This document shows positions 1 to 64,000 of a stretch of 64,000 nucleotides of DNA, piece by piece (positions within the stretch are counted from its first letter, which is position 1; the number at the start of each line of letters is the position of its first letter). Where the stretch lies: positions 1,922,001 to 1,986,000 of the forward strand of contig CM102284.1 in assembly GCA_046563655.1 (NCBI GenBank), written 5' to 3'. Below the pieces are notes generated by a model. It was not told the DNA's origin. It was given only the letters and a program-made list of their open reading frames with translations, and made no database searches. Source of the stretch: Yuukianura sp. NJ FZ-2021 (lineage: Eukaryota). The position numbers and the translations under genes were made by a program.

Positions 1-3000
1 TAGTCGGTGTTTCGGATACTGGAAGTGTTGGCGCCACAACCTCTGTCTCTGATTGGTCATCTGAGGGGTTCAGAACAATTCATGATTACAAAATGTGTTA
101 TGTGTTTAAGTCAATGCTTCGAGCTTCAAATTTAGAATCTTCGCAAACTTCTTAATTAAGCCTTACCAAATATTGCAAGATCGGTGAAAGCTGTTGGAGA
201 CCCACTAATTATTCTTTCTTTTTCCGCTTGCCAAAGTTGTTCCTTCCTCGCGGCTTCGTACAGGCGGGCTCTTGCACGACGTTTCCGAATTGCATCAGGA
301 GTGTTAGAGTAAGGTTTCCTCCATTTGTACTGGACTGAAAATATTTGAACATTCTACACAAAAGTTCAATTCCAAATAGTTATAAACAAAAGTTCAACTT
401 TCCATCAAATTACCCTTCGGTGCAGTACTACTCCAATTACTGTCAAGGACTGAGTTGGCTTGCCTAGTGCTGTTTGCATCTTTTGTAACTTCGTCAGCTG
501 TTTCTTCATTATTAGGATGAATCTGCTTCAAGTGGCGTTGGAGATAAGCATTCTCTGGAAAAAAGACAGAATTAACCTTCGGCATTATTTTTTAAACAGC
601 ATTTAGAGAAGATGAGAAGAAAAACTTTATGTAGACCATGAGGAAACTCATTACCATGAAATCTTCTCGGACATAGGTGACACTTGAATGTATACACATG
701 TTGCTCAGGGTCAATTCCGTGTGCTTCCTTTCGGTGAGCCACAATTTCTTCTGCCAACTCAAAATTCAAGGCACACAAGTTGCATCTGAAAATCGGTTTC
801 GAAATGGATGAGAGACCAATAAAGTTTGGATTCTTGTATTTGCTAACAATGTCATCTTCATTCATTCCAGAATCAGCTTCAACTGTTCCCTCCTCCGGCG
901 ACGGATCAGTCACATGACTCTGATAATGTAATAAAACATCGTCTCGTGTTGAAAGTTGTTTTAGACAAGTCTTGCAATAGAATTCTAACTCTTGGTTGAT
1001 GATAACCGAGATTCCTTCTGTGCTTTGAGATTTTCCTTTAAAAAGAGTTTGATCGGACTCCAACTGCTGGTACCTAAGTCTTCTAATTCTTTTGGCTTCT
1101 AAATCTGATGTCTCAATAACGCCTTCAGCAACTGGAGGAATTTCTTCTTCAAAAGTGTCCAAGGTAGTTTGCATCACAGTAACATCTCCAGTAGGGTCTG
1201 GCCGTGTTTTCGGTTTTTGAAGAGCAGAGTAGTTTGCTGGATTCTGTCTTAGACGACGCACTGTTTCCCGCTTGTGGTCACCCACGACTTCGACGATTGG
1301 ATCCCCAACTTCCATTAATTGCTTATCCAAACTCTCTTTCAACTTCCTACGAACTTTTCCGACTTTGCTTCCAGGCGTATTGTGTGAATTCATATGGACG
1401 GTATAGGCTCTCAAGCTAAAATTATGAAGAGAGCAGAATGGACACTTCCATTTCAGATGGGTTTCGTAGTGAACGTCCAGAATTTCCTGCGTTTCAAAGT
1501 TGGCGTAACAAGCGATGCAGTAGAAAGGCCGAAGAGCCAAGTATTTGTCGCTGTGTGCCAAAACGTGATGCTTGTTTCTCATCATGACACCGCAAAAGAC
1601 TTTTGTGCAGTAGAAACAGTTGAACCGGTTCGTGAGGAAAGGAGTACCACTGTGTCGTTTTAGGTGAATATTGAGGGTATGGAGTGTTTTGAAGCGACGG
1701 TCACAGACGTGACACAGAGTCCCATGTTCGTAAGTGTGGTACCTCAGATAGTGAACGTGGAGTCGAACTTTACTTTCACACTTTTGCGAGCAGACGAGAC
1801 AGCCCCAAATAAGACTCTTCTTATACTTTCTGGTGAAACTGTGCACATGAGCGACTTTGCGATGTTTGTGCAGCAAGTTACCATCAGAGAAAACCTTACC
1901 ACATTCTGAAATTACGAAAAAAAAGTAACACCTGATTAATCATAACTGTTAGCTCATAATAGCTAGCTCATAATATGGACAAGTTAGAAGCTTACCGTCG
2001 CAGAGTACTGAAGAAGAAGTACTTTCAAGTTCTTGTGAGCTTGACAACGCCAGGACATGTTCTTCAAGATGGTCTCGGAGCTCATTCACAGTAAAAATTC
2101 CCCAACAAAAAGGACAATCCAGTACTTTCGTTTTATGGTTCTGATTAGCGGAGTTGTGGATCTTGTTCAAGTGTCTTTCATAGTTGAGTTTCACAGCAAA
2201 AGACTTGTCACACTGCTGACAGTACAATGGAGCAGAATCAGAGTCCGACTGCGAGATGTCTTCAGAATGATGATGAGTTGAAAGATGTTGCTTGAAATCC
2301 GTTTTGTCGATGAATTGAAGGTAACAGTCCGAAGAGTCACAGACGTAGACGTAACAGAACGATGCGTTTTCAGCTTCTGCTTGGGAGTCAAAGTGACTTC
2401 TAATGTGATTGACAAAATCAGTGCGACAGTTTAGTACTTCTTCACATTTGTCACAACGAAACTTTGCGAATTGTGACATGGCCTTGATTCCATGAATTTC
2501 CAAAGTATGTCTTGAACGTACTGCAGGAAAGTGAAGGACTGAGCTGCAGAAATTACACTGGACATTTTTATATCTGACTTTGGATCCACCAAGGTTGGCG
2601 TCCGAGGAATCTTAAAAACAAAAACGGAAATAGCGTAAATTCAATTCAGACGTACGTAAGTACTAATACTAACCAAGAATTTCATAACCTTTGCTTTTAC
2701 CTTGTTTCGTGGGTTGGGGAAAAACGTTCCGCACTTGCAGCTCCGCAATTAATCTGTTTGATAAGAGATGTTCGGGAAAAGTGATACGAACTCCAGCGGG
2801 AATCGTGACCTGAATTCCTGCAGATGGTCCAGTATCGAAAGAGTTCTGTTGTTCCGCCCGTGTTGCACGTCTTTGAGATAGGTATGCTATACTTCTCAAT
2901 CGGTTTGCTTCCAGCTGTTCAGAATTCAAACTTTCTCGCCATTGCCGCATTTCCAGCCTGCGTTTAGTATTTTCAGCTTCTATCTGCTCAGTAGCACTCA

Positions 3001-3879
3001 CTCTCCGGCGTTCCTGTAGTTCGCGATGTCGGATTTTGTCCTTGACTCTATCCGCTTCCAACTGGGCGGCATCCCGACCCTCACGAAGTTCGCGCTGTCT
3101 GATTTTCTCCCTGAGTCTATTCGCCTCCAATTGAGCAGCATCCCGTCCTCCTCGAATTTCTCGCATTCTGTCTCTTTCTCTGACTCGCTGAGCTACCCAC
3201 AGTTCCAGATTTCCGGACCTCAACGCTTCCCGTTTTTGGCGGTGCCGATCCCTGTTCTGCATTCTTATAGTTTCCAGCTTTCGAGTACTTTCCATTGAGC
3301 CATAAGCCTCTTCATGACGTTTTATCCTATCCAGGACTTCTGGGTTTGCCACTACATTCGTCGCACGCAGTAGTACGTCCTCCTGTACTGTTTGTACCAC
3401 GTTGTCATTGGCAACATCTGCGGAATCTAGAACTGCGTCCAAATCCGAAGTAAGGCTTGGACGCTCCATATCCGAAGAAACCTGCTGAATAAGACAAGAA
3501 TAATAATTATACACACCCAATAAGTCACCCGAGATATGTAAGAATCAAAGTCTACCGTCCGTAACCAAACTGTTTTAATACTCCAATGCCATCCTAAAAG
3601 CTGTGGAGGTTGAATCGCAGGAACCTCTATATTTTGAGTTCGACTCGACTGTTGTACAAAATGCAGATAAACACATTTTAAATAACCTACCTTACTTCAG
3701 TAAAAGGCTAAACAGTTCATGACCTTAAGTTCATTACAAGGTTATGAATGACAACTTACTAGTACTTACCTAATTTAATCAATCCCACTTAAACTTAAAC
3801 CTCCATAAACTTCATAAACTCTAATCGGAATCAACACCTGTGGCTTGACTAATCCACGGAATTTCGTTGCAATATCCAT
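1..3879 (-). CDS. STPR-like repeat plus multi-C2H2 zinc-finger protein, multi-exon, 3' end outside the window
   Basis: Proposed in-frame exons: 3879-3838 (MDIATKFRGLVKPQ), 3648-3556, 3484-2701 (or -2674), 2610-1996, 1905-~655, ~554-414, ~334-167, ~60-1. Splices rebuild split fingers (CDE|CGKVF..H, CHLCPRRFH|ENAYLQRHLKQIH). Many CxxC..H..H motifs. The first two exons are less certain. Confidence 0.8.
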
Positions 3880-4922
3880 TGAAAGAAGACTGCGGGTGTG
3901 ACTAATACTCAAATTTCGGAATTCTCGAATTCTGTTGTAGGTCAATTACTTGTACGTACGGAAAGTAGTAATACACTGCATGCGACGATTCAAAGAATTA
4001 GTACCCCAGCTTTCGCATCCAATTTCGGAATATCCGTCTTTACAGAGGATTAGGTACGACGCTACGTGAATACGATTTGGAATAAGGCGGAATGGTAGCA
4101 ATTGTAACCAAGTTCTGAATGAATTGAAGAATTACATTCGGTAATATGATAATTTGTAAATATTCGCAGCATAAAATGGAGTCAAAATTTGCGAAATTTT
4201 AATTTACGAAAAAATTTTTACTTGGTTGGACAATTGCGTTTGCCTTTTGTATTGAATTTTGTAAAACATGTTTCAAGTTTTAAAACAAAATACGCCGACT
4301 TTTTTCAATCTTTCTTGAACAACTCTTTTTTTTTATTTTTTTGCGTGACGCACAAAAAAGAGCATAGTGGAAGTTCATGCACTTGAAATTTGACACGGAG
4401 AGTAAACCCAATCTAATCTAGTCGTACTCGTAAGGTAAACAAAGTTATTTGCGCCTCCTCAGAAAAGTTGGAAATCTAACACTGGACCAGAAATGCTGTT
4501 GTACGGTTTATCAAAAATTTATGAACTACTAAGGTTAGGTTGAAGTATAAAGGAGAATGGATTGCTCATTTTACAGCACACAACGCAACTATTTTTTCCA
4601 TTACACGCTCCATTAATCACCGTTGCGTGACTGTTAATTACATACTGAGAATGACGAAGATAGAGAATTCTAACCACATTTCGAAAGCCCTAATTTTCGT
4701 AGTCCTTACTAATTAAGTACGAATTGCAAGCAACCGTTTTTGGTTGGTGTTCGAAGTTTGGTGTTGTGTTGTGCTATGTGGTTGTCATGGCAACTTTGCA
4801 AAGAGAATTTTCAGTTTGAGAGAACCTACAGCACAAATTCCTTGGATCTCTTTTTAGTGTTTTGAGACAAGAACTTCCTGGAAGTGTCGTAACCATTTTT
4901 AGAATTCCTCAATTACTTATTA

Positions 4923-5313
4923 AGGCCTGTTCATACCATGACACTGGATTTTCCTTCCACTGGACGTTCAGTCCATGGATAACATTTTGTCTCGTTCATA
5001 CCGCATTTTCGGGAAAGCAAGTTGTTCAATATTTTTTCCATGGATGGGAATGGGATTCGATCGAGACCAGCAAAGGTTTAACTTGAGAGTGAACTTTTGG
5101 TCTGGATCGTTTCTCCCATCTCTCAGCACTACGAGAAAATCCGGGCGGAAACGAGGCTTTTTTTAGGTGTGAACGAACGAAAATCCAGTTTATGGTAAAA
5201 AATCCACCCAAACTGTCTCTGGACAATCCTTCCAGAGAAAGTAAATCTGATCTGAGCGACATGATTTGCGTCTAGTGGATGGAAAATCGCAGTAGTACAG
5301 TATGGACAGGCCT
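4923..5313. mobile_element. PIF/Harbinger (Tourist-like) MITE
   Basis: Imperfect TIRs aggcctgttcatac...gattttccttccact and agtggatggaaaatc...gtatggacaggcct, with TTA on both flanks. No coding capacity. Confidence 0.7.
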
Positions 5314-5493
5314 TTAACACAAAAAAAAATTCAATCGAAGTGAGACGTCGGGCGCCATCGATCTGAGGCCGAATCCGTTTTGAGTTTTGTTTTTGGGGAA
5401 GTGAACAGTGACTCATTTGTGTTGTAAAAAGTGACTCGTTTTTGTTAGATTTGAAGCTTTTAGTCATTTTATATTCATATTAATATTCATATA

Positions 5494-7090
5494 ATGGCCA
5501 TACTTCCGCTGTTCCTGCGTAGACGCCTGCTTGTAATTTCAACAATTTCTGTTCTGGTTACTTTAGTATGTTTAGTTCATTTTTCGAATGACTTTGGAAT
5601 TGGCGGGTTCAACAGTAGTGGTACGAATCTGTACGAATTTGCACAACTTATGATCGGCTCCTCAAATCGAACTAGTCCATGTGCCTTACCGAAACTGAAT
5701 TTGAGGTAAACTTATCAAATTGAAAATGAGAAAAAAAAATCTTTGAAAATTTAAACCTTCACAAATTGCTAACAATGTAAATTTTTGGATAAAACACGAT
5801 GATATTAATTAGGAAGGTTGAGTTGCAAAATCAATTCTAGAATTTATTTTTTTTTTAAAATTTAGTAAGCCTCGCCCCTTTCCACCCCCACCAACCCGCT
5901 CTGTTACGGCTCCCGTGATTGGTTGTTTTCAAGTCGGTGACGTCACTTTCCAAAGTTGTCTCATTTATGGAACTTATTTCCCGTGTTTATAAATTTTGTA
6001 AATCCGAAAAGTTTGAAAAGTGACGTAATAAATTCTATACTTTCTATAATTTATTTAGTATAACGCAAACTCCCTAATAAAGCGTTTTCTTTCCAGCGGA
6101 TTTTATGCAGAATTCGGCACTTCCCGTCCCACTCTACTCAATTTGAATCGGTGTATCAAATCTTTGCATCGGAACGTCCCAAGCATAACATTTCACTGTA
6201 AGGATCGACTGGGAAATCAGATGTTTGCATACGCCACACTCTTCGCTATTGCTCAGTACAACCAACGACAAGCCTACATGGCTCCACTCATGTCCATTTA
6301 CATTTCAAAATACTTCCAAGTATCTATGGACACACTGGACCAAGAGGTCTACGATCACACTAAATGGACTGCTCGCGTACTTCCCGCTAAAGTGCCTTCA
6401 GATATTCGCGCTCTTCCGAAAACAGATATAATTGGAGGGCCGTCCAGAATTCAATTTTGTTGCTACCCGCAAGCATGGCGCTACTTCGACGAACTCCGTC
6501 CACTTATTCGTGCCGAATTTAAATTTCATCCAGAAATTCAACTTCGAGCGACTCAACAACTTGCTAGAGCAAGACAAACTTTCGATTCAAAATTTCCCGC
6601 CGACGGTGCCACTAGTGTTACGTTTATAGGAGTACATGTGAGGAGAGGTGATTATGTGAGTGAACAGAAGGAAAAGAACTTTTATTTGCCGACTGCCGAG
6701 TATTACCGAAGTGCCATGAACTATTTGATCGAAGAGGTCAAAGTTCAAAACCCAATTTTTGTTGTGGCGAGTGAAGATGTTGACTGGTGTCGTCAAAATT
6801 TTGGGAGTTTTTCAAATCAGCTGGCCTTTCACTATCTAGAAGGCACTGCATCAACTGATGGTGGTTTGGACATGGCGGTACTTTCAAATTGCAACCACGT
6901 GATATTTGGCCTTGGAACGTTTGGATTTTGGGCGGGATATTTGAATCCTGGCAAAGTCGTGTACTGTGATAACTGTATACCTAAAAATAATATTTGGATG
7001 GGACCATACGTGTATGATGGCGACTACGGAAATTTTGCACTGCCGTCCTGGAAGGGCCTACATTGGAACGGATCTGCTAACCGTTTATAG
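5494..7090 (+). CDS. Alpha-1,2-fucosyltransferase (GT11), copy 1
   Basis: Exons 5494-5705 (type II transmembrane anchor) and 6097-7090 join in frame. Motifs RLGNQMF, GVHVRRGDY, FVVASED and DMAVLSNCNHVIFGLGTFGFWAGYL. Confidence 0.92.
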
Positions 7091-7365
7091 TATTTCTAAT
7101 TTAAATTTTAACTACATTTGCTTTAGTTTTATTTCATTTCACTTTAGATCTAACCTTGGTTTACTTTATTCAAAAATATGTAAGTCAGTTTCGAACTTTC
7201 CAGTGCAAAACAGGGCCACGTTATTAAGTTTTCTTATAGCTTTAAAGAAAAACTATTAAAAGCTTTTCAAATCACTTTTCAGTCATCAAGGCTCTGCTTA
7301 TACGCTTATGCGAATGTCAACGTTTTACTTCCAACTTTTACTTCCCGTCATCCTCATCACCAATT

Positions 7366-9425
7366 TTACTTCAAGCGAATTCCAACTTTCACTCGAAATG
7401 TATGCGGTGTACCGACCATACCAAAGTTCACATCTAAAGTCGGCATTTCATTAGCCCAGCACCCAAATTCAAATTTTTGTACAAGCGCAGTAGTAAAGAG
7501 AAAAATGTTGTCCAATGCTTGACGTTGTCCAGGACAAAATCGTTTTCCGTAGCTAAAAGGCAAGTAGCCATCCACATTTTTTTTCACTTTTAGACACCCG
7601 TCTTTTTTCTCCAAAAATCGCTCAGGTCGAAACTCATCTGGATCTTCAAAATATTCTGGATCGTGATGAATTCCATACAAATTGGATATGACCATGGTCC
7701 CTTTGGGGATCGTGTAACCTTGGACATCAGTGTCTTCAAGTGTAAAGTGCGGTAATCCCATGAGTCCAATGGTCGAAATTCTAAGAAGTTCATGTACACA
7801 AGCATCTGTGTACGGCATGGATACTCGATCGCTCAAATTCGGAAGGCGGGAATTTTCAGAAGTGACGCGCGAAACTTCTTCGTAGATTTGATTTTGTACT
7901 TTTGGATTCCTTACTAAGTGGATGATCATCCACTCGAGAGCGGTACTTGTAGTGTCCAAAGCGCCAAGAAAAATGTCACCGGTTGAAACTGGTTGGAAAT
8001 TTTCTAAATTTCAAAAATTTGAAAAAGTATTAAGTAAAACGCAATTTTTTCAAAAAAAAAACAACAACTTTTATGTGCGATTTTACGAGTTTTGTGAAAA
8101 GTTGATGTTGGATCTGTTGTTTCTTCCACTTTATCCAAGTAAGCATCTGTGAAATCACGCGGATTTTGGGGAATTCTTGTTGCGTTGTGTTTCGAAATTT
8201 CATTTTCAACAAAGCTATATACATCGTGGAATCCTTTGACTTTTTTATCAAGTCCAGAAATTTTCGAAACCAGTTTTGCCAACCACGGCATAAACATGGC
8301 CATCTCTCCCAGGATTCCTGCCGATGCATGGGAACTGAAATTTACAACAAAGATGTGTGTTTTTTTTTAAATGAAAATCTAAAATTTCATGGGGCTTTAC
8401 ATCTCCGCTGCTTGTCTGATCTTATGAAAAAGTGGATCCGAAGGTTCGAATCTTCTGCTCATGAGCATTGACCAAGTAGAGTTGATCACACTGGCCTGAA
8501 ATCGGTGATTCATCGGGATTGGCTTCCCTTCAGAGGGCGCTGTTGCCACTTCGTCTTCCAAAGTCTTCACAAAATCGTTCACTTCGTCCATAATCTTCTC
8601 TTCCTTAAAATATAAAAGAAATTATGTAATATTGTTTTATATATTATAAATACGAGTATATACAATTATATTATTAACATAATATATGTTGCACCATTGT
8701 CTTTTTTCCGACACCCAAATCTTTGAAATTCTTTAGGATGAAATGACGCTGCTCTATGGCGGTTCTTGCAAGTCCAAAAATCAACCCTACATTTGTAAAA
8801 AGTGATTTTTACACAAAGCACGTGTTAGCATAAATTAAATTAAATATATGTTTTACTTATTATAATACATATTAAATAAATATACTAGAATATAATTATT
8901 ATTAAAATATTTTGATACATGTTTTTGAGTATGTTACCTTTGTATCCCCAAGAAATTTCGCTATAAATGTCAGCATGCGGACGTTCAGCAAGAGCATTTT
9001 GACTGAACAGTTCTTTAATTATCTTGCTGTCATTGACTACAACAGCTCTAGAAATGTTTTTAAAAATTTAAATTTTTTATAACTCAATTCGAAATTTTAA
9101 TTTTTTTCACAAAATTTGCTCGTCCACTTACGGTAAACTTCCGTATTGAAGAGAGAATATCGGACCGTATATTTTCTTCCATTTCAAAAACGTTTTGAAA
9201 GGATGCGTGCCGAGGAACGGCAAGTGCCCCACAATGGGCAAGCCAATTGGTCCTACATATTTGTTACCAGTTTCAAAATTTTAAAAAAAAATTCAAAAAA
9301 AATCTATTCCTAACTATTGGTTTAATACCTGGTGGTGAGTTACAGCGAATCCGTTTTCTACGTGTTAACCAAAAGTAGGACACTACAACAACAGTTAGTA
9401 CAAACGCAATTAAAATCAAATCCAT
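7366..9425 (-). CDS. Cytochrome P450, clan 2-like, multi-exon
   Basis: N-terminal anchor MDLILIAFVLTVVVV followed by PPG/PIGLPIVGHLPFLG. Also I-helix DIFLGALDTTST, ExxR (ELLR), PERF and heme motif FSYGKRFCPG. Confidence 0.92.
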
Positions 9426-10624
9426 TGTACCAACCACTTTGAATTCTAAATTTCAAAAAATTAAGAAAATTTCACACGCAAAAAATATAATTCTTCGAAA
9501 TTGTTTGAAACAGTACTAAAGTCAAGAAGCTGCGAACCGTTTTGCTCAACTGACTGTCTGCGTACTGTTTTAAAAAAAAAAAAAAAAAAAAGGAGGAAAT
9601 AAAAATTAAAAAAAAACAAGAACATTTATTAAGTCAAAACTGGTTTAAAATAAAACAACGCCTAGAGTTTAGTTAGGAACTAATTAAGAACCAGCCGAAT
9701 GGAGAGAAAATATAGCAAGATCACAAGATAAAAAAATCCAGTACTGAGAAGTTGCATTTCTCTAAATTCCGTTGAGACTGGGAGCTACTGCGTGTTAATC
9801 TTTAATCATTCAACCAATTAACGTAATTCCACTACAAGTATTTTTTTTTCGATTAGCAATTTTCATGTGTGAATTGTTTATGTGTGGGATTCGTCTGAGT
9901 TGCAATTTGTAAGAAAGAAAGAAAATAATAATAATAATAATTACTAAGAATGCTACAAGAGTTACGTCTTTCAGACAAAACTTCTTTTTGTCTAACTTTA
10001 ACTTGAAGATTAATTTCAAATTGAACTAAAAAAAACTAACAATAACAATATTAACTTGTACTATGACGTTCTAGTATTTAGCAATTGACGTCAATGAAGT
10101 ACTTTTTGAAACCTGAGAAAGTTCAGGAGAAAAATACCGTATGTCTACTTTACTAAGGTGCGCAATAGCATTATACAATATAAAATAATATACAGTATAT
10201 AATGTGTACAATATGTAATAGAGACAATTTATAATAGTATGTACAATGTATAATAAATGTGAGGGTAATTCTTGGTGAGTCTTTTTGATTCACAGAATTA
10301 AGTTTAGAATGATTTTTTTAACTGAAAATACTCGGGTTATTACGTTTGGAGAATTTAATAAATTTTCAAAGTTTTATTAGAAATGTGAGAATAAAACCTC
10401 ACAAGTCACAAGGTAAATCGAAAACAAAATTTTTCAATGCGTTAAATCTTTTTCTTTTTTTTTTTGAGAAATTGTTTGATCTTCTTAAAACAGGAAACAA
10501 AATTCATAATTTAATGCTAGACAGGAAATGGTTATCTTTGGTTTGCATTGACTTTGAGACTGGGACAGCGAAAGAAATTATCCTCTTAACGGCAATTAAT
10601 TCTTTAAAAACAGAATCAGTTTAA

Positions 10625-11894
10625 ATGTTCGCAAAAATGAAAAAGTTGAAACCCCAAAAACTACTTTTACTTTTTGGAATTTCCTTTTCACTGTACATTT
10701 TTATAAAATTTGGACCGAAAAAGTTATTTGAACTTCAAAATCAACAAATTTCGACCAACGATATGCTGACAAAAATTCGGAAAAGTCCATGTCAATTGCT
10801 TAGCTTTAATTTGAGGTATACATTTTGAAATTCAACAGAAAACTAAACTTTTAAATTTTTTTGAAACAATTTTTGAAACTTTCAGCTTTCCAGAAAACCC
10901 GGAAACAGACATCGCCATTTCGCTCAGTGCTCGTCAAAATTCAAAACGTTGTGTCAAACGGCTCGCGCCTAACGTTCCTTCACTAACGGCCGAATGTCGT
11001 GACCGGCTTGGAAATCAAATGTTTTCTTACGCCACTCTGTATGCCATTGCACACTACAATCAGCGTCAAGCCCACATGTCTCCCCTCATGTCCACATATA
11101 TTTCAAAATACTTCCAAGTATCTTTAGCCACTTTGGATGAAATCACTTACAAAAACACTAGTTGGATAACCAGAAACCTTCCAGCCAAAGTCCAGAACAG
11201 CATTCGTCACCTTCCCAAAAAGGCGCCAAATGGATCTCCCTCCAGAATCAAATTCTGCTGCTTCCCCCAAGCATGGCGCTATTTTCATGACCTCCGACCT
11301 CAAATTCTCACAGAATTTAAATTTCATCCAGAAATACAATTCCATGCTGTTCACGAATTGGCTAGAGCAAAACAAAAGTTTTATTCAAACTTACCCGCCA
11401 GTCAAGTGACGTTCATTGGAGTCCATGTCCGAAGAGGTGACTATGTCAGGGAACAACAGCTGAGAAGATGTAGGCTACCAACAGTAGAGTATTATAAGAG
11501 TGCCATGGCCTATATAGGTCACAAGGTCATTAACCCCGTGTTCGTTGTGGCCAGTGACGACATTGGCTGGTGCCAAAAAACGTTTGTCGATCGTCACTCA
11601 TCATCGTTATCACTAGGTGACAAATTTCGGATCCACTTTTTGGAGGGAATTGACAAGCATAGAAGTGATGCTGGTTGGGACATGGCCGTCCTGTCGTCTT
11701 GTGACCACGTCATTTTTGGTTTGGGCACTTTTGGATTTTGGGCGGGATATTTGAATCCAGGAGAAGTAGTGTACTGTGATGACTGTATTCCGAAGGACTC
11801 CGTTTGGATGAAAGCCCGAGCCATCTATGCTGGGAATTACGGTAACTTTGTACTTCCTAGTTGGAAAGGAATCCACTGGAACGGAACTGGCTAA
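10625..11894 (+). CDS. Alpha-1,2-fucosyltransferase (GT11), copy 2
   Basis: Exons 10625-10815 and 10886-11894, with the same intron position and phase as copy 1. Motifs RLGNQMF, GVHVRRGDY, VASDD and GTFGFWAGYL. Confidence 0.92.
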
Positions 11895-12762
11895 CAATAA
11901 GAAAATTTTATAAAATAGAAAACATGAATAACATATATGAATTATATTAAAAATTTCATAAATTACAGTAACTGTTCGAAACACATTGTGAACTTTGTAA
12001 ATTTCATGCTTTAATACTTGTTAAGGGGGGGTGTAGTCACATAGTATCAGCCTTACAGTAGCAACAATGACTCGTCTTAACATAAAATGAGTTAAATAAA
12101 AATTACTCATAAACAAACATATAATTACTATTAGGTATTATTTCCTTAGTTGACTTTATTTAAGAGATCTCGATTACTTTAGCTAAAAACAAAAACGAAG
12201 TCATGCAGATTAGGTTAAGTTAACGTGGTAGAAGAATGTTAGGCTTACGTAAATACAACGAGGTTTACCTTAATTTTGGTTAAATAATTATCAGTAATAA
12301 TTAGCTAGTCGCTAAATTTAAATTTAAAGTAAAGCTAAGTTAAGTAATGAGATGGAAATAAGGTGTATTCGTTATAGAGATTCAAAGTCAAAGTCAAAAG
12401 AAAAACAGTATTTAGAAAAATTTCGAACCAAATCACTAATACCCTTCACAACCACGTTGACAAAAAAGTAAACTATAAAATGCTTTGGAATATGATGCAT
12501 TGTGATGTTTACCCTGATATTGGGAATTGACTGTATATAACAAATTACGAAAACTTATGAAAATGATAGATAACCCAATAGACTGAAGTGATGACGGTAA
12601 CTGCATGCATGACTTGCATTTTCACGTGACAATTTAAGGTTAGATTCGTTCATAGTACTTATATGATATAATCTAACCTAAAAGCATTTTAACTTGTATA
12701 AAATTGCCACAAGACTAAAACTAAACTGACTGATCAGATGCTGACAAGCTATTCCTATTTCA

Positions 12763-13542
12763 TCAGTCATCCATGTCTCCTGTCTTCTTTCTTAGAGAGT
12801 ACTTGAACTTGAGCCGTTCCAGATCTGCGTTAGTTCCTTTGTGATGTTTTCGCACATGATCAAACAAGTTCCATTTTTTAGAAAATGCTACAGTACAGAG
12901 TTCGCATTTAAAGGGTTTGTAGTTAGAATGAGTACTGATGGTATGTCCAAGTAGATGAATTCGTTGTTTGAAACTTTTGCCACAAGTAGGGCATGCAAAC
13001 GGCCTCACATTCTCGTGAATCGTTTGTAAATGGACTTTTAAGTTCCATGGTGAAGCAAATGAGCTGTGACAGTACTTGCATCCGTAGACTCCCGAACCGT
13101 TGTTGATAATAGCCTCACGGCGAGGTGCCTTTTTCAAACCACGTTTCTTGACTCCAGGAATACGAATTGACACAGTTGACCGTCCCTTCTTGGCTATCGG
13201 TTCCCGTACTTGTGGACGTAGTTCCGGCATCTCCTCGGTTTCTAATTCTTCTGACGGGGACGGTGGCGATGGTGTCGGTGGAAATAGAGTCGCTAGATGC
13301 TGACTCGGTCGACTGCCTGGATGGAACGACTGCTCATGTGCACGTAACTTTTCCAGTGACATGAGGATTCTCGGACAGTGGTTACAGGCGTAGTAAAAAG
13401 TATCAAAGTCCCTCTGTAGTATCTCTGCTGCTGCAGCATTTTGTTTCTCCATGTAAATTTCGATTGGATCCAAGTCGGAGTTGAACGTGTCAGACAAGGT
13501 CAAAGGGGATCGTCCATTCCTCCGCAACCCATAGTTGTCCAT
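12763..13542 (-). CDS. C2H2 zinc-finger protein, apparently single coding exon
   Basis: 259-aa ORF with one N-terminal finger and three tandem C-terminal fingers joined by HENVRPF and HSNYKPF linkers. Confidence 0.85.
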   Translation of the reverse strand: MDNYGLRRNGRSPLTLSDTFNSDLDPIEIYMEKQNAAAAEILQRDFDTFYYACNHCPRILMSLEKLRAHEQSFHPGSRPSQHLATLFPPTPSPPSPSEELETEEMPELRPQVREPIAKKGRSTVSIRIPGVKKRGLKKAPRREAIINNGSGVYGCKYCHSSFASPWNLKVHLQTIHENVRPFACPTCGKSFKQRIHLLGHTISTHSNYKPFKCELCTVAFSKKWNLFDHVRKHHKGTNADLERLKFKYSLRKKTGDMDD

Positions 13543-13913
13543 TGCTCGTCAATAGTGGAGTATTCAGCAACTTTCGATTAATGTAGCCCTTTATCAATAA
13601 TAAAAGAGAGAAATTATGGTTGGAGATCACTTTCGCAGTCTGTTTTTCTTAGTCGTTTTTTTCACATGGACATGCTCCATGATAACCGCCAAAATGACCT
13701 ATACAAAAGTTGTTCCTCTTGAAAAGATAAGCAACTTTTTTTAGTACCATTTTTCTTTGCGACCTTTCCTTGAGGTCACAGGTCAAGGTCAAAAGGGGCG
13801 TTCCCTGACAACCGACAAAATGGTCCCTACAAAACTTGTCCCTCTCCCCAAAAGCTACAACTTTTATTAATGAGGCGATTTACAGATTCGCTTATACGCA
13901 ATTTCCCATAAGA

Positions 13914-14230
13914 CTTCTGGTGCATCTCCTGTATGATTGGTTAGGCGCTCAAAAAACTACGACCACACTTTTCGCATTAGCATACGCTGCTTCACATCCC
14001 GAACATTTGATATCGGACGAAAACAGGACCCTTCGTCCAGAAAACATAGGTTTTCTGGAAGACGTTTCAGAAATCGTCGGATTTTTGCCTTCTTTTCCTT
14101 CGCACGGCAAAACGGTTGAAGATTCGTCAGATATCAAAAGTTCACGATGTGGAGCAGCGTATGCTAATGCGAAAAGTGTGGTCGTAGTTTTCTAAGGGTC
14201 CTACCAATCAGTCAGGAAATGCACCTGAAG
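13914..14230. repeat. Internal inverted repeat (hairpin 1) of the foldback element
   Basis: aaaactacgaccacacttttcgcattagcatacgctgc pairs with gcagcgtatgctaatgcgaaaagtgtggtcgtagtttt, with imperfect extensions on both sides. Confidence 0.88.
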
Positions 14231-14562
14231 ATTGGGTCAGAGTTCACGAATTTTGTGTTTACAATTTACAATTTCGTATTACGTCACCAAGAGTTAGGGC
14301 AACCCGAGAATCGAGGCTAAGAAATGGCTCACCCACTTCGTCTGGCAGTTTTAGAAAAACTGCAAATGGTTCTCAAATTTGAAATTTAACACAGTGATTA
14401 GCCAGTTATCCTGAGAGTTGTGCAAAATTTCAATCGTGAAGAATCCACCCGTTCGGGTTTTTCGTGATTACGTAGTTGTAAATTCTCAATTCTCAGTCGT
14501 TGCCATGTCTACAAAACACTCTTTGGCGTTGTTTTTATTGACCTGATGTCTCCCCTTAATAC

Positions 14563-14923
14563 CATTTTTTCCTGTGACTCTTCGGGTCAAAGGTCAAGGT
14601 CAACTAAGAATGTCCTGACAATCGAAAAAATGACCGCTACAAAAGTTGTTCAGCTCAATGAGCCGATCATTTTTTGTCCTATGATCTATGACCCTGTGAC
14701 GACTCCCTGAGGCTGTAAGTTATGTTTTTAAAACCCAAAATCCGGGAGACGCACCTTCAACTTGAGATAACACCTCAGGGAGGGGTCAGAAGGTCATAGG
14801 TCATAGGACAAAAAATGATCTACTCATCGAGGCCAACAACTTTTGTAGAGGTCATTTTTTCGATTGACAGGGCATACTTAGTTGACCTTGACCTTTGACC
14901 CGAAGAAAAGGTCACAGAAAAAA
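14563..14923. repeat. Internal inverted repeat (hairpin 2), related to the TIR sub-repeats
   Basis: tcttcgggtcaaaggtcaaggtcaactaag...gatcattttttgtcctatga pairs with tcataggacaaaaaatgatc...cttagttgaccttgacctttgacccgaaga. Confidence 0.88.
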
Positions 14924-16700
14924 GTGATCTTAGTGAAAGTTGTAGCTTCTGACGAGAGGAACAACTTTCGTAGAGACCATTTTGTCGGTTGTCTGGAAAC
15001 ATTCCGTTTGACCTTGACCTGTGACCTCAAGGAAAGGTCACACGAAAAAATGGTACTAAAAAAAGTTGCTTATTTTTTCAAGAGGAACAACTTTGGCATA
15101 GGTCATTTTGGCGGTTGTAATGGAGCATGTCCGAGTCGAAAAAACGACTAAGAAAAACAGACTGCGAAAGTGATCTCCAACCGAAATTATTAATTTGACA
15201 AACTTGGATTCACCTGATTCTGGACTAAATCTCAGGATCATTTCTGCGCTACAACGAAAATAACCTAAACTTTCAAAAAATGAAACGTCAATATTTCGAA
15301 AAGAGTTTTGTTTAAATTTTCTAAAAGTTTATGACAGTTCTTCTTGTGATGAAAGGAAACAGACAGAAGAAGAAAGGATCAATAAAATTTCACGTAATTT
15401 TGAGCTATACTCGGAATTTTTGTGAACGGGTTGGAATAAGTACCAGTTGTACCCAACACGTTAACTTTTCAACGCCTTTTTTAGAACACCATGTCCTAAT
15501 AATCTTCCATCTAGGTTAATCAAAACATTGTACTTTTATTATTTTATATAAAGTAAAACTATAGAAACGTAATTCATAGTTGCAGTTGGAGGCGGACATT
15601 CTTATTTTTATTGGTGGCTGTATCGGTCCTTTTCATGGGAATAGTCTATCCCTCTTCTCAATAAAACGAAAAACGATTGAATTACTTGACGTAAACCGAA
15701 GTCGAGCCCATAGCAAGAGCAACACAGTACTCATCCGCAGCAAGAAAGACTCGTTTCTGTAACAATTCTCTGGTTACAGCGTTTGGTTACACCAAAATGG
15801 CATAAACAATTTTCATTATAGCCCGTGGTTATAATGCAGCCTGATTATAAACTTATCATTTTCACTTCCACTAAACGTTGTAACGCTGCTTACGCCAACT
15901 GTAACTTCGGTTAACGTCAACCCAACAACAGTAACGATCGGTTACACCAGGTTGTGTGCTTCCTTACTCCAACCACATTTTTTTTTGTACTCAGCTCTTT
16001 GAAAAAAATTACCGCACCAAAGTTTCGCTTCCGTTTTATGATTCGTTCGTAAATACTGTTATGACCTTGTTTGAACAAAAGTTCCATTTTCTGTTCTAAA
16101 AATACGACGCTAGGGTGCCACTATTTGTGGCTCTTCAAGTCCATTTGAAAACACACCTTAGGATGTAGCTCAAATCCGGAATTAGGAATTAGAAAAGCTT
16201 AACCATAAAATACCCTTTTCGGAGTAAGCAAAGTAAAAGCTTTGCAAATTTGAAAAATCTATTCAACTTTAGATTACATTTTACATACATTATTTCAAAG
16301 TTAAATGCTTAATAAATCAATAAGTTTTTATTTGATTCTTTTGCCCTATCAATAAATCCTGCAGCTCGTTTAAATTCACGTTTACCTAACAATAAATTAA
16401 TTGTCGTTTAAATTAATAGTTTTATTAATAGTCTTTCCCTTTCCAAACAACACTGATTTTCGAAAATTTGGAAAACTTTTTTTGCAGTAGTTAAATTTTG
16501 TTACATGGTTTTATTTTATAGCATCAAAATAACACATCTTCGACATTTGATGTTAAAATAACCTTAACCTTTGACCTGACTATGGGCATATGCCTTCCGC
16601 TAAGGTTTCTTTACAAGGGTTGCTGATTTGAAGTGCGAAAAAAACTGAATCCCAATTGACAATCTTAGCGTTTTGGCATCTGGTCTTCGCGTTTTGGCGT

Positions 16701-18627
16701 TTAATCAGTTTCTTCAGTCTCGCATTGTTCAGTTTTGTAGCAGAAAATAGCCTGGAGGCATCTGGAGCAGAGGTTATCTTTGTAAGGTTTCGGTGACCTT
16801 TGACCTCTAGTAGCTTTTGGAGCGTCCTGACATCTTGATTTCCGCGTGCTGCGCCGCGGACGCGTCAGCAGTGGAGTGACGCTGGAGTCGGAAGACGTCG
16901 GATGAACTCTGTTTTGAAACACTTTCTTACTTAACGGAGACTTCCGCTTTTCTCTTCTGTACGATCCATCACTGTCCGACGTCAAGTGGCCAATCGGCAC
17001 TTGGGTGAACCTGCAGAGGTCAAAGGTCAACTGAGGTCAAAGATCAAAACTAAGCAAAAACTTACTCAACTCGCACTGGAGATCTTGGATCAATTAAACC
17101 TTCAGGTTTATTTGTCAGATTAGCGTTCAAGTCCACTTCTAAAATGACGAAAAAGTTACAGAAATTCAAAAAAAATTACTTGAAAATGCTTAAAAAATCA
17201 AAAAAAAAAAAAGTTAAAAATTTAAAAAACCAAAGCGAGTGGACTACTGGATTTAAATTCTCACCAGCGTCAGGAACATGCAAAACTTCAGCCACCTTTT
17301 GTTCAATGTCTTCGCCTGTTGTCTCAATATCACTTTCTGCTTCTCTGAAGACAAACAAATTTAGAAAAACAGAAAAGAAAAAAAAATTGTAAAAGTTACA
17401 AAATTTTTGAAAACTTATTCTTTGACATTACTTGGTTGGTATTGGTCCAACATATGGTTCCATGACAGCTATTCGTTCCTCCTTATCCACCAAGTAGATT
17501 TTGTAGTTACCTTTTTCCAGCTGAATTTTTGGATCGAGTTCCCTGTTTCACAAAAATTTTGAAAAAACGTGATCTCCGACTTTGTAATTTCAAAAAAGTA
17601 CAAGTTTTGAGAACATGGTTGTAGAAATTCAAAATGGCCGTCGTCCGGCGTGTCGCCGGTGAATAGGAAATGATGTGTTGTGTCGCGTGTCGTTGAGCCG
17701 TGACACGGCATGATGTTAAAGAAGTAGTCACGCAGTTGTCTTATGACCACCAAATTGAACTGGAACACATCGCTGGCAGCGATGAGTTCTTGAAGCGTCC
17801 CAAAATTTCCATCTTGCAGCATGTACTCTCGATACGCATTTCGGAACAGCTCTGGATCGTTTTCGGTTTGGGCGTTTACTTCATCGCTGGAAGCTGCTTC
17901 AGCGTCGCTGGGAATCGCTTCAGCGTCTTTTGACTCCTCCTTTGCATTCAGCTTGACGCTGTCCAGTAAATGATCGTTCTGTCCTCTAATATGTGTAGCG
18001 AAGTTGGGCCAGTTCAGGTCATCACAGATGTGGTCCACAACTGAAGCCAAAATTTAAATAAATGGCGGGAAAATCAAAAAAGCGGGAAATTCAAAATGTT
18101 TGGATTTCTGAAAAAACAGTTACCACTTACGAGGGAACGTGCCACACAGGTCATCAAGTTTTTGATTTTAAAAAATACAGTCATATTCTGCATGTGAAAG
18201 GAAAATTTTTTGCAGTAGTTTAACTGTATTTTTTAAATTCAAAAACTTGACGACCGGTAGGGAATGTTCCCTCGTTAATCATACTTTTCCAGCCAATTTG
18301 AATTTGAAGTACCAAAAACAAATGTTTTTTTTTTTTTAGAAAAGTACCATCTTGGCGACATTTGCTGTGGAGATGTTCATGACCGTAGATTGCTTGAGAA
18401 ATTGCTCTGTACATGCAATTCCCATCGGGTTGCGTGGGAATGATTTGGAAAGTGGTCACATGAGGGCGCTCCGCCACGAAACTGCTGACACCAAGCGTCC
18501 ATTCACCATAACTGCTCGAGTCATCTCCGCTTGTACTGCTCTCTGCACTGCCAGATACTGTGGAATAGGCGTCGTCGGGTTTAGAGGGGGGTTGAGGCAA
18601 GGGGGCAGCAGGGTCAGGGGGATTCAT
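16701..18627 (-). CDS. OTU-domain cysteine protease (deubiquitinase-like), 6 exons
   Basis: IIPTQPDGNCMYRAISQAIYG (catalytic Cys) splices 18348->18040 to VVDHI..YMLQDGNFGTLQELIAASDVF..GHFE (catalytic His). Four further exons join in frame to the stop at 16701. The start codon is uncertain. Confidence 0.82.
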
Positions 18628-19249
18628 CACGAACGGTCAATCAAAGTTCCATTCAAGTCAAGAGTCAACTCTTAACAAACGCTGCGTTATGAGAAAAATG
18701 AAATGCTCAGGGAATTTTTTTGTTTTTAGAAAATTTTCGAAAAGACAAGAGCTTTGGAACAAATTGCAACTTGCCAATAACGGCAGGTGAACCTTGTATT
18801 TTCAATTTAAGTTTTGTTAGAATAATAGTTTCCCCCTCCTTAGTTGCTCTAGCAACTGAAATTTTTCAATCCAAATTTTTTGAATTTATCGATATGTCCA
18901 TTTCCGGAAGAGTTTTTGTAGAGGATAATTATGGGATTTTCCATTGTGAATTCATCATCATCATTCAAAGGCTTTTGGATTCTTTCCTCTTTCTGCGTTT
19001 TCTTTTCACTTGATATGTAACTCCGCTTTTCAAAATCTTTCCAAGCCGAATTTCATTTTCCTCCGCAACAAAAAAAAAACAGAAGTAAAAGTAAAACTCA
19101 AATCTAAAAATTAAATTAAATTAAAAGTGAAAACTAAAATTAACTCAACGGTTTTTACCAAAATGGAACTATGAAAAGACTTCAAAATTTAAAAATACGT
19201 AAATCGGTCCTAAAAGACGCCACTTTTTGTGCTAGTTAAGCGATAGTGT

Positions 19250-20837
19250 TTTAAGCTCAAGTGGAAATAGTCCTAAAAATGTGACAGAGAGACGGACAAA
19301 GTCGTATCAACAGTTTTCTTCAACATGTCATAGACATGCGTCTCCAGAAGACTAAATGTTATGCCAAATTTGTTTGTTGCATGTGCTAAAACCTTTTGTG
19401 CCAATCGTAATATCCAAACGACCTGCTGCTGTATGCTTTATGTGTGACCTAAAATTTGCAGATTAGCATCCAACTTCCTCTGTGCTTTGCATGACCAAAA
19501 AATCGCTGCCCAGCGGCTTGACGCTTTTTAAAACCTTTTCCATTTGATTCATGTTTTACGTCACTCCGTCACACACTTTCCAGGAAAGTATTAACTCATA
19601 TATGGAAAGGCGTAATTTGACATTTGACTTTAATTCAAGCACTTTCATAGAAACCGCCTACTATGTCAACTCTCTGCCTTTTCAAAATGGAAATTATTCC
19701 GCCAAAATAACTTTTTAGAGGAAAAAAAATGCAAAAAGAAGTAGAAGCAAAAAAGTATGCAAAAAGCGTGAGAGATTAGAAAATGAAGCAAAATTTACTG
19801 TTCAAGATTTGCCGCACGCTTCAGATTAGTTACTGTTATTCAAAAGTGTTAATTTCACAACTTCTAAAAAAATGACTGTTTTTAGGGAAATCTAAATTTT
19901 GCATTTCACCTTAAAACTAACATGATTTGTGTTTGAACCAAAATTTACTATTGAAGCTTTGAAATTTAATTACTTCAACCTTGGTTTTGACATTTGAAAA
20001 CGTAAATTTCGTTATGCGTTGTTGAAATTTTTTCCGAAAACATTGGATGTAATTTTTTTAGATCCGAATTTTGGGTTTCAGCTTGAACCCATGAGGTTAA
20101 CATGGTTTATGCTTCCACGTGAAAAGTAACAACCTTGACAGGAAACAGACGGGAAAGTGCTTAAGCTCAAAGCAAACAGGTCAATAAATTTTGCAAGTTC
20201 AAAGGGTGTACGTTACAAAATGCAAAGTTTTGGAGAGCATGACGCGGAGACGCTTCCAGGAAAATACCCGGGAGCTGAGAAAATGATTTTATGAGGACCC
20301 TCGTTTTGCCACAAGATGGATGGAATATCACTAAGGAAGAAAAATGACACAAAAAACCAATTTCTATTCAGAAATTCATTTTTTTCAAAATGTACATTGT
20401 CCCAATAATCATAGCATTTTGAGAGCATGAATTAATCAAGCCACTACGTTTCTCATTTTTCAAAACTTTTTCATTTCTAAAAAAAAGCTAAAAAAGAGAG
20501 AAAGTAATTTAAGTAATGAGTTCAATTTTTTGGAAAACAAAAGGACCTTACCGGATTTCCCATAAGAATGAGATTCTCTGGGCCACATGGAGGTTTTGCA
20601 TTGAGCGAGATGGGAGGAAATACACGGAGAGGAGAAAAACTCTTCTCCCATACATTTCTCTCATCTCATCGCCCATCTCTCGCAATGCAACTCGCTCTCT
20701 GGGCCCAGCCTTATAGAAACCCGGTAAGGTCCTTTAATCAAACAGAAATGACGAAAACAGATGAGGATTTGCTTAGAACTAAAACAAGCCTGAAGGAAAA
20801 CTTACTCAAAATTTCCTGCGTCACAGAACCTAGCCAT
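19250..20837 (-). pseudogene. Probable decayed multi-exon gene of unknown family
   Basis: MARFCDAGNFE|TLPGFYKAGPRERVALREMGDEM...WEIR| joins through canonical GT/AG introns. Downstream protein-like frames are broken by stops (KLCIL*RTPFELAKFIDLF...). Confidence 0.35.
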
Positions 20838-21389
20838 AACCTAATGTAAAAAAAAAGTCTAAACTTAATTAACCTAACATCGAACGTGGTCTAATCAAAC
20901 AGTTTTTGAAAAGTTAGACGAAAAACAAAGTTTTTGAAGGTTTATGTTAGGTTAGCCAGACGTTTTCAAAGGTTCAGTTATGCTAAGCAGAAGTTTCAAA
21001 GGTTATGTTAATGTAAGCAGAGGTTTTTGACGTTTAGTTGCTCTTTTGCCTTCGGTGTAATGGAATTTACTTGGGCAATGAGCCCAATAAAACAAAAGTG
21101 GCTATAAACAAATACTGGGTTTTGTAACATTACAATACCCGGGTATTTTGTGAAGCGTGCAGTCTCGTTTTGTTGCTAGGTTTGTTCTTCGTTTTACCCG
21201 GGTGTTTTAGTCTTTATATATTCCAGTTCTCGGAAATGAAGATAATGCTAAATGGAAAGGGAAAATGAAAGTGAAAATTTATTTATTATTAACGAACTGA
21301 ACAAGCGATGGATTTCCAGCTCACGGCTCGTAAGCTCTCTTGCTTGTCAGCAGAAAGCCTTCTACAGTCCTACATTCCGTGTTCGGACA

Positions 21390-22040
21390 CTCATGGACGG
21401 GACATTTCCGAACCGTAGGAAGGCATGTGCACGTAACAGATGTAGTACATTTATGGACAGGCACATTTTGACGATAAATGTTGCTTGTGTGGATGATGAC
21501 CAAGATTTCCAACAGACGCAAATAGGCTTGGACATTATGGACGTACCTAAATGGACGGAAACATCATGGACGAACAGCCTACTTGCACCAAGATATAGCC
21601 GTCTCTATGGACGGATATTCACAACTGTAAAGAAGGCGATTATCGCCGTCCACATAGTGTGTAAGCAGCATTGCTAGATGGATAAAGTATTTTTTCCACT
21701 CAATATCATCGACAGTGGTGGATATATCCGGATTTTATTGGTTTCTTCCGGACGAAACTCAATTTCGTCCATTGGAAACTGAACTTTATCCGGATTTATC
21801 CATTTATCCAGTGGATATAACCTGTATGAAATGCTAAAAAAAAGTGGATATCCAGCAACACCGTCGGGAAGCTACCGTCCATACTCGGCGGCTAACAAAA
21901 GCTTACGTGAACCAGCAGTCCAAGCTATATCGCAAAAGTAAATCCGTCCATGATCTTCCTTTTTTCGGGTTAATTCGTCCATGAATGCAATTCTGAAAAG
22001 GACGTTCATCATCTTCCGTAGACGAACGTCCGGAAATGGT
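21390..22040. repeat. Degenerate inverted-repeat element with polarised ATGGAC/GTCCAT motifs and a possible nested MITE (~21667-21862)
   Basis: About six ATGGAC motifs in 21390-21615 and about four GTCCAT motifs in 21765-21985. The centre is rich in GGATA/TATCC. Confidence 0.45.
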
Positions 22041-22965
22041 ATGAGCGTGTAGTGCTTGCGAATAGCTCTGAATAGAAGAAAGGCGCTGAGGAAACAGGCC
22101 ATGGAGAAAGTCGATGTTTTGTATTGATTTTGAGTTTTCTCCGTCTTCTGCACAGCTTTCCCGTCCTGCCTCTTCGTTCGTGTTCTCTTAAACATTCATC
22201 ATTGAGTGAAGCATTTGCATTTGAGCTTCCACACAAAGCAGTTCAGGAAAAGTTACTTCCTCCATCCTGTTGCTAGTGGTTGTACTGACGGTAGAGCAGC
22301 TACTTATAGAAGCGGAAACGTTGAGAACGTTACAAGATTTAAACATGGCCCTTGCCGCTGCAGCCTGTACGGGCGGAATGCATCGACGCATTCCAAACCA
22401 GGTTTGGAGGAAAACAATTTTAAAAAATCTTTTATTACAAAATTTTTGGCAAGTCCACCTGTAGATATGATTGAAGAACATATTCCGAAAATTCCAATTG
22501 GAACGGAATAAGAAACAAAATTTCAAAATTTATAAAAATTTATAGTTTTACAGTTTCTGATTCTTTAGCAATTCACAATTGTGGATTTTGGCAACTATTA
22601 CATGTGTAGTTATTTTATAATTTACGTAATATTAATTTATCAGTTGTAAGTATATTATTTTAAATATTTATATACATTTTGTAGTTAAATTCTTTTTGTT
22701 TTAATCTGATACATTAATTTACAGGGCGCATTGTCTAATGCTGACAAGGAAATTGCAGAATCCAGACGGGTTAGACAGTTGGGTAAGTGCGGAATAGGCT
22801 GTACAAAATTTGAAATTTTGAAAACTTGAAAATTTTACATTTCATTTCATTCTTAATTCGAATTAAACGTACAAATTTGCTTAAGTGAAAATTAAAGTGA
22901 ATCAGCCGTACTGTATCAAATTTTGTGAAAAAAATTTTGTTTTTGAACTTTGAAATTTTTTTAGA

Positions 22966-24897
22966 GTACAAGTCCAAAGCCCTTGTTTACGGAAATGGTA
23001 AACTTGGTTTCCATTGTTCCTGTTCACATTTGGATTTTGGCAAGGAAGGAATCGTTTTCCGAGCCGGAGAAACCATTTCAGCCAGTTACGTTCCAAAGTC
23101 AATGCCCATCAATTTCCCAGATCTGAACGGTAACAGATTTAAAAAAAATTTCCAAAAATTTGTAAAACTTATGAAAAATTTCAAAAGCAAAACTGTGTAT
23201 ACTTCCGTTAGGTGTCAAAATGGAACTGGAGCTTAAAATGTACTTCAAGGACCCCGCTGCCCAAATGAGTTATCTCGTACGAGATGAGAAATTTTCACTC
23301 GGAGATGGTAAATATTTTGAAAAATTTTGAACGTTAGTTTGATTTTTAGAAAAGTAAAAAAAATTCCCATTTTTACGTTTAAGGTTGTACCAAAAGCTTT
23401 GGGCCAAACAAAGAAGTAGACTACACATTTTCCTTTACAATTCCGAGTGAGTGTCCGAGTTCCTACGAAGGTACGTTCGGGTCATTGACCTACACTTTGA
23501 CCCGTGTAGAGCACCAGAGTGCGCAGGACATCCACTCATTTGACCCCATGGAGGTCACGATCATGGCCAAGTCTGTTCCGGAGTGGGAGGAGCATAAGAG
23601 ACTCATGCAACCAATGTTTGCACAGAAGCAAGTGTCGACGTTCCTCTTTGGCGGCAAAATTCAAATGAGTCTAAGTACGGATCAACAGTGTTATGAACCT
23701 GGAGACAATGTGCAGTTTGCACTCAAAGTTAAAAATGGCGGAGGCAAGGGTATTCGTACAATGTCGCTGCAACTCCAGCAGGTAGAGCAATATTTTTGAA
23801 GAAATTTTTCAACTTTTTAAAAAGTTTTCATATTCTAAAACGTTTTTTTTTGAAATACTTACTAGAACGTAATTTTCAATTCCGGGACGTGCGTTCAAAT
23901 AGAGAAGATTTTGTTTCCACAAGAGAGCGGACCGAGCGTTGCCCCGGGCGGGACAGAAAATTGGGCGGGAAATTTTGAATTACCGCGACGCGATTTGGAA
24001 CCTTCCACAGGAGACAGGGCATTCAACGTTCTTCGTAACGCTTACAAGTTGGACAGTCAGATGCCGTCCATACTCTACGAATATTTTTTGCGTGTAAGTA
24101 TATTCACATACGCTGCAAAAAAAAAGAAGGTTCCTTGACAACCGAACTGTGTTTCCTACAACAGGTTGGTCAATAGCTCGGGGTTCGCAAAAATTTTGCT
24201 GTAAATAATTTTTTCCCATTTTGTTTCAATTCCAATTTTCCAATTGCTTTACATAAAAACAATTACTATATGAAAACAGTTCAAATTTTTTAACGAAAGG
24301 AAAAAAAACATTGAGTTATTGGTCAACCTGGTGTAGAAGAAAACCTTTTTTTTTTGTTTGCGAACCTTGAAAAAAAACTTGTCGATGCAAAATTTGCGAC
24401 CATTTAGCTAAATTTTGAACACCCTAAATTTTTTTTCCAGGTCACTTTTGAAATGGCGGGAAGTTTAGTTCCGAATATCATAGAGGAATTTCCCATTGAC
24501 ATTGGAACGCCATTGAAATCGACTGAAACTGCTGAAGGAGCTTCTGCACAAATTCAAAATTTGGAAAATTTGGCGCCATCTTCGTCCAGTGTTGGGCACT
24601 GTGACGGAAATAATTTGGGCAAAGATGGGACACATCATTTTTCAATGACGAGTTTAGCTCCATCTTTACCTGATTATGAGGCAGCAACCTCCTCTACTAC
24701 ACGACCTGTTTCATGGGATGGGAGCAGCGGTAAGTTTGAATTTCTTTTTCGAAAAATTGCAAAAAAAATCGAAAATCTGAATTTGTTTTTCAAACATTCA
24801 CGTTTCGTTTTTAGGTTCGCGTCCTCCAGCGTATAGTTGCCTTGAAATTGAGTCAATTCAAGTCTCTGTGACTACCGGAACACATGAGTATATCTAA
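22966..24897 (+). CDS. Arrestin-domain-containing protein (alpha-arrestin), 5' exons unresolved and possibly starting near 22200
   Basis: YTFSFTIPSECPSSYEGTFGSLTYTL is an arrestin-N motif and YEPGDNVQFALKVKN an arrestin-C motif. The tail has PY motifs LPDY and PPAY. Stop at 24895-24897. Confidence 0.8.
24154..24338. mobile_element. Short MITE in an arrestin intron
   Basis: TIRs ctacaacaggttggtcaatagctc and gagttattggtcaacctggtgtag. Same family as 61986-62161. Confidence 0.65.
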
Positions 24898-25859
24898 ATT
24901 TTTATTCATATGATAACTTGCTTGCAACTACAATTTTAAGTTACAATTAATGTAATTAATTAACTATAACAAAAATTACACTAAAAATAAATACAACCTT
25001 TAAGTTACCATTGGAATTCCCAGCCAAAATGTTTTTCTTGAACTGGTTAGTTCTGAGTTGCATTTTTAGGTTAAAACGTATTGCCTTCATTTGACAAGTG
25101 ATTTTAATCAACTTAAACTTTCTGAAATTGGAACTCAGTTCAACTCTGAATTTGTTGAAAAGTATTCTTATGAATTTCGTATATCGAAATCCAAGGCTCG
25201 TTTTCAGCCAACAGTTTTTTTTTAAATTGTGTTGCAAAACCATGAACCTTCAAAAAATACTCTTTTGTTCCACTTCTTAAAAAAATTATCAGGATCGCAT
25301 TCATATTTCACTTATTGGCATCAGTTTTACTTTTGCCTTTCATAAGTAACCTTCGACTAATTTCAAAAATGAAGTAAGGAACTGTTTATTTAAGATCGAA
25401 AAAAAAACTTCTAATCAAACTATTGATTTTTTTTTACTATGATTTAGGTGGATTGTCGTCATTGTTGTTTTGTGTGTTTTGTTTGAAGTAGCGACGCAAG
25501 TATCGTCATCAACGGCAGAAACGCCAGAACTTTTAGGTGTCGTCTCCGAGTCGAATGCTGATCTTTTACGAAGGAAAACTAAACGGAAGAGGGTAAAGAA
25601 ACTGAAATAAAACGTTGCTTTCATAAATTTTCTGATTAAGTTTTTTGTCATCGCTGATTTGGGCTAAAGAGCGTTTTCAAAACTTAATTTTTGGTTTTAG
25701 TGCCTAAAAAACAAAAAAACATGCTTCACCAACGATCGTTGCTGCTCTAGAATCTGTACCTATGTACCGTCGAAATTCAAAAGTGTGTGTACGGGGTTAT
25801 AAACGTTTCACTGGTCCTGAGAAGCAGAACTGCATGGTATCTGGTGGCGCCAATTCTTT

Positions 25860-26130
25860 CCCAACTAATTACTAAATTACTAATTACTAATATTACTATA
25901 ATAATGTGAATTACTAAGTGACTATTAAAATCTTTTCAAAATATTTTGACCAAAATCGGAGCTTGATTTAATGTATCTGTATATGATTTATGATGTATGA
26001 TTGATATATGTATAATATGTATATGGTATGTATGATTGATGTATGTATGATATGATGTTATGATACTATTTATGTATTTAGTATATTTTATGTTAGTAGT
26101 GTATGATGTAAGTAATTTAGTTATTGTACT
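25860..26130. repeat. Low-complexity AT-rich tract
   Basis: Degenerate taattac and tatgat/tgtat repeats. Confidence 0.55.
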
Positions 26131-26934
26131 CACAAATATTACGACAAGGGTGGCAACAGCGCTGAGACAAGGTTTTCAACTTCTAAGCTGTAACGCGGGA
26201 ACGCAATTTAAAATTTGAATTTTTAAAGCGATTTTGCAATTTGTAGTATGATGTTGCACTTTCATACCAATTGGCATTTCCAAAACTATTTTTAATTTTT
26301 ATTTTATTACGTTTAGTGTATATAATATTCACCTGCGTAAAGCAAGCTAAGTTATTAATAAAGTTACAGCTAATATTCATACTATGTTTATAGTTATACA
26401 TTGATTAAAGTTTTCAAATATTCAAAATATATAAATAACTAAACTAGCAATAAGCAACATTGTTCTTTCTCATGTGAAGTGCATTTTGATGCAAAATTAC
26501 AATTGCGTATTCTGAAATTATTGTTGAATCCAGCAACAAATTGCGGATTCCTTATCTTTTCTTTTTATCTTTGGGTTTCGGATCTTTTCTTTTGAACTGT
26601 TTAGTGTGAAATCTCAGAGAGGTGTTGAGTTTTTAATTAGCAGTAAGTTAATCGGTAAATGAGCAGGTATCAGTAATCATCAGAACTTCATGTCTACCAA
26701 CACGGATATAAGCGGTTGAAGATGTGTAATTGAAAGGAGGAGACGATGATGTAAGTTTTCCTGTTTCTAAGTTCCTCAGCTGATAATGGGGCTGTTAAAA
26801 CTATCCCTTTAGAATCGTTTAGGTCGTGTGTTGTCATGGTGAAGTTCGGGATACGATGTATTGATTCCTGTAACTTTTGGTTTGAACAGAGGAGTAAATA
26901 CTGAACGCGAGTGCTTATTGGATAGCAGTTGACC

Positions 26935-29900
26935 ATGGCCAATTCATCGTCAGTGTCCAAAATGTCAAAGTGCAAAAAGGTCAGAAGATACCTTCCTGCA
27001 TTAGTTGCTTGGTTTCTACTTTTGTCTATCACCTCACTCTTCTACGCGTTTCCGTAAGTACAAACTAAGTCATTCACATGAAAAATAGAATCATTCAATT
27101 GACGTGCTTTGTATTTTTAAAGGGCTGTTTGGTTATACCATGAGTACTCAATTTGGATACTCGTCGGTGAAGCGGTTCTCACCGTCATTGTCATTGCCAT
27201 GTTCTCTTTGGCCACTTTCATGGATCCAGGCATAATTCCCAAAGGTTCATATGAGTCTGCTGTTGCTGATGCAGTCGAAGCGATTACTTTCTAATTCCAA
27301 TTTTTGTCTTATCTTGATCTTTATGTTTGGTTAGCTCCTCCAGGGGAAGATAACAATGATGACCTTACTGCTCCGCTCTACGTTACAGCTGATGTACGCG
27401 GCATCTCAGTTCGAATGAAATGGTGCATCACTTGTCAGTTCTATCGTCCGCCACGATGTTCCCATTGTAGCATTTGTGACCATTGCATTGAGGTATTGCC
27501 AAATTCAAAACCCATATTCCGTAATGATTGTTTTATGACTCAGAAGCAATTAATTTTCTTTCCTTTGTATTTGATTCCAATAGACCTTTGATCACCACTG
27601 TCCATGGTAAGTTTAGCGTCAATTGTTTTCCGTGAGTGTAAAATTGGAGGGAGGAGCTCAGCCTCTACTTACTTTTCATTTTACCTGTTTTAGGGTGAAT
27701 AACTGTATTGGACGTAGGAACTACAGATACTTTTTTGGATTTCTCATGTCATTGTCTCTTCATATGATGTTCGTGTTCAGTCTCTGCTTGATATTCATTC
27801 TGCATCACACAGATCGGATATCACACTTGTCAGATCATCGAATATTCATCACGTAATTTTTCATCTTTTTATGCATTTGCCTTATTCTGCCCCGATCCTT
27901 CCTTTTATTAGTAAATCCAACGTTACACTCTCTTGATTTAGGATCTTCATTATGGTTCTGGATGCTATACTCTGGTTTCCTGTCTTTGGATTGGCCATTT
28001 TTCATGTCGTGCTTGTATCACGCGGAAGGACGACTAACGAACAAGTCACAGGAAAATACGCAGGAGGTTTCAACCCATACTCGAAAGGTTGTTTTTCCAA
28101 CTGCTACTTCACGCTCTGCTTCCAGCCGTATCCTTTGTAAGTATTTTCAGTAAAAACGTTATGTAAACAAAAAAGAACGTCGCATACACAAAACTTCGTT
28201 TTGTTTATATTGAGTGTTAGTGTTATGGTCTGAAAATTGTTTAAATCTCAGGCTTTTGAAGAACAGCAAGACAAAGGCACTGTCTCAGGACATGACAGTT
28301 GTTTATCAAGCTTCTGCTGCTAGTCATCCGGATGGTGGGTCAAAGGGCAAGAATTATCACCCTGCTACTCCTATGTCGGCTGCTGGAAATCAGGTAAAGC
28401 TTTACGTGGACAATGGGCCGTCCAGAACAAATTCGAAATCCAGAAACGTTGGGCTCCCCACACTCCACTCTCCCAGAGACTATCGGCCGGTGAGTTCCGC
28501 AGGCATTTCCAATTTTATTTTCTTTCTGTTTTCATCTTTGTTTGGTGGTGGTGGAACTCTTGCTGGGTTTGGGGCTTTCCGTTTCGGTAACTCGCTTTAA
28601 AATGTACATAAGTTTAACTAACTTCTCTGTGATCTGTTTAGTTTAGTGATAAAGTTGGAGTCTGATCCACGTCTTAAGCTAAAACATGCGGAGAATACAT
28701 TCTACCAAGTGCCTTAGAGAATCAGTGAACAGCGACTGACGTTTCCGTATTTAGAACTTAGATTCTAACTTTTTCGTCCACGACGATATTGCTTTGGATT
28801 TCGGGAAAAATTAATTTCGGGATTGCTAGATTTTGTATTGTTTTTGGGGAGTAGAGCTGCTGGGGAAGTGGTGTAACTTTTTGCTTTTGATTTGTGTTCT
28901 GGAAATCAGTTTTAAAAAAAAATTGAAAAACGGTTTTTAAACGTTCTGTTTCTTTAATCTTTAACATGTTTAGATGATGCCGCTAAGAGACAACGGAGGG
29001 AGCGGTGACCACCATGACGTTGAGCTTGGACTTCAATCTTCTCAAAGTTTGGACTGTGAAGGACCACAGTCTGAAACCAGTTTTTTCATGATGCCAAAAA
29101 ATCACTTCCCACATGGATCCCCACATCCCAATCGACAAACGTACGTTTGAAATTACGCTCTCTTCTCTGTCTCTCTCTTTCACTCAACAAACTTAATGGA
29201 TTCCAAATTGCGTACACACAGTATTTAGTTCAAATTGTTATAACTTTACTTTATCGTGCTACTTTACGCAAACATTTTTTGTTTTTGCTGCTTTGAGAAT
29301 CATTTGTTGCACTTTTAAGACCAATACGTATTAAACCCTTCGAGGAAAACAGCGCCAACGAACCGGTTTTTCTTCATTTTGCATTTTTCTTTCGGTGGTC
29401 ATAGTTTGTCTTTTAATTGGCCAATTTAATTAGGAACTGCATGTTTAATTGTTTTCTTTTAATTAACTTAAGTGTAATTCCAATTAATTAATCGTGAATT
29501 GTTGTCCTGTTTCGTCTTATCTAGTAAGGAATCTCATGATCAAGGAACTTCAATGCAACAGCGAATTAGAGCCATCGGAGGAGTTCCGACTCCATTCACA
29601 ACCGTAACTCCAACCAGCCCAAAACACACGTCTTACTCAAATCCGAATCAAGTTTTGGCGCGAAATTATGTTCAAAATCAACAACAACATGATGGGGGTG
29701 GGTACAATGGAGGTGACAGTCGTGATTCTGCAACGTTGTACCCCGAATCTCAACTCTACGCCCATCAACAACCTGGAATTCACAAGGACTCGTCAGTGCG
29801 CATTCTCCAACTGGCCAGTTCTCCTCAACGCGGAGCCTATCAATGGGCTGAACCTTCTCCCGCCACATGTCCGAGTGACATGCCACCCCACTATCACCAC

Positions 29901-30227
29901 CCACCTCCACCCCAACATTTGAATACGACGCTACGCAGTGTCAACAACACAACTACTCCAGAGATGGTGTTACATCGGAATGTATACGGTGGACATCCGA
30001 GTGACATGCAGCAACATCCAGGAGGTTTACGACAAACAGTAATTCAGCAACAGCAGCAGCGACCAGTTGATTTTGTTAGAGCACTGGAGATGTCCGAAGC
30101 AGCAGATAATTACAACGGAGGGGAACGCCTAAGGCGGTACCACAATCGACCAAGCGCTTCGGGATCGCCCGGAGACAATCGGGACTTGGCCAGTGTGTAT
30201 GACATGAACTACGAAATTTCAGTTTGA
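26935..30227 (+). CDS. ZDHHC8: Palmitoyltransferase, ZDHHC5/8 type
   Basis: RRYLPALVAWFLLL, MDPGIIP, VRMKWCITCQFYRPPRCSHCSICDHCIE|TFDHHCPW|VNNCIGRRNYRYFF and GRTTNEQVTGK. C-terminal YEISV PDZ-binding motif. Exons between 28500 and 29520 are uncertain. Confidence 0.93.
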
Positions 30228-31274
30228 ACAAACGAACTCCTCCGATTTTAAGTAAAACATGACAGCGTGACTTTCAAAAAAAACATAAGATTTTGAACAT
30301 GCGACTGACAGCAGGAAAATGAAGAATCTAACATCTTTGAATACGAACAACTCCAACAAAATTGAAATTGCCGCGTGTTTGTAAGTGGTGATTGTCAAAA
30401 TTTCAGAATTTTAAGGATTCCCTCCTAAAAGTTTTTTTTTTTTTTTTTGAGAATAGGCTTGCATTTTATGGTAAAATTTTTATCTAAAAGGTGACCAAAC
30501 AACTTTTGTTTTGAAACTTTTGTTTTTTGTTTTAAAATTTAAGTCAAAGTTTGGAATTATATTTGAAATTACTTTGAATTACTTGTAATTACTTTAGTAA
30601 TTGGAAGTAATTTTAAATCTTGCCATTGTTTATATAAACTAACATTAATTTTAATTAAATGTGTAAGTTAACATTTTCAATGTTAAGTTTAATCTGTTAG
30701 ACATTTTTTTTTCTTAAACAGAAGAATTGACTACTTAAAAAACTGTTTCAGATTTTAACTCATCAAGCAAAGGATGATGGAAGAATAATTTTTGTTGTGC
30801 AATGTATATTTTCACTTGGTGTTGACTGAACTTTAAGTGTAAAAATTGTCAATTGTAAAATTTGTTGTACAGTTATTATGGTGAACGCTAAAAATAATTG
30901 CAACTCTTGTCACATTTAATTTATTCCAAAAACTAATCCAAATAAAACTGGTGGAAAAAGTTTCGTTTTTTTTTCCGTTTCGAATGACGTCACACTAAGC
31001 TTTTTCACGCACAGTGGAGTAACTGCGGTTGCGCACGTCACGTTTTTTTGTTTCAACCAAATTTTGAATTCGAGGATTCATATTTTTTCCCGCCGGAACT
31101 TCCGTGTCCTGTTTTTAACGCGGAAGGCGGAAGTCGTGGTATTGGTTGTGTTTTTATTAACCAAAATTAGGTTAGCAGAATTCTGGAGCGCTGTTTGCTC
31201 ACTTCCTCCAGAAATTCTAAATTTGTCTTATATTTCAGTAAGTTTTGGTGTCAAAATTTACAGTATGTGACAGA

Positions 31275-34117
31275 ATGGCGTCGAGCTATGTTTACGCCGT
31301 TGTGTTGGCAGTATTGGTCAATTGCGCATGGGCAACGAATGTTCACCCGCTAGATCCATTAACTCCAACAGAGATTCAACAGTGTTCACAGATTATTCAA
31401 AAGTCTCAAGCGACCTCTACTGGTTGGAACTTCATTTGGGTTACGCTGCTGGAACCAGAGAAAAAGATTTTGTTTCCGCTCCTTCTGCGCGAAGATACAT
31501 CTGGATTTGGACGTATTCCGAGACGCTGCTTGGTGGTCATCATTGAACGGAATACTGGACGTGTGTTTGAAGGGCGCGTAAATTTGAATTCAAATCGAGT
31601 TGAAGCCTGGGATCAACAACCTGCTGGAACACAACCGCTTTATGCTCCAGACGAATTGAGAGCTGCCGAACGCATTTTTCGGAACGACTCGGCTGTTAGG
31701 GAGAGATGTGCGAAACTGGGATATCGAAATATGGAAAGTGTCGCTGGAGAACCATGGTAAGTTTTTAAAATTTTGAATTGCTGTTCATGATTTTTAAATT
31801 TTTGGACTTTTACAATTTTGAAATAATTTTAGGGCTATTGGATACATTGGTGATCGGAAAGAATGGGTCGGGCGACGTCTGTTACAAGTTTTTCCATACG
31901 GATTGAACTCTCCCGATGACAATCAATTCGTTCATCCGTTTGATTTCATTGGAATTGTCGACGTCATACAAGAGCGCGTGATTCAAATTGAAGATTTACC
32001 GGTTCATCATCAATTTTATCCGAAGAAAGGAAATCCAGGAGTTACCGTGCCCAGAAGAGAAGCAAATTATGACCAAGCTCTTCTTCGCGCCAACTCTTCA
32101 CAGTCATCACGAGTCCAAGGTCAACGGGGTCACCAAAAATGGACGACGATTTCGCAACAAGGGCGCGGAGATTCCCGCTCTGTTGAGAAACTGGAGCCGA
32201 CGGCTTCGCAGCAAGGGCGCGGAGATTCCCGATATGTTCAAAAACCACGTCCGGCATATACGCCTGTTTACGCGCCACTGCCGCAAGCAACGCAATTTTC
32301 ACCAGCATACCAATTCCCTCCGTTTCAACAACCGTTTTACCGATTCAAACGGGAACCCCGGCAATCTTTCGCGCCAAAAATTCCTCCTCAAGGAAACTCT
32401 TTCGCGCCAAACATTCTTTCTCAACGGAATTCTTTGGCGCCTCAAATTTCTCTGCAAGGAAATTCTTTGAGATGGGAGAATTTTCGAGTTCAAATTGGCT
32501 TCAATGCCAGAGAAGGCCTAGTTTTGCATAACATTCGATTTCAAGATGGCGCGAAGTTGCGACCCCTAATTTACCGGATGTCGATTGTGGAAATGCTGGT
32601 ACCGTATGCCGATCCGAGACCTCCGTTTCATCGAAAAGCGGTTTACGATACAGGAGAATACGGTATGGGATTTTGGGTGAATTCGCTCCAACCTGGAGTG
32701 GATTGCACTCCGACAGCAGTGTTTGGGCATGCCGCACTGAATGATATACGTGGAGGAGGAGCTACGCGCCAAAACGTTTTTTGTGCGTATGAAGAGGAAA
32801 CGGGACTACTTTTTAAACATACAAATCTCCGTAATAACAGAGTAACATACGCGAGGAATCGTAGACTGGTTATTTCCAGTATCTCAACGGTGGGAAATTA
32901 CGACTATGCTTTTTATTGGATATTTTCATTGGATGGAAGTATTGAGTTTACGGTAAAGGCTACTGGGCTACTGGATACAGAACTGCTAGCTGAAAGGGAA
33001 GCTACGTTTGGTTATGGAATTGAAATTTTCCCGCAAATTAATACTCCGTTTCATCAGCATCATTTTGTAGCAAGGGTAGATCCGATGGTAGATGGCGCTG
33101 TGAACTCTGTAGCCGTTGTGGACATCGTCCAGGACAGTGCTGAAACAGGCTCCAAACAGAATCCTTACGGTAAAAAGATTTTTTAGTTGAAACGGTTGCG
33201 GTAAGGATAAAAAATCGTCAGTGTAGCCGCACAGTGTTGCCAAGTTGTGGCTACATCATATGGCTACAGAAGCAATCCTTAATCCTTACGTCAACCGAAG
33301 TTTGTCCAATAGTTATGGTTGAGGTAGACTCGAGTAATTATCATTGTTGCGTGTTGCCACATAGTGTAGCCACCAGCAAACATTGTGTTGTGGCTATGTG
33401 GTTACTCTAAGGTGGCAACTTTTACTTAGGTTACTGTTGGCTGGACTAGCATGGCAGCATATAGGTTGACAAACAGTGTTGCCATCCGCAGGGATAAAGT
33501 GGCAACACTGGTGTTTAGATTGCGTCAACTTATCCTTACTTCAAACCAAATTAATCAACTTTTGATTTAATTGAGCGTATTTTAACTTACTTAAGTTCAC
33601 TTTTTTTGTAGGTCAAGCATTTGCAGCTAAACGGAAGACACTTGAAACTGTTGCCGAAGGCTGCACGCGGATTGATCCACTCAAAGGCCGAACTTGGGAC
33701 ATTTTTACCAACGAAGTTCATCCAAATACGAAAGAAAAACGTTCCTGGCGATTCATTCCAAGAAATACTCCACCAATTCTCATGCGTCGTGACAGTCCAC
33801 TGTTTCCAAAAGCGGGATTTTCAAATTACGACATTTGGGTCACCGAGTACAAAGACCAAGAACTGTACCCCGGTGGATTCTACCTCAACGGAAGAGGGAG
33901 CCTCCCAGAAATTGTTAAGCGGAATCCACATGCGAGTGTCAAGGACAAAGACGTTGTACTTTGGCATGTTTTCGGCTTGACGCATATGCCACGCGCAGAA
34001 GAGTTTCCGATCATGCCCATTGAAGAAACTGGGTTCGTTCTTAGACCGCATAACTTCTTTGCACAGAATCCCGCTCTCAACTACGGTACAAGCTTTACTT
34101 TACCCCAAGCACCGTGA
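31275..34117 (+). CDS. Secreted copper/TPQ amine oxidase, fungal/bacterial type
   Basis: Exons 31275-31756, 31833-33169 and 33612-34117 join in frame. Signal peptide, HPLDPLT, catalytic Asp in AVYDTGEYG, TPQ site TVGNYDY, and Cu ligands HQH and THMPRAEEFPIMP. Confidence 0.95.
33232..33510. mobile_element. MITE-like insertion in amine oxidase intron 2
   Basis: Ends cagtgttgcca and tggcaacactg, with internal tgtggctaca/tgtagcc sub-repeats. No clear TSD. Confidence 0.5.
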
Positions 34118-34732
34118 GTTTTCGCGCATTCTTTTGAATTGTTTCACGGTTTTGTGCGACTTGACATATTGATCAGTAGGTTTTATTGCTTAAGTATTGC
34201 ACCTTCCCCAAACATGTTTGTCTTGATTTATGAAAATTTAAAACTTCCACAGCATCTTTGAAAATTTTGTTTGAAACAAAGTACAAATATTTGAGTACTT
34301 ATACTTAATTATACTATTACACACATACTAGATATATTATACTTAGTATTACACAATTTCATTAAGTATTTCAGTGAAAAAGTTCATTAAGTATTTCAAT
34401 GAGTAATTTCGTTCCATAATTTCACCATTTCAGGTATTTCATTAAAAGTCTTTCACCAGAGCATTTCATAAAGATTCAATGTATATATAAATATATATAA
34501 AACATAAATATCAGGATAAATATATGAACACAGAGTGTATATATGTATATACATAAAGAAAGTAAGTTATATCAAAATATAAGTTAGTTAGCCCCGTGAC
34601 CTTTTTTTAAGTACTGACCTTGACCTTATACGAAAGAAAATAACAACATGATTCATGTTGTTAAGTTCTTACTTGGAACGATAATATGACGCGGTGTGGT
34701 GACGGTAACGACGACGTTAGCAAGTGAGATGC

Positions 34733-37331
34733 TTATACTCCTAAGATTTCTCTAGGCGACGACGTATCTCTTTTTGGATCCGCTTCAGTATTTTCATTGC
34801 ACTGTCGCTGTTGATGTCGCTTGAGTCCCCCCATTCTGCGAAACTTTTGTGGACAGAGATGGCAGACAAACTTGCGCTCAGCGTGGACCATCGTAATGTG
34901 AACCTTGAGACTCTTTTCATTCTTAAAATCCTTCGGACACTTTGGACATTTATGACGCAATTCACACTGTGCAAGATGCGTTTTCATGGTGGCCCTAAAA
35001 TGACAAAATACACTATTCATTCAATTGTTTCTTTTTTCAAAGGTTGAATTCAAAGGTGTAAATTATTTAAAACTTACGTGTCTGAAAACACTTTTGCACA
35101 TCGCCGACATGGAACTGCATTTGGACCAGGTCCGTGGTGGACATGCTGAGACTCTGTTTGCTGAGCACCTTGTCGCTCAAGTAAGCGCATGCGCAATTTT
35201 TCCATTCTATGTCCTTGCGACAAGTGGACTTGGAACTCCGAATGCTCCAAGAAAGTGGCGTTACAAATGTTGCAGAAGAAGTTCATTTGGCAAGAGCTTC
35301 TTTGAGTGTCATTCGGGATTTGAGCATATCCAACAGTAACTCGCGACGGGGGCGGAGCTTGTTGGCGTTGTGTGTTAGATTGATACTGCGTTGTTCCATC
35401 GTGGGGAACCGCTTGATTCAATAAAGTTCTCAGAAAATCTTCCCAAGTACTATCAGCATTTGATGATACTTGCGGGAGCGGAAGTGACTGATTGAGAGAT
35501 TCATTAGGTGGTCCAGTGGAAACAACCTGAAATTGTCCGTCTTGATACTGAAGCTGCTGCACACGTACTGGCATTGACGTCATTCCTCCAATATTGATGT
35601 TGTTGCTATGAGATGATTGTAGTGGATGATGTACGCATTGACTTTGGTCTGAACTTGGTCGGTATTGCTCTTGTAATGGTTGTATGAAATTGGGATAGTG
35701 CTGACGTATTTCATGTGCATGATATTGAGATTGTAAGACACATCCGCCAAAGGGCATCGGACTTAACCCTGAAGATGGACGGTATGATCCGAGATGGAGT
35801 TGGTCATAGTTACTAGGCAAAACAATTGGTGTTGTTACTGATGCTTGTGGCGGTGTAGTATGCTGTGGAGCAAGAAATAAAGCTGAACTGTCTAGAGCAG
35901 ACTGAAACGTAGTAAGATGAAGAGGCAATCGTGACGCCAGGATGCCATCCACGATAGAATCCATAATTGGATTCCTGGCCGTGTCTGTGTTTTGAATCTG
36001 ATTAAGCATCTGACGAGTTGGAACACAGTGATTGTCCAAGTGATCACCCAATGTTTCCGAATTTGGAAATGATATCTGACAGAAGTAGCATCTCAAACAT
36101 GTTTCTGGTGAGAACAGCGGTTCGTCTGGCGATTGGAGTTCGATTGGGTTATTTGAACATTGTGGATTGGTATGGGCGATATGGGTTGAAGGAGGGAGTA
36201 TTTCTTCTGCAATTTGCAACGGCGTGTGCGTCCGTAGCGCATGGTCAGCCATAACATGCGATACATCTTGTTGAGGCTGACTACCTGCTTCAGTAGTGCC
36301 TGCTTGGTCCAGATTCTGGAGGCGCGGTTGAACACGAGCTGTCGGTGGAAGGAAGATCACATCGGGCGTTTGAATGACTGGAATCCTCTGGCAAGTAACA
36401 AAAGGCTCTTCACCGGTAACGGAAACGTTTGTCACCTTTGGTGTCACATCACCTTTTTCTTCCTTTCCAACGGTGATGGCCAAATCGTTTGGAAGAGGAA
36501 GTCCTTGGAGACGCTTACTAATCAGAGAAGACGTATCGCCAATATTAGAACCAATTATTTGAACTTTGCCTTCTTCTTTTTGGTCTTGCGACGTCTCTTT
36601 GTCGTTGTTGATATGTATCGGAACTGGAAGAACTTGTTCTTCATCAGCATCATAGTTACTGCGACATTCCTTCAAATGTGACTTGAGCAATCCAGATTTT
36701 GGAAATTGTGAGGAACATCGAAAGCACGTGAACACAATCCCCACCCCTTCTTTGTACTCCATTAGCGAATGAGTCCTAAACAAGTTCAGATGTATTGAAA
36801 CACGTTAAATCATAATTAACTGAACGTAGTCAAGTAAGAATTTAAGAATTAAGGTTACTTTGAACATCCGAGTTTGTGACAAAGAAGACAAGCCTTGGAG
36901 TTAGTGGAGCTGGCATTCTCCCTGGGTTTTTCTTGGACGGAAGTGCTCGAAGTTGCTTCCAATCTGTTAAGTAGAACGATAGGCTGCAAAAACTTGACTT
37001 CATATTTCTGAACACAATGTTCCAGAGGTGACAGCTGTATTCTCGGAAGATAGAGCTTGGAGCAGTGCTCTGGCAGCAACTGATTAATACCATGCATTCT
37101 AAAATTCCAAATACGAGATGATTAGGTAGTACACAAAAAACAGGGACTTGAGCCAAAGGTATGAATGACATGGACAAGGTACCTTGAGTTAATTTCAAAT
37201 AGAGGCACTGTGCATTTGTCCGTAGTAATGTCGTCATTGCCTTCATTGTCGTGGTTGGCTTTGTGAATGAGAAACTTAAATTCGTCCTGGATAAGGACTT
37301 GACAGCGGTCACATTGAAACCAGGCGGCCAT
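34733..37331 (-). CDS. C2H2 zinc-finger protein with dispersed fingers and a Q/P-rich region, multi-exon
   Basis: Fingers CDRC..H..H, CFRC, CYFC, CNIC, CRRC, CPKC and CHLC across ORFs 37122-37340, 36855-37097, 35074-36783 and 34733-35020. The start is uncertain. Confidence 0.8.
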
Positions 37332-38067
37332 TTTCCCCAAAACTGGTAAAGTACAAAATGCTCAATCTAATCAAAACTCAAAACAACTATAAATTATATA
37401 TAAATCAATTAAAAAAAGGTGAAAAAATAACCGGATACACGCGGAACAACTACAGCTGGACTCCAGCTGCTGGAGTCACAAAGGATGAAACGAAACTTCT
37501 AATCTACCTAAATTAAAAATCATTAACGTAAACCTTGTTGGTTAATGTGGTTGGTTAATAACGGAGACTATTCCTCGGATGTTGACGATTTTCTCACAAC
37601 CTGTTGATTAGGTCGTGGATTCTGAGGTTTGGATACACCCTGCAGGTGCGGTGTAGCTAATTCTCCGAATAGTCAGAAATTTGTTTTGAATAGACCAGCG
37701 CGGTTGAAACAAGGAGTATCCGACGTCATGAAACCATCCAATGTAGTCCTTGCCAGTCATAGCGGCCATTTTTTGTAGCAAGAATGGGTGGCTACGTTAC
37801 AGGAGCAATTAATGTAGTCACATTTGCCTCAACTTAGGTGGCAACACAAGTTGTTTACCTGCTGATAGTGTAACCAACCACCAGAGGTATCATTAGTAAC
37901 AAATTTACTTTCATTATGCCTTACTCCAACCGACAGCTCTCATGCTAATTTTGTTATACCAGCTGTGTTTTGTTTATCCAACTCAATCGTTTAATTAAAC
38001 TCAAGCCTGAGTGACGACAGTGGATTAATTGCTGGGTAGTCGGATAATTAAATAACTTCAATTCAAC

Positions 38068-39749
38068 ATGTTTTGTCAGCGTCTGGTGTCTCATATAATT
38101 CGAAACAGCAATGTATCAACGCCGCTGAAAAAGTCAACGAGATATGTTCTGCTTCCAATTCGTACATCATCAACAAATCCAGGAATCAATCCCGTATTCA
38201 ACAATGTTCTTAAGCAGACAGAAAACATTCAGGCTCAGCATAGTAATGCAAGGCGATACGTCGGAGGTTGGCTGCTTGGATGTTCCGGAATGGTTGTTGG
38301 GGCGGTCATTTTAGGTACTAAGTCAATTAACACTCAATTATTTATGATGATGTTACTTTATACATGACGCTTCAGGTGGTGTCACACGTTTGACGGAGTC
38401 TGGATTGTCAATGGTTACTTGGAAACTTTTTGGAGAACGTCCACCGTTCAACCAATCGGATTGGGAGACTGAATTTAGCAAGTACAAGTTGCACCCAGAA
38501 TTCAAGATGTAAGGCAGAATTACAATGATGAAATTCCCCTTGAACTTAAATACTAATTTCCATGTTTCATTTCATTACTAGAAAAAACAGTGAAATGACG
38601 TTAGCAGAATTCAAGAAGATCTGGTGGATGGAGTATGGACATCGTACGTGGGGTAGACTCATTGGTGCAGCCTATTACATTCCAGCAGCAATTTTCTGGT
38701 ACAAGGGCTGGTTCGACAAAGGGATGAAGATCAGAGTCGGCGCGATGGGTGGACTGCTTGCTTTTCAAGTAATCATAAACTTAATGCATTTGCATACACA
38801 CATTTCATATAGAGGTGTGATCAATGTTTTTACAAAGAGTAGGGTCTCTTAGGATGGTACATGGTAAAGTCAGGACTGGAAGACAGATTTCACGGACCAA
38901 GTGACGTTCCTCGAGTATCACAGTATCGATTGGCAGCACATTTGGGTTCTGCCTTTGTTCTCTACTCACTTCTCTTCCGGTCAACCTTGGCAACCTTGTT
39001 CCCCGAACCCTTAATGTCCGAGCTGAAGGGAACAATTGCTTTACGTCGTTTCAAAATGCTGGCTCACTCATCCAAGGGGCTCGTATTCTTCACGGCTGTT
39101 TCCGGTGAGTTCTGGCCTCAACAAATTTGGTATTTTTCTCTATTTTGGAAGTTCAATACTTTCAATAAAATTTTTTTTTCTTATGTCCCGTCCCACCAAA
39201 GGTGCTTTTGTGGCTGGGCTTGATGCAGGACTTGTGTACAACTCTTTTCCGAAAATGGGCGATAGGTGGATCCCAGAAGACATTCTATCCTTTCGTCCTC
39301 TGATGTCCAACTTCACGGAAAATCCTACTACGGTCCAGTTCTGTCATCGTTTGCTGGTTTGTGCACAAAATGAATGATAACTTCGCTAGTTCCCTAGAGT
39401 TGGTTTATACGCGGTGATGTTTTGCAGGGTATTACAACCGCTTCAACTATTGCCGCTCTTTGGATGGCTAGTAGAAAACTGAACCTTCCAAGACCTGCTC
39501 GATTGGCAACAAATTTAGTTGCAGCAGCGGTGATATTACAGGCAAGTCGTGTTGTTTACATTTTAAATCACATGAGTAACTACCTGTCCTAAACTTCATT
39601 TCGAGCACTTCTTGCAGGTCACATTAGGAATCACAACTCTGTTGACCTATGTTCCAACTGAACTCGCGGCTATGCATCAAAGTGGATCGCTTTTTCTGTT
39701 ATCGGCGGCACTCTGGCTCACTCATGAACTAAAGAGGATACCGAAATGA
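38068..39749 (+). CDS. COX15: Heme A synthase COX15
   Basis: Mitochondrial presequence, [68 protein letters not shown] and LAAMHQSG. Confidence 0.96.
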
Positions 39750-40068
39750 TCAACTGAATTATACCACGAAATTATCTAATTCTAGCAGACGATTCTAAAT
39801 ACGGTTATTTAAGTTTAATTAGAATCATGAATCAAAGTTTTTCTAGTATAAATGCGAAATTAAACTTTGTATTCTACTACTATAAACGGAGGAAACGAAA
39901 AAAAAAGGAGAATGGTTATTTCCAAAATACCTTATCATTTAGCAGAGAGAACTCTTACTAAAAGACTTACGCCTGTTATAATTAGAAAGTAGCAACTTAC
40001 TTAATCATCAAGATTAGCAAATTGTCGTAGTTTACTTGTTAGTTGTATGGAGTCACGTTGAAACAATA

Positions 40069-40963
40069 CTACTCTCTTCTCAAGTTGTCAAGACGTGCTT
40101 GGAGGTCAGCGTCTGCATCCCCAACGGCAGTGGCAACCGGTGGCTGTTTGCCTGCAGTCGTCAGTCCTCCGGCTGCCTGCGGAAGGCTGGATAGTTTATC
40201 GTTCAGTTGAAGACCAAGTTCGTCGAGTACTTGGGTTACGATCGCATCACTATTTAGAGTAGAACAAGGTAAAAAAAACTATGCTCAAACTGAGTGATAA
40301 ATCACAACACATTCTTCAGCATGACCTAAATATCATACCTCTCTTCTTCGTCCCCTTCGTCGCCCAGGGCATCGTCCATAACGTCGTTCATCATCTCATC
40401 TTTCATGTCCATCATCTCCGACTGCTTCTCAAACTCTTGCAGAATCTTTTGGATTTGTGGAAGGTTCATTTGTCTATAAATCCAAAGTGAAACCATGAAA
40501 ATCATACTTACGGCAAAGAACACGTAAGTCAAAACGTCGACTTATACAACTCTACCTGTTCATACTCTGCATGACCTTGGTAACTCCTTTCATAGCCTGT
40601 GCCATTGCATTCTGACTCCTCAGTGTCTGGATCTTCATGGACACAGCCTGGATGTTAGCCTTCATTAGCAGAAACTTCTTGATGTACCGACGTGTTCGGA
40701 CGAGATCCTTGGCCATTATCCTTACAGCATCCTGAAACAGTCACACACCAGTTTGATCATTATGAAAAAATAAGGTTGAGATTCCGTTAGATTACCATTT
40801 GCCCATCTTTAGCCATTTTCTTTATGTCTGCTATCGTTTTCTTCTCCTGCTGCTCCATATGCAGTCGTTCACGGTCAATATCACGGATGGCTTTGTCCAA
40901 CGCCCTTTTGTTCTTCCTCAACATCTCCTCCGGGGTCATTCGACGACCAAATAGCCACTCCAT
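40069..40963 (-). CDS. CHMP2A: ESCRT-III subunit CHMP2A/Vps2, 4 exons
   Basis: MEWLFGRRMTPEEMLRKNKRALDKA..., QMNLPQIQKILQEFEKQSEMMDMK and C-terminal DADADLQARLDNLRRE. Confidence 0.96.
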
Positions 40964-41625
40964 TGCGACAAATTGCTCAAAGGCACAGTAACTTCAATTA
41001 GAAAAGCTATATACGGAGTTTCTGACGTATTCGAAAGTGACGGTTGGAATTTGGAAATGTAATTATAATTACTGATTAATTGATAGTGACTAATTTAGAC
41101 AGCTCGACCGAATTTTACTTGTGAAATCACAATTCACAAATGACTCACTAAACTTTTTCATTCAAGCATGTCAGCTGATGAAGAAAAAACCGCTGTAGGC
41201 TGGGCCTGTCAACTTCTCTGGTTGACGTAAACTGTAAGAGCACGTTTGTACCCAAACAGTGTAGATCGTGTTGTTTGTTGCTGTCATGGATGTCGCAATC
41301 ATAAGCGACAAATTGAAAGCGCATAATTAAGCTAGGATTAACCTTTGCAAATATTAAATTCACTCGTGTTCAGGCCAGTGACACCAATGCAACATTTTTT
41401 GCTGGCAACTAAGGTAAATATGTTTCGACGACTTTTTTTGTTTGTTTTGAATAATTTATTGAATAAATAAATTCAATATTGATTTTTGGAAATTGTTTTT
41501 AAAAAAAATGAGTATTTTGAATGAATTGGATCAGATCGAATTGAAGCAGATTTTGATAAAGGTCAAAGGTTAAGATTCAGGGGCGGGGTCATCTTATTGC
41601 GTTGGTTGATGGAATGTTGGACTGT

Positions 41626-42987
41626 TTAGTATCCGTAGCTGATTCCGTATCCGTTGAAGTTGAGGGTGGCAACGGCCGGGCTGGAAATTGAAATTTTGAA
41701 ATTTTCATCCTTCCTTGTTTCGAAAATTGTCTTTCGTTTTGGAAATTTACCTGACTGCGCTGTATTGGACTCCGAGGAGTGGGGAAGCGACCTTGGCAAC
41801 TGCTGGGGCAGCGTAGGCAGCTGGGGCGTAGGCAACTGGGGCAGCCTTAGCTACGACTGGAGCGGCGGCAATCTTCAATTTAAAGAAAAACGTTTTTGTA
41901 ACGAAAGAGCTTGTTGCAATGCTAAATGTTACACTGTTAGTGTATAATGGAATCGGGGCATTTCAAATTTTGGCAGGTAATTTCGAGTTTCTTACGGGGG
42001 CATGGGCATATGTTTGGTGGTAGGCGGGGAGAGCTGCAGTCGAGTAGACTGGAGCAGTGGCAAACTACAGTGGAACGAGGGATAACGTTTCATAAGTTAA
42101 ATCTTACATTTCATTCAAGTCAACTTTCGAAATTTTGGAAATTTTTCAACATTGAGAAACTAAAAAACGTTTTTGGTTGTGAGATTTTGTACAATATTGT
42201 ACAAGTTTAGGACTTACAGCTCGGACTGGTGCTGGGGCATAGGTCTGTGAGTAGACTGGGGCGGCAACCTGATGGAAGTTTCAAAATAAAATTTAAAATT
42301 TTTTAGTTTTTCAAAAAAAAAAAATGTTTTTAATCGTATAATAAATGATCTTACTGGGGCAGCGGCGTAGGTTTGTTGGTAGACTGGGGCAGCGGCAACC
42401 TACGGAAATTGCAAATTTGTTAGCATAATCTTCAAATTTCGAAAATTTTCGGTTAAATTTGTCTATACTTTTCATTTTTTTTTTGTAAATTCTTCAAATT
42501 TTAACATAACCCTTACTGGAGCAGCGGCGTAGGTGTGTTGGTAGACTGGGGCAGCGTGGGAGTAGACAGGGGCAGCAGCGATGGCTGGAGCAGCGGCGTA
42601 GAGGGCTGGGTTGGTGATTCTACGGAAAACATTTTCTTGAAATTTTGAAAATCTAAATTTTTGAAATTGGAAAATTTTGAAACTTGTTTACCTGGTGTCA
42701 GTCTTGCGGACGCTGGAGAAGGCGGAGTCAATTGCCTTTTGTTGGTGGGAGATGCTGGATCCAGCGAATCCTCGAACAGTTTGTTCGCTCTGGAGTCCAA
42801 CATGGGGAGAATCATGAACGTAGGTTTGAGATGCCACTGGGTAGGCAGATTGGTACACTTGCGCAGAAGCAACGGCAACAACGGCCAAGACAGACATAAC
42901 CTACTCAAAAATTTTGAAAAATTGAAATTCAAAATTTACAATTTAAAATTGAAATTCAAAATTTCAGGTTCCCACCTTGGAGAGCAT
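41626..42987 (-). CDS. Cuticular protein, CPF family
   Basis: 12-nt first coding exon (MLSK), signal peptide, CPF-like motif SHQQKAIDSAFSSVRKTDTR|ITNP, AAP(V/A)Y repeats and C-terminal VATLNFNGYGISYGY. Confidence 0.88.
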
Positions 42988-43049
42988 GTTGATTGGTTGG
43001 TTTTTGGAGTTGACTTGAAGTCTTTGTTTTTAGAAGTGGAGCACTTGAG

Positions 43050-43089
43050 TGACTGATGACAATTGACTGGCAGTGGATCCTTTTTATAC
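43050..43089 (-). promoter_or_regulatory. TATA box and initiator of the cuticle gene
   Basis: Minus-strand TATAAAA at 43088-43082 lies about 30 nt upstream of an arthropod Inr TCAGT (~43056-43052). Confidence 0.7.
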
Positions 43090-43339
43090 TTGAAATTGCT
43101 GAGGGTAGGGGCAAGTTGAGACAGGAAGGAAGGAAGGGCGTCACCCTCTCAATTGTAGTGTCCAACAAAGTACTTAAGTACTTTTGTATCTTATGTTGCT
43201 CTGACCTCTTGTTGATTATTGGACTACACCTAACTGCTTAAGATGGAGAAATGCAGTTATTGATTAATCAAGTAATTAAGTGGCGGAGGGAGAGGTGTGT
43301 TATGTAACTGAACGATCTCATTCCCTCTGTGACAGGTCG

Positions 43340-43356
43340 AAGGTCACTCTGACCTT
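43340..43356. promoter_or_regulatory. Palindromic nuclear-receptor element (IR3)
   Basis: aAGGTCActcTGACCTt, about 290 bp upstream of the predicted cuticle gene TSS. Confidence 0.45.
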
Positions 43357-45327
43357 ACGTCTCGCTTTTATCCAAATTTGATCTGTACAACAAAAATTGA
43401 AATTAACACACATTCCAAATTCAAAATCAAATCACACTATGAAACTACGTTGTTTAAGTTATGTTAGGTTGAATAGTTTAGGCTAAAGATAGTTAGGTTA
43501 GTATGTCTAAATTCAAGGTAGGTTTTCGTATAAGCGGATCACATATGAAAGAAAAATGTTCTTATTAGTCTTTGCAATATGGCACTAGAGCTGTTTCAGG
43601 AATTCCGGTATATAAATTTTAAAATCTTCAAAAATTTTGAACAATTTTGAACAATGCAATCCATAATTTAAAAAAAAACTTCGTATGCACAAATGTAAAA
43701 AAAAGAAAGAAAGAAAGCTATGCCGCAAACCTGGATTTGTACTCAGCCGTAACTTTCAGACATCTAATTTGTTTTGGATATTTTTTTTTAAAAGCATTTT
43801 TACTTAAGTATTCTTCTATAAATTGATTTTAAGTTGTCCATGAGTTTGAAAATTCATAAATCAATTAATCCTTCATTGATCACAGAAAAATTGGTCGTTA
43901 GTTGTCTGTCTACCTGAACAATAAAAGCGCTCAAACCACCACCCCAACGACCTCGCTTTTTCCTGTTTTCGAAATAATTTGAAGTGAGACAATAAAATAT
44001 TATTTTATGTAAATAATTTTATGTAAAATAATGACACGACCTTTAAAATCCAAATCAAATCGAGAAAAACAAAATAATTAAAAGGGTTTAGAGGAAAGCA
44101 GGAATTGGATTTTTATTTTGTTGATCCAAATTCATAATTGGGCCAGTTAAACTCCTTTCAACTCAACTTTCTGCAAGGTTAACTTTTGTTTCCAAAGGTC
44201 AATTTTTATGGTAATAAAAGACGTAATTTAAAATTGTGAAAAAAGTAATTAAAAACGATCGATCTTGACCTTAACAATTCACGCAGTGTCAAAAACAACT
44301 AATCATACAAAACACAATGACTTTAGTTTTACTAGTCATCGTTTGTAATTTAGGTTTTTTTTTCCGCCATACTTCGAAAACTGGATCTTTTAATTTCAAA
44401 GTTTCACACAAAATGAAAAAGGCATAATTTTATTTACCATTGTAAGGGGCTTGAAAATATTAAAAGCGAGTTAAATTCAAATTGTATACAATTAAATTAA
44501 TTGGAACAAAAAACAAATAAGTTATTACAACTAATTCTTTAATTACTAGGTGCAGCTTAACAGTGAAGAGTGGAATAGCCGGAGGGCATTTTGACCTGGT
44601 GCCAGTTACGACACCTTTAGCCATGCGTTATTAATGGAGTTGATTCTCAATTCAGTTCTTATTTGGATTTGATACAAAAAAGTGAGAAATAGTAGATGCT
44701 GTGATGTGATTGATTTGGTATTTAAAATTCAGAGTACAATTGACTACAATGTACAACACTACTAACCTTGCATCACTTCAACTCTTCATTTTCCCAGTTG
44801 CAAAACACTGTGTAAAACTGAATGTGATTCTTTTTATAGGTATGTAATACCAAATGAGAATGCGGCCAAACAAAAAAAAATGAAAAAAATGTCAATTAAA
44901 TATTTAGGGTTCTGTAAACTCAAACAATTTGCATGTTCCATTAAAAACTTCCGTGACGGTAGCTAATTTATGACGATAGCAGTACTTAAACTGGAAAATG
45001 TCCCTTTGAATATGCTAGATAAGCCATTCTATTGATTTAAGCCATATGGATTTGCTCTACATTATATTCATAATCCCACATCATCAAAGTTATAGTTCAG
45101 TTTCTTTAGATTTTGATCTGTTTTTGTTTAATAACTTTTGAAACATCGGGTTTCTGATAAAAAACATGCACTGACAGCGCTTCCTAAAGTTCCTACTTTA
45201 AAAACAGCACGGAAGTTTACTTACTTTACTGTAAAGATTCATAGCTTACGGTTTAAATAACTCTGACTCTCCTTGGCCGTAGTCTCAACTTGTTTCTGTT
45301 TGTGTGGTCTATTATATTGCTGGGGCA

Positions 45328-47445
45328 ATGTTCAAAACAATTGTAGCTATACTTGTGATTGTTCAAACACATTTACCTTGTGAGGGATTTGTGTTTACCT
45401 CGTTTGCAGTAGGGGGTTTTGAAAACTGTTACATGTTAGTATTTGAATTTCAGGAAAATTTGGCTTTGTTTCCAGCAAAAAATTTCCGCCAGCCCGTAAC
45501 TCTATTTAATCGCCATACCGAAGTATCTGATATTACAAGTCTAAAACGTAAGACTAACGACAGTTTTGGAGAATTAAGACGGCTATGGCCATTTGTGAAG
45601 CAGACTTGCCTATTGTACTATTTGGTGGAACCGAAGTACCGCGGGGATGTCGCTCGAGGTCAATCTGACATTCACGAAATCCTAATATGTCACTCAGTAA
45701 TTATTCGTCCATACTGTTACGGATCCCACACATATATGGTTGTACTGTTCTCGAATATGACTAAAATTGAGTCTTTGCAAAATAAGTATTGGCATTTGCC
45801 GCTTTTTGTAGTAAACTTTCAACCAAATTTGCCAACTCCAACTTCATTTTTGGTTGAGATTGTTCATCCTTGTCATCGAACAATTCGCATGAGTGTTCAA
45901 AATTTGCAAGCATTGGAGGAACATGGACTGCGCAACGTACTAGAACAACTCCACCAGAAGCTGCTTTTTAGTGCATGCCATATCGAGTGGATTGTGAATT
46001 GTCCAATGTCGCCTGAAATCACATTTAACGACGAAAACCTGCTACTCGGACTACGCGTAATTAAAAAGCCGACCTATCAAGCGCACACTCAAATCATTAA
46101 GAACCTCATTGCAAATTTCGACAAGTCCAGTGTGGGGAAAGATGCCCAAAACGAAAACAAAACTATTTTGGCTGGTCAACTTTTTTCAAACCAAGTTACA
46201 TCTGAGGAATGTCAGTTTAGGCCCAAATCCTTTCCACGCACATTTCCAGTCCGCCCGTTTTCAGATTTCAAAATTCATATTGTTGGGATTAAAATTGACG
46301 TCGTCCCCAAAAAATCCGTCCTGAATTTGGCCGGAAGCCAACAAGACATGAACATTTATATTACTCGACAAGTTTCGTTCAACTTTATCAGCTGTGACGA
46401 GCACGTAAAATTTATATCATTTAACGCCCTTGCAGCTCCGTTTAAAAATGATGTGTGGTATACACTAGCAGCGGTGTATTCCATACTGACGATTCTATTG
46501 TTCGTGTATATGAACATTTCGAAATCAAAAGCAAGCGCCTTTTTCATAATGGCACAAATTTTGCTGGAACAGGGCGCAAAAGTGAGCCGGAAAGCTAATT
46601 TCTACAGGTCATACTATGGTTTAATGACTTTATGCTTACTAGGAGTTCTGACTGTGATAAACGCATACAAGGGAATACTTACTGCACGAGCAAGTGCGCC
46701 TCGATACACTCAGCAGCTACAGACGATACAAGAATCAGTGGAGCGCGGCCTTCAACTTCTAGTTGAAGTGAATGATAAGTCAAAGTTTTTTCGTCCCGAA
46801 CGAATTTCGAGCAACATGACATTTCGTGATAGGCGTCGGGTGGCCATCGAATTTGGCAAGAGAAGTCGATTTTATAACCTATTGCATGAAAACGCCAAAG
46901 TGGTATTATTTTTAGACGAAAAGCCGAAGGGAGTAATAAATCAAATACTTGAAAACACCGATCTAAAGTCCACTGTAAATTTCAACACCACTGAAAAACT
47001 GTTGGAATGCAACAAAACAATTTGGGTGGGTGAACAGGATGAGCTGGCAGAATTTCAGCGGCGGAGTGATGTGGTACAATATTTAAAAAACAACTCTGAG
47101 ATAGCTCAGAAATTCTACGTAGGCAAAGATAAATTTATGCCGCACTATGTAGGCTGGGTAGTTAGCCCCAACAAGTGGGATCGGCTACAAAAATTTCATT
47201 TCCGAATCCAACACTTTCTTCAATCAGGCTTAAAAACTCACTTGGAACAATTGGAAACTTTTTTGAATTTGACACGGAGCTTACGCCAAGAGACATTGAG
47301 AGTTTCTAGGAAAATAAAATTATCAATGGAACAAAATTTGGTAGTAGTGACATTTGCTTTGTACTCGGGGTTAATTTTACTCAGCATTCTGATTTTAGTT
47401 GAAGAGTTGGCACGAAATTATGTTACGAAATATTTTAATGCATGA
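45328..47445 (+). CDS. Divergent ionotropic receptor (IR), intronless
   Basis: Signal peptide, pre-M1 ALAAPFKNDVWYTL, pore ILLEQG, M2 INAYKGILTA and a C-terminal TM helix. Confidence 0.78.
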   Translation: MFKTIVAILVIVQTHLPCEGFVFTSFAVGGFENCYMLVFEFQENLALFPAKNFRQPVTLFNRHTEVSDITSLKRKTNDSFGELRRLWPFVKQTCLLYYLVEPKYRGDVARGQSDIHEILICHSVIIRPYCYGSHTYMVVLFSNMTKIESLQNKYWHLPLFVVNFQPNLPTPTSFLVEIVHPCHRTIRMSVQNLQALEEHGLRNVLEQLHQKLLFSACHIEWIVNCPMSPEITFNDENLLLGLRVIKKPTYQAHTQIIKNLIANFDKSSVGKDAQNENKTILAGQLFSNQVTSEECQFRPKSFPRTFPVRPFSDFKIHIVGIKIDVVPKKSVLNLAGSQQDMNIYITRQVSFNFISCDEHVKFISFNALAAPFKNDVWYTLAAVYSILTILLFVYMNISKSKASAFFIMAQILLEQGAKVSRKANFYRSYYGLMTLCLLGVLTVINAYKGILTARASAPRYTQQLQTIQESVERGLQLLVEVNDKSKFFRPERISSNMTFRDRRRVAIEFGKRSRFYNLLHENAKVVLFLDEKPKGVINQILENTDLKSTVNFNTTEKLLECNKTIWVGEQDELAEFQRRSDVVQYLKNNSEIAQKFYVGKDKFMPHYVGWVVSPNKWDRLQKFHFRIQHFLQSGLKTHLEQLETFLNLTRSLRQETLRVSRKIKLSMEQNLVVVTFALYSGLILLSILILVEELARNYVTKYFNA

Positions 47446-47935
47446 ATATCCTTGTGTTATTGGGTAAAAATTAATTCACATACAACAATTGAGGATCAGA
47501 ATATTTTCAACAAATTCTGTACCCCACAATTCAGTACCTCACAATTCTTGGACCCCCGGGGGTCTGGAGGATAGGGTGAACCGGCTGCGCTAAATTGCTT
47601 TACACATAGCAATAAATAATAATATAATAAGGCATATTTATATAATATAATATCGAAAGGAATATGTAATATAACTAAAAAGAAATTTCAATTACATTAG
47701 TATAGAAAGTCGCTCCTTCGTGTTAAGGGTGGGAGGAGCTCTAGAATCACGTAGTGAGCATAATAAAACAAAAAATTTTTTTTTGGAGTCTTAGACGGGG
47801 TTCTTATTACTTAAAGTTTCCAAACACGCGACACCTTTTCAGTATTAATTAATCTAAAAGCATCTGAAAAAGTGGGTAAAACCAACTAGCAAAAACTAAT
47901 ACTGAAGCAAATAGTTGGTTGAAATTTTCAGTAAA

Positions 47936-50550
47936 ATGGAATTCTTCAGTGTTTTGAATGTATTCGAGTACTGCTACCCCATTCTACTATGGAACATGGA
48001 GGACACTTCACCCACTACACTTTCATTTGCTAACTTCAAATTCCCAGTAACCACTGCAAATTTGAAACTGCGCAGTCCAGTGGCACGGAATATGCCAATT
48101 TTTCCAAAGTTAGGAAGATCCGATGACTGCCTGAGTGCGTTCTACATATCACCATTTTACCGTCTCTATGAAAAGAAGGAGAATAAGGCAACTGTGGATG
48201 GAGAATCCGTCAACATCTTGTACGGCATGAACGGAAAAACTGAATATTACAATATTTCATATTTTGGGGATTGGGATTGTGACGTTGGAGCTAAAATCTT
48301 AGGTTGGTGCCCTCAAGAAGTCTACAGCAGAAGTTACTTCAGTCATTCCATAGGATTTTACTATGTCGTAGCCATTCATACTGCGGAAGAATTAAGGACG
48401 ACGACCGTCCAAAACTTCGCCGTGATTAACATGGGTAGTCTTCGGCCCTTTGTTTCAGTCGTACTTACGCCAAATGGAACATCAACTTGCCTCACAATCA
48501 CTGATCCAAACAACGAAGCATTCTGTTCTGTGTCATGTGATTATCAAGTATTGCAAAAATGCTTTTCTAAATTGAAATTTGGAAAAAAAGCTATACCTGC
48601 TGGAATGCACTTGCCACAAAACATTACCGCTCCGTTGCAAAACTTGAGTGAAACGGATATTCGCCGTCAATCGTTGGCGTCCTATGCCGCGCACTCTCGA
48701 AACGTTTCGAAAATATTTTTTGGTAACGCGCAGTGCAGTAATCTTGTTGAAGAGGCGGATGGTACCATTGAAGAAAACATGCGTGAAACGTACCTAGCCG
48801 AGGCTGTGACGAATAAATTTTTGGCGAAAGAGCTTATTCGCGGTAAATTTAACGGCTCGTGGGCTATGTGTTACACAAAATTAGGTTACTCAACTCAAGA
48901 CTATGGACTGCGCATGTACGTTGCAGACAGTAGGAGGTTGTTTACTATAAGACCAGGGGCTTCAGCGGGCCATCTCTATCGTCCGGTTATTCTCAAGGGA
49001 TCGGCCAAGTACAGCTTCTCGTTTCTTGGTTGTTTGAGTCTCAATGGATCAGCTTCTGAACTCTCGTTTCGAGCGTTCGCGAAGCCGTTTGAATACGAAG
49101 TCTGGTGGAGCGTGTTGACCTTTCTTATTACACTGGTACTCTGCATGGCGCCTTTTTTCAAAATTTGGGAAATGCCGGATTCTGTTTCTGTTTTGGTTAT
49201 GAGATTCGTTTTGGAGCAGGGCCTTGTTCTCAGCAGCAAAGTTGAAAGGTCAAACCCATTCAGAATTTTTCTACTGGCAGTCCTTTTCGTTCTATTAGTT
49301 TTCATCAATGGATACAAAAGCTTGGTGACAACTAACATGTTGGCACCAAACCCCGTGCAAGAGGTGACGTCATTCGAACAGGCTGAGGAGCTGAACCTGT
49401 CGTACATGCCAAACGATTGGAATCTGGAAAGAACCTATCATACTACCACAGAGAGTGCTATTGATATTTTACGTATATTTTTCCCGCTTTTCGAAGCTTC
49501 CTACTGGAGGAACGAAACTTTTACGGATACAAAGTATTTGATTCTTTCAAATTTACTTCAAGATCTAATGTGTAGACACGGTTCCTATTTTACGAGAGGA
49601 GGCGATGATGCCCAAGTGAACTACGGCGAGTGGGAAATACGATCTCACACTGCGTATTTACTAAGAATGAAAAAGAATTTTACGCTGGAGGAAGTTTGCA
49701 TGGATTCAAGGTTGAATCTCAGTAGTCATTGGTAAGCTTTTACAATTTTTATCAAAATAAGTTGAACTTGTAACTCCTGCAAGTGAATTTAACTCTTTCA
49801 ATAGTATCATCAGCTTTAAAAGTCAAATGTAAAACATTTTCATCATTTTAAATTAAGAAAGCAAAATCTAAAAGCATTAACCAAATTCTTTGTAGGAAAA
49901 CGATCATGAGACGCCTGGTTCTCCCGAGCGACTTTATTCCTGGCAATGGGAGCTGTGTGCGGGAATTTTTGAAATGCAACGGAACAATGCTGATAGTGAC
50001 AGAACAAGGAATGAACAACCTCCACCTCCGCCTTCTAAATACATCACACGAAAGTCTACATATCTACAAACCAAATTTGGATCCAAATGCAACTTTGCAT
50101 GCTTCAAACAAGCACTACATGCTGTTGTTCAACGATGTATTTGACTACTACTACCTGATGCCTCGGATTCAAGGAATTCGAGATGGTGCCTTTATGTTGC
50201 ACTGGGAGAAAAATTTAGCGTGGTACAATAATACGCTGCTCTACAACAGAAAACTACATTGGTTACAGGTGGAAAGATTGCAGTACTGGAGAACCAAGCA
50301 GTACTTGACACTGTTACAAATAAGCACAGTATTTGTGATTATGGCAACATGTACAGCGGTGTCTATTGTGGCATTGGGGTGTGAAATCTCCATATACAAA
50401 GTCTGGCAGGCATGGATGTCCATTACCACTATAATTCAATCGTGTACAACTAAAGAAACTAAAGAAAAAAGGTTTGTAAGATATGTAAACCGTGTCATAT
50501 CGTTGCAATCTTCAACCGCCGGAACCCTGAATGCAACAAAAACGGTGTAA
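47936..50550 (+). CDS. Divergent ionotropic receptor (IR), 2 exons
   Basis: AFAKPFEYEVWWSV, FVLEQG and FINGYKSLVTTNML. Intron 49732-49895 joins the two ORFs in frame. Final TM helix ISTVFVIMATCTAVSIVALGCE. Confidence 0.78.
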
Positions 50551-51559
50551 ATTTTCTCCCGCTACTTTATATTTTTTATCGGATTAAGATTTAAATTTAA
50601 CTCGGTTCAAAATGAACAAGAAGGAGTTTGTTTTCTTTTGTCTTTTCATTCAGTTTTTTGTAATATTTTAAAGGGTGTTTAAATTTTTGTAATACAATAT
50701 TAGAAGCGAATTTTACCCAAAAACCTTGCCTATACCTAGCAATCGTTTATGCTGTGCGGCGCTAATATTTTGATGGATTCTATGAATAGTAATTTATCTC
50801 AAAGCGAAAATTTTATCCAAACTGAGCACACTTTGGAATGATGCAAGGACAAGGCTGCCAAAATGTCAACAAATTTTAACATCAATTTTCACAATCGACA
50901 TGCATTGCACAAAAAGTTTGCACAAGTTAAAAATAGGCTAAAAAAGTTAGATAAAAAATAGTAATCAAAAAAGTTCATAACATTTACCTTGACTTGTTAC
51001 ATTTTTGGAAAATTTTGAAATTTACATCGGGCTGAAGCTCATTTTTTTGAGCAGCTTTGTCTGTTGTTGAAATGCTTTCACCTTGAAAACTTTATTTGCA
51101 GAAAGAATTGAAAGTTAACAATTTTTCATTGAATAGTTCTTGTGTTTTCATGAGCCGATTACAGGTATAAAAGTAGCGTTTGAACTTAGTGGGTGGAATC
51201 TTCTGGTTTCGGTTGATTAAACGTTTTAACTTCGTATTGTCAAGTAACTTTGTCGTATTTTACAAAGGAAAATTCACAAAAGTAACAAAATTATTCGCTA
51301 ATTGGAGTTCGCTGTTACTTTGTATGTATTTTGTGCTTGTACTTAATGAGACAAAATATAAGAAAGGGAAGTTCATCCAAGCTCAACCACTTCACGCTAC
51401 ATTAATTTATGTCAGCTTTCAATTATTGTAATAAAAAAAGCCGGGACAAATTAGTTCTTACATTTGATATACTAACTTACGCTATTTAAATACGGTTTTA
51501 ACGCTTCGCTTTTTCATTCTTAAAAAACCCGCACTTATTAAACTTTGCAATCGTCCAGC

Positions 51560-53032
51560 ATGAAATCAACAGTCGAAAAATTCATTTTCTTTATCAAGTT
51601 GCAGCGAATTGCTGGAATTTTCCCGCTTCATTTTGTTTATGAAGTAACCAAGCCAGCCAAGACGTGGACGTCGCCTGAACCAATCACATCACCAGAAAAG
51701 CGGTTTTTAAAAGTTGAACTTGCTGGGAAAAAGTTTCAGTATTTTTCTTTTCTAGTTCCCGCTTTTGTCTTCATTCGTGCTTTCGCGTCGATTGCTTTTT
51801 TCCTTTCAAAAATGTCGAACAAAACCCAATCTCTGAAAACCGTTATGTGTGCTCTATTTGTCACCCATATAATTTCAACAATCTTTTTATTTCTTACGAT
51901 ACGAAGATATGCAAAACGCATGGTGACTTTTTTGAACAATTGGCACATTTTGGAAAAAGAAATCGGGAAATGCTGCGATGCAGGTATGCAATTGCAAGTC
52001 TTAAAATTATCATAAAAATTTTTCCATCGGTATTTTCAAATTTATTAAGAACTTGACTTTCTATACTTAGGTAGATTTTATATCTTGCAATATTCATTAT
52101 ACCAATACTATTTTTAATTCTGCGCTTTGCTGCTTTGTTAAAAAGATTTAGCCTCCGGGATGTATGCAACTGTACATTCGATCCATGCAAAACATAATGC
52201 GGGCATTTTCAAGTTACTATCTTACATTACTTTCATATTGCCGTTGGCCATGTTTATACGAAAGGTGGAATCAATACACGACATTCTTCATTCCTATTGG
52301 ATCCTTGGGTTTCAAACTTCACCTCCATCTGCTTTGACTGACGTCATTTACATCGTTACCTCCCTGGAAACTTTAGTATTTATGGAATTATTTTGGATTT
52401 CCGCGTCTACAATTGATCTCATATGTATCAGCTTTCCATTTAGTATCAACAGATGCCTAACTTCCCTAATTCGACTTTCTAATCAAATACAAACATTCAA
52501 CAACTCTGGTAAAGTAATTGTGGAAGACGGTCTAAAGTCAAGCTCGGTAAAAAAGCTCGTTCAATTGAACACCATAATCGGTCTGTACAAGAGAATTCTT
52601 GACATTACACGCTCTTTTAACAGAATGTTTTCTACTTATGTGTTTTATGGAATGTCTGGCATGCTATTTTTTATGTGTTATGCGATCTATGGCTTTACTC
52701 GATTTCGGGAAGGTGTTTCGGATGATACTTTATTATTTTGTGGCTTTGCTGTAATTGGATCAGGATTCCGGTTTTCGTTAATGATCATACTCATGGGTCG
52801 AGTGCACAACTCGTCAATGGCGTTGCAGAATGTCTGGAAGCAAGAGCTGTTGAACGAAAAGGATGATGAAATTTCTACCAACGTATTTCAGAAAAAAGTA
52901 GAAAGTTTGGCCCAAAATTTTACTCCTGTACAGTTCTGGAGTGGCGGTTGTTACGGTGTTTCTTCTTCAACCCTACTAACATTCCTGTCAGTTGTAGCTA
53001 CAAATAGTATTGTACTGCTGCAAATGTTTTAA
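51560..53032 (+). CDS. Gustatory-receptor-like 7TM protein, copy 1
   Basis: Exons 51560-51983 and 52152-53032 (phase 1). Hydrophobic helices and TM7 motif GCYGVSSSTLLTFLSVVATNSIVLLQMF. Confidence 0.85.
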
Positions 53033-53897
53033 AAAGTATTGAGCTTTAGCACGAGGTATGATAAGTTGCTATTGTTATTACGTATTTAGACATATAGGCA
53101 ATTAGACATAACACGTCACATATATACAACGTATACGCCGTTATTCAACGTACGTGAAGTGTTTATAGCATGCACGTGAAAGTGTAATCTATGTAGTTTG
53201 AAACTATTTATTTCTATGTAATGTACATAAATTTAGGCGCTGAATGTTTATACGTAGTACCTACAACGTAGTAACTAAATGCAAATGTAGAAAAATTTGT
53301 CAGACGATGAAAGTATAAATAAAGTTGCATAATATAAAAACATTAGCAATAGTTATAACGCCTTATGAGACAAATATGTACCACTTCTCTAGTGGAAGCG
53401 TTTTTACCTTAAAAATTTCATTTGCAGAAAAATACCAAAAAACTTATTAAAAGTAAACAACTTTCACAAACAATGACAATGACATATAAAATTTGGTTGT
53501 CCTTACTTTCACTAATTAAAATATTATACGAAACGAAAACAGTTTTGGGCTGGGCTGTGGTTTATGTGGATTCCGTTCAATAAAGTAAACGTTATCATTG
53601 TTATACGCGTTTGTTCGAAATTAAACAAAAGCGACAAAGTACTCAATTTTTTATAACTTAATTTTGTAATTGCTTTCAAAAAGTTTAGCAAGTTCTTTGG
53701 CGTTAATTGGACAAAACAAATTTAAGGAAACACCCCACGAGTTGACCCGCCCACAAAGCTGCTACAGTATTTTAAGCGCCTTCCTGTTCTAGCGAAGTTA
53801 ATTGTAGATTTGGCAGGCAAACACTTTTTCAAAACGGTTTTCAACTTTATTCATTTTTTAAAAACCTCTCGCTTAGAAAACGTGGAAATCAATCAAC

Positions 53898-55865
53898 ATG
53901 AAATCTACAGTCGAAAAATTCATTTTCTTAATCAAATTCCAACGGTTTGCTGGAATTCTCCCACTGGATTTTATTTATGAATTAAAAAAGCGCGCGGTTT
54001 GGAATACTTCACAACAAACAATCTCGAAAAAAGTTTTCAAAAAAGTTCAACTCTCTGGAGAAGCCAGTCGAAATTTTTCTGTAATCTTTCCTATATATTT
54101 TTTGGTTCGTTCTATTACCGCCATGGTACACTTCCTTCTAGAATCGACGCACAAAAATTTCCTGTCTCCCCAAAGTATCATCTTTGTTCTGCTTGTTACA
54201 CAAGTTGCTATAAGTGTTCCATTATATCTCTACGTACGTGGATATGCAAAATCCGTTGTTGTATTTCTCAACAACTGGCACGTTTTGGAGTACCAAATTT
54301 CGGAAACATGTGGTACAGGTACATTTCTTCTAATAAAACTAACAGTAGGTTGGCTTCCAGGTATCACGCCATTTTGTCAAATAAATTCCTGCGAATGAAA
54401 TTTCTTCGAAACTCAACTTACTTCGAAAGGCATAGCAGGTAAAATTGTCAGAAAAATTTGGTCGGAAGTGAAAAGGTCAGAATTTAACAGATCTCTCAGG
54501 TTAGGTTTTATTACCTTTTCCCTTTTCTGACCTTTTTTTATCATTCCACTTTTCATTTTTTTATTTTCTGACCAAATGGCATATTGTACCTCGATATTGT
54601 GTTGTGTATTGTATCAATTGTATTGTGTGGTTATAGGATTTGTTTGCTTAGCAACAACTTTCCGAAGTAAGTCGATTTTCGAAGTAATTCGTTTAGCACA
54701 AATTCGTTTGAGAAAGTGGCATGTAACCGTATCCAATCCCTTTTGTACAAACATTTGCAATAATTTCAAGTTTTTTTTTTTGATCAAACAAGAATTAACA
54801 AGAGCATTTTGACAAAAAAAAATTCTTCAGTGATTGTTGCTCATACAACATAAATTAAGCATTAACGCATGAAATTGATGCCATGCTTTAGTCAATCAGA
54901 TGATATAATTAGAATTTAACATACCTTTGTTCTGACCAATTTTGTAATACGTAAAAAAAATTTTAGGTGTCTGTGCTAGGAAACCAACTAACAATAAGAA
55001 CAACGCTACTTCTGAAAAAATTCAGGCGGGAATGTTCAAATTACTAGCAGTAAGTTCATTCATGTTGCCAATTTTGATATTCTTTCGAGACCTTGACATA
55101 CTAAACGTAATGCTGCATTCCTACTGGATTCTTGGATTTGGGACTTCTGGAACCTCCGTTTTTACAACCATCGTCTACATTTTGACCTCCGTGGAAACAT
55201 TATTGTATTTGGAATTGATTTGGGTATGTGGTTCGACCTACGACCTCTTGTTCCTATCATTCCCATTTAGTGTTAAGAAAAGCCTGATGTCATTAATTCA
55301 ACTCAGTAAGCACAGGGAAGCATATACTGAAGTTGACAAATTTGTACTTCTGGAAGGCGGTTTGAGGTCAAGGTCAGCAGTCAGGATGGTACAATTAAAC
55401 AGACTGATTGGCTTGTACAATCGAATTCTTGACCTCACAGATTCTTTTAACCGAATGTTTTCCAATGTTGTGTTTTGGGCTAATCTTGTTACGTTAAGTT
55501 TTACGTGCTACTCCGTTTATGGTATTGCGCGACTCCGAAAAGATGCGCCCATTGGAATGGTATTTCTTTGTTGCTTTGTTGTATTGGGATCAGGAATTCG
55601 TTTTTTTGTAATGATGATAGCTATGGGTCAAGTACATACTTCGTCAATTGAATTGCACAATTGCTGGAAGCGAGAGTTGTTAAACGAATGTGAAAGTGGA
55701 AATTTCAGCCGAGAAATTTCAAAGGAAATACGAGATAATTTTGTGCAAAGTTTCATTCCGGTGCAATTTCGGAGTAGTTCCTTTTACGGCATTTGTTCTT
55801 CAACGGTTCTAACATTCCTGTCCGTTGTTACTACAAACTGCATTATACTATTACAAATGTTTTAG
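53898..55865 (+). CDS. Gustatory-receptor-like 7TM protein, copy 2
   Basis: Exons 53898-~54318 and ~54967-55865, same intron site. C-terminus VTTNCIILLQMF. Confidence 0.85.
54360..54728. mobile_element. MITE in the intron of receptor copy 2
   Basis: About 70-bp imperfect TIRs: ggtatcacgccattttgtcaaa...aacttacttcga and tccgaagtaagtcg...tttgagaaagtggcatgtaacc. Confidence 0.65.
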
Positions 55866-56553
55866 ATGCGTCATTTTTTGTAACAACATAGTTAAGTACT
55901 ATAATAAACTTTTCACTAAGCAAAAGGATCAATAACATTTTAGTTATCAAAAAAGTTAGAGGCATATAATTTATTTTCAAATTTGTAATTAATTTGAGAA
56001 ATGTACATGGGGCTAAAGCTGACATGCTTTATTTGAGCTTCGTCTGTTATTTAAATGCTCTCACCTTGAGAACTTCATTGGTGGAGAGAATGGAGCTTAT
56101 TAAAAGTTAACATCTTTACACAATCGCACAGGATGTCTTTATGTGTCATATGCCGATTACATGTAAAAAAAAACATCAAAAGAAGCGTTTAACATTAGTG
56201 TGTTGATTATTCAGGTTCCGCTTGAATAAATTTTCAAACCTATGGGTTGTCAAGTAACTTATTTATGATGTCATTTACAAAAGAGATGAGAAGGTTAGCA
56301 AAATTAATTGAGTTTACTAATTTGTGTAATTACGTAGACAAAGTCAATTAAAAAAAGAAAACTTCACCCAAGCTCAACTGTTTCACGCTACATCTATTTA
56401 TGCCACCTTTCAATTATTGTAATAAAATTGCTGAGACAAATTAATTCTTACATTTGATAAACTATAGTTAGTTTGTTTAAAAACTGGTTTGAACACTTCA
56501 TTTTAGTCATTTTAAAAAAAGGTTGCGCTTAGAAAACTTTTCAATCGTCTAGC

Positions 56554-58047
56554 ATGAAATCAACAGTCGAGAAATTCATTTTCTTTATCAAGTTACAGCG
56601 GATTGCTGGAATTTTTCCGTTTCATTTTGTTTATGCAATAACCAAGCCAGCCGTGACGTGGACTTCGCCTGAACCAATCCCAGCACCAAAAAAGCGATTT
56701 TTAAAAGTTGAACTTGCAGGAAAAAAGCTTCGATATTTTTCGTTTGTCGTTCCCGCTTTTGTTTTTCTTCGTTGTTTCACGTCTATTGCTCATTTTCTTT
56801 TGAAAATGTTGGATAAAAAGCAATATCTGACAAGGGTCATGTTCGCCCTCTTTCTTACTAAAGTACTTTCTGTACTTTTCTTATTTGTTGCAATGCGAAG
56901 AAATGCAAAACGCATTGCTACTTTTTTCAACAATTGGCACATTTTGGAAAACCAAGTCGGGCAATGCTGCTACCCAGGTATGCGTGTCTTAAAATTATCA
57001 TTAAAAAGTTTTTATGTATTGTCAAATTTGTGTTAAACGGCCCATAATAAGCTTCGAGATGTTTTCAATGCTTCGCTACTTGATTACAATGGTTTTTGTA
57101 ATTCTATGCTAAACTTTTCTATTACAATTTACATGTTTTATTAATTTTAACAAAATCTTATAGCGTACGGAACCTCTGAAACGGGCGATTCGATCGGAGC
57201 AAAATCTATGGCGGGCATTTTCAAGTCAATATCTTACGCTACTTTCATATTGCCATTTGTGATGCTTATACGAAAGGTCGATACAATACAAGACATGCTT
57301 CATTCCTATCGGATTCTTGGGCTTCAAAGTTCTTCTGCATCTACTTTGAATACCGTGATTTACACCGTAACCTCACTTGAAACTTTCGTATTCCTGGAAT
57401 TACTTTGGATTTCTGCGTCGACCTTTGACCTAATATGTTTAGGTTTTCCATTTAGTATTAACAAAAGCTTAACTTCCCTAATTCGACTCAGTAATCAAAT
57501 GCAATCATGTAGCGAAGTCGATAAATTTGTGACTGTTGAGGGCTGTCGAAAGTCAAAATCAGCAGCAAAGATTATACAATTGAACAAACTAATCCGTCTG
57601 TACAAACAAATTCTTGGTCTCACAGGCTCCTTTAACAAAATGTTTTCTACTTATGTGTTTTCTGGAATTTCTGTGTACCTAATTTTTACATGTTACGCGA
57701 TCTATGGCTTTACTAGATATCGGGAAGGTGTTCCAGTTGATACTTTAATGTTCTTAGGCTTTGCTGTAATTGGTTCAGGAATTCGGTTTTCTGTAATGAT
57801 GATTCTCATGGGTCAAGTAAATAATTCGTCAATTGCGCTGCACAATATCTGGAAGCAAGAGCGGTTGAACGAAAATGATGATGAAATTTCGACCAACCTA
57901 TTTCAGAAAAAAGTAGAACGTTTGGTTCGAAATTTTATTCCGGTACAATTTTGGAGTGGCGGCTGCTACGTAATTTCTTCGTCAACGATACTGACATACT
58001 TTTCAGTTGTTGCTACAAATAGTATTATACTGCTACAAATGTTTTAA
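56554..58047 (+). CDS. Gustatory-receptor-like 7TM protein, copy 3
   Basis: Two exons, clear paralogue of copy 1. C-terminus VATNSIILLQMF. Confidence 0.85.
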
Positions 58048-58804
58048 AAATTATTTGATTTTGCGGCACAAACCATGTTGGGTTAAGCTATTGCTATTAT
58101 GTATTTCATGTTTATTTGTAATTTATAGCAAACGTATTTAAATGGACACACTGTATGTTTTTCTTCCTTTTAACTTAAGCATATAAACACATGCCAAGGA
58201 TGGAGAAAATAAAATAAAGTTCCATAGTGTGCATATGTCGCCAGTAATTATAATGAAAGTTTTTCACTTAAAATCGCATTTTCAGAAGCATAACAACAAG
58301 CAATTAAAATTATTAAAACTATACATTTTTCACATGCAATCACCCATGAAATATGTTAGTCATTACTTTCTATTAATTAAAACAAACATAAAACTTAAAG
58401 TTTTATTCAGTTGTGGGCTGGGTTTTTTTTTTAACTATGTCGATTCTGCTTAATGAAATTTTAAGGCCTATCATTGTTAAACGTGTCTGTCCGAAATTAC
58501 ACAAAGACAACAAAGTTAGTCGATTTTACATAATTGAATTCTGAAATTTCTTTCAGAAGGTTTTCGACAAAATTGTTTGCCGTTTGTTAGACAAAAGATA
58601 TTAAACAAATATACGCCGTCGGAATTGGCCTGCCAACATGCTACACTATTTTATACTACTTTTCAATTCTAGTAATTAAAACGCCCGGACAAATTAGTTT
58701 TGACATTTGGCATATTAGTTACTTTCTTTAAAAACGGTTTTCAACACCTTGCTTTATTCATTTTTAAAAAGGCGAGCGCTTAGATAACTTTGAATTTCTT
58801 GAAC

Positions 58805-60447
58805 ATGAAATCAACAGTCGAAAATTTCATTTCTTTTATCAAATTGCAGCGGATTGCTGGAATTTTCCCGCTCCACTTTATTTATGAAGTAACTAAGCCA
58901 GCCGAGGCGTGGACTTCGCAAGAACCAATCACAACGCCAAAAAAGCGTTTTGTAAAAGTTGAACTTGCAGGAAAAAGGCTTCAGTATTTTTCTTTCGTTT
59001 TGCCGGCTTTTGTTTTAGTTCGATCTTGCACATCTATTCCTTATTTCATTTCAAAAATCTTAAGCAAAAGTCAATCTCTGAAAAGTGTTACGTTTGCTCT
59101 TTTTCTTACTCAAGTAATTTCAATACTTTTCTTTTTTGTTGCGATGCGAAGAAATGCAAAACCTATGGTAACTTTCTTGAACAATTGGCACTTTTTGGAA
59201 AACCAAATCGGGAAATTCTGCTACTCAGGTATGTAAGTCTCAAAAAGCATTAAAGTTTCTACGTATTGTCGATTCTGTGATAAACTGCATATAATATGCT
59301 TCGGAAATTTTCAGTTTCCTTACGTAATTACCATACATAGAAAAAATATTTACCTCCAATGCTCTTAATGTTAGCGAAATCAATATTTTGGGTTTTTTTT
59401 ATTATACTAAATATTTCTTGAATTCCCCATGCCCTTAATGTTAATTAAGTAAATATATTGAGGTTTTTGATTAAAAATAATTAATACTGAAATATTTCGC
59501 CTTAAATTAGACCCGTATTTTTTTCTAATGTTGTGTTTTACTGCTTTATTGAACAAAATCTTATAGCTTCTGGAATGTCTGAGACGCCCGATTCAATCCA
59601 AATAAAACGTATGACGGACATTTTCAAGTTTGTGTCTTATGTTACTTTCGCATTGCCTTTTGTGCTGTTTGTGCAGAGAGTTGAGGCAATTCACGACACG
59701 CTACATTCCTATTGGATCCTTGGACTTGAAAATTCTCCTCCATCAATCATAAATAGCGTGATTTACACGTTCACCTGTCTGGAAACTTTTATATATTTGG
59801 AATTGCTTTGGATTACTGCGTCAACCTTTGACCTACTATTTTTAAGTTTTCCATTTAGTATCAACAGAAGCCTACTGTCACTAATTCGACTTGGCAATCA
59901 AATACAAACTTGTAACGAAGTCGATTTTGTAACTATAGAGGGCAGCCTAAAATCACGGTCCACAAGAAATCTCATCCAATTGAACAATCTAATCCGTCTT
60001 TACAAGCAAATTCTACACCTCACAAGCTCTTTCAACCGAATGTTTTGTAATTTTATCTTTATTGCAATTTCTGTCATGTTAATGTTTACGTGTTTTGCAA
60101 TCTATGGTTTTACTCGATACCGGGAATATGTTTCGATTGGTACTATGATGTTTAGTGTCCTAGCTGTACTTGGATCAGGACTTAGGTGCGGTGCGATGTT
60201 GACACTCATGGGGCGGGCAAATAAATCCTCAATTGAGTTGAAGGACTTCTGGAAGCAAGAGCTGTTAAGTAAAAACGATGATGATATTTCTCGCAACGAA
60301 ATTGTCAAGAAAAGCCAGAATTTTGTGCAAAATTTTACACCGGTACAATTCTGGAGCGGCCGCTGCTACAGTATATCGTCTACAACTCTTCTTCAATTCC
60401 TGTCAGTTGTTGTCACGAATAGTATTATACTGCTACAAATGTTTTAA
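58805..60447 (+). CDS. Gustatory-receptor-like 7TM protein, copy 4
   Basis: Two exons, from MKSTVENFISFIKLQRIAGIFP to VVTNSIILLQMF. Confidence 0.85.
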
Positions 60448-61490
60448 GAACAATTTTTTGAGTCACAAGCGATATACTATATTGATATTTATGTATAATA
60501 TTTATGTAGACATGTGTGTGTTACGTTTAAGTGTATGCTGGTGGTATTGTGGTATATACCATGCATGTGCATATGTTATGTTTTGGTATATATGTATATG
60601 CAATACATGATTTTAAGACATTTTAAGCTTGTTCGATTATTATCAAATAGGGATTTTCGGGCTGATGTAATGTAGATATGTGCAAGCACTGAGTGTTTAA
60701 ATATAAACTAAATAAGTCTAATACAGAGGACATGCGGTAATTAACATTGTAAAACAGGATATTGTATTCAAGTCTAGCACTGGTGACGGTCAAGGTTACT
60801 TGAATTACCGATGAATCTGTAAACCTTTGCAACAGTAATGTCACACACATTTAAATAATCGCATTTGATAAGTCATTATTATATCACATACATGTACATA
60901 AATTGCTTTCCAACAAACTTGTGCTTTTAACACAGTAAACGCCGAAACATTTTTTTTTGAATTTCTTTGCTAAATTGAAGTGCTTTCACCTTCAACAATT
61001 TTAGTTATAAAATCAATTAAACTGAAAACCAAATATCCTTCATAAACAACGAAAGTCACTTTTCTTTGTTTTTACTCGCTGGTTACAATAGTAACAACAG
61101 AATGTTACAGAAAGAAACGGAGGCAATATGGGGTTCGTCTGTGTACTTTACAGATTTGGTTGAATAAATTTGTAGCTTTACATTATCACATTGTTTTACA
61201 ACGTTTATTCTCGTTCCTCCTCTCCAAAATTCAACAAACGCATATCACCACATTCAACTTAAATTATATTTTGCAATTACTTTGGAAACATTAGGCAAAT
61301 AGGTTGAAATTGCCTAGACAAATGGAATTGATAAAACAAATGACCAGGTTAATTTATGCCGCCTCTCAACTCTAGCAACGAACAGCACCCAAGTACTTTA
61401 ATTCTAAGTATCCCCTTAAAAGCGGCATTCAAAACGGTTGTTTTCTTTCTTTAGAAAAGCACACTGTTAGCGCACTTTTAAATCACCACT

Positions 61491-63124
61491 ATGAAGTCAA
61501 CGCTCGAAAATTTCATATTCTTTATCAAATTTCAAAAGGTTGCAGGACTTCTTCCTCTAGATTTCATTTATGAAATTAAAAAGCCTCAAGGTTCTACTGT
61601 ACCAAAAAAGCTGTTCAAAGAAGTTGAACTTTCAGGGGAAAATTTTCAGAAACTTTCTTTTATCCTTCCCTCCTATGTCCTTTTACGTGCTCTAGCTTCC
61701 ATTGTCCATTTCCTTCCAAAATTGTTTGCCATTAATGTAGAACTTCCCCAAAGTCTCATGTTTGTTCTCCTAGTTACTCAGTTAGCATTAGTTGCTACTT
61801 TATTTGTCATCATGCGACTAAATCTAAATAAAATGGCGACATTTTTAAACAATTGGCACTACTTGGAAAAACAAGTCTGGATTTTGCGCAGCACCTCAGG
61901 TAATTCTCCTAAATTATAAAAAAAAACTCTCTCAATAATACTTATATAGTATCGCACGTAGATCGTAAGCAACAAAAAATTTTTTTTCTACACATCAGGT
62001 TGTCCAATACATGGAGGTTTTAAACTTTGTTTGGAAATAGCAAGTTTGCCTTTCTATAGTAATCTTTTGCATGTAATTTAAATGGGATTGGTGCATAATT
62101 GGTGCAGAAATTTAAGTAACATTTTTAGAAACCCTGAGCTATTGGACAACCTGTTGTAGAATATACAACTCGGTTGTCAAAGAACTTTGCATTACATGTT
62201 TTACTAAGAACATTTTTTTTATTGTGAATAGGTTCTAAAAGCTATTGGAAAACTCGACGGAGTGATAGAATTCGAAGAAAAATTATGAATGGCATGTTGA
62301 ACTCAATAGAATTGGCAACAATATTACTACCCATATTCGTATTTGTACTAAGAGTAGAGACAATTCCCGTTATGCTACACTCTTACTGGATCCTCGGATT
62401 TCAGAATTCTGAAACCTCCATTTTTGCCACTGTAGTATATATATTAACATCTGTAGAAAGTTTGCTATTCTTGGAATTGCTTTGGATTTGTGTTTCAACC
62501 TTTGACCTAATATTCCTAGCATTCCCATTTAGTATTAACAAAACCCTACTCTCATTAATGCAGATCAGTAGCGACATGCTAAGATATAACGAAACCGACT
62601 CGCTTGTAATTCTAGAAGGCAGCCAAAGGTCACGGTCGGCAACAAGGTTGATTCAATTGTCGCATATCATTGACATACACAAGCGTATCATTGACCTTTT
62701 AGCATCGTTTAATCAAATGTTTTCATATTTGGTGTTTTTGGGAAGTGCCGGAGCGTTAATTTTTACGTGCTACTTGGTGTATGGCTTCAGCAGGTTCCGA
62801 GACGACGTTTCAGATGAAACATTGATTCTATGCTGTCTTACTTTACTAGGAGCAGGAATTCGGTTTTATGTAATGATGACACTAATGTGTAGAGTACATG
62901 CGTCGTCAATTGAGTTTCAGAGTTTCTGGAGACAAGAACTGTTAAGCGAAACTATTGACGAAGTTTCCGACAAAGCTTTTCGCAAAAAAGCAGAAATTTT
63001 CGTTCAAAATTTCACTCCGACACAATTCTGGAGTGGTGGTTGCTACCGTATTTCATCTTCAACTCTTCTCACATTCTTGTCAGTCGTTGTCACAAATAGC
63101 ATTATACTGCTACAAATGTTTTAA
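61491..63124 (+). CDS. Gustatory-receptor-like 7TM protein, copy 5
   Basis: Exons 61491-~61899 and 62232-63124 join in frame. Same C-terminal motif. Confidence 0.85.
61986..62161. mobile_element. Short MITE in the intron of receptor copy 5
   Basis: Perfect core TIR caggttgtccaata/tattggacaacctg, extended by ttctaca/tgtagaa. Same family as 24154-24338. Confidence 0.65.
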
Positions 63125-64000
63125 AAACAATTTTTTTCAAACCCATTGTGGGGAGGTATCCCCAAACCCCTCTCAAAGCCTATACGGCTCCCTCGTCCTC
63201 CTCCGCTCCACTCAACAATAGCAGCACAACAATCCCTCTTGTCCCCCTGCAGTTCCGGAGACGCCAGACCACCAGCTCCAATTCAGCAGCCAATCACAGT
63301 CGCCGAGGATTGCATCAGCAACTTCCCCAGCTCCTTCTGGCAGTTTTCATCTTCTTCCTCCTCCATCTTCTCTGGACAGTCCACAACAACAACTCACCAG
63401 AAGAGGACCTCGTCACTCCAGTTCCCAGTAGCCGCCATCTTCCTTCTCCGTGTTCTGGACACGCTACTGCCCCACTTGACCCGGATTTGACCTCGCCTGG
63501 ACTCTGGACAAAACCAGGGAATACCTGGTTGACCGTGCCAGGACCTCTCGACACTTCCACTACAAATTCATTGGCTATTCATACGTAAACGTATCTTTAC
63601 TTTATTCAAATAAACTAATTGATCATTGTAGCCGTGTGTCCCACCGTCCCACCATTTATTGCTGTCGAGTGGCCTTTGAGCCAGTCGTCGGGAAAGTCAT
63701 CCGACTTCCCCTCAAGTGGGCGCATCAGCCGGGAATCGAGACCCGTGACCTCACTTGACCTCTACACAGCCGAAGCGGAATCATACCAATTGGAGCCAAC
63801 CGGCTCCACCAAAGGACCCACCGTGACCCACCCTAATTTTTTTTCATTTTTAGGAAATTTTTTCCATTGTTTCATTTTTTTCTAAAATATTTCTTTTGGC
63901 TAATTTCCAGATCTTTCTGGAAAAGCGAGTTTGGAGCGAGAGAGCCACGCCGCACCAGCCAAAAGCCACGCTCCACACCACGCCACACACACCACATCTT

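Follow-up and report, generated by a model that had tools for sequence, protein, structure and literature searches.

Related copper amine oxidases

Copper amine oxidases (CuAOs) oxidise amines, which yields reactive aldehydes and hydrogen peroxide. The known animal enzymes, AOC1-4 and their relatives, are involved in inflammatory processes, the breakdown of histamine and the chemistry of matrices. The best solved match to the gene described here is the peroxisomal primary (methyl)amine oxidase HPAO-1 of Ogataea (Hansenula) polymorpha (1a2v, 2oov, 3sx1), with which the encoded protein shares the N2-N3-catalytic layout, the Asp base, the NY(D/E)Y motif and the HxH pair plus a further His. A relative of HPAO-1 (P0148) lies in the clade that groups with the family of this gene, and the yeast-type sequences P0126 and P0148 are ~41-44% identical to the protein. 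HPAO-1 has a short cytosolic N-terminus, whereas the present gene encodes a secretory-type leader and an insert, carries two spliceosomal introns and lies in an animal genome. The aligned fungal sequences lack a leader and end in ..KL or ..NL-type tripeptides, whereas this protein has a leader and ends in QAP.

The phenylethylamine oxidase AGAO of Arthrobacter globiformis (1av4, 3wa2 and others) has catalytic motifs identical to those of this protein, but is bacterial and cytosolic, and the actinomycete sequences are separated from the family by a branch with 98-99% support. The AOC1-4 and 'CAO-like' enzymes (human DAO, 3hi7; VAP-1, 2c10; bovine enzyme, 1tu5) belong to the same superfamily and are located extracellularly or at the cell surface, as is predicted here. 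However, AOC-type chains score only 51-65 bits against this protein, and the gene is not of the AOC lineage. In a published survey, the CuAOs of cnidarians, molluscs, amphioxus and vertebrates fall together with AOC1-4 into an animal clade of their own (PMC12058724). CuAOs of the oyster and pearl-oyster shell matrix are extracellular, and the authors of these studies propose that matrix proteins may be modified by them (PMC4660305, PMC5379566). With respect to function, they are the nearest counterpart of a secreted CuAO in an invertebrate.

Known transfers from fungi to arthropods include the genes for carotenoid synthase/desaturase in aphids, spider mites and gall midges. If transfer is the right explanation, the present gene would resemble them in being a metabolic gene of fungal type that acquired introns, adopted the codon usage of its host and was duplicated. 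The nesting within fungi is well supported for the carotenoid genes, whereas it is not significant here. No relevant literature on a CuAO transfer to arthropods or insects was found among the papers searched. The literature search for arthropod CuAO turned up a crab flavin amine oxidase only.

Gene structure and splicing

The window, i.e. the whole stretch of 64,000 nucleotides that was analysed, contains a three-exon CuAO gene at positions 31275-34117 on the plus strand, encoding 774 aa. The joined CDS has a length of 2325 nt with zero internal stops. The locus probably functions as a nuclear gene in an animal that is likely, from its 7tm_7 receptor arrays, to be an arthropod, and its product is a topaquinone/copper amine oxidase of fungal HPAO-1 type. 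Its exons and introns are the following.

31275..31756, plus strand: exon 1, with start codon, leader, N2 and the first part of N3; phase 2 at its end (..CCA TG/)
31757..31832, plus strand: intron 1, 76 nt, GTAAGT..TTTTAG, GC 0.18
31833..33169, plus strand: exon 2, with the rest of N3, the disordered insert and 240 residues from the start of the catalytic domain
33170..33611, plus strand: intron 2, 442 nt, GTAAAA..TGTAG, phase 1
33612..34117, plus strand: exon 3, with the final 168 catalytic-domain residues and the TGA stop

Exon 2 ends in phase 1 within the Gly codon of the motif NPYG. The splicing of intron 2 was seen in a contig of run X4 (record 19), which covers 32158-33168 joined to 33611-34098. 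None of the sequencing runs listed was annotated as RNA; X4, recorded as 'DNA?', is read as an RNA-like run because of the GT..AG joints in the neighbouring DHHC and COX15 genes. The spliced contig shows 46 mismatches to the window in ~1500 aligned letters and is therefore another allele or copy. Furthermore, the position and phase of intron 2 are identical in the metagenome relative L081, and the homologue P0123 terminates at NPYG.

Intron 1 was assigned from its canonical splice sites, an in-frame stop inside the intron and the restoration of the conserved PW-IGY motif. Its removal results in EPW/AIGY, which aligns with DPWAIA and DPWTIGY of homologues; a contig spanning this junction was not found among the contig matches listed. 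Of the two spliceosomal introns claimed in a preliminary description of the locus, one is thus seen in a spliced contig and the other is indicated by splice sites and motif. On the plus strand, no AATAAA was found between the stop codon and position 35420.

Domain organization, catalytic residues and leader

The N2 and N3 domains and the catalytic beta-sandwich were found in the order of the CuAO family (PF01179 with PF02727 and PF02728; EC 1.4.3.21/22). Exon 1 matched Cu_amine_oxidN2 with an E-value of 1.6e-8. The match of exon 2 to Cu_amine_oxidN3 (E 1.5e-4, 22.4 bits) is slightly below the cut-off of 22.6, and the region aligns to residues 144-194 of HPAO in the comparison with PDB chains. 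The catalytic domain, Cu_amine_oxid in Pfam, is divided between exon 2 (E 3.9e-82) and exon 3 (E 6.7e-39), whose pieces abut at profile positions 247/250. In the predicted structure of exon 2, the pLDDT is 80-96 across the catalytic part.

The catalytic residues were placed by alignment to the HPAO and AGAO chains together with the motif positions, and the leader was identified by hydropathy.

31275..31334, plus strand: hydrophobic leader of 20 residues
32647..32649, plus strand: Asp433, catalytic base, in YDTGEYG; aligns to the D of HPAO 'aldiGEYG'
32899..32901, plus strand: Tyr517, topaquinone precursor, in NYDY (residues 516-519); HPAO alignment
33052..33060, plus strand: His568-Gln-His570, two copper ligands; HPAO alignment
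33983..33985, plus strand: His731, third copper ligand, in GLTH; aligned to AGAO GLTH

The catalytic set is complete, as had been claimed. The N and both Y of NYDY as well as the HQH motif are invariant in the alignments A1-A3. The leader reads MASSYVYAVVLAVLVNCAWA/TN. Its 11-residue Kyte-Doolittle mean peaks at 2.69, and Ala is found at -3 and -1. It is immediately followed by HPLDPL, the conserved start of the homologues. The claimed signal peptide therefore stands as a hydrophobic leader with Ala at -3/-1, whose cleavage is predicted from hydropathy and the -3/-1 rule. The C-terminus is ..TLPQAP, without a PTS1-like signal. Judged from the sequence, the protein is probably a real enzyme that would be active and secreted.

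The following steps are proposed from the established chemistry of the CuAO family. The protein would enter the secretory pathway via the 20-residue leader and, as is usual for CuAOs, would dimerise, with Cu(II) held by His568, His570 and His731. Tyr517 would be self-converted to topaquinone. With Asp433 as the base, primary amines would be turned into aldehydes, ammonia and H2O2 outside the cell. Compared to the fungal relatives, the peroxisomal-type C-terminus would have been lost, and the leader and a disordered linker of ~115-140 residues would have been gained. If this is correct, the host would possess an extracellular oxidant and aldehyde chemistry that is new and of a kind not reported from arthropods. 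Speculative roles are cross-linking of cuticle or matrix, wound defence and the scavenging of dietary amines.

The disordered insert

The protein contains a disordered, repeat-built insert of ~115-140 aa, which separates N3 from the catalytic domain and is confined to this lineage.

32092..32433, plus strand: core of the insert, low-complexity and rich in P/Q/R/S, exon-2 residues 87-200, predicted disordered
32365..32468, plus strand: tandem repeat, 33 nt x 3.2, TRF score 124

In the predicted model, the insert has a pLDDT below 50 and zero secondary structure. It is missing from all 12 aligned homologues. The repeat encodes the 11-aa units SFAPKIPPQGN, SFAPNILSQRN and SLAPQISLQGN, the last of which is aligned to the first strand of the catalytic domain of the homologues. 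Two GRGDS motifs were also identified (RGD codons at 32164-32172 and 32218-32226). Human VAP-1 also has an RGD motif. That the insert is an overlooked intron was ruled out: the insert keeps the reading frame, part of it is retained in the spliced contig, and L081 carries an in-frame insert at the same place.

The GRGDS motifs could fit an intact gene that has given up its amine oxidase function, for example as a structural or adhesive matrix protein acting through the insert, and the loss of the cofactor Tyr and the HxH pair in P0127, a member of the sister group, points in the same direction. This explanation is nevertheless unlikely. The full set of catalytic residues is conserved in this protein as well as in L081, P0123 (for the covered part), P0125, P0140 and P0186. 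The list of CDS variants comprises 12, of which 6 lie within N2, N3 or the catalytic domain, and each of these 6 is synonymous. In addition, neither the RGD motifs nor the 11-aa repeats are found in the 78% identical L081.

Similarity to known proteins and the family of the gene

Compared to PDB chains, exon 2 scored 228 bits with HPAO-1 and 214 with AGAO, versus 65 (human AOC3), 61 and 51 (DAO) for AOC-type chains. For exon 3, AGAO was the best match with 107 bits, followed by HPAO-1 with 97. The earlier assignment to the HPAO/Arthrobacter type rather than the vertebrate AOC type is borne out by these scores. The search of protein clusters gave generic CuAO clusters only (plant, ascomycete, chordate, actinomycete). 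Among the 120 listed of 525 protein matches, the best was from the mucoromycete Phascolomyces with an identity of 49%, and no animal name was present.

The gene belongs to a small and old, intron-bearing family (P0123, P0125, P0140, P0186, P0127, L081, L086). It includes the environmental L081, which is 78% identical and has the same intron, one relative with 65% identity and the sister group. Two subclades can be distinguished, with 35-44% identity between them and different intron positions in each. In a library of 1.84 billion proteins, the family accounts for six clusters among the best 150 of 2974 representatives. Longer or fused forms were not found, which is weak evidence, and the search for shorter forms gave 7 weak fragments.

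Phylogenetic placement and origin

The monophyly of the family was supported by 100/100. In the free trees it was placed beside the HPAO-1-like fungal paralogue group and apart from the HPAO-2-like group; the grouping with the HPAO-1-like and Mucoromycota sequences had a support of 93 in the first tree and 97/93 in the second tree. The trees were calculated without AOC-type and invertebrate CAO-like sequences. The term 'fungal-type' is based on organism names for P0001 and P0003 only, and P0148 and P0175 are called so via their PDB matches to yeast enzymes only. AU tests were performed under LG+G4 with 42-45 hand-picked sequences, and the groups were chosen after the tree had been seen.

A transfer from a bacterium, e.g. 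a planctomycete, would account for the many bacterial matches of 42-50% identity, which make up all 80 kept genome loci and most of the 120 listed proteins. However, the named bacterial sequences (24 of 24) lie across a branch with 98-99% support from the family, and forcing the family together with 12 named bacteria costs 30.9 lnL and was rejected (p-AU 0.012). In addition, a three-residue stretch preceding NPYG is common to the family and the fungal sequences and is not found in the aligned bacteria. A bacterial donor is therefore very improbable. The gene had been described as 'microbial-type', for which 'fungal-type' is the more accurate term.

In the reading that is preferred here, with a probability of roughly 0.5, an ancestor of this animal lineage acquired a fungal-type gene by a single ancient transfer, and the gene subsequently gained introns, was retargeted and was duplicated. 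The placement beside the HPAO-1-like sequences agrees with the horizontal transfer claimed earlier, but a tree with the family outside the 23 fungal-type sequences held together was not rejected (p-AU 0.216 and 0.131), and nesting within fungi is therefore not demonstrated. At slightly less than an even chance, a transfer from fungus to arthropod could have founded a family of secreted CuAOs in which introns were gained separately in each branch, the peroxisomal address was lost, a fast-evolving disordered linker was grown and a catalytically dead paralogue was spun off. If the transfer is true, this would be a further case of a foreign gene that gained introns, a signal peptide and paralogues.

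The placement outside all 23 fungal-type sequences is also predicted by vertical descent with losses, in which an HPAO-type CuAO was already present in the opisthokont ancestor along with the AOC/lysyl-oxidase type; the fungi would have kept it, most animals would have lost it, and a few invertebrate lineages, this one among them, would have retained and retargeted it. The depth of the family, with 35-44% identity between subclades that differ in intron positions, and the fully host-like codon use speak for such a history. Invertebrate CuAOs are moreover known, some of them extracellular, as in the shell matrix of the pearl oyster (PMC4660305). On the other hand, the free trees put the family beside the HPAO-1-like fungal paralogues and not the other group, just six family clusters are found among the best 150 of 2974 representatives, and many independent losses are required. 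The 79-genome survey has animal CuAOs as one clade, and its main text contains neither 'arthropod' nor 'insect' (PMC12058724). Vertical descent is thus considered possible but doubtful. If it is true, animals would ancestrally have had two CuAO lineages, one of which is missing from the published animal tree (PMC12058724).

Host integration and selection

The gene lies between ordinary animal genes, as the preliminary description had stated, and intron 2 contains a repeat.

27121..30227, plus strand: DHHC palmitoyltransferase gene, upstream neighbour; long tail rich in Q/P
33196..33544, no strand assigned: MITE-like repeat within intron 2, with inverted arms of 15 nt at its ends
34733..36804, minus strand: C2H2 zinc-finger gene, downstream neighbour
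38312..39427, plus strand: part of COX15

The Pfam domain DHHC was found on three exon ORFs with exons at 27.3-28.1 kb, and the gene shows GT..AG joints in X4. COX15-CtaA (Pfam) was identified at 38.8-39.4 kb, and five short introns of COX15 are spliced in X4.

The repeat in intron 2 is a multi-copy host element. Its contig depth was 1279 vs ~250 in X1, 214 vs ~60 in X2 and 102 vs ~6 in X5, and loose ends of contigs lie at 33194-33242. Another copy was not found within the 64-kb window.

A contaminant or assembly artefact, in which a fungal gene was misjoined to animal sequence, has nothing specific in its favour except that no single short contig reaches from the gene to both neighbours. Against it, the intron 2 repeat occurs many times in the same runs, and in X1 and X2 all 30 depth bins were covered and contigs tile into both intergenic regions. 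Furthermore, X5, the run of a second organism, carries all three exons, intron 2 and the flanks on both sides, in listed pieces that each differ from the window by ~2-7% of letters. The codon use equals that of the neighbours, and the best fungal match among those listed is just 49% identical. This explanation is hardly credible: with its introns, the host repeat, the animal flanks and the X5 run, the gene is physically part of the host genome.

The GC3 of the CuAO gene was 0.392, compared to 0.400 for 15 neighbouring ORFs. The RSCU correlation with the neighbours was 0.70, and among the neighbours themselves it ranged between 0.48 and 0.71. The codon use is host-like, and the composition shows no sign of a recent arrival. 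Between the gene and L081 (78% identical), pN was 0.13-0.18 and pS 0.74-0.83, i.e. saturated. Since synonymous sites are saturated in the comparison with this relative, in which intron 2 is also present, the gene is old, as had been proposed, and under purifying selection.

A search of the window with Rfam at the gathering threshold gave 0 matches. Gustatory-receptor genes also flank the locus, in the form of 7tm_7 receptor arrays (Pfam).

Gene structure and catalytic residues

The region 31200-34300 of the window was read and the exons were joined by a script, resulting in a copper amine oxidase (CuAO) gene with the following structure:

31275-31756, + strand, exon 1 (sequence reading)
31757-31832, + strand, intron 1 (76 nt, GTAAGT..TAG)
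31833-33169, + strand, exon 2 (sequence reading)
33170-33611, + strand, intron 2 (442 nt, GTAAAA..TAG)
33612-34117, + strand, exon 3 (sequence reading)

The joined CDS of 2,325 nt encodes 774 aa with no internal stop, and its ATG and TGA coincide exactly with the boundaries of the preliminary description. Using Pfam, Cu_amine_oxidN2 was identified on exon 1 (E 1.6e-8), Cu_amine_oxidN3 on exon 2 (E 1.5e-4, 0.2 bits below the cut-off) and the catalytic domain on exon 2 (E 3.9e-82), with its remainder on exon 3 (E 6.7e-39). The two catalytic-domain pieces meet at profile positions 247 and 250. By alignment to the solved chains of the yeast (HPAO) and Arthrobacter globiformis (AGAO) enzymes and by motif positions, Asp433 is the base, Tyr517 in NYDY the topaquinone precursor, and His568, His570 and His731 the copper ligands; the catalytic set described earlier is thus complete.

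The N-terminus, MASSYVYAVVLAVLVNCAWA followed by TN, is hydrophobic, with an 11-residue mean that reaches 2.69. The leader has Ala at −3 and −1, and the HPLDPL motif, at which the homologues start, follows directly. The proposed signal peptide would be this leader, and the protein is probably secreted.

Transcription and genomic setting

Contigs of four sequencing runs were aligned to window positions 27500-39500. Those of X4, a run labelled 'DNA?', are joined across GT..AG introns, four in the upstream DHHC gene and five in COX15, and skip at least 10 such introns in three neighbouring genes. Since these introns are absent from its contigs, we interpret X4 as RNA sequenced from the same sample. 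One X4 contig (record 19, 1,502 nt) covers 32158-33168 and continues at 33611-34098, with intron 2 removed. It differs from the window in 46 aligned letters and therefore derives from another allele or copy. Of the two spliceosomal introns claimed, intron 2 is thus established by a spliced contig. Intron 1 is assigned from its canonical splice sites, an in-frame stop inside it and the restored EPW/AIGY, the counterpart of DPW-I-G in the aligned homologues; no intron 1 junction contig was found among the rows listed for the four runs.

In X1 the bin with intron 2 is about 5x as deep as the adjacent bins, and in X5, a run from a second organism, the excess is larger (about 5x or higher in three runs); loose contig ends lie at 33194-33242 within the intron. 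Both observations fit the following element:

33196-33544, MITE-like element in intron 2 (15-nt inverted arms at 33196-33210 and 33530-33544)

Intron 2 minus this element is about 90 nt long, like the introns of the neighbours. Single X1 contigs skip 312 nt (32662-32975) and 692 nt (33101-33794) without GT..AG ends, at depths of 74 and 69 vs about 230. Deleted copies, a decayed paralogue at another genomic site or artefacts could account for these contigs.

As originally described, the CuAO gene lies among ordinary animal genes. Its neighbours are a DHHC palmitoyltransferase, a C2H2 gene, COX15, an arrestin, an OTU gene, a P450, two GT11 and five 7tm_7 genes. The 7tm_7 gustatory-receptor-like array is the sole basis here on which the host is probably an arthropod. 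The further features are:

6059-7090 and 10815-11894, + strand, two single-exon GT11 genes (alpha-1,2-fucosyltransferase type; Pfam E 8e-40 and 1e-40)
45283-47445 and 47915-49735, + strand, two long single-exon ORFs (720 and 606 aa)
51542-63124, + strand, tandem array of five two-exon 7tm_7 gustatory-receptor-type genes
52142-53032, 54948-55865, 57151-58047, 59506-60447 and 62228-63124, + strand, their C-terminal exons

For the two genes of the array that were examined, 7tm_7 was detected with E 8e-10 and 2e-9 (Pfam). The P450 gene is located between the two GT11 genes on the opposite strand. In Pfam, no match was obtained for either long ORF at E 0.001, nor for the 720-aa ORF at E 0.1.

The codon use of the CuAO gene is host-like, with a GC3 of 0.392 vs 0.400 in 15 neighbouring ORFs and an RSCU correlation of 0.70 (0.48-0.71 among the neighbours themselves). 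Contigs of X5 match exon 1, exon 2, intron 2, exon 3 and both flanks; each listed piece departs from the window in about 2-7% of its letters. Contamination is regarded as scarcely credible; the CuAO is a real, well-behaved gene.

Similarity to known amine oxidases

Bit scores of exon 2 against solved structures
HPAO-1 (Ogataea polymorpha), 228
AGAO, 214
3loy, second solved 'copper amine oxidase', 167
E. coli enzyme, 117
Pea enzyme, 110
Pichia lysyl oxidase, 72
Human VAP-1, 65
Bovine enzyme, 61
Human DAO, 51

Exon 3 gave the same order. These scores confirm the reported resemblance to HPAO and Arthrobacter types over vertebrate AOC enzymes. In an index of 5.8 billion proteins, 525 match the CuAO. 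Among the 120 matches listed, the best was from Phascolomyces articulosus (Mucoromycota, 49%), followed by unnamed, planctomycete or acidobacterial entries (43-49%), and no animal was named. A search for longer or shorter forms of the protein added nothing. An exhaustive search of 1.84 billion representatives resulted in 2,974 matches, the best 150 of which include P0123 (175 aa, 65% identical), whose ORF ends at NPYG, the same exon end as in exon 2. The 80 prokaryote loci that were kept show 42-50% identity and come from at least 10 phyla.

Phylogeny and origin

The tree set comprised 264 rows, excluding proteins below 560 aa (except P0123) and 9 locus ORFs below 560 aa. FastTree and two IQ-TREE runs (72 hand-picked rows, LG+C20 PMSF; 45 rows, LG+G4 with bootstraps) gave the same picture. 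The window gene, the metagenome contig L081 and P0123 form a family with a sister group of library proteins P0125, P0140, P0186 and P0127 and the metagenome contig L086 (support 99 to 100/100). In the trees it groups with 12 rows including the two Phascolomyces proteins and P0148, which scores 1,239 bits against HPAO-1 (support 93 with 72 rows, 97/93 with 45 rows). Adjacent to these lie 11 more rows; one of them, P0175, is most similar to 3loy (514 bits).

All 24 named bacteria lie across a 98-99% branch from the family, so the supposed 'microbial' type holds as a fungal one. AU tests were performed under LG+G4 with groups named after the tree was seen. Holding the family with 12 named bacteria was rejected (delta lnL 30.9, p 0.012), which makes a bacterial donor very unlikely. 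A tree that keeps the 23 fungal-type rows as one group and places the family outside it was not rejected (p 0.216 with 42 rows, 0.131 with 45 rows). From the trees and AU tests, the gene is therefore of eukaryotic, fungal type.

An ancient transfer from a fungus-like donor is given a probability of about one half. The free trees place the family beside one of two fungal paralogue groups. In the text of a survey of 79 animal genomes there is one animal CuAO clade, consisting of CAO-like proteins (cnidarians, molluscs, amphioxus) and AOC1-4, and the words arthropod and insect are absent from its main text (PMC12058724); the window protein is remote from this type. However, the two fungal-type AU tests are not significant, and the trees hold rows without organism names and contain no AOC-type sequence. 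Of the horizontal transfer first suggested, the affinity is retained as a fungal-type one, and the family may be nested inside fungi. Vertical descent with many losses is somewhat less probable and a serious alternative. A literature search, which did not cover the large 2022 insect-HGT survey, found no report of such a gene or transfer in arthropods. The CuAO adds a member to a known enzyme family, in a host lineage where it was not expected; its origin by transfer is plausible but unproven.

Proposed role

Topaquinone formation and amine oxidation are the established chemistry of the CuAO family. The secreted dimer would convert its own Tyr517 into topaquinone, using Cu(II) and O2, and would oxidise primary amines to aldehydes, NH3 and H2O2. 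Many fungal-type rows have a peroxisomal-type C-terminus (..KL or ..NL), whereas the window protein ends with QAP; replacement of this C-terminus by a leader would have moved the chemistry outside the cell. The nearest published analogy is the CuAO of the pearl-oyster shell matrix, which is suggested by its authors to modify matrix proteins (PMC4660305).

Disordered insert and divergence of the family

Between N3 and the catalytic domain an insert of about 115-140 residues was found, which is absent from 12 aligned homologues. A structure of exon 2 was predicted with an alignment of 24 rows (mean pLDDT 66.8; 80-96 in the catalytic part); in it, exon-2 residues 87-200 have a pLDDT below 50 and no secondary structure. 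The insert is built from repeats, including two 18-aa units, each with GRGDS, and the following:

32365-32468, 33-nt repeat (3.2 units)

The last copy of the latter is aligned to the usual first strand of the catalytic domain. X4 record 19 keeps at least 32158-32460 of the insert. A contig joint from 32246 to 32144, with 5 letters between and about half depth in X1 and X2, suggests an in-frame 108-nt (36-codon) copy-number variant or a graph artefact; the variant copy could be an extra GRGDS-bearing repeat in the other haplotype.

The best-supported rows listed contain 12 CDS variants (872 further rows exist for the 12-kb stretch). Six fall in the N2, N3 and catalytic-domain regions, and every one of these is synonymous; the one in the leader is non-synonymous, and so are four of the five in the insert, the fifth being synonymous.

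L081 (2,128 nt) encodes a relative with 78% identity over the catalytic part of exon 2 and 75% over residues 381-774, and its phase-1 intron (425 nt) interrupts NPYG at the same Gly codon as intron 2. Low pN (0.13-0.18) and saturated pS (0.74-0.83) between the two genes indicate purifying selection across a long divergence. The insert of L081 is shorter, 44% identical and without RGD and the 11-aa repeats, so these motifs are recent and probably not essential.

In the alignment, family members share a Gln after NPYG, a short FYLNG-type loop and a DSPL motif, and P0125 likewise starts with a hydrophobic leader. The sequences of P0140, P0186 and L086 end or are spliced behind ..PxMPxE. In L086 (metagenome contig positions 19-1409, closest to P0186 with 56%), introns follow ..RKA and ..PVMPVE, and there is none at NPYG, unlike in the window gene and L081; the two family branches therefore have different introns. 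In the full-length P0127, NYDY reads HSDY and HQH reads NQY, with the cofactor Tyr and HxH lost; judged by these residues, it is probably a catalytically dead paralogue. L081 and L086 come from the same source metagenome, which hints that one organism carries both family types.

Follow-up and report, generated by a model that had tools for sequence, protein, structure and literature searches.

The window, the whole 64-kb stretch analyzed, carries on its forward strand a copper amine oxidase gene of three exons with canonical splice sites and a spliced product of 774 aa. Exon 1 (31275..31756) encodes a hydrophobic N-terminus and the N2 domain, and it ends at the donor ATG|gtaagt. Intron 1 (31757..31832; 76 nt, GC 18%, gtaagt...ttttag) is followed by exon 2 (31833..33169), the product of which (P0001, 445 aa) comprises the end of the N3 domain, an insert, and most of the catalytic domain. 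Intron 2 (33170..33611; 442 nt, GC 40%) interrupts the frame in phase 1 after NPYG, and exon 3 (33612..34117) encodes the C-terminal catalytic part, with the third His ligand in GLTHMPR and the stop codon at 34115-34117. The junction across intron 1 restores EPW|AIGY, in agreement with the homologues, and in the metagenome contig L001 an intron occupies the place of intron 2 and the C-terminal end falls within ∼1 residue of that of exon 3. The three exon products were scanned separately against Pfam. Exon 1 matched PF02727 (E 1.6e-08; 35.1 bits versus a cutoff of 21), and exon 2 matched PF02728 marginally at residues 2-57 (22.4 bits versus a cutoff of 22.6), because intron 1 splits this domain. 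PF01179 was matched by residues 205-445 of exon 2 (E 3.9e-82; 276.8 bits versus a cutoff of 27) and by exon 3 over profile positions 250-407 (E 6.7e-39; 134.4 bits versus the same cutoff). The topaquinone precursor motif NYDY lies at 32896..32907 (exon-2 residues 355-358; N355 and Y356 are invariant alignment columns), the catalytic Asp is the D of YDTGEYG (exon-2 residue 272), and the HQH copper ligands, within HQHH, occupy residues 407-409. Cofactor motif, catalytic Asp, and all three His ligands fall on invariant or nearly invariant columns; the predicted protein thus has the N2, N3, and catalytic domains, the cofactor motif, and the copper ligands of a copper amine oxidase. By eye, the N-terminus (MASSYVYAVVLAVLVNCAWA|TNVHPLDPL) resembles a signal peptide with A-x-A ahead of the conserved HPLDPL, and on this basis the oxidase appears to be secreted. 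Rfam yielded no match at an E value of ≤0.1 within 30500-34800.

By sequence, the enzyme belongs with the yeast and Arthrobacter oxidases rather than being a VAP-1 orthologue: against solved structures, exon 2 scored an E value of 2e-66 with the Hansenula enzyme versus 4e-17 with VAP-1. A quick midpoint-rooted tree of 43 rows, comprising 40 of the 269 homologues (the named ones plus some unnamed) and three clade members, grouped the gene with two oxidases of the springtail Folsomia candida and kept it separate from the fungi and bacteria sampled. This placement lends no support to the borrowed enzyme that the sequence-only reading had suggested, and it points to no donor. Close relatives were few. 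A search of representative sequences returned 2974 matches at an E value of ≤0.001; among the best 150 listed, P0125 alone exceeded 50% identity, being a 65%-identical fragment that lies outside the insert. A metagenome scan recovered 33 loci, with L001 as the only close one and the other 32 at 30 to 46% identity. Two sequences cover the insert site, namely, L001 and the 227-aa fragment P0273, the latter too short for the tree. The comparative base therefore consists of two metagenome sequences, each of which may be an orthologue or a paralogue.

The insert (32086..32340, aa 246-330) lies in the gap between the Pfam matches to the N3 domain (up to exon-2 residue 57) and to the catalytic domain (from residue 205). 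Its 85-aa core is rich in Q (16.5%), S (11.8%), P (11.8%), and R; in the rest of exon 2, Q, S, and P amount to 4.4%, 3.7%, and 5.6%. It was absent from all 12 aligned distant homologues, and the linker measured 26 to 37 residues in 112 of 112 full-length homologues versus 129 here and 87 in L001. Pfam, the alignment, and the linker lengths thus bear out an in-frame, lineage-specific Q/P/S-rich insert between the N-terminal and catalytic domains. Queried by itself (exon-2 residues 78-204), the insert gave 37 candidates, none at an E value of ≤10, the insert DNA had no further copies in the window besides its own repeat, and Atlas look-alikes were limited to generic copper amine oxidase clusters. 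L001 and P0273 each carry an insert at this site that differs in length and sequence, with 30 to 36% identity over the aligned insert parts versus 75 to 83% in the flanks. In AlphaFold2 models of exon 2, pLDDT was <50 at residues 56-201 with a 13-sequence alignment and at residues 94-193 and 195-200 with 116 sequences, the flanks scoring 85 to 98. These models gave the insert no structure, in keeping with an exposed loop; they cover only the exon-2 portion of a single subunit, and low pLDDT is not proof of disorder. A derivation of the GRGDS-bearing units described below from a decayed family linker (R-x-D-L-K-P...QP.G.SF) was also considered and rejected. A linker profile built from 112 of 120 homologues (those of ≥600 aa) matched only over its last 23 positions, SLQGNSLRWENF..., and a gap-free weight-matrix scan of the linker with the family motif performed no better than shuffles (p = 0.45).

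The three sequences carry unlike inserts (84, 64, and 106 residues), the same reading frame stays open through each of them, and the insert has a GC content of 51% versus 18% and 40% in introns 1 and 2. An open frame alone is weak evidence of coding, because all three forward frames stay largely open from 32085 to 32470, and AAG|GTCAAC at 32120 and ...CTGCAAG| at 32458 form one weak in-frame splice pair, as would be needed if all or part of the insert were an unrecognized intron or a retained-intron artefact of the gene model. However, this alternative is at odds with the frame kept through three unlike inserts and with the GC content; excision of 32120-32458 would also remove the family-invariant P-x-G-x-S and the conserved RFKR. 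Since none of the 38 in-frame GT..AG pairs across the insert has a consensus donor (none resembles GTRAGT), a hidden intron was dropped as highly improbable.

The insert and its downstream border are built from tandem repeats. The direct repeat of 54 nt noted in the sequence-only reading is real and encodes SQQGRGDSR twice, but its copies are imperfect: two units of 48 nt (32144-32191 and 32198-32245) start 54 nt apart and are 85% identical, and blastn aligned 58 nt at 82.8% identity. Within the nine-codon SQQGRGDSR core, the copies differ by two synonymous changes only, whereas six of the nine flanking codons differ, all of them nonsynonymously. This contrast, for which our own Fisher estimate with post hoc boundaries is ∼0.04, hints that RGD may be more than an accident; it could reflect selection on the core or gene conversion. 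A second tandem repeat, of three 33-nt units (32365-32463; SFAPKIPPQGN / SFAPNILSQRN / SLAPQISLQGN), begins just beyond 32355, where the insert had previously been taken to end, and is an addition to that description. It duplicates the segment leading into the first strand of the catalytic domain, the P-x-G-x-S residues that are invariant in the family fall in its first unit, and each relative has only one unit at this site (GGPPSISLEGN and NGGLRATGN). The P0273 insert has its own repeat of 17 aa in five copies. By eye, the repeat cores of the window protein and P0273 share S-x-Q-G-R-x-x-S, which reads SQQGRGDS twice here and SGQGRVPS five to six times in P0273. Judged from these sequences, the insert is hypervariable, each lineage having its own repeats.

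GRGDS is the integrin-binding pentapeptide of fibronectin. Both copies, at 32161..32175 (aa 271-275) and 32215..32229 (aa 289-293), were confirmed in the DNA and in the spliced translation, as was RFKR downstream; PAYTPVYAP and PAYQFPPFQQPFY stand between the pair and RFKR. Both copies go back to a single duplication and therefore represent one event. In 20,000 shuffles, chance alone gave at least one RGD in 1.3% of shuffled versions of the low-confidence segment of 107 aa (0.5% once a repeat copy was taken out) and in 12% of those of the exon-2 protein (445 aa). Across the window, stop-to-stop frames of ≥150 aa (8486 aa) contain five RGD, two of them in the insert, and four R.KR. Thus, the exact pentapeptide is locally rare, but RGD and R.KR are common motifs, the presence of which says little by itself. 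The sequence-only reading had proposed that RGD tethers the oxidase to integrins while RFKR releases or activates it, providing a cell-bound, cleavable source of H2O2, and had named absence of the motifs from close orthologues as an outcome that would count against it. Consistently with such a role, GRGDS occurs twice in exact form in a segment modeled without secondary structure (pLDDT 34 to 47 in the exon-2-only model) and hence as exposed and flexible, the SQQGRGDSR cores differ only synonymously, and RFKR is conserved. Human VAP-1 also contains an RGD, although the paper reporting its cloning describes this motif as "commonly occurring" and of unknown significance (PMC2525535). Against the proposal, the outcome just named was observed for RGD: counts were two in the window protein and zero in both L001 and P0273, where the inserts differ in length and sequence, so the integrin-tethering half has no comparative support. 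The look-alike units of P0273 read GQGRVPS, indicating that the G-D positions vary, and RGD appears somewhere in 27 of 269 other homologues. Judged from sequence, a single duplication confined to this lineage produced the GRGDS pair, which most likely arose by chance in a Q/G/R/S-rich unit and is not a conserved integrin ligand. We consider it quite probable that RGD is not a conserved functional signal and very unlikely that the integrin model holds in full. An exact GRGDS, even doubled, can be the private by-product of one duplication, which calls for caution.

The C-terminal edge of the insert behaves differently from the RGD units in the same relatives. YRFKR (32338..32352, aa 330-334; RFKR at 32341-32352, aa 331-334) is identical in its RFKR part in both closer relatives covering the site, as the sequence-only reading required; [Y/W]RFKR is found in three of three insert-bearing sequences and RFKR in none of the 269 other homologues. 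Downstream, the three sequences continue as RFKREPRQ, RFKREARQ, and RFKRQRQSVR. The neighboring family motif QP.G.SF has degenerated in the insert-bearing clade, in which RFKR is invariant. R-X-K-R is the furin consensus, and R-X-K/R-R is the proprotein-convertase site. At least one R.KR occurred by chance in 3.7% of shuffles of the 107-aa segment and 7.6% of those of the exon-2 protein, and R.[KR]R is present in 210 of 269 homologues, mostly as a buried R.RRLV motif, which makes the convertase consensus alone weak evidence. Here, the motif falls in a segment with pLDDT of 34 to 47 and no secondary structure in the exon-2 AlphaFold2 model. In this model and across the two relatives, RFKR would therefore offer the accessible and conserved R-X-K/R-R motif expected of convertase substrates. 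RFKR is probably under selection.

What this selection acts on is less certain. Convertase cleavage is the likeliest single role but a tentative assignment on sequence grounds, held at well below even chances. In its favor are the consensus fit, the predicted disorder of the context, and the signal-peptide-like N-terminus seen by eye; against it, the aromatic/basic alternation of Y-R-F-K-R, with conserved P5 and P3, is a better fit to a β-strand. RFKR could accordingly be what the structural R-x-D-L-K-P strand that opens D4 has become in this clade, kept for folding or packing alone. In both relatives, the motif precedes the GN of the GN..W strand by 17 residues, compared with 20 for the consensus Arg; the first Arg of RFKR may correspond to the nearly invariant Arg of R-x-D-L-K-P, and BLAST, aligning REPRQSFAP with REPHSAFAP of P0136, puts R334 on the conserved Arg. 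An alternating aromatic/basic pattern would also suit a strand. However, L-K-P and QP.G.SF have degenerated in the clade while RFKR has not, the family-motif weight scan of the linker was at chance level, and the model shows low confidence without secondary structure at RFKR. We thus regard a purely structural role as a minority possibility, perhaps one chance in four.

Slightly less probable still, and in our view unlikely, is that RFKR and the basic residues that follow it form an uncleaved glycosaminoglycan (heparan sulfate) patch holding the secreted dimeric oxidase on cells or matrix. Human diamine oxidase provides a precedent with RFKRKLPK (PMC8445614), RFKR is conserved in all three sequences within a segment modeled as exposed, and the dimeric state of copper amine oxidases would supply two copies of the motif. 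The positions are nevertheless nonhomologous (the D3-D4 linker here versus residue 568 of D4 in diamine oxidase), and the basic cluster is short, with an acidic Glu next to it in two of three sequences. A further scenario treats the whole insert as a protease-addressed spacer with the logic of a bait or pro-region, in which convertase and clip-protease cuts couple the enzyme to a cascade and RGD is a working ligand in this lineage; we consider this scenario very improbable. The oxidase would be secreted tethered or latent, convertases would cut RFKR, and trypsin-like clip proteases would cut after Q-G-R. If true, local output of H2O2 and aldehyde would be coupled to wound, immune, or cuticle-hardening protease cascades.

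The explanation that we put forward, at roughly even chances on the strength of sequence comparison and modeling, is a translated, disordered D3-D4 spacer in a secreted oxidase, predicted to be catalytically intact, of an animal host that is probably an arthropod, with cleavage at RFKR as the favored but more tentative step. That the insert is a translated, disordered, slippage-built spacer is very probable, taken by itself. The spacer would have been present already in the common ancestor of the small clade and would since have evolved mainly through replication-slippage duplications and indels, generating lineage-own repeats (54 nt in two copies and 33 nt in three copies here; 17 aa in five copies in one relative). 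The sole invariant element would be [Y/W]RFKR, at the junction of spacer and catalytic domain. A furin/Kex2-type proprotein convertase would cut after RFKR in the secretory pathway, leaving the N-terminal D2-D3 fragment and its floppy tail noncovalently attached to the D4 catalytic dimer. Within the literature collection searched, titles and abstracts showed no link between copper amine oxidases and furin processing or springtails. If this reading holds, it defines a small clade of secreted copper amine oxidases of animals, not described before, in which a domain linker has turned into a fast-evolving repeat spacer that closes with a fixed basic motif. Posttranslational control, by cleavage or matrix binding, would then be a possibility for an extracellular H2O2-producing enzyme in arthropods. 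The locus is a clean case for studying the origin and the retention or loss of short linear motifs in slippage-prone disordered enzyme inserts.

Among known systems, the best solved matches to exon 2 are HPAO (PDB 2oov/1a2v; E 2e-66) and AGAO (PDB 1av4 and others; E 3e-62), which have in common with the window protein the N2/N3/catalytic architecture, the NYD/EY cofactor motif, and the three His ligands. The 41 residues of HPAO from 194 to 235 compare with 147 here (exon-2 residues 58 to 205), and neither RFKR nor RGD occurs there. Enzymes of the HPAO/AGAO type are peroxisomal or cytoplasmic, whereas the window protein has a hydrophobic N-terminus. The nearest named animal relatives, at 41% identity, are Folsomia candida P0005 ("peroxisomal primary amine oxidase isoform X1") and P0022 ("Copper amine oxidase 1"), which in the quick tree are the sister group of the window clade (the clade of 7 rows has an SH-aLRT of 98). 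They lack an insert, their linker having the usual length (...NYDYKLRGGAKFLRQDDKPIKVESPQGASY...), and P0005 has a long Cys/Thr-rich N-terminal extension. In fibronectin, RGD sits on a structured FN-III loop conserved among orthologues; the GRGDS found here is identical but belongs to a repeat unit private to one lineage. With respect to convertase sites, RFKR fits the consensus in a protein that, judging by eye from its N-terminus, appears to enter the secretory pathway. The adhesion-active human VAP-1 (AOC3) belongs to the vertebrate clade (E 4e-17 to exon 2) and is a type II membrane protein, with its RGD at 726-728, near the C-terminus. Human diamine oxidase (AOC1) comes closest at RFKR itself, sharing the tetrapeptide within a secreted dimeric copper amine oxidase. 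There, 568-RFKRKLPK-575 of both monomers forms the heparin-binding site, RFKR is conserved and surface exposed, and mutations of R568 and its neighbors abolish heparin and heparan sulfate binding while activity is kept (PMC8445614). Diamine oxidase belongs, however, to the vertebrate-type clade (exon-2 match of only E 7e-13), and its basic cluster is longer, more basic, and inside D4; the resemblance of the two RFKR motifs is convergent at best.

The copper amine oxidase gene that carries the insert is encoded on the forward strand in three exons (31275 to 31756, 31833 to 33169, and 33612 to 34117), with splice sites gtaagt...ttttag for intron 1 and gtaaaa...ttgtag for intron 2; the insert (32086 to 32340) lies in exon 2. 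Pfam recognized in the 774-aa product the three copper amine oxidase domains, N2, N3, and catalytic. Its NYDY cofactor motif is intact, as are the two His residues of HQH and the third His, in THMPR, and all of these occupy conserved alignment columns. The N terminus, MASSYVYAVVLAVLVNCAWA, directly precedes the conserved HPLDPL and looks, by eye, like a signal peptide. Of the enzymes with solved structures, those of Hansenula (E value, 2e-66) and Arthrobacter (3e-62) match best, and human VAP-1 (4e-17) and diamine oxidase (7e-13) match more weakly. The TGA stop codon overlaps a good donor-like GTGAGT (34112 to 34120), which makes continuation into an alternative 3′ exon possible. The stop is probably real, because the reading frame of L001, a related metagenome contig, closes with a clean TAA TAA within almost the same codon position. 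Intron 2 (33170 to 33611) is dense in short repeats, both direct and inverted, that are nested in one another and have GTGTTGCCA / TGGCAACAC as their building block, exemplified by the 22-nt arms at 33247 to 33268 and 33352 to 33373. An Rfam scan over this intron gave no match; a small foldback element may have left these repeats behind.

Genes around the oxidase are animal-like, namely, 7tm_7 chemoreceptors, a P450, GT11 fucosyltransferases, and C2H2 zinc fingers. Five two-part chemoreceptor-like genes form a forward-strand tandem array (51542 to 63124), each with a first frame of ∼150 to 173 aa and a second of ∼296 to 313 aa ending in ...ILLQMF; the only member scanned against Pfam (52142 to 53032) matched 7tm_7 (7.9e-10), and the array suggests an arthropod host. 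Two paralogous GT11 alpha-1,2-fucosyltransferase-like frames (6059 to 7090 and 10815 to 11894, forward; the scanned one matches PF01531 at 8.2e-40) enclose a reverse-strand cytochrome P450 C-terminal exon (7366 to 8010; PF00067, 6.1e-66). On the reverse strand, several open frames with C2H2 zinc fingers lie to either side of the oxidase (572 to 3544, 12763 to 13548, and 34733 to 36804). The frame at 35074 to 36804 is strongly Q/P/S-rich, an indication that coding sequence of low complexity is frequent in the window. Two long forward frames of 720 and 606 aa (45283 to 47445 and 47915 to 49735), with hydrophobic segments near the C terminus, had no Pfam match at an E value of ≤0.01.

In a quick 43-row tree, the window oxidase, L001, and the fragment P0125 grouped together (SH-aLRT, 100), with two oxidases of the springtail Folsomia candida and two unnamed proteins as the sister group; this 7-row clade (SH-aLRT, 98) is separate from the clades of fungi, algae, and bacteria that were sampled. 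Because the tree is rooted only at its midpoint and points to no nameable donor, it does not demonstrate the suggested borrowing of the enzyme. One Folsomia candida oxidase, P0005, is without the linker insert and has instead an N-terminal extension of ∼110 residues, with a hydrophobic start followed by Cys-rich and then Thr/Pro-rich sequence, before an HPLDPL-like DPLDPL. Add-ons to this oxidase therefore vary by lineage.

The linker that separates the Y of N-Y from the G of G-N..W measures 26 to 37 residues (median, 28) in all 112 full-length homologues, versus 129 in the window and 87 in L001. None of the 12 distant homologues that were aligned, both Folsomia candida proteins among them, has the insert stretch, and an insert-only search found no match. 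Among the matches listed in large protein searches, none exceeded 48% identity except P0125 (175 aa, 65%), which does not span the insert site. Only L001 (2128 nt; 83% identity to the window over the N3 part, 78% over the catalytic part, and an intron after NPYG at the same place) and P0273, a 227-aa fragment, do. Both have an insert at the window's position, and the three differ: 84 residues with a 54-nt repeat in two copies and two RGDs in the window, 64 P/Q/H-rich residues free of tandem repeats in L001, and 106 residues with five to six copies of SGQGRVPSQSQPTPARN in P0273. Identity inside the insert is 30 to 36% (alignable part) versus 75 to 83% in the flanks. These comparisons confine the insert to one small clade.

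Indirect evidence favors translation of the insert. The reading frame is kept open through three unlike inserts, GC content is 51% versus 18 and 40% in the oxidase introns, a donor scan of the stretch revealed none like the consensus, and family-invariant P-x-G-x-S residues and the conserved RFKR sit inside it. With most of the stretch open in all three forward frames, the window's open frame counts for little on its own. Two structure models, both restricted to a single exon-2 chain, fit a disordered, exposed loop. With 13 aligned sequences, mean pLDDT was 59.5 (residues 56 to 201 of the exon-2 protein, <50); with 116, it was 75.6, with flanks at 85 to 98 and residues 94 to 193 and 195 to 200 at <50 and devoid of secondary structure. 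Within this segment lie the two GRGDS units, RFKR, and units 1 and 2 of a 33-nt tandem repeat (three copies; 32365 to 32463, forward) downstream of the 54-nt-period repeat. Two of the three units are added copies of one that is single in L001 and P0273. We read the spacer as a slippage-built, predicted disordered insert with fast turnover.

The motifs that had been read in this stretch are all present: GRGDS at 32161 to 32175 and 32215 to 32229, RFKR at 32341 to 32352, and the P/Y/F/Q-rich sequence. [Y/W]RFKR immediately follows the insert in all three insert-bearing sequences. RFKR itself occurs in 0 of 269 other homologues, and R.[KR]R is found in 210 of them, mostly as a buried R.RRLV motif. 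In 20,000 shuffles, at least one R.KR arose by chance in 3.7% of cases in the 107-aa low-confidence segment and in 7.6% in the whole exon-2 protein. RFKR was kept while the adjacent family motif QP.G.SF degenerated in the clade, which points to clade-specific constraint on RFKR. Of three readings, we tentatively favor a convertase cleavage site, although we hold it to be somewhat doubtful. Glycosaminoglycan binding remains a candidate by analogy, as a study on human diamine oxidase reports such binding by its RFKRKLPK (PMC8445614). The third reading, a structural leftover from the R-x-D-L-K-P strand of the family, is suggested by the spacing of RFKR relative to the family consensus, by pairwise alignment of the region with a homologue, and by the alternation of aromatic and basic residues.

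The sequence-only interpretation, under which the oxidase may be an integrin-tethered, cleavable H2O2 generator, is partly supported at the level of sequence: RFKR is conserved and RGD is not. Conservation among relatives had been set as a test beforehand, and neither L001 nor P0273 contains an RGD. The two GRGDS motifs count as one event, because both derive from one duplication (two 48-nt copies, 85% identity, period of 54 nt). At least one RGD arose by chance in 1.3% of shuffles of the 107-aa segment (0.5% with one repeat copy removed) and in 12% of those of the exon-2 protein; RGD occurs somewhere in 27 of the 269 other homologues. Visual comparison shows S-x-Q-G-R-x-x-S to be common to the repeat cores SQQGRGDS (window) and SGQGRVPS (P0273), with the G-D of RGD at variable positions. 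The window's two cores differ by 2 synonymous changes only, versus 6 of 9 codons changed in the flanks, all nonsynonymous. This pattern, drawn from small numbers with boundaries set post hoc, suggests that the core is under selection or has undergone gene conversion and counts against RGD as a pure accident. For comparison, the VAP-1 cloning paper describes that protein's own RGD as "commonly occurring" and its significance as unknown (PMC2525535).
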